Positions 1 through 64,000 are shown, counted from the stretch's first letter. The stretch: DNA of 64,000 nt from Candidatus Velesiimonas alkalicola (GCA_013626165.1 NDHX01000006.1:2060-66059), one strand, 5' to 3'. Numbers and translations: made by a program. Notes: generated by a model not told the origin, from the sequence alone.

Positions 1-44
1 TGGTGGTTAACAGCCACTCGCTCTACCAACTGAGCTACGGGGGA
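1..44 (-). tRNA. tRNA-Asn (anticodon GTT), 3' part truncated by the window start
   Basis: The reverse complement reads TCCCCCG-TA-GCTCAGTTGGTAGAGC-G-AGTGG-CTGTTAA-CCACC..., giving a D-arm and an anticodon loop with GTT. The 5' U is as in E. coli tRNA-Asn. Confidence 0.8.
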
Positions 45-98
45 ATACAATAAAATAGCAAATGACAAATATCAAAATATCAAAATCCTCAATAAAAC

Positions 99-1688
99 TT
101 AAAAACTTAATTTGATAAGTTTCACACCGGTTATATTTTTAGAATTTTTAATTTGTTCAAGTACATTATCAGGCACTGCACTATCAATATTTAAAACTGT
201 TATTGCTTTTCCACCCGGTTTTTCTCTTCCAAATGTCATACCTGCTATGTTTATGTTATTCTTACCTAATATACTCCCTACACTTCCTACAATACCCGGA
301 ACATCTATGTTGTCAATAAGAAGCATATTGCCAGAAGGACTCACATCAACATAGAACTGATTTATTTTTACTATCCTTGGGTTTTTCTTTGTAAAAAGTG
401 TGCCTGCAACGGTATTCTCTACTTTGTCTGTTTGGACACAAACAGATATAAGATTTGCAAAATCTGAAAAAGTTGTTGATTTGGATTCAACAATCTTTAA
501 GTCTCTTTCCTGTGCTATTATCATTGCATTTACATAATTAACAGAACTTCCTACAACAGGAGTAAGAAATCCCTTTATAGCTGCGCGGCTTACCATACCA
601 ACATCAAGCAAAGACACATCTCCACTGTAGACTATGGATACTTCTGATACATACCCTGTTAAAATTTGCGCTTGAATAAGCCCTATCTTTTCTGCAAGGT
701 AAAGATAAGGCTCAAGCCCTTTCATTGCCTCTATCCCCAATGATGGTATATTTACAGCATTCTTAATCCCTTTTCCTGTTAGCGCATCTTTTATAAGATA
801 AGCAATCTCAACTGCAACAGCAGCCTGTGCCTCTTCTGTAGAAGCCCCCAGGTGCGGGGTCATAATCACATTTTCAAGTGAATAAAAAGGGTGTTCTTTT
901 TGAGGAGGTTCTTTTTCATACACATCAAATGCTGCACCGGCAACCTGTTTGCTTTTTATAGCCTCTGCCAGAGCAGTCTCATCTATGATGCCGCCTCTTG
1001 CACAGTTTATTATACGAACACCTTTTTTTGTAATGGACAGTTCTTTTGCTCCTATTATATACTTTGTTTCTTCTGTTAGAGGTACATGAACGGTTATGTA
1101 GTCTGCCTTATCAAGCAGTGTGTTTAATTGGACAAGTTCTATATCCATCTTTGATGCCTTGTCCAATGAAATAAAAGGATCATATGCCAGAACCCTCATT
1201 CCAAAAACGGATGCCCTTTTTGCAACTTCTGTTCCGATTCTCCCAAGCCCTATGATACCAATGGTTTTGCCTTGAAGTTCAACACCCATCCATTTTTTTC
1301 TATCCCATACACCAGACTTTAAAGATATATTTGCCTGGGGTATATTTCTTGAAAGTGCAAGCATCATACTGAAAGTGTGTTCTGCTGTTGAAATGGTATT
1401 ACCGCCCGGTGTATTGATAACAACAATACCCTTTTTTGTTGCAGCATCAACATCAATGTTGTCAACCCCTACACCTGCTCTTCCGATATACTTTAAATTT
1501 TTACCAGCGGATATAACCTCTTTTGTAACCTTCGTGCTACTTCGGACAATAAGGGCGATATACTCGCCTGCACAGTTCAATAACTGCTCGGGGGTTAGTT
1601 TTGTATGGACATCTACCTGAAAAGTTTTTTCCTGTTTTAAAATATTTATACCCTCTTCTGAAAGAGAATCGCTTATAAGTATTTTCAT
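99..1688 (-). CDS. serA: D-3-phosphoglycerate dehydrogenase with C-terminal ACT domain
   Basis: 529-aa ORF with a 2-hydroxyacid dehydrogenase NAD-binding core (GLGRIG motif) and a C-terminal ACT-like region. Its stop overlaps the next gene's start. Confidence 0.9.
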   Translation of the reverse strand: MKILISDSLSEEGINILKQEKTFQVDVHTKLTPEQLLNCAGEYIALIVRSSTKVTKEVISAGKNLKYIGRAGVGVDNIDVDAATKKGIVVINTPGGNTISTAEHTFSMMLALSRNIPQANISLKSGVWDRKKWMGVELQGKTIGIIGLGRIGTEVAKRASVFGMRVLAYDPFISLDKASKMDIELVQLNTLLDKADYITVHVPLTEETKYIIGAKELSITKKGVRIINCARGGIIDETALAEAIKSKQVAGAAFDVYEKEPPQKEHPFYSLENVIMTPHLGASTEEAQAAVAVEIAYLIKDALTGKGIKNAVNIPSLGIEAMKGLEPYLYLAEKIGLIQAQILTGYVSEVSIVYSGDVSLLDVGMVSRAAIKGFLTPVVGSSVNYVNAMIIAQERDLKIVESKSTTFSDFANLISVCVQTDKVENTVAGTLFTKKNPRIVKINQFYVDVSPSGNMLLIDNIDVPGIVGSVGSILGKNNINIAGMTFGREKPGGKAITVLNIDSAVPDNVLEQIKNSKNITGVKLIKLSF

Positions 1689-2833
1689 AAATCTGCTCTT
1701 TCTATAAATACTTTTTCTGCTGCTTTTAATCCAACGCCTGCCTGCATTTTATAACCCATCTTTATCAAAACAATCTCTAATGCGCATAATGCTACACAAA
1801 CATCCCATTGCGTCATATAACCCATTGTTGCAATCCTGAATATCTTTCCTTTAAGTTCTTCCTGTCCACCTGCAATTCCGACCCCATATCTGTCTCTAAG
1901 TGTTTGGACAAGTTTTTCACCATCTATACCGGCTGGAACATTTACAGCGGTAACCGCATTGCTTGCGCCTTGCTTGGGGAAAAGACACAAACCCATGGCC
2001 GCAATAGCCGCTCTTATTGCATCTGCCATTGTTTCGTGTCTGTTCCATATATTTTCAAGGCCATCTGATTTTATCATTTTCAAGGCCTCGGCAAGCCCTA
2101 TGATAAGGCTTACTGCTGGTGTAAATGGTGTGTCTGTCTTATCAAGTGCTTCTTTTGCCTTTCTCAAATCAAAATAGTATCTGGAAGATTTTGAAGACTC
2201 TACTGACTTCCATGCTTTTTGATTCAATGCAATAAATGATAATCCCGGCGGTATCATTAAACCTTTTTGTGAACCTGCAACAACAACATCCACTTTCCAT
2301 TCATCCATATGAAACGGAACAGAACAAAGCCCGCTTATGGCATCTACAACAAGAACCGCATCTGTTGAAGAAACAACACTTGCAATCTCTTTTATATTAT
2401 TTGTAACACCCGTTGATGTCTCAACAAGTGTAGTAAAAACAGCCTTTACACCTGGATTTTTATTAAGTAATTCCTTTATCTGATATGCTGAAACAGCCTC
2501 ACAGGATGGGATATCTATATAAAGGCAGGTTATATTGTAAGCCTCACATATTTCACCAAATCTTTCGCCAAATTTTCCACCTCTTACAATAATTGCCTTA
2601 TCTTCTGCAGATAAAAGATTTGCAACCGATGTTTCCATTGCACCTGTTCCGCTTGAAGCAAAGATATACACATTTTCTTTTGTCTGAAACACATACCTTA
2701 AATCTTCTTCAACCTCTTTCAGTACTGCCTGAAATTGAGGTGTTCTGTGATGAATAATCGGTTGCGCCATTGCAAGAAGAGCACTTTCCGGGACAGGTGT
2801 AGGACCTGGGGTCAGAAGGTAATTTTTTTGCAT
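1685..2833 (-). CDS. Class V aminotransferase, probably phosphoserine aminotransferase (serine-pyruvate/alanine-glyoxylate aminotransferase family)
   Basis: 382-aa PLP-dependent fold-type I class V pattern. It is translationally coupled to serA. Confidence 0.7.
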   Translation of the reverse strand: MQKNYLLTPGPTPVPESALLAMAQPIIHHRTPQFQAVLKEVEEDLRYVFQTKENVYIFASSGTGAMETSVANLLSAEDKAIIVRGGKFGERFGEICEAYNITCLYIDIPSCEAVSAYQIKELLNKNPGVKAVFTTLVETSTGVTNNIKEIASVVSSTDAVLVVDAISGLCSVPFHMDEWKVDVVVAGSQKGLMIPPGLSFIALNQKAWKSVESSKSSRYYFDLRKAKEALDKTDTPFTPAVSLIIGLAEALKMIKSDGLENIWNRHETMADAIRAAIAAMGLCLFPKQGASNAVTAVNVPAGIDGEKLVQTLRDRYGVGIAGGQEELKGKIFRIATMGYMTQWDVCVALCALEIVLIKMGYKMQAGVGLKAAEKVFIERADL

Positions 2834-2841
2834 TTCTCTTT

Positions 2842-3438
2842 CTATTTTTTAGTTTTTCTTAAAAGCACAACCTCATCTATTATTCCGTATTCTTTTGCCT
2901 CCTGTGAGGACATATAAAAATCCCTGTCTGTATCTTTCTGTATTTTTTCAAGAGACTGTTCTGTATGTTTGGCAATAATAGTATTAAGGTTGTCCCTTAA
3001 TTTTAGTATCTCTTTTGCCTGTATGCTTATGTCTGCTGCGGCGCCATGCACTCCTCCCCAGGGCTGATGTATCATAACCCTTGCATTGGGAAGAGAATAC
3101 CTTTTACCTTTTGTACCTGCGGCAAGAAGAACAGCTGCCATACTTGTTGCCATGCCGACACAATATGTTGCAACATCGCACTGTACATATTGCATTGTAT
3201 CATATATGGCAAGCCCGCTTGATACAGAACCACCTGGGCTATTCAGATATATGTTTATGTCTTTAGAAGGGTCTTCCATCTGTAAAAAAAGCATCTGGGC
3301 TATTACAAGATTTGCAACTATATCATCAATAGGAAAACCAATAAATATAATTCTCTCTTTAAGTAATCTTGAATATATATCATATGCCCTTTCTCCGCGT
3401 CCTGTTTGTTCAATGACCATTGGTATCAATCCATCCAT
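2842..3438 (-). CDS. clpP: ATP-dependent Clp protease proteolytic subunit
   Basis: 198 aa with ClpP motifs (GxSxAA with the active-site Ser, MIHQP). It lies downstream of tig in the canonical order. Confidence 0.95.
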
Positions 3439-3484
3439 ATTTCCCCCTCTTTTCTCTTGCTTGTGAGCCGATTACTTGTTATCT

Positions 3485-4780
3485 TTAGTTTCTCAGAGTC
3501 TCTATCTGTTCAACATTTGCGTTTTCCAAAAGAAAATTTAAGACCTTGTCTTCCGTAATTCTGTCATAAAGCCCATCAATTGCATTTTCCTTTTCTAAAA
3601 TCTTACGCATTTCAGAAGGTTTTTGGTCGTAGTGAAGTGCCATTTGTAAAACAGCACCGTTCACCTCTTCTTCTGTTGCTACAAGATTTTCTTTTTGTGC
3701 AATTGCGGTAAGTAAAAAATTTTGTTTAGTAAGACGGTCGGCAACCGGTTTTAGTTCTTCTAGGATTTTTTCTTCCTGCTTATTTATCTCTTCTACCGGA
3801 ACACCTTTTTTAAAAAGATCCACTTTTTGTTCCCTTACAAGTCTTTCAAGTTTAAATTTTGCCTGGCTCTGCGGAATATCTATACTTGTTTTTTCAAGTA
3901 AATGGTCAATAATCTGCTGGAAGCAATCTGCCTTGCTCTGGTTTCTTACGTTTTTTTCAACATTTTTTTGAACAAACTCTTTCAATTGCTCAAGGTTGGA
4001 AAATTTCATCTTCTTTGCAAGTTCATCATTTAATTCAGGAATACTTCGTTCCATTATTTCTCTAATATTTATTTTAAATTTTGCATCCTTTTCCCAATAT
4101 TCTACTTTTCCAACACGCTTTGGAACCTTTGCATCTATTTCTTTTGTAGCACCTGTATTAAGTCCCACCAATTGAAAAAGAACCTCCCGTAGATCAGAAC
4201 TTGCATCAACAAAAAACCATACACCTTTTTGTTTTTCTTCTCCTACACCGGGAACAGTAAAAACTATATCACACCGTATATAATCCCCGACTTGAATGGC
4301 CCTTGACTTAACCTTTTTAAAAACAGCAAACTTGTCCTGTAATTCTTTTAACACACCCTGAATATTCTCGTCTTTTACCTGTATCTTCTGTTTTTTTACT
4401 TTTATATTTTTATATTCAGGAAGATTAACCTCGGGGGCAACATCTACTATCATTGAAAACTGTAAAGAACCTCCCGGGTTATAATCAACCTTTGTAATCT
4501 CAGGAATGCTCACAGGTGTGAATTTTAAATTTTCCCATGCAATTGTAGATGCTTCCGGGATAATTTTTTTAATGGTTTGTTCAACTGCAAAAGAATTAAA
4601 CTGTTTTTCTACAATTTCACGAGGAGCATTTCCTTTTCTGAAACCAGCAATTTGGGCATTTTTAAAAATATCTTCAAAAATCCGTTTATATACTACCTGA
4701 AAATCCTGTTGTGAAACCTCTGCAAACACTTCTTTCCTGCAACCTTCGGAACTCTGTACTTTCGCACTTAAAAGATTCAT
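3485..4780 (-). CDS. tig: Trigger factor (ribosome-associated chaperone/PPIase)
   Basis: 431-aa ORF with trigger-factor domain organisation, in tig-clpP synteny. Confidence 0.9.
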   Translation of the reverse strand: MNLLSAKVQSSEGCRKEVFAEVSQQDFQVVYKRIFEDIFKNAQIAGFRKGNAPREIVEKQFNSFAVEQTIKKIIPEASTIAWENLKFTPVSIPEITKVDYNPGGSLQFSMIVDVAPEVNLPEYKNIKVKKQKIQVKDENIQGVLKELQDKFAVFKKVKSRAIQVGDYIRCDIVFTVPGVGEEKQKGVWFFVDASSDLREVLFQLVGLNTGATKEIDAKVPKRVGKVEYWEKDAKFKINIREIMERSIPELNDELAKKMKFSNLEQLKEFVQKNVEKNVRNQSKADCFQQIIDHLLEKTSIDIPQSQAKFKLERLVREQKVDLFKKGVPVEEINKQEEKILEELKPVADRLTKQNFLLTAIAQKENLVATEEEVNGAVLQMALHYDQKPSEMRKILEKENAIDGLYDRITEDKVLNFLLENANVEQIETLRN

Positions 4781-4925
4781 CTATTTCCTTTCTTTAATAT
4801 AATTCCGTTTACCGTTCTCCGTTCACCGTCACCAGTCACCTGTCGCCATTTTTCCCCTACCTATCACCTCCTACTTCTTATGCCAGTCACCAGAGCATCT
4901 GTTACCTGTCACCCATCGCCACATT

Positions 4926-4960
4926 TATATGGAGCGGGTGATGGGAAATTGAACCATCGC
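4926..4960 (-). repeat. Degenerate copy of the tRNA-Gly 3' end (acceptor/T-arm fragment)
   Basis: tatatggagcgggtgatggga matches the 3' end of the intact tRNA-Gly at 5077-5152, and the following 14 nt are similar. It has the same orientation and lies ~115 bp distal. Confidence 0.6.
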
Positions 4961-5076
4961 TTATGCTCTTTAAGGGAAAACCAATGTTTTTCCCTTAATG
5001 TTCTCTTTCCTTTTAAAACACAGGGGAAAACTAACCTTTTCCCCTGAGACCCCTTTGGTGGTTCAAATCCCTTATA

Positions 5077-5152
5077 TGGAGCGGGTGATGGGATTTGAAC
5101 CCACGACTTCCACCTTGGCAAGGTGGCGCTCTACCGGCTAAGCTACACCCGC
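5077..5152 (-). tRNA. tRNA-Gly (anticodon GCC), CCA encoded
   Basis: The reverse complement GCGGGTGTAGCTTAGCCGGTAGAGCGCCACCTTGCCAAGGTGGAAGTCGTGGGTTCAAATCCCATCACCCGCTCCA folds as a cloverleaf. Confidence 0.9.
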
Positions 5153-5177
5153 AGAAAAGTACAGAAACTACCCCAAG

Positions 5178-5260
5178 TGCGAGGGGCGGGAGTTGAACCC
5201 GCAATCGCAAAGCGAACTAGCTCCTAGGGCTAGCGCGTATGCCAGTTCCGCCACCCTCGC
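5178..5260 (-). tRNA. tRNA-Leu (anticodon TAG), long variable arm
   Basis: The reverse complement GCGAGGGTGGCGGAACTGGCATACGCGCTAGCCCTAGGAGCTAG... has a type II tRNA-Leu architecture with a T-arm GCGGGTTCAACTCCCGC. Confidence 0.85.
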
Positions 5261-5288
5261 TCAAAGCGGAATTTTGGCTCACACATAA

Positions 5289-5364
5289 TGGTACGCCCTG
5301 ATGGAATTGAACCATCAACCAACGGATTAAGAGTCCGCTGCTCTACCGATTGAGCTAAGGGCGC
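5289..5364 (-). tRNA. tRNA-Lys (anticodon CTT), CCA encoded
   Basis: The reverse complement GCGCCCTTAGCTCAATCGGTAGAGCAGCGGACTCTTAATCCGTTGGTTGATGGTTCAATTCCATCAGGGCGTACCA folds as a cloverleaf. Confidence 0.85.
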
Positions 5365-5446
5365 TAAAAAAACAGGACCTCCCTCGGATCTTTAATAATT
5401 TGGGAGCGTTTGTTTTTTCCCCTCTATAATGGTAGCATTGTCGGCA

Positions 5447-5746
5447 TTATCTGGGCAGGACAGGACCCGGTGGAACCCCCACATTAAGAGAGTCGCATTC
5501 TGGACACTTCTGTATCATAAGGCCTGGTCCTATCTCCATCGCCACAGGGTCATCAATGGGTTTAATTGCATAAATATAATCGCAATCAAAACACTTCATT
5601 GCTCTGTTAACTGTCATTTTCCTACAGACAGAGCATCTCATGGGGAATTCTTGCGCACCAGAAATTTTCTTAACTGACAAACTTGCTGGTCCACAAGGCT
5701 CACACACAAGGTTAGCCTCGTAATAATACTTTTTAGGAATAACCAT
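5447..5746 (-). CDS. Small cysteine-rich zinc-ribbon protein (four CxxC pairs)
   Basis: 99 aa with CEPC, CSVC, CFDC and CPEC motifs. It has no recognisable enzymatic domain. Confidence 0.5.
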   Translation of the reverse strand: MVIPKKYYYEANLVCEPCGPASLSVKKISGAQEFPMRCSVCRKMTVNRAMKCFDCDYIYAIKPIDDPVAMEIGPGLMIQKCPECDSLNVGVPPGPVLPR

Positions 5747-6189
5747 ACTAATGATTATCCACAGGCAGATAATGATAACTTCTACCTATTGGAAGAGTGC
5801 ATTTCACAATCTACCAAACATAAACACATGTGATAATACTTTTCAGGAAAAAATCTTACTGATGATTATCACCAGGCAGATAATGATAATACCTACCAAT
5901 ACTGCTGCTACCAGTTTATTTTTTTTCCACTCTGCTGCCATATACCCTCCTTGTTTTTTCCTCTTTTACCCACTTAGAAGCGAATATTTTATAGTTTACC
6001 AAACATAAACATAAAAGTCAATATTTTTGGATTTGCGAGGGCTCAGGCCTGAAGTAATCCTGTCGTTGCGAGGGCTCAAGCCCGAAGCAGTCTCATCTTT
6101 ACTGTGATTGCCACGTTCTTTTCAGTTGCTCGCAATGACTAACAAAAAAACGTGCCTGACTTTAATAATAAGCCAAGACAGGGCTCTGT

Positions 6190-9100
6190 CTATTTCTTAA
6201 ACTTAACGGAGACAACTTTTGAAATTCCATGTTCTGCCATTGTAACACCATATATAACATCTGCAATTTCTATGGTTTTTTTATTATGTGTAATTATCAG
6301 AAACTGTGAGTCTCTGACAAAGTCTTTTAAAAGTTTTATAAATCTTCCGATATTGCTTTCATCAAGGGGGGCATCTATTTCATCTAATATACAAAACGGA
6401 CTGGGCTTTACCTTGAATATGGCAAATAAAAGAGAAACTGCTGTAAGAGCTTTTTCACCTCCTGAAAGAAGTGCAATGCTTTGAAGTTTTTTACCCGGCG
6501 GCCTTGCAACAATTTCAATACCACTTATAAGGGAATTTGCAGGGTCTAAAAGAAAAATATCAGCCTCGCCTCCACCAAACAATTGTCCGAAATAGGTTTT
6601 GAAATGTTCTCTGACTTTTTCAAATGTTTGTGTGAACATCTCTTTTGCGGTTTTATCTATTTTTTCTATGGTCTTTAAAAGTGAGTCTTTTGATTGTACA
6701 AGGTCATCATGCTGTTGGGTTAAAAAATCAAATCTTTCTTTCAGTTCCCTGTTCTCCTCTATGGCACCCATATGGACCTGACCCATCTGTGCAATCCGCT
6801 CTTTTGATTGACCTATCTGAGTTGCTATCTGGTCCCAATGTTCAAGAGTATCTCTTCCTGTTAAATCAATCTCAATGTGATATGCTCCTTCTATGTGCAT
6901 TTTTATTGTTTCTATATTCTTGTCTATCTGGATAATTTCTATTTCAACATCTCTTTCTTGATTTTTTAAATCTTCTATCAGATTTCTTATATTTTGTAGC
7001 ATATTGCTATTTTCTTCAAAAGATTGTCCTGCTTTGTTCTTACTGTCTTCTTTTTCAGAAAGGATTTTCAAAAAATCATTTTCTTTTTGCCTGAATATCC
7101 AAAGTTCCTGTTCTAACTGAAAGTTATTATTTCTTATATCTTCAATTCTTGTTTTATTTTGCTCAATCTCTGCGGTTTTATCCTGTAAAGAATGATTTTC
7201 TGTTTCAAGGGATTTTTGCAAGACATGCACCGTTTCAAAAAAATGTTTTTCCTGATTTTTAAGGTTTGCCAGATGCCCTTCAATTTTAGTTTTATGAATA
7301 GCAATTTCCTGTTTTGAAAGATTTATCTGTTGTATGGATTTTTCGGCATCTAAAAGTTGATTTTCTGCAGTTTTTAGCTCAGACTCTATTTTTGATATAT
7401 CCGAATTAAGGATGTTGTTTTTGGTTTTTATCTGTTCAGCTTCTTCCTGTGTCTGAACTATATCAGTTTCTATGATTTTTTGCTCCTGCGTTATTTTTTC
7501 CATATTCTGTTTTGCAATGTTAAGGACTGTAAGCAGATGTGCCAGTCGTTCGGACTTTTGTCTTATCATTTCCGTAAAACCTGAAATCTCTTTGTTAAGA
7601 CTGTTTTCTTTATCTGTCAAAAAAAAGATCTGACTTTTCATTTCTGAGATACTATGTTCAATCTGTGATGTTTCTTTTTCTGCCTGACTTAATCTTGCCT
7701 GCCTTCCTATAACGCTTATATCTGAGATGTTTAAAGAACCGGTTGTAATGGTATATCTTGTTATGATATCTCCGTCTAATGTAACAAGTTTTATCATATC
7801 AGGACAGTCTTTTAAAATATTCTTTGCCTCTTCTATATTTTTTACACACCATACATCTTTTAATATCTCTTTAAACATTTTCTCCATCTCTTCCGGGACC
7901 TGTATACAAGAGGTGAACCTGCAGGCTCCCTGAATCTGCATATTATCATTTATAAGGGACGGGTCAATGCTGTCAGAGAGAATAAATGTTGCTTTTCCTA
8001 GGTCTTTTTGTTTTAATATCTGTGCTGCAATAAGTGCGGTATCTATATCTTTACAGATAAGAAATTTTGCAATTTCTTCAAGTTGTGATTCAACTGCTTT
8101 CTCAAATCCTTCCCTGGCCTGCATATACTGTGCAAGTGTCCCTTTAATATTTGATAACCTGCCGGCATCAACCTCGTCAAGTACTGCCTTTACACCGCTT
8201 TTGTATCCCTGATGATCTTTCTCAAGGGTTTTAAGCATTTCTGTTTTAGAAATACTTGCAGAATGCCTTTTTTCATATTCTAAAAGTTTTTCTGCCTTGT
8301 TTTTTTTCTCGGTTGATATAATCTGTATTTGCGAAAGAATACCATCCCTGCCCACTTGAGCCTTCTGTATTTTTATGTTTATTTTTTCAATATCGGCACC
8401 GAGTGTATCTATGTTTTGTAAAACAGTATCTTTTTGTTTCTGTATCTGCTCTGTATCTGCTCTGTATCTTTGAAGCCTTATACCGAGTTCATTAAGTTTG
8501 GCATTTATATTTAGGTATTCGTTTCTTAGGTTTGCTCTTTTTGTCTGGAGTTCAAATATTTTTTCTTTTAACTGTTTTAAGACAGATTGCTTTGCTTCAA
8601 ACTGGTCTATAATTGTTTTTTCTTTATCTGCCACAGAAGAAATCTCTGTCTCTATGTTTGCTATATCTAATTTTGTCTGCTCCTTTTTTTTTATAATTTC
8701 TGAAATCTGAGATTCAAGTGCATCTTTTCTTACCCCCAAAGATTCTATATCAGATAAAATCTTCAGGTTTGAAGAATTTAATTTATCAGACCATTCTTTG
8801 TTTGTATTTATCTTTTCCTGTGCTGAAAGTATAGAACCTTGAAGAGCTATCTGTTCAGCCTTTGTATTGGCAAGTTTTTGTTCTAACTGAAAAAATTCAT
8901 TTTTTAATTTTTCTTCATCTTCCTGTGATTTTTTAAGCTCATCAGATTTGGCTTTTATCTGTGCTAATATCTGCTCTGCTTTATCTTTAACACAGGCCCT
9001 CTGTGCCATAAGAAGAAGTCCTTTGTGCGTTGCTAATTTAACTTCCATAGAACGAAGAGTTTCAAATTCTTCTTTGTATCTTTGCGCCTTGACAACCTGT

Positions 9101-9768
9101 CTCTGTATAGAATTTAACTGCCTGTTTACTTCTGTAATTATATCATTTATACGAAGTATGTTATCTTCTGTTTCTATGAGTTTTCTTTCTGCCTCACTTC
9201 TTTTTGTCTCATACATTGTAATTCCTGCTGCTTCTTCAAACACAACTCTCCTGGATTCCGGTTTTGATTCAATAATCTGTGCCATCCTTCCCTGATCCAT
9301 AAATGAATAAGCAGATGCTCCTATACCTGTGCCTGCCAAAAGTTGTTCAATATCTCTTAGCCGCACAACAGTGCCATTTAACCAGTATTCACTTTCGCCC
9401 GCCCTGAACAGTTTTCTTGTAATTGTAACCTCATCATAGTCAATGGGAAGAATTTTTGAAAAGTTGGAAAAAACTACGCTTAATTCCGAAAGGTTCATAG
9501 GGGGGACCGTCTTGGTTCCGTTGAATATAAGGTCTTCCATTTTTGAAGCCCTTAAAAGGCGAGGATTTTGCTCGCCGAGGACCCATCTTAAACCATCGGA
9601 TATGTTTGATTTACCACAGCCATTCGGACCAACGATTGAGGTAATACCGGGTTCAAATACCAGTTCTGTTTTGTCTACAAAGGATTTAAAACCCAATAGT
9701 GTAATACGCTTTAAAAAATGCTTATCTTCCAATGCATCTCCTGTTTTAAGAGCCTGTGAGCACAACAT
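6190..9768 (-). CDS. smc: Chromosome segregation protein SMC
   Basis: ~1190 aa with an N-terminal Walker A (GPNGCGKSN), long coiled coils, a hinge, and C-terminal ABC signature/Walker B (LSGGEK, ILDEIDAPLD). The true start is probably slightly internal, near FLKRITLLGFKSF. Confidence 0.95.
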   Translation of the reverse strand: MLCSQALKTGDALEDKHFLKRITLLGFKSFVDKTELVFEPGITSIVGPNGCGKSNISDGLRWVLGEQNPRLLRASKMEDLIFNGTKTVPPMNLSELSVVFSNFSKILPIDYDEVTITRKLFRAGESEYWLNGTVVRLRDIEQLLAGTGIGASAYSFMDQGRMAQIIESKPESRRVVFEEAAGITMYETKRSEAERKLIETEDNILRINDIITEVNRQLNSIQRQVVKAQRYKEEFETLRSMEVKLATHKGLLLMAQRACVKDKAEQILAQIKAKSDELKKSQEDEEKLKNEFFQLEQKLANTKAEQIALQGSILSAQEKINTNKEWSDKLNSSNLKILSDIESLGVRKDALESQISEIIKKKEQTKLDIANIETEISSVADKEKTIIDQFEAKQSVLKQLKEKIFELQTKRANLRNEYLNINAKLNELGIRLQRYRADTEQIQKQKDTVLQNIDTLGADIEKINIKIQKAQVGRDGILSQIQIISTEKKNKAEKLLEYEKRHSASISKTEMLKTLEKDHQGYKSGVKAVLDEVDAGRLSNIKGTLAQYMQAREGFEKAVESQLEEIAKFLICKDIDTALIAAQILKQKDLGKATFILSDSIDPSLINDNMQIQGACRFTSCIQVPEEMEKMFKEILKDVWCVKNIEEAKNILKDCPDMIKLVTLDGDIITRYTITTGSLNISDISVIGRQARLSQAEKETSQIEHSISEMKSQIFFLTDKENSLNKEISGFTEMIRQKSERLAHLLTVLNIAKQNMEKITQEQKIIETDIVQTQEEAEQIKTKNNILNSDISKIESELKTAENQLLDAEKSIQQINLSKQEIAIHKTKIEGHLANLKNQEKHFFETVHVLQKSLETENHSLQDKTAEIEQNKTRIEDIRNNNFQLEQELWIFRQKENDFLKILSEKEDSKNKAGQSFEENSNMLQNIRNLIEDLKNQERDVEIEIIQIDKNIETIKMHIEGAYHIEIDLTGRDTLEHWDQIATQIGQSKERIAQMGQVHMGAIEENRELKERFDFLTQQHDDLVQSKDSLLKTIEKIDKTAKEMFTQTFEKVREHFKTYFGQLFGGGEADIFLLDPANSLISGIEIVARPPGKKLQSIALLSGGEKALTAVSLLFAIFKVKPSPFCILDEIDAPLDESNIGRFIKLLKDFVRDSQFLIITHNKKTIEIADVIYGVTMAEHGISKVVSVKFKK

Positions 9769-9804
9769 TCCTGTTTTTGTAAGAATAGGAATGAAAACTT
9801 AAAA

Positions 9805-11043
9805 TTAGTTAAACGGCGTCATTGTAAGAATTTTTTTAGCAATATCGGGATATTTTGCAATAAACCAGAGTTCTTCTTCCACAAGCGGTTTCTGATTGTG
9901 CACATTAGCGTATCTTGCAAGTTCAAGAATATTTGTGGCTTCCTGTTCATCTTTAAACTCTACTTCCATTTTATCGTATACATTTCTGAACCCTTTTATA
10001 CCAGAATATTCTCCAATAGTAATCTGCCTTCCGGTTTCAATAATTTCAGGCTCACCTCTTCCCAATTCCTCAAAATCATATAGTTCATAGTTTCGTCTAT
10101 TTTTAAGAGCACCATCAGCATGTATACCTGACTCATGAGCAAAAGCATTTGCACCAACGCCCGGCTGATTAATAGGAATGGGTATCCCAAATGCATATGA
10201 TGCATATTTACACAACTTCCATGCCATCTTTAGGTTAATTCTTTCATCTAAAATATACCTATCCTTATAACCGCTCCCGTGTTTTAATGCAAGAACAACT
10301 GCCACAAGGTCGGCATTGCCTGCTCTTTCACCCATACCATTGATACAGGTATTGATATAGGCATCTACTCCAGAGTCAACAGCCGCCATAGCGCCTACAA
10401 CGGAGTTCGCAACCACCATCCCAAGGTCATTATGACAATGCAGTTCAATTGGAATTTTGACCTGTCTTAAAATTTTTTTAATATTTTTGTATATTGTAAA
10501 CGGAGTATCATATCCTAATGTATCGCAATACCTGAATCTGTCTGCCCCTGATTTTTTTGCTGCTTGAACAAACTCAATCAAATATTCTATCTGTGTTCTA
10601 GATGCATCTTCAGCATTTACTCCTAAGATTTTTATGCCCATCTTTTTTGCCAGTTGGACAGCACTGCTCATTTCTTTTATTACAGCCACATAGTCCATCT
10701 TATCCTTGAATTTATGTGTAATCATCTGGTCAGATGTTGAAATTGAAAGATTCAAGTATTTTATATCAGGACATCTTTGCACCGCAGTTTGAACATCTTT
10801 TTCAATTGCTCTTATCCACCCGCTCAGTCTGATGGGAGACAGCACACCTCTTTTTGCTAATTCAAGATTAGCATTAAGATAATTTGTCTCATGAGATGTA
10901 ACGGGAAAACCAAATTCGCTTTGAAGCACGCCAAATTTATTCAAGTGTATATTAAGAAGTGTCTTCTGAAGTTTTGAAAGACAAATCCTTGATGTTTGCA
11001 CTCCATCTCTGTTTGTTACATCAATAATATAAATCTTCGGCAT
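9805..11043 (-). CDS. HMGL-like 2-oxoacid C-acetyltransferase (homocitrate/2-isopropylmalate/citramalate synthase family)
   Basis: 412 aa with an N-terminal DVTNRDGVQ motif (DxTxRDGxQ), an HxH metal site (LHCHNDLGM) and a TIM-barrel aldolase-like pattern. Confidence 0.7.
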   Translation of the reverse strand: MPKIYIIDVTNRDGVQTSRICLSKLQKTLLNIHLNKFGVLQSEFGFPVTSHETNYLNANLELAKRGVLSPIRLSGWIRAIEKDVQTAVQRCPDIKYLNLSISTSDQMITHKFKDKMDYVAVIKEMSSAVQLAKKMGIKILGVNAEDASRTQIEYLIEFVQAAKKSGADRFRYCDTLGYDTPFTIYKNIKKILRQVKIPIELHCHNDLGMVVANSVVGAMAAVDSGVDAYINTCINGMGERAGNADLVAVVLALKHGSGYKDRYILDERINLKMAWKLCKYASYAFGIPIPINQPGVGANAFAHESGIHADGALKNRRNYELYDFEELGRGEPEIIETGRQITIGEYSGIKGFRNVYDKMEVEFKDEQEATNILELARYANVHNQKPLVEEELWFIAKYPDIAKKILTMTPFN

Positions 11044-11122
11044 AAGACCCCTTTATAATAAAGATAATAAAAAAATAACAAATGACAAATGACAAATGGC
11101 GGTTTCCTGAACTGACAAAAAT

Positions 11123-12313
11123 TTAACCAATTCCCCTGATAAATTTTTCAAGTCTGTTTAATCCTTCAATAATATTTTCCATAGATGTTGCATATGAAAA
11201 CCTCAAATAATTATCATCGCCAAATACACAGCCTGGTACCACAGCAATATGGGCATAACTTAAAAGTAGGTCTGCCATTTGTAAAGAGTTTTCAATTGCA
11301 CGACCATTGAATTTTTGCCCTAAAATATCTGATATATTAACCCAACAATAAAATGCACCCTGCGGCATCACAGCAGATAATCCATTTATAGAATTTATCC
11401 TGCTAATAATATAATCCCGTCTTTTCTTAAACTCCATAACCATTTTACTTAAATCGCCTTGATCTCCTGTTAGAGCCTCCACTGCTGCTTTCTGCGAAAT
11501 TGAGACAGGATTTGAGGTAGAATGGTCTTGCAGATTAGACATTGCTTGAATAATCTGTTTTGGTCCTGCTGTCCAACCTATACGCCAGCCCGTCATAGCA
11601 TATGCCTTTGAAAGACCGTTCACAACCAATGTGCGTTCTTTAATTTCTTTACCAAGACAAGCAATACTGGTATGCTTTGTGTCATAGACAATCTTTTCAT
11701 AGATTTCATCCGAAATACAGTAAATACCGGATTGGATAATAATCTTGCTTATCTGTTCCATCTCACTTTTGGTATAAACCATACCTGTGGGATTAGAAGG
11801 AGAATTAAGTATAAAAAGCTTTGTTTTTGGAGTAATGGCATATTCAAGTTGATGGGGTGTAATTTTAAAATTATGTCTTTGTGTCGTTTTAAGAACAATT
11901 TCTTTTGCCCCGACTATTTGAATCATTTCCGGATAGCTTACCCAGTAAGGGCTTGGTAAGATTATCTCACTTTTTTCATCGCAAAGAGCAAAAATTATAT
12001 TAAATATAGAATGTTTTGCACCGCAGGATACAATGATCTCATCAGGTTGATATTCTAATTGATTGTCAGACTTAAACTTTTGACAGATTGCATCCTTTAG
12101 CTCTTTTATACCTGAACTTGCAGTGTACTTGGTAAAACCCTTATCAATAGCAGTTTTTGCCGCTTTTTTAATATTTATTGGCGTATCAAAGTCCGGTTCG
12201 CCTGTACCAAAATCAATAACATCAATACCCTCTGCTTTCATTTTCTTGGCTCTGTCAGTGATATTTAAGGTAGGCGAAGGATTGATATGACTTACCCTTT
12301 TTGAAATCAACAT
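11123..12313 (-). CDS. Aspartate/aromatic aminotransferase (class I PLP aminotransferase)
   Basis: 396 aa with the PLP-lysine region SKAYAMTGWRIGW typical of the AspC family. Confidence 0.8.
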   Translation of the reverse strand: MLISKRVSHINPSPTLNITDRAKKMKAEGIDVIDFGTGEPDFDTPINIKKAAKTAIDKGFTKYTASSGIKELKDAICQKFKSDNQLEYQPDEIIVSCGAKHSIFNIIFALCDEKSEIILPSPYWVSYPEMIQIVGAKEIVLKTTQRHNFKITPHQLEYAITPKTKLFILNSPSNPTGMVYTKSEMEQISKIIIQSGIYCISDEIYEKIVYDTKHTSIACLGKEIKERTLVVNGLSKAYAMTGWRIGWTAGPKQIIQAMSNLQDHSTSNPVSISQKAAVEALTGDQGDLSKMVMEFKKRRDYIISRINSINGLSAVMPQGAFYCWVNISDILGQKFNGRAIENSLQMADLLLSYAHIAVVPGCVFGDDNYLRFSYATSMENIIEGLNRLEKFIRGIG

Positions 12314-12615
12314 TCATAACTCCTGTACATCGCATAGAGAGGGTCACAAAAAACCCCATATGTGGGGAGCCATATTGTAGATAAAAGAAAGTTGCCGAAG
12401 GCAATTTGGGCGAAGGTGCGAAGTGGCTGAGCTGTATAGCCCGCTGTTAGGCGACGTGCCCAGCAAACCTTCATTAATCTCATTTTACTAATACCATCTC
12501 AGGGAGAATCCTCCCATAATACGAACAGCCAAATCCTTATGAATTGCAAAAAAGAGTTTTCGTGGTAGTCTTGCAACATAGCTTTCTATTGATTTGTAGG
12601 AAATAGGGGACGGAG

Positions 12616-13221
12616 CTAACTTAATAATTTAATCTTCCTCTTTTCCACTGCCATTTCCCCTTTAACTATATTTTTAGATACGGCAGGTTGGGAGATCTCT
12701 AAAAATCGCCCAATCTCTGTCGTGCTTATCCCTAACTGTTTACTTGCGAAATAACAAACTATTCCCTTAGCATCTGATATTAAATTAGCGCGTCCCTTTC
12801 TTTTTAAATCTCTGGTTTCCATGTTTAGTAACGCGCAAATCTTCTCAGATATGGTTTCCAAGCCCCATCCTTCTTTTTGGAACTTATCCCTTCTGTCTAA
12901 GGTTTCTTCTGCGTCCCGCAGTACCTTATTAACAAAATCACTATCTCCCAATATGCGTTCATCACCCCGCCAATATTCTTTCTTGCGTCTCATATTAATC
13001 AATTCAGACCAACCTCCTGCGCTTCGTAATAGTCCCCCCCCTGAAAAATCTATTGCAGCGATTTTACCAATGCCGTCAGCGATAAATTCTCTGTATTTCT
13101 TCACAGCTTCTTTTTTATTTTTTCCAAACCACAGCAAAAGTTCATCTACGCTCTGCCAGCTGCGTTTTTTATTACCCATTATAACGGCGTGTCCATTTTG
13201 TCTCTTATTCTTTCTTTCCAA
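12616..13221 (-). pseudogene. C-terminal fragment of an IS200-like (Y1) transposase-like protein with a DnaA_C-type HTH; the HuH domain is missing
   Basis: It contains DERILGDSDFV and a C-terminal HTH (GISTTEIGRFLEISQPAVSKN) typical of Y1_Tnp+Bac_DnaA_C proteins. No HuH/Tyr catalytic region is present, and it overlaps the neighbouring fragment out of frame. Confidence 0.45.
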
Positions 13222-13802
13222 TTTATAATATCTGCCAAAACATCTATAGATTCAACTTTAACTTTGCTTTGAAGCACACAAAGAGGAGATATATCAATAC
13301 CAACACAGTTTATACCCAAAAGTTGAGCCTCTAAGGCAGTTGTTCCACTTCCTATAAAGGGATCAAGAACACTATCACCTTGATTAAGTCCTATTATATT
13401 CAAAAGAGCCCTAATCATTTGGGGATGAAATTTACCTTTGTAAGGGTAAATCCAATGAGTAAGGTATTGATTGACAGACCTTGTTCTGTTTTTCTGAATT
13501 ATTTGAAGATAATCGGTAAATCTTTTACCAACGGATTTTAAGTATGCTGTTCGTTTTATCAATTTTTCGTCCAACTCATTTGATTTGTTACTCACTTTAA
13601 ACTCTCTCAATCCATTTGTGGTAACAAAATTACCGCCTAATGCCCTTAATTCTAATTGTGCCAATGACAGTTCATAGATAAATTGAACATTATCCAGCAA
13701 TGTTACATCTGAATTCACTGATTGTTTCATATCATAAGCCCAGAATTCTTGAATTTCCTCTGTTTTTTTCATCATCTTTTGTCCTTTATATGTTTCTGTC
13801 AT
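13179..13802 (-). pseudogene. C-terminal fragment of an N4/N6 DNA methyltransferase (motif I only)
   Basis: HPxxKP-like region plus VLDPFIGSGTT...GINCVGIDISP (AdoMet motif I of the beta-class N6_N4_Mtase family). No D/NPPY motif IV lies upstream, and the preceding sequence is AT-rich non-coding. Confidence 0.5.
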
Positions 13803-14018
13803 TAGTTTATCTCTTTATATTTATGGGCGAAATGGCGTATAACCGTTGGATAACCTGCAATCCCACTGATTTCAAATTTTAAATCCCCGTTTTCACAAAG
13901 ACAAGTTTTGATTGAATTCTTAAATTATTTAATTTTTAAACATTTAAAATTTAGAGTAAAGTATTGTTATAGCACTAAATATTATTAAGTTTATAATTAA
14001 AAAGCAATTTCAAAACTT

Positions 14019-14072
14019 TTGTCATTTGACACTTGTCATTTAACATTTGTCATTTGAGATTTGTCATTTTTT
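14019..14072. repeat. Four tandem 14-bp repeats TTGTCATTTNNNNN
   Basis: ttgtcatttgacac / ttgtcatttaacat / ttgtcatttgagat / ttgtcattt, immediately 3' of the oxidoreductase operon. Related TTTGTCATT runs occur at 11062-11085 and 58-85. Confidence 0.8.
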
Positions 14073-14089
14073 TATCAGAACGGCTAAGG

Positions 14090-14362
14090 TTAAACCATAG
14101 AGACAACAGATACAGCCTTAAATGGGCAGGTTTCTATGCACAACCTACAATTTTTACATCTACTTGTGTTAATAACTATCTTCTTCTCTTCGGGCTTAAA
14201 AATAATTGCATTAGGTTCGGGGCAGGCAAAAATACATAACCTGCACCCTTTACATTTTTCTTTATCAACCCCCGCGGCAAAATACATATCCTCTTTTTTA
14301 CCTTTCCTAATTAATATTCCTTTACCCGTTAGAAATATCAATTTTGCTATCTGGTTAAACAA
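14090..14362 (-). CDS. 2-oxoacid:ferredoxin oxidoreductase delta subunit (2x[4Fe-4S] ferredoxin)
   Basis: 90 aa with two CxxCxxCxxxCP motifs, as the last gene of the operon. Confidence 0.8.
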   Translation of the reverse strand: MFNQIAKLIFLTGKGILIRKGKKEDMYFAAGVDKEKCKGCRLCIFACPEPNAIIFKPEEKKIVINTSRCKNCRLCIETCPFKAVSVVSMV

Positions 14363-15077
14363 AATTTCTAACGGGGTTTATCTTCTCACTTGCCTTTCTA
14401 ACAATTTCCATATTTTTTTCTATCAGTTGGGCTACATTAGCAAATTTACTCTTCATAGTGTCATCAAGAGCGGCGGTGGTTGCAGAAGCCACGAATTTCT
14501 TTTTGCCAAACCTTTCTTCTAAAGACTCCTGCAGGGCTTTCAAAGAGACAACCTTAGTAATACCCACCAATGCTCCTAACATCGCAATATTGGTTGAAAG
14601 TTCCGTCCTGGCTATATCCATAGCAATAGAGGTAGCCGGGATATAAAACAGTTTTACCTTCAGTGTGATTAAGTTGCTCTTGTCCTCATCGGATAGACTT
14701 AAAGGTTCACTTGCATTAATTATCAACAGCCCTTCCTTCTTCAGTCCATCATAAAAAGGCATTGTATAACACTTTCCCAAGGTAATCACATGAGGATGAA
14801 AAATCATAATTATATTGGGATAAATGATTTCACCCCGCTCGTATATCTTCTCTGATGAGATGCGCACATAACTTTCAGCAGGAGCAAGCCTTTTTTCTGC
14901 CCCAAAGAAGGGATTGACAGTGCTAAATTTGCCGTCTCTAACCACGGCCCCGCCAAGTATATGGGCAGCGGTTACCACTCCCTGTCCTCCCAGTCCAGAC
15001 ATTCTAATGGTTAAATCATCTTGTTTTACCCCATTAAAAATATTCTTATCAACTACTGTCGTATTTTTTATCAGCAT
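14355..15077 (-). CDS. 2-oxoacid:ferredoxin oxidoreductase gamma subunit
   Basis: 240 aa with the GLGGQGV motif of the POR/KOR/VOR gamma family. It overlaps the delta gene. Confidence 0.8.
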   Translation of the reverse strand: MLIKNTTVVDKNIFNGVKQDDLTIRMSGLGGQGVVTAAHILGGAVVRDGKFSTVNPFFGAEKRLAPAESYVRISSEKIYERGEIIYPNIIMIFHPHVITLGKCYTMPFYDGLKKEGLLIINASEPLSLSDEDKSNLITLKVKLFYIPATSIAMDIARTELSTNIAMLGALVGITKVVSLKALQESLEERFGKKKFVASATTAALDDTMKSKFANVAQLIEKNMEIVRKASEKINPVRNFV

Positions 15078-15106
15078 TTTCTCCTTATATGTCCCAGCCA
15101 GAATTT

Positions 15107-15970
15107 CTAACGGGGTTTATTTACCACCTCCAATCCTTCCACAAATTCCTTTGCAGGAGGGCTTAAATATTCCTTTATTGGATAAGAACCATCTTTTTCT
15201 TTTTCTTTTGCTCTTTTTAAGGATTCTTGAGGCTTAAATTTGTAATTGGTGGGGCAGGGACAATAAATTTGAACATATGTTGGGCCTAGTTCTCTGGCAA
15301 TAAGAATTGCCTGTTTGACTACCTTTCCTAAACGTTTGGGACTGGCCGGAGTTATCGTTGCTGAATAGACACAGCCTGCATCGCGGGCAATCTCGGGCAG
15401 AGAAATCTTGGGGAATTTTTTCCCCGTAGGAGCCATATTAAGCACCGCTCCCTCACAAGACATACCGCTTTCCTGGCCGCCAGTATTGGAGTAAGACTCA
15501 TTGTCAAGCATTATGGTAGTAATCTTCTCTCTTCTGAACCAGGAGTGCATTACCATGCCTAATCCAATATCGCCAATTCCGCCATCTCCGCCTATTACCA
15601 CTACATCTTTTGCTTTTTGAGGAAACCGTATCTTTAAAGCACGCTTTAATCCTGTAGCAACCGCATTCTGGTTGCCAAAGAGAGAGTGGATATTGTGGAT
15701 GGCTACCTGAGAAAAGGATAGACTATTACAACCGGTTGTCCCCACAATCACTGTATCCTCAGGGTTGGGCAAGGATGCTAAAATTAACCGCAGGGAAAGA
15801 GCCAATCCGCAACCGGCACACAGAGGATGCTCTTCTATCAACTCTTTAAAAGTTCCTAATTTATCAACATCCAATCCCCTGCCATATGGGCCATCTTTAA
15901 CCAGGTTACGATAATCCTCAGGCATTATCTCTTCAAATCCGGGTGAGATTTTAACTATATTTGCACTCAT
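15107..15970 (-). CDS. 2-oxoacid:ferredoxin oxidoreductase beta subunit (TPP-binding)
   Basis: 287 aa with Cys ligands for the proximal cluster (CAGCG...GTTGC) and a TPP motif GGDGGIGDIG. Confidence 0.85.
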   Translation of the reverse strand: MSANIVKISPGFEEIMPEDYRNLVKDGPYGRGLDVDKLGTFKELIEEHPLCAGCGLALSLRLILASLPNPEDTVIVGTTGCNSLSFSQVAIHNIHSLFGNQNAVATGLKRALKIRFPQKAKDVVVIGGDGGIGDIGLGMVMHSWFRREKITTIMLDNESYSNTGGQESGMSCEGAVLNMAPTGKKFPKISLPEIARDAGCVYSATITPASPKRLGKVVKQAILIARELGPTYVQIYCPCPTNYKFKPQESLKRAKEKEKDGSYPIKEYLSPPAKEFVEGLEVVNKPR

Positions 15971-17132
15971 TTAAGGCCTCCTGCTGTTTTTTTATTTCAT
16001 TAGATATCAGTTCTACAGGCATTGTCATTCCGCCAAACACCCTCGGAGCACCAACCACCCTGGAATTATCTTCAATAACTGATTTAATCTCTCTTGCTAA
16101 CCAGCCAGTGATATTAAATTCAGGAACAATGATGGCTTTTTTGTTTTTGACCAATCTTCTAATCTCTTCTGCGGGAAAAGGTCTGAGTACTTTCAATTTC
16201 GCCAATCCTACTTTTATTCCCTCTTTTTCGGCTCTAATTATAGCCTCCTTTGCCTGGGAAGCCGCTGTTCCGGAGGCCACGATCAGGATATCGGCATCTT
16301 CGTTTTCAGTTTCAAGAAAACCACCTAAATATTTTTTTATATGTTTTCTTGCCCTTTCACCAGCAGCACGTACTTCCTGCTGCCAGGAGGCATGAGCAGC
16401 ATAACTTATAAAATTTGACTTCATCACAAAAGGATCCCGCATCTGTCTTACCGGTGGGGTTTCCATATCCATTACCGGAACAGGAGACATGTAAGGGTTA
16501 TATGAAGGAAGTTTAATATCCTCGGGAGGTACTTCTACAAGTTCTCTGGTGTGGGTAACAAAGAAACCATCAGCAAATACCCCGATGGGCAAATGGACAT
16601 CTGGCTTTTCAGCAATAATAAAACTTTTAAGAATCATATCAAAAAGATCCTGGGCAGTCTCTGCATGAAATATAAGCATCCCGGTGTCTAACATAAACCC
16701 TATTTCAATAGTATCCGGCTGGATAGTCAAAGGAGAGTTTACTCCCCGGCAAAAAAAAGCGCAGACAACAGGCAGTCTTGCCCCGGCCCAGGTAGGAAAC
16801 ATCTCAAATGCGCGCAATGTTCCTGGACCTCCGGTTGCGGTAAAAACTCTTACCCCTCCCATAGAAGCACCGGCAACTGCTGACATTACACCCAATTCAT
16901 CTTCTCCCCGGTAATAGTCTTTAAGATAGCCTTGGGCATAAATATCCCCTACTAAATGCATACTCTCTGACTGAGGGGTAATTGGATAAGAAACAGCCAT
17001 ATCTACATTGGCTCTTTTAATTGCTTCCCGGACTGCTTCACTACCTGTAATAAACTGTTTCTCTCTTCTGGCTTTAAAAAAGATCTCCTCTGGCTCTACT
17101 ATTTTTTGCTCAATCACTTTCTGTTCTATCAT
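15951..17132 (-). CDS. 2-oxoacid:ferredoxin oxidoreductase alpha subunit
   Basis: 393 aa with an N-terminal ITGSEAVREA...SYPITPQSE pattern of POR/VOR/KOR alpha. It overlaps the beta gene. Substrate specificity (pyruvate, 2-ketoisovalerate or 2-oxoglutarate) cannot be resolved from sequence. Confidence 0.85.
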   Translation of the reverse strand: MIEQKVIEQKIVEPEEIFFKARREKQFITGSEAVREAIKRANVDMAVSYPITPQSESMHLVGDIYAQGYLKDYYRGEDELGVMSAVAGASMGGVRVFTATGGPGTLRAFEMFPTWAGARLPVVCAFFCRGVNSPLTIQPDTIEIGFMLDTGMLIFHAETAQDLFDMILKSFIIAEKPDVHLPIGVFADGFFVTHTRELVEVPPEDIKLPSYNPYMSPVPVMDMETPPVRQMRDPFVMKSNFISYAAHASWQQEVRAAGERARKHIKKYLGGFLETENEDADILIVASGTAASQAKEAIIRAEKEGIKVGLAKLKVLRPFPAEEIRRLVKNKKAIIVPEFNITGWLAREIKSVIEDNSRVVGAPRVFGGMTMPVELISNEIKKQQEALNECKYS

Positions 17133-17782
17133 CTCCTGCCTTTTCTTTCTGCTTTTGCTCTTTTTATCACCTCTGTTAGTTGTCTTACCTTTTCAGTATG
17201 TACATCCCTTAATGTAATCATCGCATCTTCATGACCGTATTCTCCGCACAAAGCTATAGTATAACAATTGGTTCCACCGCGGACAATTTTTAAGGCAAGA
17301 TTAGCGTAATGACAGTGCACGCCTATAAAGACACAAACATCAATCTTATTATGCCATATGGTAAGGTTGGGATGGTTGGGATTGATTTCTTCTCTGGGAT
17401 TAATCGTTGGATATTTTGGCCTGTAATCAGGCATAGGAATTATCTTTGCAGGAACCACCTCTGTCATTTCTTTTACTGCTTTTGCTTTTTCTACTGCTTT
17501 CTCATTCCAGGCCCAGAGAATGAGCGGTCCTGGAAAAAAGAAAGGGTTTTTTGCAGAAAGTAATTTCTCCGCTATTTTTTCCATTGCCTCTTCTTCAGGC
17601 ACAATCCTACCTTCCACCAATGCCTCTCCTTCATCAGGAAGCACCACTCCCATAGAAGCCGCAGATGGTGATAAGTAGCCCTCTGGCCCAGCAAGAACAG
17701 GGTAATCAACTTTTTGCATTTTTCTTCCTATGTTAAAAGTCAAATAATTCCACACCGAAGACCCGTGTTCCTTAAGAGACAA
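17129..17782 (-). CDS. Uncharacterised protein, possibly CdhB/CO_dh-like (DHS-like NAD/FAD-binding fold)
   Basis: 217 aa. The AKNPFFFPGPLILWAW and IDVCVFIGVHCHYANL segments resemble the CODH/ACS epsilon subunit and the ETF-alpha C-terminal fold. It is translationally coupled to the alpha subunit gene. The assignment rests on motif recall only. Confidence 0.3.
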   Translation of the reverse strand: MSLKEHGSSVWNYLTFNIGRKMQKVDYPVLAGPEGYLSPSAASMGVVLPDEGEALVEGRIVPEEEAMEKIAEKLLSAKNPFFFPGPLILWAWNEKAVEKAKAVKEMTEVVPAKIIPMPDYRPKYPTINPREEINPNHPNLTIWHNKIDVCVFIGVHCHYANLALKIVRGGTNCYTIALCGEYGHEDAMITLRDVHTEKVRQLTEVIKRAKAERKGRR

Positions 17783-17856
17783 GTTGGAACAGGGGCAAAA
17801 GAAGAGGAATTGTGAAAACTATGATATAACATTGTTTAAGATGTGTCAAGAAAAAA

Positions 17857-19038
17857 TTACTTTCCAAACAATTTTTTCAAGTTTAAGATCAAGACCGGGA
17901 CAATCTCATTTAAGTCTCCTACAATCCCATATGTTGCAAACTGAAATATAGGTGCATTGGGGTCTTTGTTTATTGCAATGATTACACTTGAGGATTGCAT
18001 ACCTGCAAGGTGTTGTATTGCCCCTGATATTCCAACCGCAATATATAATTTTGGACATACTGTCCTACCTGTCTGCCCAACCTGGTGAGAATACGGCATC
18101 CAACCAGCATCCACCGCCGCCCTTGATGCACCGACAGCACCACCTAATACTGATGCAAGTTCCTCAATCATCTTAAAGTTTTCCTGCTTGCCAAGCCCTC
18201 TGCCACCTGATACGATTATATTTGCCTCTGAAAGATTTGCGGTTGATATGGTTTCGTCAAACCTATCAAAAAATTTCACTCTTGAATACATTATTCGTGG
18301 TTCAATACTTTCAATTATTACCTCTCCTTTTCTTGAAGTGTCTGGGGTTGCCTCTTTCATTACCTTGTGTCTTACTGTTGCCATCTGTGGTCTTTTATAA
18401 GGGCATAGTATTGTTGCCATAATATTACCGCCGAATGCAGGTTTTGTCTGCAACAATAATTTTTTTTCTTTATCAATATCAAGCCCTGTGCAATCTGCTG
18501 TAAGACCGGTTTTTAATTGAACAGCAACCCTTGGTATAAGAGATCTTCCGATAAATGTAGCGCCTGTAAGAACAATCTCAGGTTTATATTTATTTATAAG
18601 ATATGTTAATACATTACTGTATGCCTCATCTAAATAATCTCTTAAAACAGTGTCATCTACAACATATACCCTGTTAGAACCCTTTGATATAAGTTCTGCT
18701 GCATGCTGTGTTATATTTTCACCCAAAAGGACACTGCATAGTTCTGTATTAAGTTTATCTGCAAGTTCTCTTCCCTCCCCAAGAAGCTCATATACCACTG
18801 TCTGAATCTTCCCTTGTTTTTGTTCTGCAAATACCCACACACACCCATATTGTACGGATTTTTCATCTCTTACAATTGTAATAGCATTAAACTTACAAGC
18901 CTTTATACAGGCATTGCAGAGCGTGCGGTTTTCATTGATAACAGTAATCTTATCTATAACACCAATTGCATCAGACAAGCAAGCCTTTATACACAAGAGG
19001 CAACCGATACTCTTGTTCTTATCAACATTTATTGACAT
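17857..19038 (-). CDS. Electron transfer flavoprotein alpha subunit with an N-terminal 2x[4Fe-4S] ferredoxin domain (LctC/CarE-like EtfA)
   Basis: N-terminal CLLCIKAC...CNACIKAC. The C-terminal FAD-binding signature is YIAVGISGAIQHLAGMQSSSVIIAINKDPNAPIF. No etfB is adjacent. Confidence 0.8.
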   Translation of the reverse strand: MSINVDKNKSIGCLLCIKACLSDAIGVIDKITVINENRTLCNACIKACKFNAITIVRDEKSVQYGCVWVFAEQKQGKIQTVVYELLGEGRELADKLNTELCSVLLGENITQHAAELISKGSNRVYVVDDTVLRDYLDEAYSNVLTYLINKYKPEIVLTGATFIGRSLIPRVAVQLKTGLTADCTGLDIDKEKKLLLQTKPAFGGNIMATILCPYKRPQMATVRHKVMKEATPDTSRKGEVIIESIEPRIMYSRVKFFDRFDETISTANLSEANIIVSGGRGLGKQENFKMIEELASVLGGAVGASRAAVDAGWMPYSHQVGQTGRTVCPKLYIAVGISGAIQHLAGMQSSSVIIAINKDPNAPIFQFATYGIVGDLNEIVPVLILNLKKLFGK

Positions 19039-19317
19039 ATCATCTCCTTATTTTAATGCAGGGTTGACTTTTGAATATTATAACAAAAAAAGATTAAGAC
19101 AAATAAAAATGTTTCTATTATTCCCGTGTAAGATTACCCCTACGAAAATAGAGGTTTGCTCCTGCTTGCAAGAAAAATTTTAAAAGCCGAATTTCCAAAT
19201 TGAATTGGGGAATAACACAAAGACTTCCCCCTTTTTTGACTTACACTTTCTTTAGAATACAATTCAATAGGTAAAGTTTTACCCATTGAAATAAACTTAA
19301 AATATTTTAACCAAGAT

Positions 19318-20360
19318 TAGAAGTATCGCATAAATTGTTTTACAACTATAGGTTAAACTAAATAAAAATAGATAATTACCGATAATATATATAAGAGGAT
19401 ATATGGAAATAAGGTTACATAAGAATGCTACTACCTTAAAGATAAGGGATGAGATAAAGAAAAGTAAATTAAGTATAAATGCATTAGCAACTAAATACAA
19501 TATAGGTTGGCATACAGCAAAAAGATGGAGGGAAAGAGAGGATATTCAGGATAGGACATCTCGTCCACACAAATTAAATATAACCTTAACTAAAGAGGAA
19601 GAAGACCTAATATTATTTGAGCGCAAACAAAAGAAATTATCTTGTGAGGATATATATTGTATCCTAAAAGATAAAATCCATAATTTATATCCTATGAAGG
19701 TATATAGATGTGTAGCAAGGAATGGGTTTGGGATAATACCAGAAGAATTTATAAAAGAAGAGAGAAAAATTAAGAAGTTCAAGAAATACACAATAGGGTA
19801 TTTGCATGTAGATACACTCTATGCGCCTAAAATAAACACGACCCAAAATCAAAGATTTTGTGTGCCCGGGCATTATATCTTCACCTGTATAGACAGAGTA
19901 TCAAAGTTAGCATATGTGATAGTAGTAAAGAATAAAAATATGAAAAATAGCAAGATATTATTAGAGAAGGTATTAAAATTTTATCCATATAAGATAAATT
20001 ATATTTTAACAGATAACGGACAAGAGTTTTGTTATAATGCCTTACCAAAGAGTAAAAAGACTAAAAAGATGCATCCATTTGTTAAAGTATGTAAGGATAA
20101 TAAAATACAGCACAGAACAATAAAATTTAAGCACCCATGGACAAATGGACAGGTAGAAGCAATAAATAAGAAAATTAAGCAAAGGGTATTGACAAAATAT
20201 ATTTTTTCTGATACATTAGATTTAGAAAATAAATTGATAGAGTTTACAGAGTATTATAACAAGGAGGCAAAATTAAAAACTTTGGGATATAGGTCTCCCA
20301 AAGAGTACTTAATTGAGAAATATAATATTCAACTAACGTAGCGTTGTAAAACAATTAAAG
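19318..20360 (+). mobile_element. IS481/IS3-like insertion sequence with 14-bp terminal inverted repeats
   Basis: Left end aattgttttacaac (19322-19335) and right-end reverse complement aattgttttacaac (20343-20358). The AT-rich content (~28% GC) carries a single DDE transposase. Confidence 0.75.
19403..20341 (+). CDS. DDE transposase (integrase-core rve domain), IS481-like
   Basis: 312 aa with an N-terminal HTH and a catalytic region with TDNGQEF and HPWTNGQVE motifs. Confidence 0.8.
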   Translation: MEIRLHKNATTLKIRDEIKKSKLSINALATKYNIGWHTAKRWREREDIQDRTSRPHKLNITLTKEEEDLILFERKQKKLSCEDIYCILKDKIHNLYPMKVYRCVARNGFGIIPEEFIKEERKIKKFKKYTIGYLHVDTLYAPKINTTQNQRFCVPGHYIFTCIDRVSKLAYVIVVKNKNMKNSKILLEKVLKFYPYKINYILTDNGQEFCYNALPKSKKTKKMHPFVKVCKDNKIQHRTIKFKHPWTNGQVEAINKKIKQRVLTKYIFSDTLDLENKLIEFTEYYNKEAKLKTLGYRSPKEYLIEKYNIQLT

Positions 20361-20488
20361 AAAAGACTAAAATCTATTCTGTTAGCAGGCAGGTAAAAAG
20401 GCAAAGAAAATTGTTTGACAGTTTAAGAAAGAAGAGTTAAAATAAAGTGGTCTTTTGAAAAAGTAATATGGGGTTTACTGAATTTACA
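20355..20488 (+). repeat. 134-bp direct repeat, copy 1, abutting the IS right end
   Basis: Near-identical to 23676-23808, with 2-3 mismatches. Confidence 0.9.
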
Positions 20489-20678
20489 CTATCCCCGGTC
20501 TTCTTATTTTTGTAACGGTTCTGACTTATAACCTTTTCGGCGACGGACTTCGCGAAATTACCACTACCACTGCCTAAGGCATACAGGGGCAAGTCCCTTT
20601 TTTTGTCATTCCCGCATGCAGTAAGCGGGAATCCAGTTTGTCCCCTGTATTCACTTTGAGTTATAATATCAAAAGATT

Positions 20679-21800
20679 ATGGAGATACCAAATAAGGCAA
20701 AAGAGGAGATATTTGAGATAAAGAAAAGAATTACCAGCCTTTACGAGAGAAAACCGTTGGACCGTCTACCGTTCTTCTTCAACATCGGTAAGTATGAAGG
20801 CTTCTCTTTAGAAAAACAGGCAGAGGGTGGCCGGAACGCAGCCCGAGCGATGAAAGACCATCAGTTTCATTTAGAAGAGCAGATTAAGGGATTCCAACAG
20901 AAGTTGTCCGCTAAATTTAAGGACGACGCCCTCTTTTCTTTATCTCCCATCGCGGGAGTTGGTACTATCGCCTCAGCCTTTGGTTGTCCAACCAGATTTC
21001 TTGATGATAACATGCCCTGGACCGAACATATCATTGATGACCCGAAAGATATTATTCATCTGAAGCCGGAAATAAAGAAAGCCGAGATATTCAACTTAGC
21101 GTTAGAGAAGGCGCTTTACTTCCGGAATAAGGTCGGTTCTGGCTTTCCGATATCCCTTCCCGATATTCAGGGTCCGGTGGACACCGCAGGTATTGTGATG
21201 CAGGATACCCGGTTGTTTGAAGCGGTTTACACCCATCCTCAAGAGGTCCACCTCCTGATGAAGATGGTTGCCGAAACCATAATCAGGATGGTACGCACTT
21301 TTGAAGAGAAGGTAACCAATCTCTTCTGCTATAGCCACAGCAACTGGCTTCCCTACGGAATTTATATGAGTGACGATTATTTAGCGGTAATCTCACCCAA
21401 GATATATGCGGAGTTTGTGGTACCTTACAACGAGATGATTGCCCGTGAGTTCGGCGGTGTATTCCTCCACTCCTGCGGCGATTACACCCACCAGGCCGGG
21501 AACCTTTTAGGGACGAAGGGACTTATGGGTGTGGATTTCCACGAGTTTCCCATCAACAAGATGGCGGAGAAAACCAACGCCAAAATCGTCTTTGTTTCCG
21601 GATATGTGGATGACGCGTACATGAATTTTAATGAACGAGCCAGTAACACAAAAGAACAGATTATCCGGCGTTCCTGGCAGGATTTAGAGAAACTGAAAGA
21701 AGTAAAAAACAAAAGAATTATATTCACGGGGACCTGCTGGGAAGAAGAAAGAGCAGTAGAATATTACCATAAGATGGTTTCTTATTTAACAGGTGCGTAA
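20679..21800 (+). CDS. Uroporphyrinogen decarboxylase (URO-D) family protein, MtaA/methylcobamide methyltransferase-like
   Basis: 373 aa with the URO-D family pattern (QGPVDTAG..., C-terminal Zn/His region). Its GC content is much higher than the flanking DNA. Confidence 0.65.
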   Translation: MEIPNKAKEEIFEIKKRITSLYERKPLDRLPFFFNIGKYEGFSLEKQAEGGRNAARAMKDHQFHLEEQIKGFQQKLSAKFKDDALFSLSPIAGVGTIASAFGCPTRFLDDNMPWTEHIIDDPKDIIHLKPEIKKAEIFNLALEKALYFRNKVGSGFPISLPDIQGPVDTAGIVMQDTRLFEAVYTHPQEVHLLMKMVAETIIRMVRTFEEKVTNLFCYSHSNWLPYGIYMSDDYLAVISPKIYAEFVVPYNEMIAREFGGVFLHSCGDYTHQAGNLLGTKGLMGVDFHEFPINKMAEKTNAKIVFVSGYVDDAYMNFNERASNTKEQIIRRSWQDLEKLKEVKNKRIIFTGTCWEEERAVEYYHKMVSYLTGA

Positions 21801-23675
21801 GAGGAGAGGAGATGGCAAAGATTAAGGGAGTAAAGGCGAGGATGTGTGCTGGCTGACCACATAGGTAACACTGGACTACGGATTTTAGCAAGTTCCTTTT
21901 CAATATATTCTACGAGAAAGTTCACTGAACCCCATCAACCTTATCTATTTGCCCCCTGAATCTCACAAGCCAATTTCTTATTCATCGCTTTTCTAAAACA
22001 GAAGTCTGTCATTAAGTGGAAAAAGACAAAAGTATACCCCTGACCTGTTGTGAATTTTCCAAAAAACTTCACATTACAGATGATAGATAATAGGACAGGA
22101 TAATTGTAATTATAAGTAGCACATTGCCCCCGAAGAAGCTACTCAGGTGCCTGTTGTTCAGGCTTACCCATTGTCCCAGACAATAGTTGTAATTTCAGGT
22201 GTGGTGGTCTCTTTTCCTTAAATAGCCTGCAGTAAGAATCTTCTCAAGTCTTTAGAAAGACCATTTCCTTAGCATATTCTTCAAAGTAGTATTCTAAACA
22301 GCTGCAAGAGTCTGATCCATTAAAAGATAGCTCTGGGTCATTGTAAAAAAACAGCTTTTATTTCTTCCCCTATCTTAGAGTAATTACTGTAGTAATTTTT
22401 CCTGCCAAGAACTGACATCTTAAAACACCTTTCTGCCAGATTATTATCTATAGGTACAAAAGATGCTTTACAAAGATAGTTAATCTTTTCCAATGTTCTT
22501 TAAGACTTTCTATTGCTTTAATCTGCTCTGGATGTTCATATTTTTGCCGGCTACGTTCTTTTGTCTTTTCCAATTTCTCTACCAACTGCTCCTGATAGAT
22601 AGAAAACTTATCAGGATTATTTAGCTGTGCCAGATGTTTTTCATTGATAAGATAGAGATTGGCAATATTATTTATTCATTCCTGTACCCAATAAGTAAGA
22701 ACATAGTGTCTTCTGGATATTTATCCTGTATCTTGATAAAATCTTTTCTTATAAAAATATCCAGGTCTGAAAGTTTCACCTGGAAGACCTGCCTTTGTAA
22801 AAAAAGACTGAAAAGATACTTATTCAGAATTACCTTAACCCAAAAGCTTACATCAAATTTACCCTTCTATGTATAATCTTTGGAGAAAAGAAGAAGTTAT
22901 AATAGGATTTAGACAAGAACAGGTTTTCTTATATTTCCTGCTCTGCTTTCTTCTTAAGAAAATAGGTCTTTCTTACCACTATCTTATAGGAATCTTCTGC
23001 AGTAGATAATTCTTCTAAAGACAATCTACATCTTTTACAATATCTTTCTTCTTTGGGTAATTTACAGAACTTTTCTACTTTTGGTAAGTTTTCAGGAGTC
23101 TTTTGTCTATAATACTTGGTAACTATCCTGAGCTTCTTGTTCTCTCCTTTCTGCTTTTACTTTTTAGACAGGTTTACTATCTTAAGTAAGAACAGGCATC
23201 TTTCTTGTAGCTTTGTTTTTCTATACTTTCTATTTTTATTTTTAGAATTCTATTTTCTTTTCTAAGTTTTTGATTTTTTCTCTTAAACTTTCCTTGTAAA
23301 CCAGTTGCATCTTTTACTTCTTTTTCTTTAGTATCTTCAAAGCATCCTTACATATTAGAGGCTAAATTCTTTATCTTTACCCAGGGGAAAATCAAAAAAA
23401 GAGGGAGGGGAGTTTAATTATTCTTTCTTTCTCTATTTGCAAGAAGAGCCTTTTTTAATGCATGCTGTTTTAATTGAGCATTTTGACCAGGCCAATTTAT
23501 CTTTTCACAAATTATTTAAGAGAGTTTGGTTTGAGAAAGATGAAAGTTCTTCTTTATAATCTTTTTTATTTCTTTTATTTTCTCTTTCAGTAAATTGCCG
23601 ACCATGATATATATTTTTCATCTTACAATAAATTATCATAAAAGAAAAAGCAATGTAAGTTTTTAGAATTATTTA

Positions 23676-23808
23676 TTAAAGAAAAGACTAAAATCTATTC
23701 TGTTAGCAGGCAGTTAAAAAGGCAAGGAAAATTGTTTGACAGTTTAAGAAAGAAGAGTTAAAATAAAATGGTCTTTTGAAAAAGTAATATGGGGTTTACT
23801 GAATTTAC
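23676..23808 (+). repeat. 134-bp direct repeat, copy 2
   Basis: Matches 20355-20488. It is preceded by ORF-poor AT-rich DNA (21.85-23.67 kb) containing stop-ridden reading-frame fragments. Confidence 0.9.
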
Positions 23809-24671
23809 GCCCCACCGGACCCATTTTTTCTATGAGTACTTTAACAGATTTCTTTATTACAACTTTTTCATCCATATATTTTTCTTTCACTTTAAACCCT
23901 CCTTTTGACAAAAAACAACAGGGTTGCCACACCATGTATTTATCTCTTATGAAACAGACACTTAGTGATATCCGGAATAGCTTCTATTTCTTGGAAATGA
24001 ACCAGCAAGACTAACAATCTATAAATACTTTCCCTCACTTTTGATTGTATCAAATTAGCAGCTTCTGTTTCCATGTGGATTCTCAAATAATTTTGTTCAT
24101 CAAAAGGTCTACCTAACGCGCACACATCAAGGTAAACATATTCCGATTTCACTTTCATTTTCTGATATTTTCTCGTCTTCCACATGAAATTCTACCACGA
24201 AAAGATAATATTGTCAAATAGTTGTATAAGTCATACATATATGCATCAGGGTTAGTACTTTCAATAAAATACTTCATTTTGCTTAATTCACATGATGGTT
24301 CACCTCATAGAGACGAGATCTCACCAAAGTAGGACGGAGTTTTCAATCAGTTGATTATTCAATTACCTAAAATTAAACCAAAAAAAATCAGAAAAAAAAC
24401 CTAACCTTCAACGTCGTATATGTATCTTAACTTTTTCACCACTGTTAGAAAATATTATTGTCGTTTCTAACAGGGTCAAGCACTTATTTTTTAATTTTTT
24501 TAAGGGGAATGGAAACAGACATATATTAAAAACCTCGCTCATTTAGTATAATGAGGTTGTTGAAAAACCCTTCACAATCTCTGATTGCTTAGATTTTTGA
24601 AAGAGGACATCGATTTTAGGGTCTGATGAGTTTTTCACCCTGTCATCTAAAACGAGGAGAAAAATATTCTT

Positions 24672-25430
24672 ATGAAAAATAAAATAATTATTTCAGTAAT
24701 AATTCTTATTTTTTCTATATTGATACTTTTCTTTTATTTGCCCAATCAGTATGTTGTTCCTGTGCTTGTGTATCATAGAATAGGAGAGCCTGCTGACGGT
24801 TTAACGGTGTCTGCTGAAACATTTGAAAAACAGATTAAACACTTAAAGCAAAACAATTACAAAATATGGAGCCTTTATGATTATATAGAGTATACAAAAA
24901 ATATCCCTGCCAGAAATATACCGAGAAAATCTGTTGTCATAACATTTGATGATGGATGTAAGAGTATTGCAGATTATGCATACCCTGTAATATTACAACA
25001 CAAAGCCCCTATAACAATCTTTGTTATATCTGGTTTTATTAATAATATAAGTTATATAGGGAAAGAAAAATTAAAAGAGCTCCATGAAAGCGGACTTGTA
25101 ATAATAGGAAGCCATACTGTCCATCATATGGCACTTACAGACTTAACAGCTCAAGAGGTAAAATATCAGGTCAAAACCTCAAAGTCAGATTTAGAAAGTA
25201 TATTAGACACAAAAATAGATTTTTTCTGCTATCCCTTTGGGGCATTTAACGAAGACATAAAAAATGAAGTAAAAAAGGCAGGTTATATGCTTGCCTGTGC
25301 AACAAAAGTAAGAGGAAAAAGAGCTGATATATTTTCTGTCCGAAGAATAAAAATAACAGAAAGAAATAAGATAGGGCCATCGTTCCGCATAAAATTAAGC
25401 GGGTATTATAATTTTTTGAAAAGAAGATAA
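24672..25430 (+). CDS. Polysaccharide deacetylase (NodB-homology domain) with an N-terminal membrane anchor
   Basis: 252 aa with a TM helix followed by VLVYHRI...ITFDDG...GSHTVHH motifs of the CE4/PgaB-like deacetylases. Confidence 0.75.
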   Translation: MKNKIIISVIILIFSILILFFYLPNQYVVPVLVYHRIGEPADGLTVSAETFEKQIKHLKQNNYKIWSLYDYIEYTKNIPARNIPRKSVVITFDDGCKSIADYAYPVILQHKAPITIFVISGFINNISYIGKEKLKELHESGLVIIGSHTVHHMALTDLTAQEVKYQVKTSKSDLESILDTKIDFFCYPFGAFNEDIKNEVKKAGYMLACATKVRGKRADIFSVRRIKITERNKIGPSFRIKLSGYYNFLKRR

Positions 25431-25454
25431 AGAAAACAGATGACAAGGTGACAG

Positions 25455-25530
25455 GCATAAGAGGCAGGAGGTAGTAGGTAGTAGGCAGTAGATAGTAGGT
25501 AGGAAGTAGGAGTCAAGGTGGGGGACTGGC
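25455..25530. repeat. Low-complexity intergenic repeat shared with 4855-4915 in inverted orientation
   Basis: The reverse complement contains cctcctgcctcttatgcctgtcacc, against cctcctacttcttatgccagtcacc at 4868-4892. Both are embedded in degenerate short tandem repeats (gtaggtag / gtcacc). Confidence 0.7.
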
Positions 25531-25653
25531 GACTGGAACCCCGGGCACCAGGGTATCCTTCAGATGGGGCGTGGATTATGTTTTGAATTTATTTGTGATG
25601 TGAAAATTGGAAATTGTTTATACCTTGGTGGCGCCCTACAGGCAGTAGTCTAC

Positions 25654-26631
25654 TTACCTAGGTGTTTTGCTTATAACTAAACTTGCCGCTCCGAGAACAC
25701 CTGTGTCATCACCTAATTTTGCCCTTAAAATCTTGCAGGATTCAAATGGCCTTTTCCATGTGAATTTTTTAACGCTATCTTTCAGGGGTTTTAAAAAAAG
25801 CGCACCCATCTTCATAACGCTTCCTCCAAAAACCACAACCTCCGGATTGACAATCTGTATAACTGCTGATGTTGCAAACCCTAAATAGTATGCGGCCTGC
25901 TCAATAACATACCTTGCCGTCTTGTCACCTAACATTGCAGCTTCTGCAACAACTTTTGTACTGATGTTTTCCCGTATGCCTGCAATCTTTAATATCTTAG
26001 AATCGAGGCGCCTACGAAAAGTGGGTCGTACCATCTGGCGCGCAAATCTTGCAATAGATGTTCCGCTTGAGTACATCTCAAGGCATCCAACCTTCCCGCA
26101 ATTGCACACAGGCCCTTCGAGGTTAACCGTCATGTGACCTATTTCTGCCGCATCAAAGGTAAAGCCATGATGAATCTTTTTATCTATTATAAGTCCACCA
26201 CCTATCCCGGTACTTACTGTAAAATAAAAAAGGCTGTTTGCCCCAATTCCTGCACCAAATATATTTTCACCAAGTCCGGCTGCATTTGCATCATTGTCCA
26301 TAATTGTAGGGAGTTTAATTTTTTTCTTTAAACAGTCAACAAAAGGAACATAATCCCATCCGAACATATTGGGTGGAGAAAGTATCATCCCCTTTTCAAA
26401 ATCCATAGGACCGGGCGCTCCTATACCTATACCCATTATCCTGTCCTTTTTTTTAATATGTTTTTTATGCAAATTATTTATTACATCTATTATATTTGTA
26501 ATATTAGCCTTCCATCCCCCTACTTTAAAGGTGTTCCACCTTATTTTTTCAACTACTGAACCGTTCAGTGTTATAAGTCCAACATCTGTTTTTGTGCCAC
26601 CTATGTCAACTCCGAAAACATATTTTTTCAT
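25654..26631 (-). CDS. ROK-family sugar kinase (glucokinase/N-acetylglucosamine kinase-like)
   Basis: 325 aa with an N-terminal GVDIGGTKT and a zinc motif CNCGKVGCLE. Confidence 0.8.
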   Translation of the reverse strand: MKKYVFGVDIGGTKTDVGLITLNGSVVEKIRWNTFKVGGWKANITNIIDVINNLHKKHIKKKDRIMGIGIGAPGPMDFEKGMILSPPNMFGWDYVPFVDCLKKKIKLPTIMDNDANAAGLGENIFGAGIGANSLFYFTVSTGIGGGLIIDKKIHHGFTFDAAEIGHMTVNLEGPVCNCGKVGCLEMYSSGTSIARFARQMVRPTFRRRLDSKILKIAGIRENISTKVVAEAAMLGDKTARYVIEQAAYYLGFATSAVIQIVNPEVVVFGGSVMKMGALFLKPLKDSVKKFTWKRPFESCKILRAKLGDDTGVLGAASLVISKTPR

Positions 26632-26682
26632 ACAATTCTTTGTAACCCAACCCCCTGCTCAACCTCGCAAATAAGGTATGGG

Positions 26683-27240
26683 TTACCGCCTCAACAACCC
26701 CCTTTTCATTTTCAACAGGTTAATCTTTTCATTTAATTGTGAAAGTGTCATCTCCTCAGATGAGAGACTTTTCCTTAAATTCAACAATTCCTCACCCCAT
26801 TTTTCAGATTTAATATCAGATTTTCCATTCAGTCTTTCCAGTGCTTCTATTGCCTGTTTATGTCTTTTTATATTGTCCCTCACATATTTGGTCTGTGCCA
26901 CTGCATCTTTTATTTGTTCATTTATTTTCTGCCTGTAAGGGTCAATTTCTGCTTTTATACTTTTTATATCCATATCAGCCTGTTTTTTCTCCATCACTAT
27001 TTGTGCCTGAATATCCTTTATTTTATCTTGCAATTTTCTTTTTTCGTTTTGATATTCTTCTCTTCTATATCTTACTCTTTCATCAACATCTTTCTTTTTA
27101 TCAAGCACGTCCTTAAAATCCTTATCTGCTGACAACACCTTTTCTTCTGTTGATGATTTATTAAAAAATTGCAAACCCTCCATCCCGCAACCACAAAGGA
27201 TAAAGATACACATTATTAAACATACATACATTTTATTCAT
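26683..27240 (-). CDS. Coiled-coil lipoprotein of unknown function
   Basis: 185 aa with a signal peptide and lipobox (LCGCG), followed by K/E-rich coiled coil. Confidence 0.5.
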   Translation of the reverse strand: MNKMYVCLIMCIFILCGCGMEGLQFFNKSSTEEKVLSADKDFKDVLDKKKDVDERVRYRREEYQNEKRKLQDKIKDIQAQIVMEKKQADMDIKSIKAEIDPYRQKINEQIKDAVAQTKYVRDNIKRHKQAIEALERLNGKSDIKSEKWGEELLNLRKSLSSEEMTLSQLNEKINLLKMKRGLLRR

Positions 27241-28717
27241 TATTCCCCCCTATAAAGAGCCTTCCGGATTGTTCTAATTTTTGAAGGCCCGATTTTGAAT
27301 CCGCCTCATAATAACACCTCACAACAGGCTCTGTCCCCGATACTCTGAACATTGCCCAGGAATTATCTTCGAGCAAAATCTTTACACCGTCTATCCTGTT
27401 TATTTTTATTACCTTTTTACCTGCAAATTCTCTTACATCAGATCCTGAAAGTTTTTCCAGAACCTTAAAACTATAGGACGGGTTCAAATAAATATCAACC
27501 CTTTTTGTAAGAAATGTCCCATATTTTTTATACAGTTTCTGAAGTATCTGTTTTGGGCTTTTTCTTTTTATGGCAATCATCTCAAGTATCAGAAGATTGG
27601 CAAGAATCCCGTCTTTTTCAGGCAGGTGTTTATATATTGAAAGTCCTCCCGACTCCTCACCCCCTAAAATACAATCTCCTTGTTTTAGTCTTTCACCGAT
27701 ATACTTAAAACCCACGGGTGTCTCATAAACACAAAGTCCGTTATATTGAGCAATTGCATCTATCATATGTGTTGTTGCAAGTGTCCTTGCCACACATTTT
27801 ATTTTTTTTCTCCATTTAGGCAGCCTTGTTAAAATAAGGTGCTCAAGCACAAGACATATTACCTGATTTGCGGTCAGAAGTGTTCCGTCTCTATCAACTA
27901 TACCAAACCTGTCGGCATCCCCATCTGTGGCAAGTCCTGCAATAAGTTTTTTATTTTTAACAATTGAACAAAGTTCAAACAGACTTTCTGCATCAGGCTC
28001 TGGTCGTTTTCCTCCAAACATCGGGTCCGGATAACTGTGAATAACAGTGGCCCTACAACCTGAACCTTCTACAAATCTATCAAGATACCCCCTGGCTGTC
28101 CCGTAAAGGCAGTCCACACCGATTTTTAAATGTGCTTTTCTTATTGCAGAAACATCTATAACAGTATGAAGATGCCTGATATACGCTTTTCCCATTTCAA
28201 CCTGTTTAACAGTAGAAGGTGTCGCACATTCAGATATATATGTTTGTTGTGTGATTCTTGTTTCAATCTCAGATGTAACCTCAACAGGCGCAGGACCTCC
28301 GTAAGAAGATGAAAACTTTATTCCGCTATAATATGCCGGATTATGACTTGCAGTAATATTCACTCCTCCTGCACATTTTTCCCTTACTATATAAAACGCA
28401 ATAACAGGGGTGGGAACATCTCTTGATGAGAGAAGAACACTGATACCTGTTTTTGATAAAACATCTGCGACTGTTTTTGCAAATTCACCAGAAAGAAATC
28501 TTGTATCATATCCTATTACCACACCTTTTTTTGCAAGACCATTTGAGTGCAGATACCCTGCAATCCCTGTTGCAACTTTTGCGACATTTTCCTTTGTAAA
28601 CTCATCGGCAATAATTGCCCTCCAGCCACTTGTCCCGAATTTTATTGGCATATAATCCTTCTCATATAATTTGGCAAGGCCCACCGTATGGGCTCCCTCT
28701 CGTGTTCGTAAGGACAC
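27233..28717 (-). CDS. Phosphoglucomutase/phosphomannomutase (alpha-D-phosphohexomutase family)
   Basis: 494 aa with the active-site TASHNP, a metal loop DGDADR, and sugar-binding GEESGG. Confidence 0.85.
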   Translation of the reverse strand: MSLRTREGAHTVGLAKLYEKDYMPIKFGTSGWRAIIADEFTKENVAKVATGIAGYLHSNGLAKKGVVIGYDTRFLSGEFAKTVADVLSKTGISVLLSSRDVPTPVIAFYIVREKCAGGVNITASHNPAYYSGIKFSSSYGGPAPVEVTSEIETRITQQTYISECATPSTVKQVEMGKAYIRHLHTVIDVSAIRKAHLKIGVDCLYGTARGYLDRFVEGSGCRATVIHSYPDPMFGGKRPEPDAESLFELCSIVKNKKLIAGLATDGDADRFGIVDRDGTLLTANQVICLVLEHLILTRLPKWRKKIKCVARTLATTHMIDAIAQYNGLCVYETPVGFKYIGERLKQGDCILGGEESGGLSIYKHLPEKDGILANLLILEMIAIKRKSPKQILQKLYKKYGTFLTKRVDIYLNPSYSFKVLEKLSGSDVREFAGKKVIKINRIDGVKILLEDNSWAMFRVSGTEPVVRCYYEADSKSGLQKLEQSGRLFIGGNNE

Positions 28718-28733
28718 TCAATTGGAGGCGCCT

Positions 28734-30095
28734 CTAAAGACAATACCCAACCAGTGTGCAATTGTGAACATCTTTGACAAGAACATTGAAAATCTGCCCC
28801 GGTATAAACCTCGTTGGATATGGCAAGCTATCCAGTGGGGTAAACCTATCAACAGGGAAAACAATATTTCTGTTCTTTCTTGTATGTCCTTTTGCCCATA
28901 TGTTAGCGTCTATAGATTTTTTGACAATTTTTTCAACAAGGACTTCCTGTTCTGTGCCTATCAATCTTCTTAAATTATATTTTGCTATAGAAGAAACAAG
29001 GTCAAGTGCTACCCTGTGCCTTGACTTTTTATCGTTTATACTTACATCATCGGAAAGATTATAGGCAGATGTTCCTTTCCTCGTAGAATATTTATACACA
29101 AATGCACCGTCAAACCTTATTTGCTTTAAAACAGAAATCGTATCTTTGAAATCTGTATCTTTTTCCGATGGAAAGCCTACAATTATATCCGTTGTTATAG
29201 AGCACTGCGGAATTATAGACTTACATTTTTCTATCAGTTTAAGATAATATTCCCTTGTATATCCTCTGTTCATAAGCGTTAATATCCTGTCTGAACCGGA
29301 CTGTAAGGGAAGATGGATATGTTCGCACACATTGGGAAGTTCAGCAATTGTTTTAAGAAGTTTTTCATCCACATCCCTTGGATGGCTTGTCAAAAACCTT
29401 ATCCTTTTTATATCAGTTTCTTTATTTATGATTTTCAAAAGTTCAGTGAAATCACATTCTTGATATTTATATGCAGACACATTCTGTCCTAAGAGTGTAA
29501 CCTCCTTTACTCCTTTATTTGTCAAATCTTTTATTTCCCGGACAATCTCTTGCACCGGACGGTTTTTTAATTTTCCTCTTGCATAAGGAACAACACAATA
29601 TGAACAAAAATTTTCGCACCCCTTTGCAATATTTACAAATGCCGATACTTTGCTGTTTACAGATATACTTGTATTATCAGGATAATTCCTTCCAACCTCA
29701 AGTATATTTTTCTCTCCGTTTATTACTCTCTGAATAATATTGCCCATTAAACCTGTATCATCAGGTCCACATGCGAAAGAAAGTCCGGGTATTTTTTCAA
29801 AAACTTCCTCCCTGAGCAACTGCACAGAACATCCTACAAGCCCAACAACCGCCCCTGGTTTCTTTGATATTACATCTTTTGCATACTCTATCGCCCTGTT
29901 TTGAGCATGCTCTCTTACGGAACAGGTATTAAATAGGACAACATCAGCATCCTCAATACCATCAGACACAACAAATCCATCTGTCAGAAGACAGGACAAA
30001 ATCATCTGACTATCCCTTTTATTCATCTGACATCCGAAGGTACGGATAAAGATTTTTTTTGGCATATTTTTATAAGTTTTTGATTCTTTTGACAT
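28734..30095 (-). CDS. miaB: tRNA-i6A37 methylthiotransferase
   Basis: 453 aa with an N-terminal MTTase domain (TFGCQMN), a radical-SAM CxxxCxxC (CENFCSYC) and a TRAM domain. Confidence 0.9.
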   Translation of the reverse strand: MSKESKTYKNMPKKIFIRTFGCQMNKRDSQMILSCLLTDGFVVSDGIEDADVVLFNTCSVREHAQNRAIEYAKDVISKKPGAVVGLVGCSVQLLREEVFEKIPGLSFACGPDDTGLMGNIIQRVINGEKNILEVGRNYPDNTSISVNSKVSAFVNIAKGCENFCSYCVVPYARGKLKNRPVQEIVREIKDLTNKGVKEVTLLGQNVSAYKYQECDFTELLKIINKETDIKRIRFLTSHPRDVDEKLLKTIAELPNVCEHIHLPLQSGSDRILTLMNRGYTREYYLKLIEKCKSIIPQCSITTDIIVGFPSEKDTDFKDTISVLKQIRFDGAFVYKYSTRKGTSAYNLSDDVSINDKKSRHRVALDLVSSIAKYNLRRLIGTEQEVLVEKIVKKSIDANIWAKGHTRKNRNIVFPVDRFTPLDSLPYPTRFIPGQIFNVLVKDVHNCTLVGYCL

Positions 30096-30219
30096 TGTAG
30101 TTTCTTTTCTGTTTCTGAAAACAAAAAATTAAAGTGGGCAAAAAGAAAAAAAGAAATTTTTTTGTGGTAACGCCCCGCCGATGGCGGGGGCGATCTTGAT
30201 GTTTTTAAAAAGCAGCCCG
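30053..30219. repeat. 167-bp direct repeat A (terminator hairpin + miaB promoter + first 14 codons of miaB)
   Basis: Identical, with one substitution and a poly-T length difference, to 37856-38021. It contains the GC hairpin cgccccgccgatggcgggggcg followed by a T-run. Confidence 0.9.
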
Positions 30220-31712
30220 GCGAGCTGTTTCTTATCAGCAAAGTCTATTTTTTCTTTGCTGTCATCGTACCCATCAAGAAAGTCTTTTACTCTGTTAATA
30301 TAGCCCTCTGAGTGTTCTCGTTCAATTTCTCTAAGTTCATATCCTGCAAAGAGTTTTTTCAAGTTTTTTTCTTCGTTTCTGAGGCTTGAATTTTTCTCGC
30401 GATAGACATCTTCGCCAAGCAAATTTTCCAGATAAGCGTCTGTAAGTCTTGACTGTTTTTCTTGGTTAATTTTCAGCTTATCTTTGAACAAACCCACGTC
30501 ATTGCGAGGTGTTGACATCCCTGATGTCAACACCGAAGCAATCTCAAGACCAGTCCCTGTCGTCCATCGGCTCTGTTTTAGGCGTTCGTTTTGGACCAAC
30601 TGAGCAACTATTTTTGTGGCCTCCGGCTCTATATCCTCTGCCTTCACTGCCCTGTTGGTACAATTTATATGGCTTGAATAAGGACCTGAACACCTATACT
30701 AACGTTTCTTCCTATTCAAGCGATGGTTTGATATGGACGATACACCTGTATACCTATGATTGCACTTAGCACAAGCGATAAGACCTGTCAAAAGATACTC
30801 TTGACTTTTTGTTCTCGGTCGCCATGTTCGTGTCTTGTTCGCCAGCAGCTTCTGAACTTCTACAAAATCTTCTCCATCTATGATAGGCTTATGCCTTCCC
30901 TGTGCAACAAGAACTTTAGAAGGATCATTTCTGATATATTTGTAATGTTTTTTGGTTTTCTGATTCTTGTCATAGTGTTTTTTATTCCAAACAATCTTAC
31001 CGGTGTAAATCTGATTCTTAAGTATGTCACAAACAAACTTGTTGTAAAATTGTTTGCCTGTCCTTGTCTTGTATCCTTTCCTATCAAGGTATGCTGCTAT
31101 GTCGTGTGTGCTCTTGCCGGAAATATACATCGTATATATCAGCTTAACGATATTCGTTTCTCTTTCTTCAACCTCTAATAGCTTCTTGGTTTTGTTATAA
31201 GCATAGCCGAATGGCGCAAATCGTGCGCCTTGCCAGTTGCCTTGTTGAACGCCTTTCATCATGCCAGGGAATACCCTTTCAGCAATCCGGTTTCTTTCAA
31301 ACTCGGCAAACGAGCCAAGCTGCTGAAACATCAGTGTCCCTGCTGATGTCGTTGTGTCAAAAGGTTCTGTTGCAGATTTGAAGCCAACGCCATAGGAAGA
31401 TAGCTCATCCACCAGCATAAGCAAGTCTTTAAGGTTGCGACTAAAGCGATCGATCTTATGGACCAACACAAGCTCAAACCTCTTTGCCTTCGCATCAGCA
31501 AGCAACTGTTGTAAAGCCGGGCGACGCGTGGAATATGCACTTATGCCATCATCGCAATACACCTTGAAAACTTCATATCCTTCACGATTAGCAAAGGATT
31601 CAAGGTATTCTTTTTGTACTTCTAAAGAATAACCTTCTTTGGCTTGGTCTTCAGTAGATACTCGTGTATAAATTGCTATTCTTAGCTTTTCATTCATTTT
31701 TAATATCCACAA
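30129..31712 (-). pseudogene. Large serine recombinase (integrase), split by a frameshift into 337-aa and 172-aa ORFs
   Basis: The N-terminal resolvase catalytic domain (IYTRVSTEDQ, Ser nucleophile) is followed by a recombinase domain and a zinc ribbon (CAKCNHRY). The coiled-coil C-terminal part continues in another frame from 30647. The last ~30 codons run into repeat A. Confidence 0.75.
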
Positions 31713-31733
31713 TATTATTAGCGCACAATAGAC

Positions 31734-32318
31734 TTATTTTAATCCCTTTATTAAACTTTCTATCGTATCAACAAAATCTATCGCATTTTTATAAACCTTT
31801 TCAGCATCTTTTTGCGCAATAACTGCATCTGCCTTATACTGTGCTGTATTTCTTTTGGATTTCGTGGCCCACATTCTATTAACATATTTCTCATCAAGCT
31901 TTTTTGCAGATTTTATCTTCTCGATGTCCTCTGATTCTATGGTCTTTTCTTTGAAAACAAAATGATATTCTAAACCCTCAATAAGGCTTTCATGGCTTTG
32001 GGCTTTTATCCCTATTGCGGCCAACGCAGCTGTTGCCGCATGAAACATTGCATAATATCCACAGCTTATAGTCCAATCATATCCAATATAATCGGCACTT
32101 ACTTTTAGTCTTTTCTTGCTCTCGTTATCTTCCGAAACCTCCATAAGTAAAGAACCTGTCTCGATATTATGCCTTGCTTTATCAACATGATATTTTACCA
32201 GCGCTGTAATTGTGGGGTCTACTTTTAAATCGCCATTATCAAAATAACCTTTTACTTTTATTTTTAGCATTTCTTTCTTCAAATCACTCATTTTATTACC
32301 TCCAATATTAGTTCCCAA
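31734..32318 (-). CDS. HEPN-domain protein (partner of the upstream nucleotidyltransferase)
   Basis: 194 aa with an all-helical HEPN-like pattern and a KRNTAQY segment. It overlaps the upstream MNT gene. Confidence 0.6.
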   Translation of the reverse strand: MGTNIGGNKMSDLKKEMLKIKVKGYFDNGDLKVDPTITALVKYHVDKARHNIETGSLLMEVSEDNESKKRLKVSADYIGYDWTISCGYYAMFHAATAALAAIGIKAQSHESLIEGLEYHFVFKEKTIESEDIEKIKSAKKLDEKYVNRMWATKSKRNTAQYKADAVIAQKDAEKVYKNAIDFVDTIESLIKGLK

Positions 32319-32911
32319 AATTTCTCTGCACCAAACAATATTACTTTATTTTTTAAGATCTCCTTGGCTACATTATGCTCCTTATCTTTTAACATTGTTA
32401 ATAAATTTGTTGGCTCAGAAACCAAAGGGTTTATTTCGACACCAAAACCTTTTGACAAGGCGACACATTCCATATCAATAATTTCATCATATTTCTTTTT
32501 TGAAGGGATAAGGATAAAAAGATCGATATCGCTTTTTTTAAAGTCGGTCCCTTTAGCCAAAGATCCAAATAGAACAACAGAAAGTAAGTTAAAATCTGTT
32601 TTCTTAGGCAATACCGAAAGAAGCTTTTCAACTACGAAGAAAATTTTATCCCTCTTCTTTAAAAAATCTTCGGCTATCTGATTCGATATTTTAACAAAAC
32701 TCGTTTTGACTTCTGGATTCTTGTAGTTAGGCCTGCAATACTTGCGGTTCGAACGCTGGTCGACAATTATAATATCCTTCTCTTTTAATTCTTCGACCTG
32801 CCTGTATACATAACTATAAGAAATATTTGTTTTCGTTGCTAACTCATTTATTGTAAACTGGGCATATACATCATCATAGAATAGCCTTATTATTTTATCT
32901 TTCATGTTCAA
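32288..32911 (-). CDS. Winged-HTH + minimal nucleotidyltransferase (MNT) protein
   Basis: 207 aa with an N-terminal wHTH and an NTase motif LFGSLAKG...DIDLFIL (GS...DxD). Confidence 0.7.
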   Translation of the reverse strand: MNMKDKIIRLFYDDVYAQFTINELATKTNISYSYVYRQVEELKEKDIIIVDQRSNRKYCRPNYKNPEVKTSFVKISNQIAEDFLKKRDKIFFVVEKLLSVLPKKTDFNLLSVVLFGSLAKGTDFKKSDIDLFILIPSKKKYDEIIDMECVALSKGFGVEINPLVSEPTNLLTMLKDKEHNVAKEILKNKVILFGAEKFWELILEVIK

Positions 32912-33042
32912 CCTCCATTATCACTTGTGGTGATAATATTATCACCAACGCTGATATATGTCAAGCTAAATTTTGAAGAGTGAAATTTTGAAGAGGGCTG
33001 GGAAATATGCGCACGCCCGTTTTGGGTGGGGAATTTCCTTTC

Positions 33043-33503
33043 CGGCTGCTTTTTAGCAGCGGCTAGGGAGCTGATGCAGTCCCGCCGCAGGCGGGGCAAA
33101 AACATCAAAATCGCCCACAAAAAGCTCTTTTCTTTTGAATTTTTTGCCCCCTTTAATTTTTTATTTTTTGAGGAAAAACAAAAATGCCAAACCAAGAACC
33201 TAAAAAGAGTTACAAATTTTTTGCCTCCAAAGTCTTTATCCGGACTTTCGGCTGGCCTTATGCTTCGGCTTTACAATATACTTTATTTGTTCTTTAAGAT
33301 TCAATGAACTTTAGGCACCGCCTGCTTAGGCAGGCTCCCGGTGTGGTGTTTGCACCGTTCAGCTTCGCTGTCGCTCAGCTTCACTCCACGCTCGCTTGGA
33401 CGCTCGCTAAAGTGGTAATGCAATAGTCCGATTCGGCTTTGTGTTGGACGCATTTTGGGTGGCGGCAAAATGCGCCCAACACCCTGCGTCCTCAACCTCG
33501 CAA
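33043..33503. repeat. Inverted copy (B) of the ~450-bp unit that is also present at 37584-38021
   Basis: It holds a diverged reverse complement of the 167-bp miaB-promoter repeat (33043-33200), then cttcggctttacaatatactttatttgttctttaagattcaatgaac, then a GC-rich ~190-bp segment (33315-33503) nearly identical to the reverse complement of 37584-37772. Confidence 0.85.
33315..33503 (+). ncRNA. Candidate structured ncRNA, copy 1 (unknown class), GC-rich with nested stems
   Basis: ~60% GC in a ~35% GC context. Multiple perfect stems (CACCG-CCUGC-UUAG-GCAGG-..-CGGUG; GCAUUUUG/CAAAAUGC inside GUUGG/CCAAC). It is duplicated exactly, and the only ORF is a duplicated composition artefact. Confidence 0.4.
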
Positions 33504-33594
33504 AAACTAAATCCGTTTTCCTTTTTTATTGCGGCCGCCGCCTGAACCGCCGTTTAGAAGAATTTTTAAAGTTTAACATATATGGGACCCTCCC

Positions 33595-34059
33595 TCAAAA
33601 TTTAAATTGAGCCGGAGGAGAATCTTTTTTGATAATCTCTTTAATTAAATCAACAAACTTTTCAGCCATATTCAAGGCATTGCTGGCTTCTGTCTTTGAA
33701 ATAGATATATCAACATCGTATGTAAATATGTTGCGCTTCTTCCTCATCTCGTCAAAACGAGCTACGATGATTTCAAATTCTTTTCCTAAGAAATGCGACA
33801 TAAATTCCACAACGGTTTTGTGCTGATAGCCGTCTGTAGGACGAAAACCTTTTAGGAGCATAAATGCTCTTCCCGCATGCAACATTGCTAAATATGCGAC
33901 TGTATAAGCAATACCTTCATCGATATCCAAATTAGCTTTTGATGTTTTTAAATCTTTAAATGAACGCGAAATAAGCTTTTCGACTGCACGGTAATTGCAT
34001 TTCTGTCTCTTTAATAGCCCTTTATTTAGGTATTCTTCAATAAATTTTTCAAAAGTCAT
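33595..34059 (-). CDS. HEPN-domain protein
   Basis: 154 aa with the R-x4-6-H-like motif region RKKRNIFTYD and a helical bundle. It overlaps the MNT gene. Confidence 0.65.
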   Translation of the reverse strand: MTFEKFIEEYLNKGLLKRQKCNYRAVEKLISRSFKDLKTSKANLDIDEGIAYTVAYLAMLHAGRAFMLLKGFRPTDGYQHKTVVEFMSHFLGKEFEIIVARFDEMRKKRNIFTYDVDISISKTEASNALNMAEKFVDLIKEIIKKDSPPAQFKF

Positions 34060-34621
34060 TTTTATCTCCTACTAAAAATATTTTCGAATCCTCTAAAAGG
34101 TCTGATATGAAGGGATCCTTTTCTCTCTTCTTCTTTATAAAATCTCTCTTCGAATATAAGCTATAATTTATTTCTCTTTTTAGAACTTTTTCTAATTTTC
34201 CTATTCCTGTTACTAATTTATCTTCGTCTACTTTGCCTATTATAAACAAATCAATGTCGCTTTTAGCGTTCTCTTCATTTTTGGCGAACGAACCATAAAT
34301 AAAAGCTGCTTCAACACCTTTTATCTTTTCAAGGATATCTTTTAACAACCCTTTTATGCCGATTGTTTTAAACACCATGCTTTTCATCTCTTCAAATAGC
34401 GGATAAGACTTGTTGAGAAAGAAATAAACGAGATTCCCTTTTCTGGATGAGGCAAAAATGCCAGCTTCTTCCAGATGAAGCAATTCCTTGCGAATCATAC
34501 TTACAGGGATATCGAGAATACGCTCAAGCTCTCTCAGGTAATATTCGCTCTGTGGATTTGTGTAAAATAGCCTAAACAGCGCCTTTCGTGTTTTAGATTT
34601 GAAAACGTTTGTTATATCCAT
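34049..34621 (-). CDS. HTH + minimal nucleotidyltransferase (MNT) protein
   Basis: 190 aa with an NTase motif YGSFAKNE...DIDLFII and an N-terminal HTH. Confidence 0.7.
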   Translation of the reverse strand: MDITNVFKSKTRKALFRLFYTNPQSEYYLRELERILDIPVSMIRKELLHLEEAGIFASSRKGNLVYFFLNKSYPLFEEMKSMVFKTIGIKGLLKDILEKIKGVEAAFIYGSFAKNEENAKSDIDLFIIGKVDEDKLVTGIGKLEKVLKREINYSLYSKRDFIKKKREKDPFISDLLEDSKIFLVGDKNDF

Positions 34622-34737
34622 CTCTTGTAATCCTTTCGTATTACAATTGTAATACTTTTATATAACAATGTCAAACTAAAATTTCACCGTTTTCCTCATT
34701 TATGCTGGTCAAGCAGCATGTATTATAGAAATGCGAT

Positions 34738-36030
34738 TTATATATTTAAAACCTCTCCATCGGTTAGAATCCTGACATTTTTGAAAAGATTAGGATAACT
34801 GTTCGGGTCAAAAGTATGAATCGGAATTAGTATTCTTGGCTTCATTGCTGATGTAAAGGCTTTTAGATCCTCTGGCTTGGCATGCCCGCTTGTATGAATA
34901 TATTCCAGAGTCAGTCTCTTGCTTTTACAAAACGCCCTAAATCCTATGGAAAGATATCCATCCCACATAGAATAAGCTATTGTGGCACCTGCTACATCAA
35001 TGATCTTTTTTAGTATCAAAGGGAAAACAGAATTATCGCGTGCGAGCATAAGAATCCTATTTTTATTTTTGCTAATTTCAGGCATTTCAATCTTTCTTTT
35101 GTTGTAAGCATAGAGCAGGTTTTTATGGCCTGCCTGAGCAAGCGCCTTCGCGTGTGCATCGAGAAATTTAACTCTCACATTTTTCCAATTAAACTGAGGA
35201 ATTTTCCCAGAGACTTGCTTGAGTTTATCCAGAATAAAGGCGGTATAAATATCAATAACAAAGGTTGAATCTGTTTTGAGGCACGCCCTATACGCCGACA
35301 CTATCCGGTCAATATTTTGCGATGAGGCAAATAGAAAGGTTATATTTCTTCTCTCTGATATAATTTCTTCTAGCCGCCTTTCAACGTCTTCCTCAGTTTT
35401 ATACTGGGCATCCTCTCTGCCAAGAGCCGAACCCTCCATAAGCAGACAGTCTATATTTTGAGGTGGTCTCTTGACTATTTGATTAAATAATATTGCTTTT
35501 CTCCCATGGGCCCTGAAATCTCCTGAATAAAATAGCCTCTTGCCTTCTGTCTCAATTAGGAATGCAAGCGCATCAAAGGCAGAATGGTCAACCAGAAAAG
35601 GCGTAACATTAAAATCGCCTATGTTCAACTGCTTTTTATTACTAATCACCTTTGTATTTAGCTTGCCAACTTTGGTGGGAACAAAAATATTTGAAACTTC
35701 AATAAGAAGCTCGGCGCCCTTACTTAAATAAATCGGTATCTCTGGATTTACGTACTGAAGGAAGCCGTAATGATCAAGGTGGGAATGAGAAATCAAGATT
35801 CCATCAATGCCTTTTTTCTCATCCTTAAAAAGCCCTTTTATATCGGGAAGGATCTTCTGCTCTTTAAGCTCTTGAAGGGACTTACCTTTAAGCTGTTTTA
35901 CTTCGAACGGCTGATGGTCACGAGAAACCAAAGGTATGCCAAAATCGACTAGGATTCTATTATTGACTGTCTTTAACTCAACACAACTTCCGCCAATCTC
36001 ATGAGTACCACGATGGATGATTATTTGCAT
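34738..36030 (-). CDS. Metallo-beta-lactamase fold nuclease of the beta-CASP type (RNase J/CPSF/SNM1-like)
   Basis: 430 aa with HxHxDH (SHSHLDHYG), downstream His/Asp motifs (VDHSAF, YSGDFR), and C-terminal TSGHA/IPIHT beta-CASP-like motifs. Confidence 0.7.
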   Translation of the reverse strand: MQIIIHRGTHEIGGSCVELKTVNNRILVDFGIPLVSRDHQPFEVKQLKGKSLQELKEQKILPDIKGLFKDEKKGIDGILISHSHLDHYGFLQYVNPEIPIYLSKGAELLIEVSNIFVPTKVGKLNTKVISNKKQLNIGDFNVTPFLVDHSAFDALAFLIETEGKRLFYSGDFRAHGRKAILFNQIVKRPPQNIDCLLMEGSALGREDAQYKTEEDVERRLEEIISERRNITFLFASSQNIDRIVSAYRACLKTDSTFVIDIYTAFILDKLKQVSGKIPQFNWKNVRVKFLDAHAKALAQAGHKNLLYAYNKRKIEMPEISKNKNRILMLARDNSVFPLILKKIIDVAGATIAYSMWDGYLSIGFRAFCKSKRLTLEYIHTSGHAKPEDLKAFTSAMKPRILIPIHTFDPNSYPNLFKNVRILTDGEVLNI

Positions 36031-36896
36031 TGCTTAATCAAATTCTCCAATTTTATCGACGACACACTACCTATTGGATAATAAGTAATGGCTCTCTCGA
36101 TTTTTTCTTTAAATAAATCCTTAAACCTTCCTTTCAACTGATCGCGGTCAAATCCAAATATTATCAAAGGAACTGTAGGGCATATCTTCTCCGGTTCAGG
36201 TAAGGATATCTGGAATAAATCATTAACTATCTTCGTATAATTGTTATATGCCGCGATGATTTGGCCCTCTTTATCTTTGATTTGGTCAGTATATCTTCTT
36301 ATCTGTTCCACTACTTTTATGTTCTCAACCTTTTCTGCCCATATCTCGCTGTTTGAAAAGTGTTTTACCTCACAGAAGATTAATCTATTCTTTTCTTTTT
36401 CAAATAAGAGTATATCGATTCTATCCTGCAACCTATCTTCTTCTATCGCCTCAAATGAAACTTCGATATCCAAAACCACAACGCTCGAATTTTTCGTTTT
36501 TGAACTCGCGAACGAATGATTTTCATATATTTTAGAAACTCCTTGAGCTTCAACTCCTGAATATAAAGAACAATTTTCTTTTATCCTTTCATAGCCGTCG
36601 GTAAAACTTTGTATTTGTTTCAGATTCCCAAGCATTAGCTCGGTAATATACGCTTCGGGATATTCTTTATATGCCGAAGCATACTTAACGTGCGTTTTAA
36701 ATCCTTCTTTGTCATATGAGAATAATCTGCCACCATAATGATAAAAATCTATTACTTCATTTCGTATTGCCGGAAAAACTTCGCCATTATCCTTAATATC
36801 CGGCAACAATTGTTTATATAAAGGCTCCTCTATCAACTTTTTCTTCAATTCTTCATTCATTGTCCGCTTAAACTTCCACTTCTCTTCCTTGCTCAT
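36021..36896 (-). CDS. Hypothetical protein with a possible PD-(D/E)xK nuclease core
   Basis: 291 aa. The central VVLDIEVSF...DRIDILLFEKEKNRLIFCEVKH resembles a D...D/E-x-K restriction-endonuclease-fold motif. It overlaps the MBL gene by 10 nt and the TPR gene by 4 nt, so the three are translationally coupled. Confidence 0.35.
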   Translation of the reverse strand: MSKEEKWKFKRTMNEELKKKLIEEPLYKQLLPDIKDNGEVFPAIRNEVIDFYHYGGRLFSYDKEGFKTHVKYASAYKEYPEAYITELMLGNLKQIQSFTDGYERIKENCSLYSGVEAQGVSKIYENHSFASSKTKNSSVVVLDIEVSFEAIEEDRLQDRIDILLFEKEKNRLIFCEVKHFSNSEIWAEKVENIKVVEQIRRYTDQIKDKEGQIIAAYNNYTKIVNDLFQISLPEPEKICPTVPLIIFGFDRDQLKGRFKDLFKEKIERAITYYPIGSVSSIKLENLIKQCK

Positions 36897-37410
36897 GTTA
36901 ACCTCTCTGGTTTAATTAGCCTCTTCATAATGTCATCCACGCATCGCAGGGCATCTTTATCATTTGGACAAAGCTCAAGTCCTTTATCAAAAGAAAGTAA
37001 TGCGTCCCAATATCTGCCTTTCTTTTTTAACGCCATGCCCCTGTTAAACCATATGCAGACATTGCGTTGCGCTATTTTAAGCGCTTCCTCAAAACACTCC
37101 ATTGATTCTTGTTCTCTACTCATCCTTAATAAACACGCCCCTTTATTTTCTAGGGCATCAATATTTTTTGGATTAATCTCCAGGGCTTTATTATAGCACT
37201 TTAACTCTTCAGTATTCTTATCAAGAAGAAAAAAGCATATCCCTTACGAAACCACGCCACGTCATCTGATGGATTTAGTTCTATGGCGCGATCATAACAA
37301 GCAACGGCATCCTCGTACATTTCTGCCTTACAGTAAATCTCTGCTGATTCATGCCAGTTAACAGCTTCTTTCATTATTTCTCCAAAAATAAAAAATCCTC
37401 CGCCGGTCAT
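36893..37410 (-). pseudogene. TPR-repeat protein, apparently split into two ORFs (37410-37201 and 37123-36893)
   Basis: Both fragments show TPR consensus (W-LG-Y-A-F-A-P). A ~75-bp gap with a frame change lies between them. Confidence 0.5.
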
Positions 37411-37583
37411 AACTTTACCAACGAAGGTTTTACTTTTTTAACGTCCGGGATTTCCCCCCTTCAAACACGGAACAAATATCTAATTTTAACTTTATTATAT
37501 CAAGTTTATTTACTTTGTCAACGATTTTCAGGACCATTTGACTTACCCAGCAGACACACGAGAATACAGTGTAAAATACTACA

Positions 37584-37772
37584 TTGCGAGGTTGAGGACG
37601 CAGGGTGTTGGGCGCATTTTGCCGCCACCCAAAATGCGTCCAACACAAAGCCGAATCGGACTATTGCATTACCACTTTAGCGAGCGTCCAAGCGAGCGTG
37701 GAGTGAAGCTGAGCGACAGCGAAGCTGAACGGTGCAAACACCACACCGGGAGCCTGCCTAAGCAGGCGGTGC
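37584..37772 (-). ncRNA. Candidate structured ncRNA, copy 2 (reverse complement of copy 1)
   Basis: Near-identical to the reverse complement of 33315-33503. It is positioned ~90 bp downstream (minus sense) of the duplicated miaB promoter copy. Confidence 0.4.
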
Positions 37773-37855
37773 CTAAAGTTCATTGAATCTTAAAGAACAA
37801 ATAAAGTATATTGTAAAGCCGAAGCATAAGGCCATCCGAAAGTTCGAATGTAGAC

Positions 37856-38021
37856 TTTTTTTGGCATATTTTTATAAGTTTTTGATTCTTTTGACATTGT
37901 AGTTTCTTTTCTGTTTCTGAAAACAAAAAATTAAAGGGGGCAAAAAGAAAAAAAGAAATTTTTTTGTGGTAACGCCCCGCCGATGGCGGGGGCGATCTTG
38001 ATGTTTTTAAAAAGCAGCCCG
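37856..38021. repeat. 167-bp direct repeat C (copy of the miaB terminator/promoter/first 14 codons)
   Basis: Matches 30053-30219, including atgtcaaaagaatcaaaaacttataaaaatatgccaaaaaaa (MSKESKTYKNMPKK). Confidence 0.9.
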
Positions 38022-38177
38022 CACATCTCTTTCTTGGTAGCAAAATCTATTTTTTCCTAAACGTGCGGGTTTAATTAATCCTTTTCTCTCCCAGATCCCA
38101 AGTGTAGCTGGGCAAACTTTTAAAGACTTGGAGACTATACCGATAGTATAAACTGGTTCTTTATATCCATATTCCAT
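38007..38177 (-). CDS. Small MerR-family HTH protein (56 aa), candidate excisionase/recombination directionality factor
   Basis: MEYGYKEPVYTIGIVSKSLKVCPATLGIWERKGLIKPARLGKNRFCYQERDVRAAF has a MerR/Xis-type HTH. It is below the 60-aa cutoff of the ORF track, and its last codons lie inside repeat C. Confidence 0.45.
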   Translation of the reverse strand: MEYGYKEPVYTIGIVSKSLKVCPATLGIWERKGLIKPARLGKNRFCYQERDVRAAF

Positions 38178-38254
38178 CCTAAACCTCCTCTTTTTCTCAA
38201 TATAGAGGTTTTTATATCATATATAAATACTATTGTCAAATGGATTGCAAGTAA

Positions 38255-38494
38255 TTACTCTACAATGTCTCCAACTACTGGCTCAACCTTTACGCCTTGT
38301 CGTTCCAAATACCTTCTTCCCTTTTCCAAATTCTCCTTTGTGCCACTCAACTCTAAAGTTACTTCTCCTATTTTTTCTGTAACCTTTGCCCTGCGGATAT
38401 TCGGGACTACTTCATACTTCTTTGCCATAGTATAAATCACAGGCTTCTTAATTAGCCTTTGGGGAAATACTAAATGTACCATTTTCTTTGCCAT
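38255..38494 (-). CDS. NIL-domain protein (MetN C-terminal-like small ferredoxin-fold domain)
   Basis: 79 aa with the PNI(R/L) signature region. It sits in a sulfur-carrier gene context. Confidence 0.5.
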   Translation of the reverse strand: MAKKMVHLVFPQRLIKKPVIYTMAKKYEVVPNIRRAKVTEKIGEVTLELSGTKENLEKGRRYLERQGVKVEPVVGDIVE

Positions 38495-38497
38495 AGC

Positions 38498-39313
38498 TTA
38501 CTCCTCCTTTATTTTCTTGAGACTACAAAACTCCTCATAATCTATTAGTTTTGTAACTGTTGGGCTTTCTCCGCAAATTTGGCATTTTGGATCTTTGGGA
38601 ACCTTAACCTGCCGAAAAGAAGAATCCAAAGCATTAAATACTAAAAGCTTCCCTGCTAGAAGATTTCCTATTTCTAAGATATATTTTAGTGCCTCATTTG
38701 CTTGGATTGTGCCAATTATCCCAGCAACTGCCCCCAATATGCCTGCTTCTTGGCAACTTGGCACAAGGCCAGGTAGTGGTGGTTCTGGAAATAAACATCT
38801 ATAACAAGCGCTTTGATGCGGCAATATTGTGATTGCCTGACCGTCAAATCTAAATATGCCTCCATGAGATAATGGCTTACGAGATATGACACAGGCATCA
38901 TTTACCAAATAGCGCGTTGGAAAGTTATCCGAGCCGTCAACAATAATGTCGTAATTCCGAATAATATCCAATATGTTTTCTGAAGTAAGCCTGAGGTTAT
39001 AAGTAATAACTTCCACATCGGGATTTATACCAGTCATTCTCTCCTTTGCGGATTCAACCTTAGTCTTTCCCACGTTTGAATTCGAATGGAGAATCTGTCT
39101 TTGAAGGTTATTAAGTTCAACCTTATCTGAATCTACAATCCCGATCTTACCAATTCCTGCAGAAGCTAAGTATAATGCGCAAGGAGACCCTAATCCACCT
39201 GCACCTATTATTAAGACTTTGGCATTAAGTAATTTCTCTTGGCCTTTTCCGCCTACATTGGGTAGTATTATCTGCCGTGAATATCTTTCAATTTGGTCTT
39301 CGCGTAATTTCAT
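38498..39313 (-). CDS. E1-like adenylyltransferase of the MoeB/ThiF/MoeZ family with C-terminal CxxC zinc motifs
   Basis: 271 aa with a Rossmann ATP-binding GAGGLGS motif and downstream CYRC and CQIC pairs. Confidence 0.85.
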   Translation of the reverse strand: MKLREDQIERYSRQIILPNVGGKGQEKLLNAKVLIIGAGGLGSPCALYLASAGIGKIGIVDSDKVELNNLQRQILHSNSNVGKTKVESAKERMTGINPDVEVITYNLRLTSENILDIIRNYDIIVDGSDNFPTRYLVNDACVISRKPLSHGGIFRFDGQAITILPHQSACYRCLFPEPPLPGLVPSCQEAGILGAVAGIIGTIQANEALKYILEIGNLLAGKLLVFNALDSSFRQVKVPKDPKCQICGESPTVTKLIDYEEFCSLKKIKEE

Positions 39314-39591
39314 TATCTTCCTCCTGCTATTGCTGGAATTATCGAAACTTCATCGCCATCTTCCAGGAGAGTTTGGTCTTGTTGCAGGAATCGTACATCC
39401 TCTTCATTTACATAGATGTTTATAAATCTACGAACCTTACCTGTTTCATCACAAATTCTTCCTTTAATCCCTGGAAAATTTCTCTCTAAATCATCGATTA
39501 ACTCTTTTATGTTTGTGCCATTTGCTTGGATCTCTGACTGGTTTTTAGTTAATTTCTGAAGTGGTGCTGGAACTCTAACTTTAATTGCCAT
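39313..39591 (-). CDS. MoaD/ThiS/CysO-like sulfur-carrier (ubiquitin-fold) protein ending ...AGGR
   Basis: 92 aa with a beta-grasp pattern and a C-terminal Gly-Gly followed by one extra residue. It overlaps the E1 start. Confidence 0.75.
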   Translation of the reverse strand: MAIKVRVPAPLQKLTKNQSEIQANGTNIKELIDDLERNFPGIKGRICDETGKVRRFINIYVNEEDVRFLQQDQTLLEDGDEVSIIPAIAGGR

Positions 39592-39604
39592 CTTTGCAAC
39601 CTCC

Positions 39605-40303
39605 TTATTCCTTTACGTTTTCTTTAAAAGAAGCGATATTAGGTTTAATTTTAATTGGCTTTCCTATCTTCTCTACAACAGCTTCCTGAGTCTTCAAACC
39701 ATTGCCTGTTACGCATACAACAATAGATTCATCTTTAGGTATCTTGCCTTGCTCAATGAGCTTCTTTGTTGCACCTAAAGTCACACCCCCTGCTGTCTCA
39801 GCAAATATTCCCTCTGTTTCTGCTAGAAGTTTTATTGCCTCAACAATTTCATCATCAGTCACGTCTTCAGCATAACCGCCAGACTCCTTTACAGTTCCAA
39901 CTGCATATACACCATCTGCTGGATTCCCAATAGCTAAAGATTTAGCGATTGTGTTCGGCTTAACTGGTCTTATGATATCGGAATCTTCTTTAACGGCAGT
40001 AACTATAGGACAACAGCCTGTGGCTTGAGCCGCATGAATTTCTGTATCAACTTTGTCAATCAATCCTATGGTCTTAAATTCTTTTAACCCTTTCCAGATT
40101 TTGGTGATTAAAGAACCGCCGGCACAGGGAACTATAAAGTGTTGACTAACGATACATTAAGTATACAACTTAATGTATCGTTAGTCAACACATAATCAAC
40201 CTCTAAGGGGCCAAAGCAGTACTCGCATACATAGAGAGGCTTTTTTGGATATGTTCTTTGGCATTCTCTGCACTTTAATCCTTTAACATAACTTATATTT
40301 TCA
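39605..40303 (-). pseudogene. thrC: Threonine synthase (zinc-ribbon-containing type) remnant with an internal deletion and stop
   Basis: The N-terminal zinc ribbon LKCRECQRTYPKKPLYVCEYCFGPLEVDY (40197-40300) runs in-frame into the 53-bp palindrome and a TAG stop. The C-terminal part (QHFIVPCAGGSLITKIWKGL...VVCVTGNGLKTQ, 39605-40138) is in another frame. About 200 aa, including the PLP-lysine region, are missing. No ATG is in frame at the 5' end. Confidence 0.7.
40139..40191. repeat. 53-bp near-perfect palindrome (24-bp arms, 5-nt centre), copy 1
   Basis: gtgttgactaacgatacattaagt-ataca-acttaatgtatcgttagtcaacac. A second copy lies at 58141-58191. Confidence 0.9.
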
Positions 40304-40305
40304 CC

Positions 40306-40542
40306 TCAGGCTTTCTTAATTAACAGTCTCCACTTATTATCTAATTTTTCTACTTTCATGATTTCATGCCCTTCTTCTTTCACAGCCCGAGGAACATTTT
40401 TAATAGGCTCGCCATCATCTAAAATCACCTCTAAAACTTGCCCCTGCTCCATCTCTTCAAGTTTAAGCTTTGTTCTAACAAAGCTGTTAGGACACGCTAC
40501 TTTTTCCAAATTTAAAGTCTCGCGCGGCTTTATAGCATTCAT
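40306..40542 (-). CDS. TusA/SirA-like sulfurtransferase
   Basis: 78 aa with a conserved Cys in a VACPNSF (CPx[P/S]) motif and a two-layer alpha/beta pattern. Confidence 0.65.
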   Translation of the reverse strand: MNAIKPRETLNLEKVACPNSFVRTKLKLEEMEQGQVLEVILDDGEPIKNVPRAVKEEGHEIMKVEKLDNKWRLLIKKA

Positions 40543-41396
40543 CGGACGTACTCCTTATAATTATCCAACCCGACCCTGTCTAAGGTGTCCCTGAACCGCT
40601 CGCCTTGTTTGCCGAATTCTTTGTAAAACTGCAATGTTTTTTCTATAATCTTGAATACCTCTTCCTTTGTTTCCACAAAATCAAATGCCCTTATGCCTAA
40701 TTTCGGGAATTTGCCCATCTTTCCACCTACGGAGATAGTGTAACCATCCTGCCTTTTCTGCCAGGCATTGGTTGGACAAGAGTATACACAGTCACCGCAA
40801 CCTATGCACTTATCTTCATGAAATATAATCTTTTCGTTGTCTTTATCCACCTCTATTGCACCCACTGGGCAAACTTGCGCACATAAACCACAGTAATCGC
40901 AGTTTTCCTTTACGAATCTCTTCTTCAGCCGACCCATTATTCCTAAGTCATTCTCCTGGGGTTTAATACAGGCATTTGGACAGCCGGTAATTCCTATCTT
41001 AAATTTATGTGGGTATCCCCCTATGCCAAAGAATTTTTTGTCAATCTCTCTTGCCAAAAAGAGACAATCTATTAAACCGTGGCTGCACTCTTTGCCTTGA
41101 CAGGCAGTTACAGTCCTTACCCTCTGGCCGCAGGCGCCCATTTCAAGCTCAACCTCAGCAAGTTCTTTTCTTACTTTCTCAAAGTCCTTAAAGTTTATGT
41201 TGGGGATCTCAACACCCTGTCTTGTGGTCAAATGGATATATCCTTTGCCATATTTATTGGCGATTTCTGAAAGTATAACTAATTGTTCAGACTTAACATA
41301 TCCACCCACAACTCGCAGGCGCAGAGAAAATAAATCCTTTTCCTTTTGCTTCATTAAACCACCACTTTTTAATTCTTTTATATTGTATTCAGCCAT
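40539..41396 (-). CDS. Small sulfite/nitrite-reductase-like protein (siroheme/[4Fe-4S] Cys motif) with a C-terminal 2x[4Fe-4S] ferredoxin domain
   Basis: 285 aa with a NIR_SIR-type Cys cluster (TACQGKECSHGLIDC...GCPNAC) and two ferredoxin motifs (CDYCGLCAQVCP, CIGCGDCVYSCP). It is AsrC/Fsr-like and small. Confidence 0.6.
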   Translation of the reverse strand: MAEYNIKELKSGGLMKQKEKDLFSLRLRVVGGYVKSEQLVILSEIANKYGKGYIHLTTRQGVEIPNINFKDFEKVRKELAEVELEMGACGQRVRTVTACQGKECSHGLIDCLFLAREIDKKFFGIGGYPHKFKIGITGCPNACIKPQENDLGIMGRLKKRFVKENCDYCGLCAQVCPVGAIEVDKDNEKIIFHEDKCIGCGDCVYSCPTNAWQKRQDGYTISVGGKMGKFPKLGIRAFDFVETKEEVFKIIEKTLQFYKEFGKQGERFRDTLDRVGLDNYKEYVR

Positions 41397-41408
41397 ATTA
41401 ACTACCTC

Positions 41409-42548
41409 TTACGCTTCGAAATACTGTTCCATAGAAAAATATCTCTCACCTGTGTCAGGTAAGACTACAACTACTCTTTTACCCTCTCCTAAGTCTTTGG
41501 CTACCTTTAATGCTGAATATGCTGCTGCGCCTGCTGATATACCTACGAATAACCCCTCTTCCCTAGCTAGCCTTCTTGCTGTTCTGAATGCATCATTATC
41601 ATCAACCTGAATTATCTCATCAATTATGCCCTGGTTTAAAACATCGGGAATAAAGCCTGCACCAATACCCTGAATCTTATGTGGGCCCAGTTCTTTTCCC
41701 GAAAGAACAGCACTTGCCGCAGGCTCAACTGCAACTATTTTTATCTTCGGATTATTCTTCTTTAAAACCTCACCTACTCCGGTTATCGTTCCTCCTGTGC
41801 CAACTCCCGCAACAAAGGCGTCAATTTTTCCATCTGTAACAATTAGAATTTCTTTTGCAGTCGTCTTCCTGTGAATCTCAGGGTTAGCCTCATTTTTAAA
41901 CTGTTGAGGCATAAAACTATTTGGAATCTTCTTCAGAATCTCCTCCGCTTTTTTAATAGAACCCCTCATCCCTTCGGCCCCAGGAGTAAGCACCACTTCT
42001 GCACCGTAAGATTTAAGAATATATATTCTCTCTAAACTCATTGTCTCGGGCATAGTAAGAATACATCTATAGCCTTTGACCGCTGAAATCATCGCCAGTC
42101 CTATACCAGTATTACCGCTTGTTGGCTCGATTATGGTTGCACCTGGTTTAAGCAAGCCTTTATCTTCAGCATCTTCAATCATTGAAAGGCAGATTCTATC
42201 TTTAACGCTCCCCCCGGGGTTAAAAGACTCTAATTTTGCCAGAATTTCCGCAGAACCTCCTCCTGCAATCTTATTGAATCTTACCATAGGAGTCTGACCT
42301 ATTAATTCTAATACATTTTCTGCTATTCTTTCCGAAAAAGGCAAACCTCCACCCATATAGTAAACGAACTCTAGCCTATCGTTTGGCTTAAGTTGGGTAG
42401 ATTGATACTTATCTTTACCAATGATTTTATCGTTCAATTCTACTGTAACCACTTCAGGCCTCATCTTTTTAGCGTCCAAAAGACCTGATATGCTAATATT
42501 ATTCTTAATCTCTTCTTTTTTTCCATTTAAGAAAATAGTTATAGCCAT
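41409..42548 (-). CDS. Fusion protein: N-terminal ThiS/MoaD-like domain ending GG(G), followed by cysteine synthase (O-acetylserine/O-phosphoserine sulfhydrylase, CysK/CysM)
   Basis: Residues 1-68 form a ThiS beta-grasp ending YYMGGG. Residues ~70-379 are a full CysK/CysM fold-type II PLP enzyme (SVKDR, GIGLAMI, TSGNTG). Confidence 0.8.
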
Positions 42549-42549
42549 T

Positions 42550-43851
42550 TTAACTCCTCCTTAAAATTTCTAGTGCTTTACTAATAGCCCGTAAGGTATA
42601 CTTTAAATCTTTTTCTGTATGCGCAGTAGATAAAAAATTTGCTTCAAATCCTGAAGGAGAAAAATAAACTCCTCCTTTTAGCAAGTTGTGGTAGAATCGT
42701 TTAAAGGACTTTAAATCTTGATTTTGTGCGGTCTGATAATCCGTAACATCCTTACCTGTAAAAAATATGCTAAACATAGAACCGATGTGATTGACTTTAA
42801 TCTTTATTTGATATTCTTTGGCTTTTAATTCTAAATACTGGCTCAATTCTTCGGCCTTTTTTTGCAAATCATTATAAGGGTTATTTTCTTTAAGCAACTT
42901 TAAAGTAATTATTCCTGCTGTAACCGCTACGGGATTTCCTGATAATGTGCCTGCCTGATAAACTTCACCTTCCGGAGAAAGATACTGCATTATTTCTTTC
43001 CTTCCTCCAAATGCGCCTACAGGTAAACCTCCTCCGATAATTTTACCTAAACAAGTTAAATCTGCTTTTACGCCAAAATAACCTTGAGCACCGCCATACG
43101 AAAGACGAAAGCCGGTAATCACTTCATCAAAAATAAGAACGATATTATATTTATCAGCTATCTTTCTTAAGCCTTCGAGAAATCCAGGCAAAGGTCTAAT
43201 CACTCCACAATTTGCCTGCACCGGTTCAACAATTATCGCTGCTAAATCTTTTTGAAACTTTTTTGCTGTTTCTTTAGCTCTCTTTATATCGTTATAAGGA
43301 AGTACTATTGTATGTTTAATAAAATCTTTCGGCACACCTGAACTGGCTGGAATACCCAACGTCGCCTGACCTGAACCTGCTTTTACCAAAAGATAATCTA
43401 CGTGACCATGGTATGCGCCTGCAAATTTTATAATCTTATCTTTTTTTGTACAGGCGCGGGCAAGCCTAATTGCGCTCATTACTGCTTCTGTGCCAGAATT
43501 AGTAAGTCTAACCTGGTCTATAGAAGGTATTGCCTCTACAATAAGTTTTGCCAATTCTGTCTCTAATTTTGTCACTGTGCCAAAACTGGTTCCATTTTTT
43601 ATGGTTCGTGATAATGCCTCTATAACCTTCGGATGCGCATGGCCCAAAATCAATGCTCCCCAACTCAGGCAGTAATCAATGAACCCCTTGCCGCATTCTC
43701 CGTAAATTTTTGAACCTTTTGCCTCTTTTACAAAAACAGGCAATCCTCCCACTGCCTGAAATGAACGCACCGGGCTATTTACTCCTCCGGGAATATACCT
43801 TTTGGCTTCACCAAAAAGTTTATGGTTTATAGTTGATAGTTTATGGCTCAT
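42550..43851 (-). CDS. hemL: Glutamate-1-semialdehyde 2,1-aminomutase
   Basis: 433-aa class III aminotransferase with an N-terminal [10 protein letters not shown] signature. Confidence 0.9.
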
Positions 43852-43951
43852 TGACTATCCCGTGATTTAGAAAGTTTACTAAGCATTTTAGCTATGATTT
43901 CAGCCCTCAAGTTTCTCAAAACTAAACATTTATTCTCCTTTTTGCTATAAA

Positions 43952-44932
43952 CTATACACCATCAACCATCAACCATTTCCCAACCTCTTTTCCAAAATAA
44001 CTAATAATGAAATCTGCGCCAGCCCTTTTTATGGAGGTAAGCACCTCAAGAGCTAACTCCTTCTCCTTTGTTTTATCGCCTTCGCTTAACTTTTTTATTG
44101 CGCTATATTCTCCACTCACATTATATGCAGCTATAGGTATATTAAACTTTTCTTTTGCCCTATAGATAATATCTAAATACGCTAATGCTGGCTTAACCAT
44201 AACCATATCTGCACCTTCATCAATATCTTGACCTATCCGTTTTAATGCTTCACTCGGATCACCGAAGTCAAGTTGATAACTCATTCTGTCCCCGAAGCGG
44301 GGAGCTGAATTAAGCGCTTCTCGGAATGGTGCATAAAAATTTGAGGCGTATTTTGCCGAATAGGCAAATATTTTAGTCTTTACGAAATCATTCTTGTCCA
44401 AGGCCTTTCTTATCGCCTTAACCTGGTGAAGCATCATTGCTGAAGGCGCAACAAAATCCGCTCCTGCCTGAGCGTGAGAAACAGCTATTTTAGCTAAAGT
44501 ATCTAAAGTTCCATCAACATCTACATCAAGAACTTCGGCATTTTTTTTCAATATCCTGCAATGACCATAAGGAGTATATCCGCATAAACAAACATCGGTA
44601 ATAATTATTATATCTTTTATTTCTTTTCTGATTGCTCTTACAGTCTTCTGAATAATGCCACCTTCGGCGTAAGCTTCGGTTCCTTTCTTATCTTTTTTAC
44701 GCGGAATTCCAAATAAGAGTATTGCTTTTATATCCAAAACTTTAGTCTCCTTGATATCCTTAAGCAAGTTGTCGATAGATAGCCGATAAACTCCAGGCAT
44801 GGACTTAATGACTTCTTTTTTATTTTTTCCTTCAATAACAAAATAAGGCTGAATCAAATCCGAAGCTACAAGCCTTGTTTCGCTAACCAAATTCCTAATT
44901 ATTTGATTTCTTCTTAATCTATTAAATGCCAT
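43952..44932 (-). CDS. hemB: Porphobilinogen synthase (delta-aminolevulinate dehydratase)
   Basis: 326-aa ALAD TIM-barrel pattern with Cys-rich metal site DVCLCGYTPYGHC. Confidence 0.9.
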   Translation of the reverse strand: MAFNRLRRNQIIRNLVSETRLVASDLIQPYFVIEGKNKKEVIKSMPGVYRLSIDNLLKDIKETKVLDIKAILLFGIPRKKDKKGTEAYAEGGIIQKTVRAIRKEIKDIIIITDVCLCGYTPYGHCRILKKNAEVLDVDVDGTLDTLAKIAVSHAQAGADFVAPSAMMLHQVKAIRKALDKNDFVKTKIFAYSAKYASNFYAPFREALNSAPRFGDRMSYQLDFGDPSEALKRIGQDIDEGADMVMVKPALAYLDIIYRAKEKFNIPIAAYNVSGEYSAIKKLSEGDKTKEKELALEVLTSIKRAGADFIISYFGKEVGKWLMVDGV

Positions 44933-46314
44933 TTTTTTGCCTCTTTTAAGGTTACATCACCAATACATCTAACTTTTACACTTTGGGGTATTTTTTTATA
45001 TCTTCGCTTAAAATTTCTAACCGCAGAGGGGCTGGTAAACATAATCTCATTAAAAGTATTTAACTCTAAGTCTGGCAAATCCTCAGGCATTACATTTTTA
45101 TAAGCGAAACTGGTAGTTACTCTTGCTCCTAATTTTTTGAATGCCTTCTCCAAACCTTTATCCGAAATATCTGAACGGGGTAAAAATATCCTTTTGCCTT
45201 CTATGTCTAAGTTCTTAAATTCCGTAACCAAGCCTTCCGCGGATTCTTTCTTAGGTACCAAATCCGCTATAATTCCAAAGTCTAAGAGTCTATTTTTTGT
45301 AGAATTCCCGATAGCTCCAATCTTTATATTTGAAAGCAACCTTGAATCATAACCTATCGCTTTCAACCTCTTGAAGAAGTACTCTACGCCGTATCGGCTG
45401 GCAAATACTATCCAGTCAAAATTCCTGATATTCTCTACATAATTATCAAATTCCCTATAGTTATATAAGGGCTCGATCTTAATTAAAGGAAGATGAAAAT
45501 AAACGCCTTTATTGAAAAATCTCTCCTGCGACAAACCGGTAAACAAAACCCACTTACCTTTCCTCAGCCAGTTAAATTCCTTCTCTAACTTTGCTATCTT
45601 GCCAACAATAACTATTGCCGGCGGTTTTAAACCTTGCTCTTTGGCCTTTTTCGCAATATTTTTTAAGGTGCTGGTTAAAATTCTCTGGGTTATTAAACTG
45701 GCATCCTGGATTATTGCCACTGGTGTATTCTCATCCCTTCCGCACTTAAGTAACTTGGAAACTATTTCATCCAAATTCTCTATTGCCATATAAAGAACTA
45801 ATGTGCCAATTTTTGCCAGTGAATCCCAATCAAGCAAACTTTCTTTCTTCGTCGGGTCCTCATGACCGGTAACAAAGACACAACTGGAAGCAAGTTTTCT
45901 ATCGGTTAAAGGTATGCCACTTAGACCCGCAGCCGCAACTGCGGCAGTAACCCCCGGGACTACTTCAAATTCTATTTTATTTTTGGTTAAGACCTCAAGT
46001 TCCTGAGAATACCTGCTAAATATTGAGGGATCACCGTTCTTTAGCCTTGCCACCTTCTTTTCTTCTTTGGCCTTCCTGATTAACAAATTATTAATTTTAT
46101 TCTGATGAACTAAAAAACCATTAGCGTAGCGTTTCTTACCTAATTCATCGCAACAGATTAATTCTGCGCCATCTTTTGTATATCCTAAAAGACTCTTATC
46201 TACGAGGTAGTCATAAATAACCACATCCGACTCTTTAAGGATATTAAGTCCTCTTACAGTTATTAAATCAGGCTTACCAGGTCCTGCACCCACTAAATAA
46301 ACTTTGCCTTTCAT
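44914..46314 (-). CDS. cobA: Uroporphyrinogen-III C-methyltransferase fused to uroporphyrinogen-III synthase (CobA/SUMT + HemD)
   Basis: The N-terminus VYLVGAGPGKPDLITVRG belongs to the tetrapyrrole methylase family, and the C-terminal half is HemD-like. ATGA start/stop overlap with hemC. Confidence 0.85.
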   Translation of the reverse strand: MKGKVYLVGAGPGKPDLITVRGLNILKESDVVIYDYLVDKSLLGYTKDGAELICCDELGKKRYANGFLVHQNKINNLLIRKAKEEKKVARLKNGDPSIFSRYSQELEVLTKNKIEFEVVPGVTAAVAAAGLSGIPLTDRKLASSCVFVTGHEDPTKKESLLDWDSLAKIGTLVLYMAIENLDEIVSKLLKCGRDENTPVAIIQDASLITQRILTSTLKNIAKKAKEQGLKPPAIVIVGKIAKLEKEFNWLRKGKWVLFTGLSQERFFNKGVYFHLPLIKIEPLYNYREFDNYVENIRNFDWIVFASRYGVEYFFKRLKAIGYDSRLLSNIKIGAIGNSTKNRLLDFGIIADLVPKKESAEGLVTEFKNLDIEGKRIFLPRSDISDKGLEKAFKKLGARVTTSFAYKNVMPEDLPDLELNTFNEIMFTSPSAVRNFKRRYKKIPQSVKVRCIGDVTLKEAKKWHLID

Positions 46315-46991
46315 AATAAAACCGCCTCCCGGGAATCGATTGCTGAAAGCAAGTTATGCAGATGTAAATCTTCGGCTCTTCTGACAACTGCCAAAGACCC
46401 TTGTAAAGGATGAGGAATAAGGATCTCAAATGGTATCCTTTGGGAAATCCTATCTTCCAGCCCCAACCTAATCAGGCCACAAGCAGCAACCACAATAGCA
46501 TCTAAGTCTGTTTCATCAAGCATCTTTAATCTCTCCCCGATATTACCGCGGATATCCACAATATGAAAATCATCACGATAATTTTTAAGATGGGTTTTTC
46601 TTCTCAAACTACTTGTCCCTATTTTTGCGCCCACCTTCAGTTCATCAAGGGTTAGATTATTCTTTGAAACCAGGGCATCGTAAGGATCAATAGACTTTGT
46701 AATGGCCGCGATAAAAAGTCCAGGCGCCAAATTATCCGGTAAGTCCTTTGCACTGTGGACAGAAAAATCAATCTCACCCCTTAAAAGTGCCTCATCTATT
46801 TCTTTTGTAAAAAAGTCTGTTCCTTCTATTTGCGATATAGGCGTAAACTTATCCTTATCGCCATATGTATCTATACCTATAATCTTTACATTAAGATCAG
46901 GGTAGAATTTCTTTAAATTGTTTACAACCTCTTCTACCTGCTTAAGTGCAAGAGGGCTGGTTCTTGTTCCAACTCTGTAATTCTTTCCCAT
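46311..46991 (-). CDS. hemC: Hydroxymethylbilane synthase (porphobilinogen deaminase), C-terminally short (226 aa)
   Basis: Domains 1-2 are recognisable. The protein ends where domain 3 (with the cofactor-binding Cys) would start, at the overlap with cobA. Confidence 0.75.
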   Translation of the reverse strand: MGKNYRVGTRTSPLALKQVEEVVNNLKKFYPDLNVKIIGIDTYGDKDKFTPISQIEGTDFFTKEIDEALLRGEIDFSVHSAKDLPDNLAPGLFIAAITKSIDPYDALVSKNNLTLDELKVGAKIGTSSLRRKTHLKNYRDDFHIVDIRGNIGERLKMLDETDLDAIVVAACGLIRLGLEDRISQRIPFEILIPHPLQGSLAVVRRAEDLHLHNLLSAIDSREAVLL

Positions 46992-47971
46992 AATCTTTCC
47001 ACCTCTATATCTATAATCTTTTTAGCCTTTTGTGCTTCTCGTTTCTTTATCTTCATATTTTCTTCAATTACAGTATCTAAATCTTCTAAACAAAAAAGCT
47101 CAATACCCATTATCTCTTTTACTAGAGGATCAACGTCTCTTGGTAAAGCAAGGTCAACTATAAGAAGCTCCCGATTAATAAGGCCTGCTAAGGTCTCCTT
47201 TTTAATAATAAAATGTGGGCTTGCTGTAGCGGTTATGACTACATCCGCCATTTTCAAAGACTCTCTTAATCTATCGAATCTTACAGCCACAGCATTAATC
47301 TGACTTGCCAATGCCTTTGCCTTTTCAAAAGATCGACTGGAGATAAAGACCACATTGGGTTTTTCTTTTTTTAGGTACCTCAAAACTAATTCTGTAACCT
47401 TCCCTACTCCAATAATTAGAATGCTCTTGTGCGATAGGTTGCCTAATCGCTTTCTTATAAAATCTATAGCAATGCCTCCTACCGAAATTTTTCCTTCAGA
47501 TATTTTGGTCTCTTTGTGTATCATACTAGCTAAAGTTAGAGCATGATTAAAAATCTTGGTCAAGAACTTATCAGCAAAAGCAATATCTTCTGTTTCAAGA
47601 TATGCATGTTTAACTTGCCCTGAAATTTGTGTCTCACCAAGAATCAACGAATCTAGACCGCAAGTGACCGAAAATAAGTGTCTAACCGCTTCTTCGCCCT
47701 CATATATATAGAGATAAGGTAAAATTTTTTCTATCTCAATCTCATGGTATCGCGAAAGAAAATTTATTATATGGGCTCTTGCAACTTTGAGATTTTCTGT
47801 GCTAGCATAAATCTCCACTCGGTTACAAGTAGAAAGAATAACCGCTCCCTTAAATATTTGCCATTCCCTTAAGAGAGAAAGTGCATCTTTTAACCTCTTT
47901 TTGGAAAAAGAAAGCCTTTCTCTTAATTCAATGGGGCTAAATTTATGATTTGTGCCTACTAGCATCAACAT
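46934..47971 (-). CDS. hemA: Glutamyl-tRNA reductase
   Basis: 345 aa with an N-terminal catalytic domain (GTNHK) and an NADPH-binding domain (GVGKV). The C-terminal dimerisation region is short. Confidence 0.85.
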   Translation of the reverse strand: MLMLVGTNHKFSPIELRERLSFSKKRLKDALSLLREWQIFKGAVILSTCNRVEIYASTENLKVARAHIINFLSRYHEIEIEKILPYLYIYEGEEAVRHLFSVTCGLDSLILGETQISGQVKHAYLETEDIAFADKFLTKIFNHALTLASMIHKETKISEGKISVGGIAIDFIRKRLGNLSHKSILIIGVGKVTELVLRYLKKEKPNVVFISSRSFEKAKALASQINAVAVRFDRLRESLKMADVVITATASPHFIIKKETLAGLINRELLIVDLALPRDVDPLVKEIMGIELFCLEDLDTVIEENMKIKKREAQKAKKIIDIEVERLWERITELEQEPALLHLSR

Positions 47972-47981
47972 CGTCTATCGT

Positions 47982-48365
47982 CTATAGTCTATTGTCTATG
48001 GATTGGGATTTAGAGAGATTGCAAAGCATTTTAGCAATATTCTCGGATTCAGAATAGAGTTCGTTGAATGCCCGCTGGGTTAAGAAATCATTATCTAGGG
48101 CAACAAATAATTGCGTTACCGTCTCATATAGAGAACCAAGAGAAATTTGAATATATCGCTTAAAATCGACTTTACTAAACCGGCTACTCCCTTCTGCAAT
48201 GGCTGACAACGCGGAAATCGCACTTTTTCGAGTATGTTGAGCTAAACCAAATTTCTCTTCTGGTGGATAAGTTGCCGTAAGTTCATAAATCCTTTTCACA
48301 AACTTCCTTGTCTTTTGCCAAACTTCGAGTTTTTCAAACCCATACATTTTTACCTCCTCCATCAA
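47982..48365 (-). CDS. Four-helix-bundle protein (PF05635, '23S rRNA intervening-sequence protein' family)
   Basis: 127 aa in the family pattern (EKL.VWQ...LS.LA.IAEG......F..Y..IS.GS..E). The gene is flanked by inverted TATAGAC-containing short tandem repeats that overlap its start and end. Confidence 0.7.
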   Translation of the reverse strand: MMEEVKMYGFEKLEVWQKTRKFVKRIYELTATYPPEEKFGLAQHTRKSAISALSAIAEGSSRFSKVDFKRYIQISLGSLYETVTQLFVALDNDFLTQRAFNELYSESENIAKMLCNLSKSQSIDNRL

Positions 48366-48389
48366 CTATAGACCATCAACTATAGACCA

Positions 48390-48794
48390 TCAACTATCAG
48401 CCAGTTCGATTTCTTCTTCTGTAATTTCACCATTAACAATTCTAAATGACCTTATGCTTGGATTTTCTTTATCCTTTATTGAAGCAATTACGTAAGAAGC
48501 ATCCGGATAATAGGCTAACTCCACATCATGCGCCGAAGGATAAGCCTCTGTATCAAGATGTGAATGGTATATACCTACCATCTCTAATCCTAAATTACGC
48601 ATTTCTTTAAATACTTTTAATTGTTCTTTCGGGTCCATAAAATAACAAGTAGCCGGATTATCAGAGATATTCTCCATTTGATAAATTTTCTCAATTTTTT
48701 CTTCTTTGCCAGCCAATATTCCGCAAGATTCACGAGGATATTCTCTACGAGAATGTTTTACAATTTGCTCTAATTTATTTTTTTTTATAATCAT
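48390..48794 (-). CDS. JAMM/MPN+ metalloprotease (Mec+/QbsD-like)
   Basis: 134 aa with E-x(n)-HSHLDTEAYPSAHD (the JAMM motif HxHx7Sx2D). Confidence 0.8.
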   Translation of the reverse strand: MIIKKNKLEQIVKHSRREYPRESCGILAGKEEKIEKIYQMENISDNPATCYFMDPKEQLKVFKEMRNLGLEMVGIYHSHLDTEAYPSAHDVELAYYPDASYVIASIKDKENPSIRSFRIVNGEITEEEIELADS

Positions 48795-49695
48795 GGAAAT
48801 CTTTTAAATACCTCCCCCCATCGGAAACTTTTCCTGTTAAATCAAAAGTTCGTTTTACCCAAATTTCATCTAAAAACTCACCATTTATGTACGCAGACGT
48901 CATCTCTTCTTTTGGTTTCTTGAAAACATTCTTCGCCAAATCATTTTCAATCAACTGGCCTAAATAAAGAAAAATTACGTAGTCTGCAAGCCGCATTGCT
49001 TGTTGAATGTTATGAGTAACTATTATTACAGTATAGTCTTTCTTTAATTCCAACAATTTCTTTTCTATACGTTCCGATGAAACGGGATCTAATGATGAAG
49101 TGGGTTCATCGGCAAGAATTGCTTCCGGTTCAACGGCAAGTCCTCTTGCAAGGCATAATCTTTGCTGTTGCCCTAACGATAATTTTGCCGCAGATGTCCT
49201 TAATCTATCTTTTACTTCATTCCATAGACCTGCTTCTTTCAGATAATGCCGGACTTTTTCATCCAGAAATTTTTTTCCTGTGCGACCGTGAATCCTCAAA
49301 CCATATGCAACATTGTCATATATTGACATCGGCAGTGGATACGGTTTCTGGGGAAGCAATCCTATCTTTTTTCTGAGATAAATTACATCGGTTCTATTAC
49401 CGTAAATATTTTCACCGTTAAATAAAATCTCCCCTGATATTTTAACACTGTTTTGCAACTCCAAGAGTCTGTTAAATGACTTCAATAAAGTTGTTTTGCC
49501 GCAACCGGACGGTCCGATTATAGCAGTTATATTTTTCTCCGGAATATCGACAGTTATATCCTTTAATGCGTGATGATCGTCATAAAATACATTAAGATTT
49601 TTTATGTTTATATGCGTTTTCGCAGATTCCATCCCATTTTCCTCTCTATCTAATAATATGTTTACTAAATTTTTTTGACAATAACCTGGAAACAA
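48775..49695 (-). CDS. pstB: Phosphate ABC transporter ATP-binding protein
   Basis: 306 aa with Walker A GPSGCGKTT, an ABC signature and PstB-like spacing. It overlaps pstA. Confidence 0.8.
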   Translation of the reverse strand: MFPGYCQKNLVNILLDREENGMESAKTHINIKNLNVFYDDHHALKDITVDIPEKNITAIIGPSGCGKTTLLKSFNRLLELQNSVKISGEILFNGENIYGNRTDVIYLRKKIGLLPQKPYPLPMSIYDNVAYGLRIHGRTGKKFLDEKVRHYLKEAGLWNEVKDRLRTSAAKLSLGQQQRLCLARGLAVEPEAILADEPTSSLDPVSSERIEKKLLELKKDYTVIIVTHNIQQAMRLADYVIFLYLGQLIENDLAKNVFKKPKEEMTSAYINGEFLDEIWVKRTFDLTGKVSDGGRYLKDFHDYKKK

Positions 49696-50518
49696 TACTG
49701 ATAGTTAAAAGCAGGACCGTCAACACTATAGCCGAGGCATATCCGCGCTGCTGCACTTCCGGAAAAGGAGTTCCCAACTGGAAAAATATCGCCAGAGGTA
49801 AAGTCGCAACCGGCCTAAACAACGAATAAGGCAGGAAATCGGTAAAACCTGCTGTGAATAATACCGAGGCAGCGTCACCGATACCGCGTCCGAAAGCAAT
49901 AAGGACTGCCGTTAATATCCCGGGCATCGCCTGCTTAAAAATAATTTTTGTTGCGGTCTCTAATCTGGTTGCCCCCAAACTAAAAGATGCCTCTTTCAAT
50001 TCCAGCGGTATCATTTTTAAGATCTCATCCATACTTCTTGCCATTATCGGAATTATCAATAAAGCAACGGTAATCATACCTGCTAATAGCGAAGCGCGAA
50101 GTCCAAAAAATACCATTAAAGTAAAGCCGAATGCTCCGTAGACGATTGATGGAATGCCCCACAAAATATCAAGGAAAAGCCGCACAACCAAAGCAAGTTT
50201 TGAATTTTTTTTCAAATACAAATTTAAGTAAAAAACCATCGGCATACTGACTAAAAAAGCCAAAAATGTTGCTCCAAATCCCAAAACAATTGAACCTAAA
50301 ATAGCATTGAGTATACCGCCTTCTTTACCTATATAATATCCGCCTTCTGGTGTCTTAATAAGCATATCCAGATTCAGCGCCGGCAACCCTTTCAAAAAGA
50401 TTACCGCAAGAATCAGAACTAAACTTCCAACAACTATAAATGTAGAAAAGAGCATAAGAAACTTAAAAAAAATTTCTTCAATTCTCTTGCCGTGCATATC
50501 AGGATTCTCCTCTTTCAA
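49646..50518 (-). CDS. pstA: Phosphate ABC transporter permease
   Basis: 290-aa polytopic permease with an EAA-like loop, in pstCAB order. Confidence 0.75.
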   Translation of the reverse strand: MKEENPDMHGKRIEEIFFKFLMLFSTFIVVGSLVLILAVIFLKGLPALNLDMLIKTPEGGYYIGKEGGILNAILGSIVLGFGATFLAFLVSMPMVFYLNLYLKKNSKLALVVRLFLDILWGIPSIVYGAFGFTLMVFFGLRASLLAGMITVALLIIPIMARSMDEILKMIPLELKEASFSLGATRLETATKIIFKQAMPGILTAVLIAFGRGIGDAASVLFTAGFTDFLPYSLFRPVATLPLAIFFQLGTPFPEVQQRGYASAIVLTVLLLTISIVSRLLSKKFSKHIIR

Positions 50519-51422
50519 TGTGAAATAAAATTACCCGACCAAGTATATTGAATAAAATTGTCACTATCAGAAGGATAAATGCTACCAGAAGCAGCGCCGA
50601 ATCGTATAAAGGTATAGACATCATCTCGCCGTAAGTATTTGCAATAAGTGCAGGTAAAGGATAGACAGGATCAAAAATTGATTTAGGAAATATGTGCATA
50701 GCACATCCGGCGACCATCAAGACAGCCATTGTTTCGCCAAAAGCCCTGGATAACCCTAAAATTACTGCTGCAATAATGCCTGAACGCACTTTTCTTAAGA
50801 CGACAAACCTTGTTGTCTGCCACTGTGTGGCACCTAAAGACAATGATGCCTCTCTCATCTCAACAGGAACTGCTCCGATTACTTCTTCAACAACGGAAAT
50901 AATTAAGGGGAAAACCATCACTGCCAAAACGATACCGGCGGTTAAAGCGGTAAAACCGGTATAATTATTGGAGCGAAACGGAAAAAACGGCAATCCCTCG
51001 CTGAAAAAAGGCATAAGATAGTCCCGCACCAACGGCACGATGGCAATCATCCCCCAAACGCCGTAGACAACCGGCGAAATTCCTGCTAATAAATCAATTA
51101 TCGGTTTAATAACTTCACGAATCTTTTTCGGCGCATATTCAGAAAGAAAAATTGCTGTCAAAACACTTAAAGGCACCGCAATAACCATTGCAATTACGGT
51201 CACCCAAAAAGTTCCAACAATAAAACTTGCCAGACCGAATTGCCCGGAAGTAGGAGACCATGTTACTGAAAAAAGTATCTCTTTTAAGTTATTTACCGCC
51301 AATACCGGTTTTGACCTCCAATATAAACCAAATACCATCAGAAAAGTAATACTCAAAACAAATAAACAGAATAAAAACATTACTCTCTGCGCAACAATAT
51401 CTTTGAATTTTCTGGCATTCAT
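50499..51422 (-). CDS. pstC: Phosphate ABC transporter permease
   Basis: 307-aa polytopic permease, first gene of the pstCAB block. Confidence 0.75.
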   Translation of the reverse strand: MNARKFKDIVAQRVMFLFCLFVLSITFLMVFGLYWRSKPVLAVNNLKEILFSVTWSPTSGQFGLASFIVGTFWVTVIAMVIAVPLSVLTAIFLSEYAPKKIREVIKPIIDLLAGISPVVYGVWGMIAIVPLVRDYLMPFFSEGLPFFPFRSNNYTGFTALTAGIVLAVMVFPLIISVVEEVIGAVPVEMREASLSLGATQWQTTRFVVLRKVRSGIIAAVILGLSRAFGETMAVLMVAGCAMHIFPKSIFDPVYPLPALIANTYGEMMSIPLYDSALLLVAFILLIVTILFNILGRVILFHIERGES

Positions 51423-51463
51423 TTTTTTATCCTAAATTAGCAGGGGGTTCTGTCAAAATCTAA

Positions 51464-51503
51464 CCACAGAGAACACAGAGAATTAACTCTGTGCCCTCTG
51501 TGG
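51464..51503. terminator. Hairpin ccacagag-aacacagag-aattaa-ctctgtgcc-ctctgtgg between the efflux pump gene and pstC
   Basis: An 8-bp perfect outer stem plus an inner stem, flanked by T-rich tracts. It is a plausible intrinsic terminator for the RND operon. Confidence 0.4.
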
Positions 51504-51562
51504 TTTATTTTGTGGTCTATTTATCATTTTTCCGTCATTACTGCAAGTTTATTTTACATTTT

Positions 51563-54500
51563 TCAGTAAGCTCCATTTACTATCTTTTTTCTTGAAGACA
51601 TCCAGCTATAAATCACGGGTAAAACAATCAGGGTTAGTAAAGTAGAGGAAACAAGTCCGCCTACTACTACAATGGCTAAGGGTCTCTGTATTTCCGAGCC
51701 CACTCCGGTAGTTATAATTAAGGGGAGTAATCCCAGTACAGTGGTTATCGTAGCCATTAAAACCGCCCTTAATCTTGACAGAGAACCCTCAATTATTACT
51801 TCTTTCAAAACAAGACCTTCTTTTTTTAGATATTCAAAACTCGTTATTAGTACCAAACCGTTTGTCATGGTAATTCCAAAAAGCGCGATAAATCCAATAG
51901 AAGAGGGGATACTCAAATTCTCCCCAAACATAGCAAGGGCAAATATCCCGCCTACCAATGCCAACGGTATGTTCAGTATAATTAAAAGAACATTCTTAAA
52001 TGAATTAAATAAAATGTAAAGGAGCACGAGAATCAGAAACAGGGTAATCGGAACGACAACCGATAATCTCCGGTTTGCTGCCTGATGCAATTCAAATTGT
52101 CCACCCCAGGAAATCCTGTACCCCGAAGGAATGCTTACCGCCTCTGCTATTCTTTTCTGCGCTTCCTCTACAAAACCACCGGCATCCCGTCCTCTGACAT
52201 TACACTGAATGGAGATAAACCGGCGGGCATCTTCACGGGTTACCTGTCTAATGCCGGTAACCGTGCCGATGTCCGCCAGTTGTTCAAGCGGCACATTATA
52301 CCCGGCAGGAGTGCGAACAAGTAGGTTTCTTATTGACTTAATGTCTTTGCGGTAGGGCTCGGCAAATCTAACCGTGATGCCGAATATTTTCTCTTCTTCA
52401 AAAACCTTGCCGACCTCCTCTCCCCCTATGGCGTCGTGGATTGCATGCTGTATCTCGTAAATATTCAGTCCATGACGTGCTACTTCATCACGGTTTATAT
52501 CTATCTGGACCTGGGTTTGGCCAACTACCTGCTCGGTCCTTAAATCAGCCACTCCCTTTATTGTGGAAAGGACTCCTTCTATTTCCGCTGCTTTTTGACG
52601 GAGAATATCAAAATCCAGTCCAAATAGTTTCACTACCACCTGGGTCCCGGCACCGGCTATCAAATCATCAATCTCGTGCTGGATTGGCTGGGAAAAACTG
52701 ATTGAAGCGCCTGGAAAATCAGCAATACGGCGGTCAATTTTGGAAACAAGTTCTTCCTGGGTTTTAACCGTTTTCCACTTATCCCTGGGATATAGGTCAA
52801 CGGTTATACAGGCAAAATTGGTGTGATGTATATGAGGACCAACCTCCCCGTAACCAATGTCGGAAACAACCCGTTTAACCTCTGGAATAGTCAAGATCTC
52901 TTTTTCTAATTTTGTTGCAATACTACTGATTTCTTTCAAGGATATGTTGGGGTCCATATATACTAAGACCTGAATTGTCCCTTCCTGAAGGGTAGGGATG
53001 AACTCTTTGCCAAGCCGGGTAAAAACCAGCCCGCCCAAGACAAGTAGAATAACCATTGTAGAAACAACCAACAAGCGGCGGGGGAGAAAAAACATCAACA
53101 CTGCCCTGTAAAATTTAAGGGCTATGGAAAAAATGGGTTTCTTTTTCTTCTCTTCACTCTTCCTTTTGTGGAGTAAACTGCAAAATGCGGGAGCGACAAT
53201 CAGAGAATAGAGCAAAGAACCGAGCATAGTCATAGTCACCGCAAAAGCCAGCGGTCTAAACATTTTTCCTTCCACACCCCCAAGAGTAAAGATGGGTATA
53301 AAGACAGCAATGATAATAAAAACGGCAAAAAGTATGGGAGGTCCAACTTCTTTACCAGCAGATAAAATCACTCCTGTGACTGAACCGGTATCAGAATTCT
53401 CCTGCAGGGATGATTGGATCTTTTCTACCATTATAATAGTGGCATCAACTATCATACCCAGAGCAATCGCTACTCCCCCAAAAGATATCAGGTCGCCGGG
53501 TATTCCATAGCGGTGCATCAAAATAAATGCCAATAACATTGAAAAAGGCAGTGAAAAGACCACTATTAAGGTATTGCGGAATTTACCCAAAAAAACAAAT
53601 ACAACAAGAGAAACCAAAATAAACCCTAAAGTAAGTGCTTCTCTGACGGTGTGTATACTGCTTTTAACCAGAGAGGACTGGTCGTAGAAAGTAATTATTC
53701 GGACACCGGGAGGTAAGATTTCATTGATCTCTTTTATTCGTTCTTTCAGACGGCCAATCACCTCAAAGGAATTTGCTCCATGAAGTTTATAGACGCTTCC
53801 GGTCACAATCTCCTTTTGACCATCCATAGAGGCAATGCCGCGCCTAAAAGCGGCTCCAAATTCCACCCTTGCCACATCCCTTACATAAACAGGAACTCCA
53901 TCTTCAATACCGATAACAATATTCTCAATATCACTAACGGTTTCAATCAACCCCAAACTTCGGATAATCCATTCTTCACTTCCTTTTTTCATAATACCAG
54001 CGCCTACATTCAGGTTATTTTGCTGAACCGCCTCAATTATATCCTCCATTGTTAAATCGTATTTCAAAAGTTGAGCGGGATATATCTTTATCTGATACTG
54101 TCTAACATTGCCTCCCTGAGTGATAACCTCGGCAACACCGGGCACAGTTTGAATGTCGGGTTTAATAATCCAGTCCTGAAATGTGCGCAAATCAACATTG
54201 CTATATTCGTCCCCTTCAACATAGTAGGAAAGGATTTTCCCCATTCCGCTGGCGATTGGTCCCATTTCCAGACCATGATGTATCTTTAATCCGTCCGGAA
54301 TAGCTTCTTCGGCTACTTTAAGTCTCTCGGAAACAAGTTGCCGGGCAAAGTATATGTCCACATCATCCTCAAAATAGACCTTTACCGTGGAGAGTCCAAA
54401 TGACGAGAGTGAACGGAGCCGTTGGACACCGGGCAGCCCTAACATCGCAACCTCAATTGGTCGGGTAACTAACGCTTCAATCTCTTCGGGAGCTGTTCCT

Positions 54501-54679
54501 TCAACCTCAGCAAATACCTGCACCAGGTTGGGACTGACATCGGGAAAGGCGTCAATAGGCAGCCGGGTAAGGGAGATAAATCCGGCAATACAAATCCCCA
54601 CAAACCCCAGCACTACTAAGAATTTGTGTCTTAATGAAAACTGAATAATTTTCTCAATCATATTCTCTCCTTCAGACAA
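51563..54679 (-). CDS. Heavy-metal efflux RND transporter (CzcA/CusA family)
   Basis: 1038 aa with 12 TM helices and two large periplasmic loops, showing HME-RND family conservation. Confidence 0.9.
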   Translation of the reverse strand: MSEGENMIEKIIQFSLRHKFLVVLGFVGICIAGFISLTRLPIDAFPDVSPNLVQVFAEVEGTAPEEIEALVTRPIEVAMLGLPGVQRLRSLSSFGLSTVKVYFEDDVDIYFARQLVSERLKVAEEAIPDGLKIHHGLEMGPIASGMGKILSYYVEGDEYSNVDLRTFQDWIIKPDIQTVPGVAEVITQGGNVRQYQIKIYPAQLLKYDLTMEDIIEAVQQNNLNVGAGIMKKGSEEWIIRSLGLIETVSDIENIVIGIEDGVPVYVRDVARVEFGAAFRRGIASMDGQKEIVTGSVYKLHGANSFEVIGRLKERIKEINEILPPGVRIITFYDQSSLVKSSIHTVREALTLGFILVSLVVFVFLGKFRNTLIVVFSLPFSMLLAFILMHRYGIPGDLISFGGVAIALGMIVDATIIMVEKIQSSLQENSDTGSVTGVILSAGKEVGPPILFAVFIIIAVFIPIFTLGGVEGKMFRPLAFAVTMTMLGSLLYSLIVAPAFCSLLHKRKSEEKKKKPIFSIALKFYRAVLMFFLPRRLLVVSTMVILLVLGGLVFTRLGKEFIPTLQEGTIQVLVYMDPNISLKEISSIATKLEKEILTIPEVKRVVSDIGYGEVGPHIHHTNFACITVDLYPRDKWKTVKTQEELVSKIDRRIADFPGASISFSQPIQHEIDDLIAGAGTQVVVKLFGLDFDILRQKAAEIEGVLSTIKGVADLRTEQVVGQTQVQIDINRDEVARHGLNIYEIQHAIHDAIGGEEVGKVFEEEKIFGITVRFAEPYRKDIKSIRNLLVRTPAGYNVPLEQLADIGTVTGIRQVTREDARRFISIQCNVRGRDAGGFVEEAQKRIAEAVSIPSGYRISWGGQFELHQAANRRLSVVVPITLFLILVLLYILFNSFKNVLLIILNIPLALVGGIFALAMFGENLSIPSSIGFIALFGITMTNGLVLITSFEYLKKEGLVLKEVIIEGSLSRLRAVLMATITTVLGLLPLIITTGVGSEIQRPLAIVVVGGLVSSTLLTLIVLPVIYSWMSSRKKIVNGAY

Positions 54680-54681
54680 TT

Positions 54682-55710
54682 TTAATGCGGATGGCCGTGG
54701 GCACCGAAGTCAATAGCCGCTTTCTGGAGTTCAGCTTTCAGGTGAAAACCACCTTTGGTCACTACCTGTTCACCAAGTTTAAGCCCGGCAATCACTTCTG
54801 AAAACTCCTCCCCTGTCGTTCCTAATTTGATTTCCCTCAGTTTGTATCTGTTGTCCCCTATTGGTATGAAAACAATTTCTTTGTTTTCCCATCTTTGTAT
54901 TGCTGAATTGGCAATAGATACCATTTTGTGAGGAGCCGTGTAAATTATATCTCCTGTAACAAACTTACCGAGTTTCAGCGTGTGGTCATAGTTATCAATA
55001 TCTACCCTTATTTTTATAGTTCTTGTTCTCCTGTCAACCCGTGGAGAGATGAATGTTATTTCACCGGGGTAAATCTTGCCGGGATATGCACGGGTTTTCA
55101 CTTTGACTTTTTGTCCCAATTTTACAATGGCTATATCTTTTTCATAGACATCAAAACTTGCTTTCATCGTAGATATATCGGCTATTGTGAAAAGAGAAGT
55201 AAGCATGTCCACTTCTTCTCCCTCAGAAATACGTTGTCCTATAATTAGTGTCCCACTGGGAGATTTTATCTCTTCAATTTTCCCGTCTTTACTGCCTTTG
55301 ACAAGTGCCAGTAAAGTTCCTTTTTCCACATTATCCCCCAAACCAACTTTAACTTCAACTATCTCACCCGGAATATTGGAAGTGACATGGAATAATTTCT
55401 CGCTATCCTGGGCTATCTCTCCGGTAATTCGTAGACTTTTCTTTATATGCCGCATAGCAACCTTATCTGTTTTTAATCCTATCATCTTCTTGCCCCGAGT
55501 AGATATTTGGACAACACCTTCCTCCTCGTGCTCGTGATGAACTCCTTCATCGTGCCTGTGTGGATGTCCCTCTTCAAAACACCAGCAATGGCAGCCCTCT
55601 CCATGTTTATGCGGATGCTCCTCTTCCCTGAATCCTCTCCACACTAATATTCCCACAATTAAACAAACTATACCTACAATTAACAGCCACGGCCAATAAG
55701 ACCTTTTCAT
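54682..55710 (-). CDS. Periplasmic adaptor (membrane fusion protein, CzcB/CusB-like) with a His/Cys-rich N-terminal metal-binding segment
   Basis: 342 aa with a TM anchor, then HPHKHGEGCHCWCFEEGHPHRHDEGVHHEHEEEG, then lipoyl/beta-barrel MFP domains. Confidence 0.85.
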   Translation of the reverse strand: MKRSYWPWLLIVGIVCLIVGILVWRGFREEEHPHKHGEGCHCWCFEEGHPHRHDEGVHHEHEEEGVVQISTRGKKMIGLKTDKVAMRHIKKSLRITGEIAQDSEKLFHVTSNIPGEIVEVKVGLGDNVEKGTLLALVKGSKDGKIEEIKSPSGTLIIGQRISEGEEVDMLTSLFTIADISTMKASFDVYEKDIAIVKLGQKVKVKTRAYPGKIYPGEITFISPRVDRRTRTIKIRVDIDNYDHTLKLGKFVTGDIIYTAPHKMVSIANSAIQRWENKEIVFIPIGDNRYKLREIKLGTTGEEFSEVIAGLKLGEQVVTKGGFHLKAELQKAAIDFGAHGHPH

Positions 55711-55766
55711 AGTTCACCTCCTGTTGTTTTTTCTAAAATCGCCAACTTTGTTTGATGGTCAAGTAT
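55604..55766. repeat. 163-bp direct repeat (adaptor-gene 5' end + upstream region); second copy at 56777-56939
   Basis: Near-identical copies. A third partial copy at 55921-56017 lies inside the coding region of the 321-aa paralogue. Confidence 0.9.
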
Positions 55767-55917
55767 AGACATAGTGTACCGTCCCATAAGTCCCTTTACA
55801 TTTGTCATTGCGAACAAAGTGAAGCAATCTTGTTTTCTGAACCAAAAAGTGAGATTGCTTCGTTGCATCGCCCCTCGCAATGACAGCCAAATGTCAAGAA
55901 ACGTTAGGGACACTACA

Positions 55918-56883
55918 CTAGTGCTCGTGATGAACTCCTTCATCGTGCCTGTGTGGATGTCCCTCTTCAAAACACCAGCAATGGCAGCCCTCTCCATGTC
56001 TATGCGGATGTTCCTTTTTTCTTTCAGCTTCAGCAATGGCATAGGCGCCTTTGGTCACAACGCGCTCACCATCGGATAGACCAGACAAAACCTCTACAAA
56101 GTCATTATCTCTGTTGCCCAGTTCCAGATAACGTTTCTCAAAGGTTTCGCCGGCTACCTGGACGAAAGCTACTGGCTTGCCGTTTTCATCAATCAGAGCC
56201 GACTCTGGTACAACCAAGGTCTCCTGTCCTATCGCTTTTCGTCGTCCCACAGGTTCGGCCCTGGTTAGCATTTTCCATTGCTGTTCCTTGAGAAAACTTA
56301 TGCCAGCGATCTCTTTAGGAAATGGAGCACGGTCAACTTCTTCATGGGAACCATATACCTCAAAAGGCGGCAGTTCGACGAGATGATCTTTGCCTTCAAG
56401 GGGGATAACCAGCGACAGACTCCACTCACCAGGTAGTGGAAAAGTTAGTTCTGGAATGTAAATACCGTCTCTAACCGGAGCCCGTGCGATATGCTTGTCC
56501 GGTGTCTCGGAGCCGCGACGCAAAATGAAAGTAACGGGTCCTTTTCCCCGAGGCTTAAGTGTTTGCAGGTCGGAGACATGGGTGATAAATTTGGTTGGTG
56601 TATTTGCCACGATAAATGCATGCTCAAGGAAAATTTCGAATCGCTCGGTCCAAACCGTGACCTGGGACGATTTTTCTGCGCCATGACCAATATGGACAGG
56701 ATGCTCTGCGTCATGTTTGTGTGCATCTTCCTCCTTCCCTTGTTGTTCGAAACAATAGCAATGGCATACCTCTCCGTGTTTATGCGGATGCTCCTCTTCC
56801 CTGAATCCTCTCCACACTAATATTCCCACAATTAAACAAACTATACCTACAATTAACAGCCACGGCCAATAAGACCTTTTCAT
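55918..56883 (-). CDS. Chimeric, shortened periplasmic adaptor paralogue with His/Cys-rich segments at both termini
   Basis: The N-terminal 38 aa and the C-terminal HPHRHGEGCHCWCFEEGHPHRHDEGVHHEH are identical to the neighbouring adaptor. The middle has a unique domain plus an MFP C-terminal beta-barrel-like segment (ETLVVPESALIDENGKPVAFVQV...GERVVTKG). Confidence 0.6.
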   Translation of the reverse strand: MKRSYWPWLLIVGIVCLIVGILVWRGFREEEHPHKHGEVCHCYCFEQQGKEEDAHKHDAEHPVHIGHGAEKSSQVTVWTERFEIFLEHAFIVANTPTKFITHVSDLQTLKPRGKGPVTFILRRGSETPDKHIARAPVRDGIYIPELTFPLPGEWSLSLVIPLEGKDHLVELPPFEVYGSHEEVDRAPFPKEIAGISFLKEQQWKMLTRAEPVGRRKAIGQETLVVPESALIDENGKPVAFVQVAGETFEKRYLELGNRDNDFVEVLSGLSDGERVVTKGAYAIAEAERKKEHPHRHGEGCHCWCFEEGHPHRHDEGVHHEH

Positions 56884-58115
56884 AGTTCACCTCCTGTTGT
56901 TTTTTCTAAAATCGCTAACTTTATTTGATGGTCAAGTATGGACCTAAAATAACTCAATCGAGTCCCTTTGAATGTTGTTAGAACTTCAAGATAGGTTAAA
57001 AAATCGGTTTTTCCTTCCGCATATTGCATCTCAATCAGCCTGATTAATTCGCTTCCTTTCTTTACAGATTTTTCCATCAGTGCCACTTGCCTATCAGATA
57101 AAACAACCTCCCCAAAGGCATTGTTAACTTCTAATTCTATCTGCCTTTTGAGGAAATTTATTTGATATTCTATCTTTTGTGACTCATTTCTTGCCTCTGC
57201 AATCTCACCTTGTTTTCTATACCAGAAAGGTAAAGGTATTCCCAGGGTGACTCCCAATCTCTGTTCTCTGTCTTCCCGTTCTGCCCAAAAACCGACGGAG
57301 GGGTTAGCAAACCTCTCTTTTCTCATCAATTTTACCTCCATATTTTTTGAATCAAGCATCAGTTTTTTAGCCTTAAGGTCTGGCCTGTTTATCAAAGCAT
57401 TTTTTATAAGCGTGTCTAAATCAAACCGCCTCTCTTTATAAACAAATTCATCGGTGCAAACGAATTTATGAGAGACCGATCTCCCGAGTAAAATATTTAA
57501 TTTTGCCTTATTAAGAGAGAGATCTTTTTCGGCTACTAATAACTCATTTTGAGCGTAAAACATCTCAATCTCCGCCCTGAGTAATTCACTCCTTAAAACT
57601 TCTCCAAGATTAAATTTCTCCCGGACTTTATCCAAAAATTTCCTGGTTAGATTTAAAGACTCCTCAGCAAGTTCCTCTATTTTTCTTGCCAACAATATCT
57701 GAGCATATGATTCCTTAACCTTAAAAGAGACCCCCAAGTGGATTAACTCCAACTCACTTTCGTAGATTTTAATCTCATTTCTTGCCATATTTCCCCGGAG
57801 TGTTCTTTTCCCAAAGAGTTCCAATTCTTGACTGACTTCAACTTCTACACCTCCGGAAGGATTTTTCATTACCGTCTCAAGTTCAGGATTAGGATAAGCC
57901 AAAGCCTGAACAACTCTTGCCCTTGCTGATTCAATATTTTTTTCTGCTGTCACTATTTCAGGATTATTTATAAAAGCGATTTTCAATGCCTCTTCCAAAG
58001 AAAGTTTTTCCAACTCTTCCCCTCCGGCTATCTTAATATGGAAGGACATCAATGTTAACACGATAAGAACGACCTTCATCACAACCTCCTCTGGTATAAT
58101 CTTCACCCTAGACAT
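56880..58115 (-). CDS. Outer-membrane efflux protein (TolC/CzcC/CusC family)
   Basis: 411 aa with a signal peptide and two OEP repeats. It is translationally coupled to the downstream adaptor gene. Confidence 0.8.
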   Translation of the reverse strand: MSRVKIIPEEVVMKVVLIVLTLMSFHIKIAGGEELEKLSLEEALKIAFINNPEIVTAEKNIESARARVVQALAYPNPELETVMKNPSGGVEVEVSQELELFGKRTLRGNMARNEIKIYESELELIHLGVSFKVKESYAQILLARKIEELAEESLNLTRKFLDKVREKFNLGEVLRSELLRAEIEMFYAQNELLVAEKDLSLNKAKLNILLGRSVSHKFVCTDEFVYKERRFDLDTLIKNALINRPDLKAKKLMLDSKNMEVKLMRKERFANPSVGFWAEREDREQRLGVTLGIPLPFWYRKQGEIAEARNESQKIEYQINFLKRQIELEVNNAFGEVVLSDRQVALMEKSVKKGSELIRLIEMQYAEGKTDFLTYLEVLTTFKGTRLSYFRSILDHQIKLAILEKTTGGEL

Positions 58116-58140
58116 CCTAGAGCGAATTGGTTAGTAAATT

Positions 58141-58191
58141 GTTAGATAACGATACATTAAGTATACAACTTAATGTATCGTTAGTCAACAC
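58141..58191. repeat. Second copy of the 53-bp palindrome (left arm slightly degenerate)
   Basis: ...aacgatacattaagtatacaacttaatgtatcgttagtcaacac, with a ~46-nt identity to 40146-40191. It lies between the OMP gene start and pstS. Confidence 0.9.
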
Positions 58192-58258
58192 ATATTCTTT
58201 CATATTATTTTTGACAGTATCTAGCGGGGAGAGGCAAATGCCTCTCCCTTTGTTTGCT

Positions 58259-59194
58259 TTATTCCATTGCGTTCAAAACTTCTTCTCTTTCCGTCTTTGA
58301 CAGCGACAAACTTGTTTGTATTTCGTCAACAATTTTTGTGCCTTCATCAGAAAGAGCAAACTTAATGAACTCTTTTACTAATCCTTTTGGTTTACCTTTG
58401 ACAAAGAAATAATTTTTTCTTGTCACCGGGTATCTACCTGCACGGATTGCTTTGATTGCGGTTTCACGGTCGTTGTAAATTTCATCCGGGTCAGCGAGAC
58501 CATTTTCATTGGAATCAATTGGAACTAACTTCACACCTTTTACTACTGTCCCTTCCCTTGTAAAGACAAAACTAAAGTTAGAATATCCAATCCCAATTGG
58601 GTCTCTTCTAGATGCTTCAAGTAATCCTGGGTCACCAAATATACCCACACCACGCAAATCTTCTTGCTTCTTACCTAAGTATGCTGCCCAAGTTGCTGCC
58701 GCACCGCAAGAATCAGAGCGGGTATAGACATGGATTGGTCTACCTACCTTCCGTCCAACTACTTCATCCCAAGTAGTAATTATGCCGCTGATATAAATGT
58801 CAATCCAGGTCTGTCTCTTTACACCTTTTTTTAGAAGGTCTTGCAGTACTGGATTTTTATCACTTATCGTTGGATATACTGCATCATGCAAAATGTAAAT
58901 TGGCACTATCCCTTTCTTAATCTCTGCCGGGTCAGGGTCACGAGAGACCATTCCGATATCAACTAATCCGGCAATCGCATCTGCCGCGCCTTTTCCGGCG
59001 CCGCCGGCAGAGACATCAATTCTCACACCGGGGTGTTTTTTCCGGAATGCTTCCGCCCAAGCAACCGCAGTCGGATAAATTGCCCAGGCTCCCGATAACG
59101 TTACCGTTCCTTTGAGTTCTTTTTCCTGACTAAACCCAATTTTTCCGCTTAACAACAAAACAACTATTAATAAAATATTTATCATTTTAGTCAT
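58259..59194 (-). CDS. pstS: Periplasmic phosphate-binding protein (PBP-fold)
   Basis: 311 aa with a signal peptide and a type-2 PBP pattern of the PstS family (SGAWAIYP...SAGGAGKG). Confidence 0.6.
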   Translation of the reverse strand: MTKMINILLIVVLLLSGKIGFSQEKELKGTVTLSGAWAIYPTAVAWAEAFRKKHPGVRIDVSAGGAGKGAADAIAGLVDIGMVSRDPDPAEIKKGIVPIYILHDAVYPTISDKNPVLQDLLKKGVKRQTWIDIYISGIITTWDEVVGRKVGRPIHVYTRSDSCGAAATWAAYLGKKQEDLRGVGIFGDPGLLEASRRDPIGIGYSNFSFVFTREGTVVKGVKLVPIDSNENGLADPDEIYNDRETAIKAIRAGRYPVTRKNYFFVKGKPKGLVKEFIKFALSDEGTKIVDEIQTSLSLSKTEREEVLNAME

Positions 59195-59307
59195 CTGATT
59201 TCCCTCCGTTTTTTATTTTTCCGATCATCTGCTCATCAATTTTACTATTTTGTTTTATTTCCATATTCTTAAATATTATATTTTGTGATTTTTGGTTTCT
59301 CTACCAC

Positions 59308-60036
59308 TCAAATCCCATCTCCATCTACATTTTTCAAAGGCCGCGTATGGATTCCGCATTCGCCGCCGCATTTGCTTGTGCCAACCCAGCGTCCGGCACG
59401 CTCATTTTCGTCGGTGGTAATTTGCGTGCAGGTAAAACAATCAAGAGAGCGGTAGCCTTCTTGATAAATCGGATTTACCCGCACAGAATATACTGCCAGA
59501 TATTGCCAGACCTCCCGTTCTTTCCAGATTAAAATCGGATTTAATTTAAGCAACCCTTTATCGCGCTCCTCTACCTCTTTATAATCGGTACGGGTGCGGC
59601 CTTCGGTGCAACGTAAACCCGTTACCCAGCAGGTCGCCTCCATCTCTCTAATTGCGCGACTGGTCGGCTCTACCTTTAATAAATCGCAGCATCGGTTTGG
59701 ATCTGTCCGATACAGCCCTTCGGGAATATCCGCATCATTCTTATAGATTTTTAGTTCCGGATATCTTTCAACCTCCTGGAACATAAATTCAATGGTCTCT
59801 TTGTGTTGGAATCTGGTGGTGACAATAAACCCTCTTATTTTGGGGCTGACACGCTTGGCTAGATCCCATACCGCCACTGAATCTTTACCCAGGCTGTTGG
59901 CCACAACCAATCCGTCACCGTAAACTTTTAATGCTTCGGAGATGAGTTCAATTGACCTGTCCACTTTCTGCTTGAAACTCAATGTTTCCACCAACACCTT
60001 CACATCAGCAGTTTTTGCCTTTTCTAACAATCCCAT
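59308..60036 (-). CDS. cysH: Phosphoadenosine-phosphosulfate/adenylyl-sulfate reductase (thioredoxin-dependent)
   Basis: 242-aa PAPS_reduct fold (SLGKDS) with a C-terminal KCGGECGIH, equivalent to the ECGLH catalytic Cys motif. Confidence 0.75.
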   Translation of the reverse strand: MGLLEKAKTADVKVLVETLSFKQKVDRSIELISEALKVYGDGLVVANSLGKDSVAVWDLAKRVSPKIRGFIVTTRFQHKETIEFMFQEVERYPELKIYKNDADIPEGLYRTDPNRCCDLLKVEPTSRAIREMEATCWVTGLRCTEGRTRTDYKEVEERDKGLLKLNPILIWKEREVWQYLAVYSVRVNPIYQEGYRSLDCFTCTQITTDENERAGRWVGTSKCGGECGIHTRPLKNVDGDGI

Positions 60037-60099
60037 TTTAACTTCCTCCTTTTTTGATTATTTTGTCTATTATATTAGTAGACAAATATGGTAAAAAAA

Positions 60100-60408
60100 T
60101 TACGACAGCGCCTTTGCCAAATCATCTTTTAAGTCAATTTTATTTTCAATGCCGACGGATAGACGGATAAGATTTTCTTTTATCCCCCGTTTTGACCTCT
60201 CTTCTGCAGATAGAGAACTGTGAGTCATTTTTGTAGGATAACAGGCGAGCGATTCAACCCCGCCCAGCGACTCCGCCAGCAGGAACAATTTTAATTTTGA
60301 TACGAATTTTTCAACGGCGGGAAAGCCGCCTTTTATCTCAAAACTTATCATCCCTCCGAAACCGCTCATCTGTTTTTTTGCAAGATTATATTGTTTACTA
60401 CCCGGCAA
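60100..60408 (-). pseudogene. C-terminal ~100-aa remnant of a Cys/Met-metabolism PLP enzyme (cystathionine gamma-synthase/lyase family)
   Basis: 102 aa matching only the C-terminal domain (GFGGMISFEIKGG...LAESLGGVESL...HPATM-like). Its AT-rich codon usage is like the host. It lies 30 bp downstream of a complete GC-rich homologue. Confidence 0.7.
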
Positions 60409-60438
60409 TCCCGGATAATAGACTCGTTGTCGGGCTGA

Positions 60439-61578
60439 CTAACCTTCAGTTTTTGCCAGCGCCTGCTCCAAATCCTCGATTATATCCTCGATATTCTCCA
60501 ATCCCACGGAGAGTCTCACCAGGTTATCGAAGATACCCACCTTCTCCCGGAACTCCTTCGGCATCGAGGCATGGCTCATGGTAGCCGGGTGCTCTACGAG
60601 GGAATTAGCGCCGCCAAGGGACTCCGCTAGAATGAATAGCTCGACACCTCTCAAGAACGAGTTAACCTCGCCATTTATCTCGAAGGACACCATCCCGCCG
60701 AAACCGTCCATCTGCCGGGCGGCGATCTCATGACCCGGATGAGACTTCAGTCCGGGATAGAATACCCTGCTTACCCGGGGGTGTTTCTCCAGAAATGAGG
60801 CGACCGCGGCAGCAGACATCGCATGCTGCTTAACCCTCAAAGGCAGGGTCTTGATCCCGCGAAGCACCAGCCAGCAGTCAAAGGGTGAGGCACAGGTGCC
60901 CAGAGCATTCAAGAGAAATTGCACCTTTTGGGTTAGATCATCGGTAGCGGTCACTATCGCCCCACCGACAACATCGCAGTGGCCGTTGAGATACTTGGTA
61001 GTAGAATGCACCACCAAATCAACGCCATACTCAATTGGCCGCAGGAAACAGGGCGTGGGAAAGGTATTATCCGCCATGGTCAACAGATTATGCTTTCGGG
61101 CAATATCTACCACCATCTCTACATCCGTGATATTTAGCAGCGGATTGGAGGGGGTCTCGATCCATATCATCCTGGTATTGGGCCTTATGGCATCCTCGAT
61201 CTCCCGTCTGTTATTCAGACGTAGGAAGGTAAACTCCAATCCGAAGTTGGTCATCACATCTTGAAACAGACGGTAGGTTCCGCCGTAGATGTCATCTCCG
61301 GAGATCACATGGTCTCCGGCCTTCAGCAAATATATTGCGGTGGCTTCGGCAGCCATGCCGGTGGCAAAGGCAAATCCCGCCTTTCCGCCCTCGAGCCTGG
61401 CGATGGTCTCCTCCAACACCTTCCTGGTGGGGTTGGAGGTGCGAGAATAGTCGTAGCCCCTGGTCTTGCCCACATCCTCAAAGGCAAAGGTGGAGGTCTG
61501 ATAGATCGGTGTGATTAATGCGCCGGTGGTGGGATCGGGCTTTTCGCTGCCATGAATCGCTAATGTTTCGAATCTCAT
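60439..61578 (-). CDS. Cystathionine gamma-lyase/gamma-synthase / O-acetylhomoserine sulfhydrylase family PLP enzyme
   Basis: 379 aa, full-length Cys_Met_Meta_PP pattern, ~55% GC. Confidence 0.85.
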   Translation of the reverse strand: MRFETLAIHGSEKPDPTTGALITPIYQTSTFAFEDVGKTRGYDYSRTSNPTRKVLEETIARLEGGKAGFAFATGMAAEATAIYLLKAGDHVISGDDIYGGTYRLFQDVMTNFGLEFTFLRLNNRREIEDAIRPNTRMIWIETPSNPLLNITDVEMVVDIARKHNLLTMADNTFPTPCFLRPIEYGVDLVVHSTTKYLNGHCDVVGGAIVTATDDLTQKVQFLLNALGTCASPFDCWLVLRGIKTLPLRVKQHAMSAAAVASFLEKHPRVSRVFYPGLKSHPGHEIAARQMDGFGGMVSFEINGEVNSFLRGVELFILAESLGGANSLVEHPATMSHASMPKEFREKVGIFDNLVRLSVGLENIEDIIEDLEQALAKTEG

Positions 61579-61720
61579 ATTTCTTCTCCTTCCTTTTCTC
61601 TTTGCAGGGGGGCTTCTCTATCCCCACTGAAGCCTCCAACATCTCCGGTCGCCTTTCGAGCCTGTCCTGATACTCATCAGCACCGGTCCGATCGCCTCAG
61701 CCGTGGGATCGGGTAGCCTT

Positions 61721-62737
61721 TCATGCAGTTGCTTCCGAATCGAAAGAGAATAACGGAGTGGACACATATCTCTCACCCGAGTCAGGGAAGACAACGACAA
61801 TGAGTTTCCCCTTGTTTTGCGGCCTTTTCGCCACCTGTAAAGCTGCCCACATGGCTGCCCCCGAAGATATGCCACAGAGTATCCCTTCTTCTTTAGCCAC
61901 TCTTCTGGCTGTAGTGAAGGCATCTTCATTTGTTACAGTGATGACCTCATCAAGAATTTTGCGATTTAGCACCTTCGGCACAAAACCAGCGCCAATCCCC
62001 TGTATACGATGCGGTCCTGGTCTACCTCCGGAAAGCACCGGAGATGCTTCTGGTTCCACCCCGATTGCTTGAAAAGAAGGCTTGCGCTTCTTAATTACCT
62101 CCGATACCCCGGTAACCGTCCCTCCTGTACCGATACCTGCAACCAGGATATCCACTCTACCACCGGTATCCTCCCAGATTTCCTCCGCCGTGGTTAGACG
62201 ATGGACATGTGGATTAGCCAGATTTTCAAACTGCTGGGGGACAAAGCTGCCCCGGATCTGGCGATGCAGCTCCTCTGCCTTGCTAATAGCGCCCTTCATC
62301 CCCTCTGAACCTGGTGTAAGTACAACCTCAGCCCCTAATATCTGCAGAATCTTCCGGCGCTCTATCGACATCGTCTCGGGCATAGTTAAAACCAGGCGAT
62401 ATCCCATGGCGGCGCAGGCAAGAGCCAACCCAATCCCGGTGTTCCCGGAGGTAGGCTCTATAATCACCATCCCCGGCTTAAGCAACCCCACTCTCTCTGC
62501 TGCCTCGAGCATGGCTGCGCCGATTCTATCCTTCACGCTGTTTAAGGGATTAAACGACTCCAGCTTGGCTACTACCTCGGCTCCGCAATCGCGTGTCAGC
62601 CGATTTATCCTGACAAGAGGAGTGCAGCCAATTACCCGGGTTATATCCTGGTAAATCTTACCTCGAAAATTCTTCTCCCGAATCGGAACTTCATCCGGAG
62701 ATTCAATTTGATTTATGTTCATCCATCTTCTCCTCAA
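61721..62737 (-). CDS. cysK: Cysteine synthase (O-acetylserine sulfhydrylase)
   Basis: 338 aa with SVKDR PLP-lysine and TSGNTG motifs. GC-rich. Confidence 0.85.
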
Positions 62738-63613
62738 TTAAATAACATAATCTAAAGCCTCGCCAATAACATCGAAGCGATAAATCTGGAAAATACGGTT
62801 CTCCAACTCCACTAATTCTTTGTTGCCACGCATTCTCGGTCTGGGGACATCTACGGAAATGATATTGCGGACCGTACCCGGCTGAGGTGAAAATACGATT
62901 ATGCGGTCAGCAAGATATACCGCCTCCTCAATGTCATGAGTTACGAAAACGACAGTCTTTTGCATAATTTTCCAGATGTTTAAAAGATCATCCTGTAGTT
63001 TTTCCCGCGAAAGAGCATCAATTGCCGCAAAGGGCTCATCCATCAGGATAATCTTTGGTTCCACCGAAAGAGCCCTAGCCAGGGCAACACGCTGACGCAT
63101 TCCTCCTGAAAGTTGGGAGGGATATCTATTTTCAGCACCGCTCAAACCCACAAGGCTTAAGTACCTTCTAGCCAGTTGCTCCCTTTCCCCGCTCAATACA
63201 CCACGCAGTTTCAAGGTAAAAAGCACGTTTTCTAATGCGGTCATCCATGGATAAATACTATAATCCTGGAAAATCATAGCAATATCAAACTTCGGGGTGT
63301 CTCGAAACAGGTTATTGGCGATCGGTGACAGGAAGCGGTATTTCTTTTGATAAGCATCCATTTCCTTGCGTGTGTGAGGGAGTGGTTCTAATACCATCTT
63401 ATCCTGCATGTAGACCTGTCCCTCAGATGGGGCCTGTAACCCTGCCAGGATTTCCAGGAAAGTAGACTTGCCGCAACCGGTAGGACCAACGATAGCCACA
63501 AACTCGCCATCTTCGATTTTTAATGAGACGGATAAAACTGCAGTATTCCCCTCGGCTATTCCATTAGGGTTAATTACTGAAAAGAACTTGGTGATTTCCC
63601 TGGCTTCGATCAT
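62738..63613 (-). CDS. ABC transporter ATP-binding protein of the nitrate/sulfonate/taurine (NitT/TauT) type
   Basis: 291 aa with Walker A GPTGCGKST, signature LSGGMRQR and Walker B ILMDEPF. Confidence 0.8.
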   Translation of the reverse strand: MIEAREITKFFSVINPNGIAEGNTAVLSVSLKIEDGEFVAIVGPTGCGKSTFLEILAGLQAPSEGQVYMQDKMVLEPLPHTRKEMDAYQKKYRFLSPIANNLFRDTPKFDIAMIFQDYSIYPWMTALENVLFTLKLRGVLSGEREQLARRYLSLVGLSGAENRYPSQLSGGMRQRVALARALSVEPKIILMDEPFAAIDALSREKLQDDLLNIWKIMQKTVVFVTHDIEEAVYLADRIIVFSPQPGTVRNIISVDVPRPRMRGNKELVELENRIFQIYRFDVIGEALDYVI

Positions 63614-63619
63614 GGCTGA

Positions 63620-64000
63620 TTACCTCCCCGCCTTCCAGAAAGCGAGTTTAAGTTCAAGGTGCTTCATGATTTCAATGAGAAACCAGCCCATAAAACCCAG
63701 GGTAAGCATACAAACCACCATCCTGTCTATGCGAAAGAATTCCTTGGATTCCACCAAAAGCCAGCCAATGCCATTAGGGGCGCCGTACATCTCGGCTATT
63801 ACCAGCATCACCAGCCCCAGGGCTATGCCGATTTTAATCCCCATAATCACAGAGCCAAGCGCAGCAGGAACATAGACATGCTTAATCAAAGTAAATTCAC
63901 TGGCACCATAAACCCGCGCCGAGGCAATATACCTTGGCTCAGTATCTTTCACCGCCTGATAAGTGTTAAAAAGAATGGGATAAAAAGCACCCAGGAAAAC
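63620..64000 (-). CDS. ABC permease (SsuC/TauC-like), 5' end beyond the window
   Basis: C-terminal TM segments of a binding-protein-dependent permease. The reading frame stays open to position 64000. Confidence 0.7.
   Translation of the reverse strand, partial: VFLGAFYPILFNTYQAVKDTEPRYIASARVYGASEFTLIKHVYVPAALGSVIMGIKIGIALGLVMLVIAEMYGAPNGIGWLLVESKEFFRIDRMVVCMLTLGFMGWFLIEIMKHLELKLAFWKAGR

Follow-up and report, generated by a model that had tools for sequence, protein, structure and literature searches.

Gene content and composition of the locus

The 64,000-nt window analysed here derives from an uncultured organism entered at NCBI as 'bacterium Unc6', a diderm with 38% GC whose gene order resembles that of Omnitrophota metagenome-assembled genomes (MAGs). 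The locus lies at the far end of the window with all its genes on the minus strand, and in the direction of transcription it opens with a NitT/TauT-family ABC permease gene, the 3′ part of which (63620–64000, matching NCBIfam SaoP/SsuC/TauC-type permeases) is present before the gene runs off the window; on contigs L085–L090, which are 99.8–100% identical to the window, the permease measures 282 aa in full. There follow a NitT/TauT-family ABC ATPase of 291 aa (62738–63613, family profile matches), cysK encoding cysteine synthase A (61721–62722/62737; TIGR01139, 457 bits, exceeding the cut-off), a decayed fragment of a hexapeptide (cysE-like) gene (61620–61726), a complete gene for a 379 aa Cys/Met-metabolism pyridoxal phosphate (PLP) enzyme of the CGS/CGL family (PF01053, 60439–61578, full-length profile matches), and a remnant of a second gene of that family (60100–60423). 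The host side is represented by cysH, encoding a PAPS/APS reductase (59308–60036; NF002537, 154 bits), and by a gene for a PstS-family substrate-binding protein (58259–59194). The gene calls of a preliminary description, which listed a met-type PLP enzyme, cysK and a NitT/TauT ATPase and permease, were confirmed by these profile matches.

Residues 1–377 of the complete PLP enzyme correspond to positions 1–379/380 of NF004821 (E = 4e-147), with comparable matches to the CGL, CBL and MGL models, and PF01053 is precomputed for relatives that are 96–99% identical. Since all profile scores fall below the equivalog cut-offs, the exact reaction of the enzyme was left unassigned. The sequence DLVVHSTTKYLNGH at approximately residues 187–200 contains a candidate Schiff-base lysine in an S-x-T-K stretch, and a PROSITE-style pattern was mismatched at the last position only.

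Base composition was assessed relative to 35 background genes, with a GC content of 37.4 ± 3.6% and a GC3 of 32.5 ± 5.7%. Both the PLP gene (GC 53.7%, GC3 65.8%, z = 5.9) and cysK (GC 51.6%, GC3 51.5%, z = 3.3) deviate from this background. The GC content of ~55% initially described up to the window's end is approached in 60424–62737 (~52–54%), but not in the ABC genes, which are intermediate at 45–48% (ATPase 45.2%, permease part 48.0%); likewise, the ~38% given for everything upstream agrees with the background mean, but not with patches of 43–50% at 52–57 kb and the 46.5% of cysH. The GC-rich block itself is a mosaic, in which the PLP segment (61726–60424) and the cysK/ABC segment differ in history.

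No integrase or transposase was found in 57.5–64 kb, there are no tRNA genes near the block (the only ones in the window are located at 5.1–5.4 kb), and no direct or inverted repeats flank the block within the window, so that the part of the block inside the window lacks the marks of a genomic island borne by a mobile element. A search of 56–64 kb against Rfam gave no riboswitch or other RNA match, and promoter and terminator scans remained at chance level. We also considered whether a palindrome found ahead of the permease gene on contig L088 could be a host repeat, and discarded this because the motif is absent from the window.

A truncated resident homologue upstream of cysH

The remnant contains an ORF of 102 aa (60100–60408), which begins 30 bp after the TAG stopcodon of the complete PLP gene, and is extended by an uninterrupted frame as far back as 60438 (112 codons), in phase with the PLP gene across the TAG. 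The ORF was aligned with residues 271–375 of the complete enzyme (51% identity, E = 3e-35) and covers positions ~270–380 in every CGS/CGL/MGL model, and because only this region aligns it represents the C-terminal domain alone; counted from the junction, the remnant comprises codons ~271–378 plus the stopcodon. It does not qualify as a complete catalytic unit, as it consists of the homologous C-terminal domain with neither an N-terminal nor a PLP-binding domain. The STTKYLNGH sequence of the complete enzyme (residues ~192–200) is located upstream of the truncation point, and a product lacking the PLP-lysine region is presumably inactive. The composition of the remnant (GC 42.3%, GC3 41.7%, z = 1.6) deviates far less from the background than that of the PLP gene. 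The position of the ORF, its limitation to the C-terminal domain and its AT-rich, host-like codons had all been noted in the preliminary description, and all three observations hold.

Nine to eleven genes of the window are syntenic with Omnitrophota MAGs (62–69% aa identity), the window apart from the PLP gene displays synteny with Omnitrophota/Elusimicrobiota MAGs, and the cysH gene is 72–82% identical to cysH in these MAGs. It had been suggested that related genomes be compared for an intact native gene at this site, and such a gene is present in a syntenic MAG (contig L007), where an intact 378-aa gene (8803–9936) is located 64 bp before cysH (10001–10705). With the C-terminus of this gene the remnant shares 83% identity, and with that of its counterpart on contig L031 it shares 73%. 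Among the 80 loci compared, a resident-type gene beside cysH was found only in L007 and, more loosely, in L031, while in the closest and in most Omnitrophota relatives the position before cysH is occupied by an Rrf2 regulator gene, and hence the 'native' gene may itself have been acquired earlier.

Dehalococcoidia origin of the complete PLP gene

The complete PLP enzyme matches protein P0252, found in five Dehalococcoidia/Chloroflexota assemblies on contigs of up to 124 kb, at 375/376 aa (99.7%), and at the nucleotide level the gene is 99.2% identical to the Dehalococcoidia copy over 1150 bp. The named relatives at 77–79% aa identity are all from Dehalococcoidia/Chloroflexi. The order of a cysE-like gene, the PLP gene, a PALP gene (410 aa) and NIL is conserved in contigs L001–L003 and L092–L096, and is common to Dehalococcoidia lineages that are 87% identical to each other in nucleotide sequence. 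Scars of this donor context are present on both sides of the PLP gene. On the 5′ side, homology to the donor cysE-like gene starts at ~61726 and covers residues ~174–228 of 238; this fragment is frameshifted, with tblastn matches in two different frames, lacks ~97 bp (the end of the gene and the spacer), and is 80–83% identical in nucleotide sequence to L001 (676–780) and L092 (5807–5905). On the 3′ side, the 15 nt past the stopcodon (60424–60438) are donor flank, with homology to L001–L003 ending at 60423/60424.

At the level of sequence, these matches demonstrate that the 379-aa gene is an incoming xenologue derived from Dehalococcoidia. As donor alleles are 93–99% identical to it in nucleotide sequence, the transfer is judged to be very recent. 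Displacements of this type are reportedly usually inferred from gene trees; the donor was assigned here from identity ranks together with the conserved donor context.

The join between the donor flank and the remnant at ~60423 recurs in contigs L004 (GCA_018725385.1), L097 (BBPG01003303.1) and L099 (a Logan contig of DRR093102), with the PstS-family gene colinear with the junction in each of them. L099 is a k-mer-graph contig, and was therefore taken to indicate that junction-spanning k-mers are present in the reads. Microhomology at the junction is at most 1–3 nt, within 60422–60425. A chimeric contig had been named in the preliminary description as fatal to its reading; at the right junction this was not borne out, and comparison of the sequences shows that the same join is present in three other assemblies and is real, rather than the chimera of a single assembly.

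The cysK/ABC segment and the left junction

The cysK gene looks foreign as well, with its best non-self relatives being 77–82% identical and including Dehalococcoidales, Atribacteraceae and Limnocylindrales, and the best cysK-like matches on contigs of host relatives being 67–69% identical. Several short contigs, derived from different samples, encode exactly the same ATPase, for which the next relatives are at 80% aa identity. A module of ATPase, cysK and Rrf2 genes is present on contig L098 (75% nucleotide identity) and on the Dehalococcoidia contig L092 (71.5%). We considered an L092-like array (ATPase-cysK-Rrf2-...-cysE-PLP) that had lost its middle part as single donor, for which the order fits, but the identities disagree; a single recent event is unsupported, since identity to L092 is 71% for cysK versus 93–99% for the PLP gene. 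A JGI contig with ABC genes upstream (L091) was rejected as donor of the ABC genes, with its PLP gene only 86% identical in nucleotide sequence and its ATPase 45% identical in amino acid sequence. The cysK/ABC segment is compositionally foreign, and its origin is either separate from that of the PLP segment or much older.

Contigs L085, L086, L087 and L090, from four samples and 99.8% identical to the window, all stop exactly at 61735. The join between the cysK and PLP segments (61727–61735) is seen in this contig alone, and the 24-mer covering this left junction had no match in the JGI metagenome contigs scanned. On the left, the foreign DNA extends past the end of the window.

Probable displacement of the resident gene in situ

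We consider it very probable that the locus results from xenologous gene displacement in situ, with Dehalococcoidia as donor and an Omnitrophota-like bacterium as host. The affinity of the replacing gene is unlike that of its flanks, as the PLP gene is of Dehalococcoidia/Chloroflexi type and cysH and the genes downstream are of Omnitrophota/Elusimicrobiota type, and L007 represents a relative with a homologue of the same family at the same site. We infer that in the ancestor a native CGS/CGL-family gene would have directly preceded cysH, as in L007, and that a piece of Dehalococcoidia DNA, extending from the 3′ part of the cysE-like gene through the whole CGS/CGL-family gene to 15 nt past its stopcodon, would have joined the resident gene at codon ~271. 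This illegitimate join would have removed the first ~270 codons (the first three quarters) of the resident gene together with sequence upstream of it. The incoming gene would now provide the enzyme, with the old tail being a dead remnant that is still undecayed. Because the genes are co-directional and no terminator-like site is present between them, a single transcription unit is probable, in which the foreign PLP gene would be transcribed together with cysK upstream and cysH downstream. The original proposal, that acquired DNA displaced the 5′ portion of the native gene in situ, is supported by the donor match, the scars, the ancestral state in L007 and the recurring junction.

Allelic mosaicism of the PLP gene and alternative explanations

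Sliding identity and site patterns delimit a core tract of the PLP gene (61510–60460, 1,050 bp) that is 100% identical to the allele of co-resident Dehalococcoidia (L092–L096), whereas the allele in the sister assemblies is 93% identical. Both ends of the gene in the window are of the 'Unc6-type', as in L004, L097, L099 and P0260, and on a 24-kb contig (P0260) this allele, ending in ...AKTEG, is full-length. Across the 74 sites that differ between L004 and L092, the window matches L004 at the first four and L092 at the remaining 70. The 5′ switch separates L004-type bases at 61522–61516 from L092-type bases at 61510–61501, and at the 3′ end L092-type bases at 60462/60460 contrast with the Unc6-type end ('AAAAACTGAAGGTTAG' / 'AAAAACTGAAGGTTAGTCAGCC') in the window.

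The tract points to a second disturbance, of the locus or of the assembly. It may stem from a subsequent gene conversion, or else from cross-talk during assembly, which would make this contig's version of the core an artefact. With gene conversion, the displacement would be real and the core would subsequently have been overwritten by DNA of the co-resident Dehalococcoidia, with the acquired gene as anchor for an inter-phylum exchange that is ongoing. This complements the displacement without mutual exclusion, and we regard it as a credible possibility, if not the favoured one. It is consistent with a single clean tract having one switch per end, and with identity runs at the switch points of 5 and 9 nt, a length insufficient for a de Bruijn path to cross from one known allele to the other. 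At the 3′ end, the switch falls where homology ceases, which is what assimilation of a donor strand as far as this position would produce, and a second recombination patch is present in cysH (59914–59764), which is a real polymorphism because each allele occurs in two assemblies. However, L099 combines the cysH allele of the window with an L004-type PLP 3′ end, the L004-type PLP allele is present in 3/4 of the assemblies crossing the right junction, and polishing by read mapping in a Dehalococcoidia-dominated sample could yield the same tract. More tentatively still, the acquired gene may serve as a homology landing pad through which the host keeps recombining with DNA of cohabiting Dehalococcoidia, giving rise to the identical 1,050-bp tract. 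A predatory or parasitic way of life at the expense of other cells has been proposed for most members of the Omnitrophota (PMC10066038), and the recombination partner could thus even be prey. If true, the identical core tract would represent ongoing homologous recombination between phyla in a natural community, which has rarely been demonstrated.

Alternatively, GC-rich Dehalococcoidia DNA may have been misjoined to an Omnitrophota-like contig during assembly. Both organisms are present in one metagenome, with BBPG containing the Dehalococcoidia PLP contig L096 as well as L086 and L097, the core tract equals the Dehalococcoidia allele, contigs of other assemblies end at 61735, 60531 and 60468, and short contigs from the locus were binned by others as 'Dehalococcoidia'. 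Such a chimera is nevertheless unlikely, as the right junction is present in four assemblies, one of them a k-mer-graph contig, and the distinct Unc6-type allele is found full-length on the 24-kb contig. Furthermore, exact matches shared by the remnant and the complete gene reach no more than 9 nt in length, which leaves no route for a mis-join in the graph, and the ends of the PLP gene, the cysE-like fragment (80–83%) and the 3′ flank are unlike the co-resident Dehalococcoidia allele, so the GC-rich DNA is not simply the sequence of the co-resident. The scope for a chimera is confined to the cysK-PLP join and the core tract. There is also a practical lesson in this locus, since public MAGs name its short contigs Dehalococcoidia and assemblies break at the shared gene.

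Also very improbable is a functional remnant, acting as stand-alone C-terminal domain protein or as read-through extension past the TAG. The 112 open codons in phase with the upstream gene and an 83-aa product predicted by a gene caller from an internal ATG would fit this, as would the conservation of the remnant in four assemblies (100% identity in L004, L097 and L099). However, the in-phase placement has a chance expectation of 1 in 3 and was given no weight, the internal ATG is not preceded by a convincing ribosome binding site, and the PLP-lysine region is missing; the conservation is uninformative because the four assemblies are also ~100% identical elsewhere on the AT-rich side. Finally, a tandem duplication of part of the enzyme gene with later divergence, as might be suggested by homologous segments placed head to tail in the same frame, can be dismissed with near certainty, as the copies share 51% aa identity and no exact match above 9 nt, differ in GC3 (66% in the complete gene versus 42% in the remnant), and have different relatives (remnant 83% identical to the L007 gene, complete gene 99.7% to Dehalococcoidia).

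Comparison with known systems

The locus shares with genomic islands and with IS- or integrase-mediated insertions that a compositionally deviant multi-gene block is present in the chromosome, but the block differs from these in being without integrase, transposase, nearby tRNA or flanking repeats within the window. Homology-facilitated illegitimate recombination is known from naturally transformable bacteria, and similarly involves the joining of one foreign end via microhomology of a few nt, as seen at 60422–60425, but here the anchoring homologous end, if any, is not visible in the window.

Xenologous displacement in situ and the resulting mosaic operons have been described by Omelchenko, Makarova, Wolf, Rogozin and Koonin (Genome Biol 2003;4:R55; cited in PMC1779527). 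As in those cases, one gene within a functionally coherent sulfur-assimilation neighbourhood (cysK, the CGS/CGL-family gene, cysH) would have been swapped for a distant homologue of its own family from another phylum, with position and orientation kept. The locus described here differs in its scars, consisting of a truncated resident gene, a fragment of a donor neighbour and a donor 3′ flank, in the very recent date of the event as judged from donor alleles at 93–99% nucleotide identity, and in that insertion was coupled to deletion where the junction is non-homologous. As an instance of a known phenomenon it is clear though ordinary, and the transfer crosses phyla (from Chloroflexota to an Omnitrophota-like lineage) with a common habitat. 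Its scars are unusually clear, and with donor, recipient, both scars and the truncation point readable at nucleotide resolution, it provides a textbook-quality case of gene replacement within an operon.

Gene order and base composition

All genes between 56 and 64 kb were on the minus strand. In order of transcription, these encode an ABC permease (starting past 64000 and ending at 63620), a NitT/TauT-type ATPase (63613–62738) and CysK (62722–61721, MBA2124043.1), followed after a 142-bp spacer by a complete 379-aa Cys/Met-metabolism PLP enzyme (61578–60439, MBA2124042.1), whose gene ends in a TAG stop with 30 bp following it. A short ORF (frame open 60438–60100) lies between the PLP gene and cysH (60036–59308, MBA2124040.1), with a PstS-family binding protein (59194–58259) next. 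No minus-strand terminator-like site was found between cysK, the PLP gene, the short ORF and cysH, and we infer that the four are likely to be co-transcribed.

The 379-aa protein gave a full-length NCBIfam match to the CGS/CGL/CBL/MGL group, with scores under all equivalog cut-offs, and the short ORF covered profile positions about 270–380 only, aligning with residues 271–375 of the neighbouring PLP enzyme at 51% identity (BLASTP). Against a background of the 35 genes below 48 kb (mean GC 37.4%, GC3 32.5 ± 5.7%), GC3 was 65.8% for the PLP gene (z = 5.9), 51.5% for cysK (z = 3.3) and 41.7% for the short ORF (z = 1.6), with values of 46.9% for the ATPase and 55.9% for the part of the permease present. 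Gene-by-gene composition and profiles thus bear out the preliminary description of a GC-rich PLP gene next to an AT-rich C-terminal ORF, but not its figure of ~55% GC for the ABC genes, which have 45–48% overall.

A remnant of the resident gene upstream of cysH

Within the short ORF, the gene fragment begins with GTC at 60423, the equivalent of V271. Over 109 residues it shared 83% identity with the C-terminal end of a gene that is intact, at 378 aa, in a syntenic MAG (locus L007, JBBAAR010000013.1, 39% GC). This intact gene stops 64 bp ahead of cysH, beyond which L007 carries homologues of the window genes from 48.4 kb downward; locus L031 has a 73% match to the short ORF a few kb from cysH. 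Judged by these alignments, the short ORF is the tail of a resident gene which used to occupy the site at which the foreign gene ends today. There was no frameshift or stop inside this remnant, and its identity to L007 exceeded that of all other shared genes (35–79%), so that it shows no sign of decay and its truncation is recent. As it lacks the STTKYLNGH region (residues about 192–200 of the full gene), it cannot be a complete enzyme. Partial tandem duplication was excluded by the identities and by the longest shared exact match of only 9 nt.

In 8/12 Omnitrophota loci with inspectable sequence on that side of cysH (L011, L014, L015, L018, L021, L023, L024 and L051), the gene immediately upstream of cysH encodes not a PLP enzyme, but a protein of ~140 aa, a candidate Rrf2-family regulator as judged from its N-terminal sequence. 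The placing of the native PLP gene beside cysH, as in L007 and the lineage of the window (NCBI 'bacterium Unc6'), may itself be specific to these lineages.

Dehalococcoidia origin of the PLP gene

The named relatives among the best 120 matches of the PLP enzyme were all Dehalococcoidia or Chloroflexi. Its 90% cluster includes a protein (P0252) carried by ten Dehalococcoidia/Chloroflexota MAG contigs of up to 124 kb, to which the window protein was identical in 375/376 residues. The donor array, consisting of a cysE-like hexapeptide gene, the PLP enzyme, a 410–422-aa PALP gene and a NIL-domain gene, was conserved in five such contigs (L092–L096) and in the more distant L001–L003 (87–88% nt identity to L092). 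Both flanks of the window PLP gene retain traces of this array: positions 61726–61620 shared 80–83% identity with the 3′ portion of the cysE-like gene, matching residues about 174–228 in two different frames with about 97 bp missing, and the 15 nt past the PLP stop codon align with L001–L003, with homology stopping at 60424/60423. Transfer from an Omnitrophota-like organism to Dehalococcoidia was not credible, since composition and conserved context are both on the Dehalococcoidia side.

The right junction and its possible mechanism

Three sister contigs cross the junction at ~60423 with the same join: L004 (GCA_018725385.1), colinear with 61527–58242, L097 (BBPG01003303.1), covering 60468–58191 and retrieved by a scan for the 31-mer spanning the junction, and L099 (a Logan contig from run DRR093102), covering 60531–58189. 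On the AT-rich side, all three were 100% identical to the window apart from one patch in cysH. Since four assemblies join at the same base without shared sequence to cause it, a mis-join is not plausible, and at assembly level we regard the junction as established. The displacement of the 5′ portion of a native gene by foreign DNA, as put forward in the preliminary description, is supported by the Dehalococcoidia-type gene, the donor scars and the L007-type remnant; the chimeric contig it named as a refutation is countered, for the right junction, by the three other assemblies, and the intact native gene it proposed to look for in relatives is present in L007, directly before cysH.

Microhomology at the join could amount to at most 1–3 nt, and no repeats, integrase, transposase or tRNA were found near it. 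The simplest reading would be illegitimate end-joining of an incoming fragment, accompanied by deletion of resident DNA.

Two alleles of the PLP gene core

Window positions 61510–60460 were 100% identical to the L092–L096 allele, and the first ~90 nt (61600–61516) and last ~12 nt of the PLP gene depart from it. From 61527, where L004 starts, these divergent ends match the allele of L004, L097 and L099, which shared 93.1% identity with L092 and 96.4% with L001. A 24-kb contig at NCBI encodes a full-length protein of the L004-type allele (P0260), with the same one-base-deletion C-terminus (...AKTEG). This end, at 60439–60453 (...AKTEG-stop), marks every Unc6-type copy (window, L004, L097, L099 and P0260) and has one A fewer in an A-run than the L001/L002 allele (...AKN-stop).

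The core may have been acquired by later gene conversion from neighbouring Dehalococcoidia, as suggested by the single clean tract, by switch points that fall where the run of identity is just 5 or 9 nt long, and by an independent patch in cysH (59914–59764) with two assemblies per allele. In this patch 32–36 substitutions within about 150 bp separate the window and L099 from L004 and L097, with only 4 amino-acid changes and about 2 kb of identical surrounding sequence, which we interpret as a recombination patch. Alternatively, the identity of the core may reflect cross-talk in assembly or polishing, which is favoured by L099 having the cysH allele of the window together with the other PLP allele. 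Assembly BBPG contains L096, L086 and L097, and thus the Dehalococcoidia allele alongside an Unc6-like organism. L099 starts 30 nt ahead of the first difference between the alleles after a 55-nt shared run, as expected for a break in a k = 31 graph holding both alleles.

The cysK/ABC segment

The cysK and ABC genes are without a close donor, as their best non-self relatives were 77–82% identical at the amino acid level. The same ATPase-cysK module, with an Rrf2 gene after it, was found at 75% nt identity in L098 and at 71.5% in the Dehalococcoidia contig L092; the history of the cysK/ABC segment therefore differs from, or much predates, that of the PLP segment. The GC-rich block is a mosaic.

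Contigs from four samples (L085, L086, L087 and L090) were 99.8% identical to window 64000–61735 and all end at exactly 61735, indicating a branch in the assembly graphs, whether due to variation between strains, to a second copy or to mis-joining in the window's contig. The cysK-to-PLP join seen in that contig is thus unconfirmed. Contigs L085–L090, from runs DRR093101/102/104, SRR8194967 and SRR21423783 and assembly BBPG, carry the permease-ATPase-cysK segment at 99.8–100% identity. They have common ends at 61735, or at 62130 in two of them, and start within about 300 bp of one another upstream of the permease, with palindromic repeat-like sequence adjoining in L088; the segment is flanked on both sides by graph branches.

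Host lineage and a possible neighbouring insertion

A cysH-based scan with one genome per species gave 80 loci, mostly labelled Candidatus Omnitrophota, with Elusimicrobiota, Margulisiibacteriota, Saganbacteria and MAGs annotated as Planctomycetia among the remainder. The nearest loci were from Omnitrophota MAGs, with 62–69% mean amino acid identity across 9–11 syntenic genes (cysH and, at 39–48 kb, those for haem/sirohaem and a ThiS-PALP fusion). The window encodes TolC, HlyD and AcrB, consistent with a diderm host. The 379-aa ThiS-PALP fusion (41409–42548) was 60% identical to the window CysK over the PALP part and is kept at 71–83% in Omnitrophota relatives, so that the host has a second, native cysteine synthase-like gene, possibly as part of a CysO-CysM-type sulfur-carrier route.

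The genes at 48795–59300 (PstS-like binding protein, TolC, an unknown protein, HlyD, AcrB, two ABC permeases and an ATPase) have no counterpart in the cysH–haem interval of L007 and the Omnitrophota relatives. In locus L033, the binding protein adjoins the permease and the RND efflux genes are lacking, so that the efflux cluster at 51563–58115 (locally 43–50% GC) appears to be an additional insertion within an ABC operon. The same population also contains a structural variant, seen in L097 (2279–4102), which departs from the window path after the binding-protein gene (58191 downward), with a 58-bp match to window 51522–51465, a 324-aa ORF and two small ORFs, before rejoining the window at the TolC start (58092–58061). 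The 324-aa ORF would be a candidate ECF sigma factor, judging by its C-terminal part. Proteins from short contigs of the Omnitrophota-like locus (L004 proteins and the ATPase; P0004, P0245 and P0263) carry the NCBI names 'Dehalococcoidia bacterium' or 'Bacillota bacterium'; the contigs have probably been mis-binned, possibly due to the transferred GC-rich genes.

Comparison with known gene displacements

Most Omnitrophota have been proposed to be predators or parasites (PMC10066038), and Omnitrophota have been inferred to take part in gene exchange in groundwater (PMC12455944), both in papers on matters other than this locus. The locus represents the same phenomenon as the in situ xenologous gene displacement in mosaic operons described by Omelchenko et al. 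(2003), but is less usual in that scars are preserved on both sides and in its near-identity to a donor population of the same samples. It is a very clean new example of an already known phenomenon.
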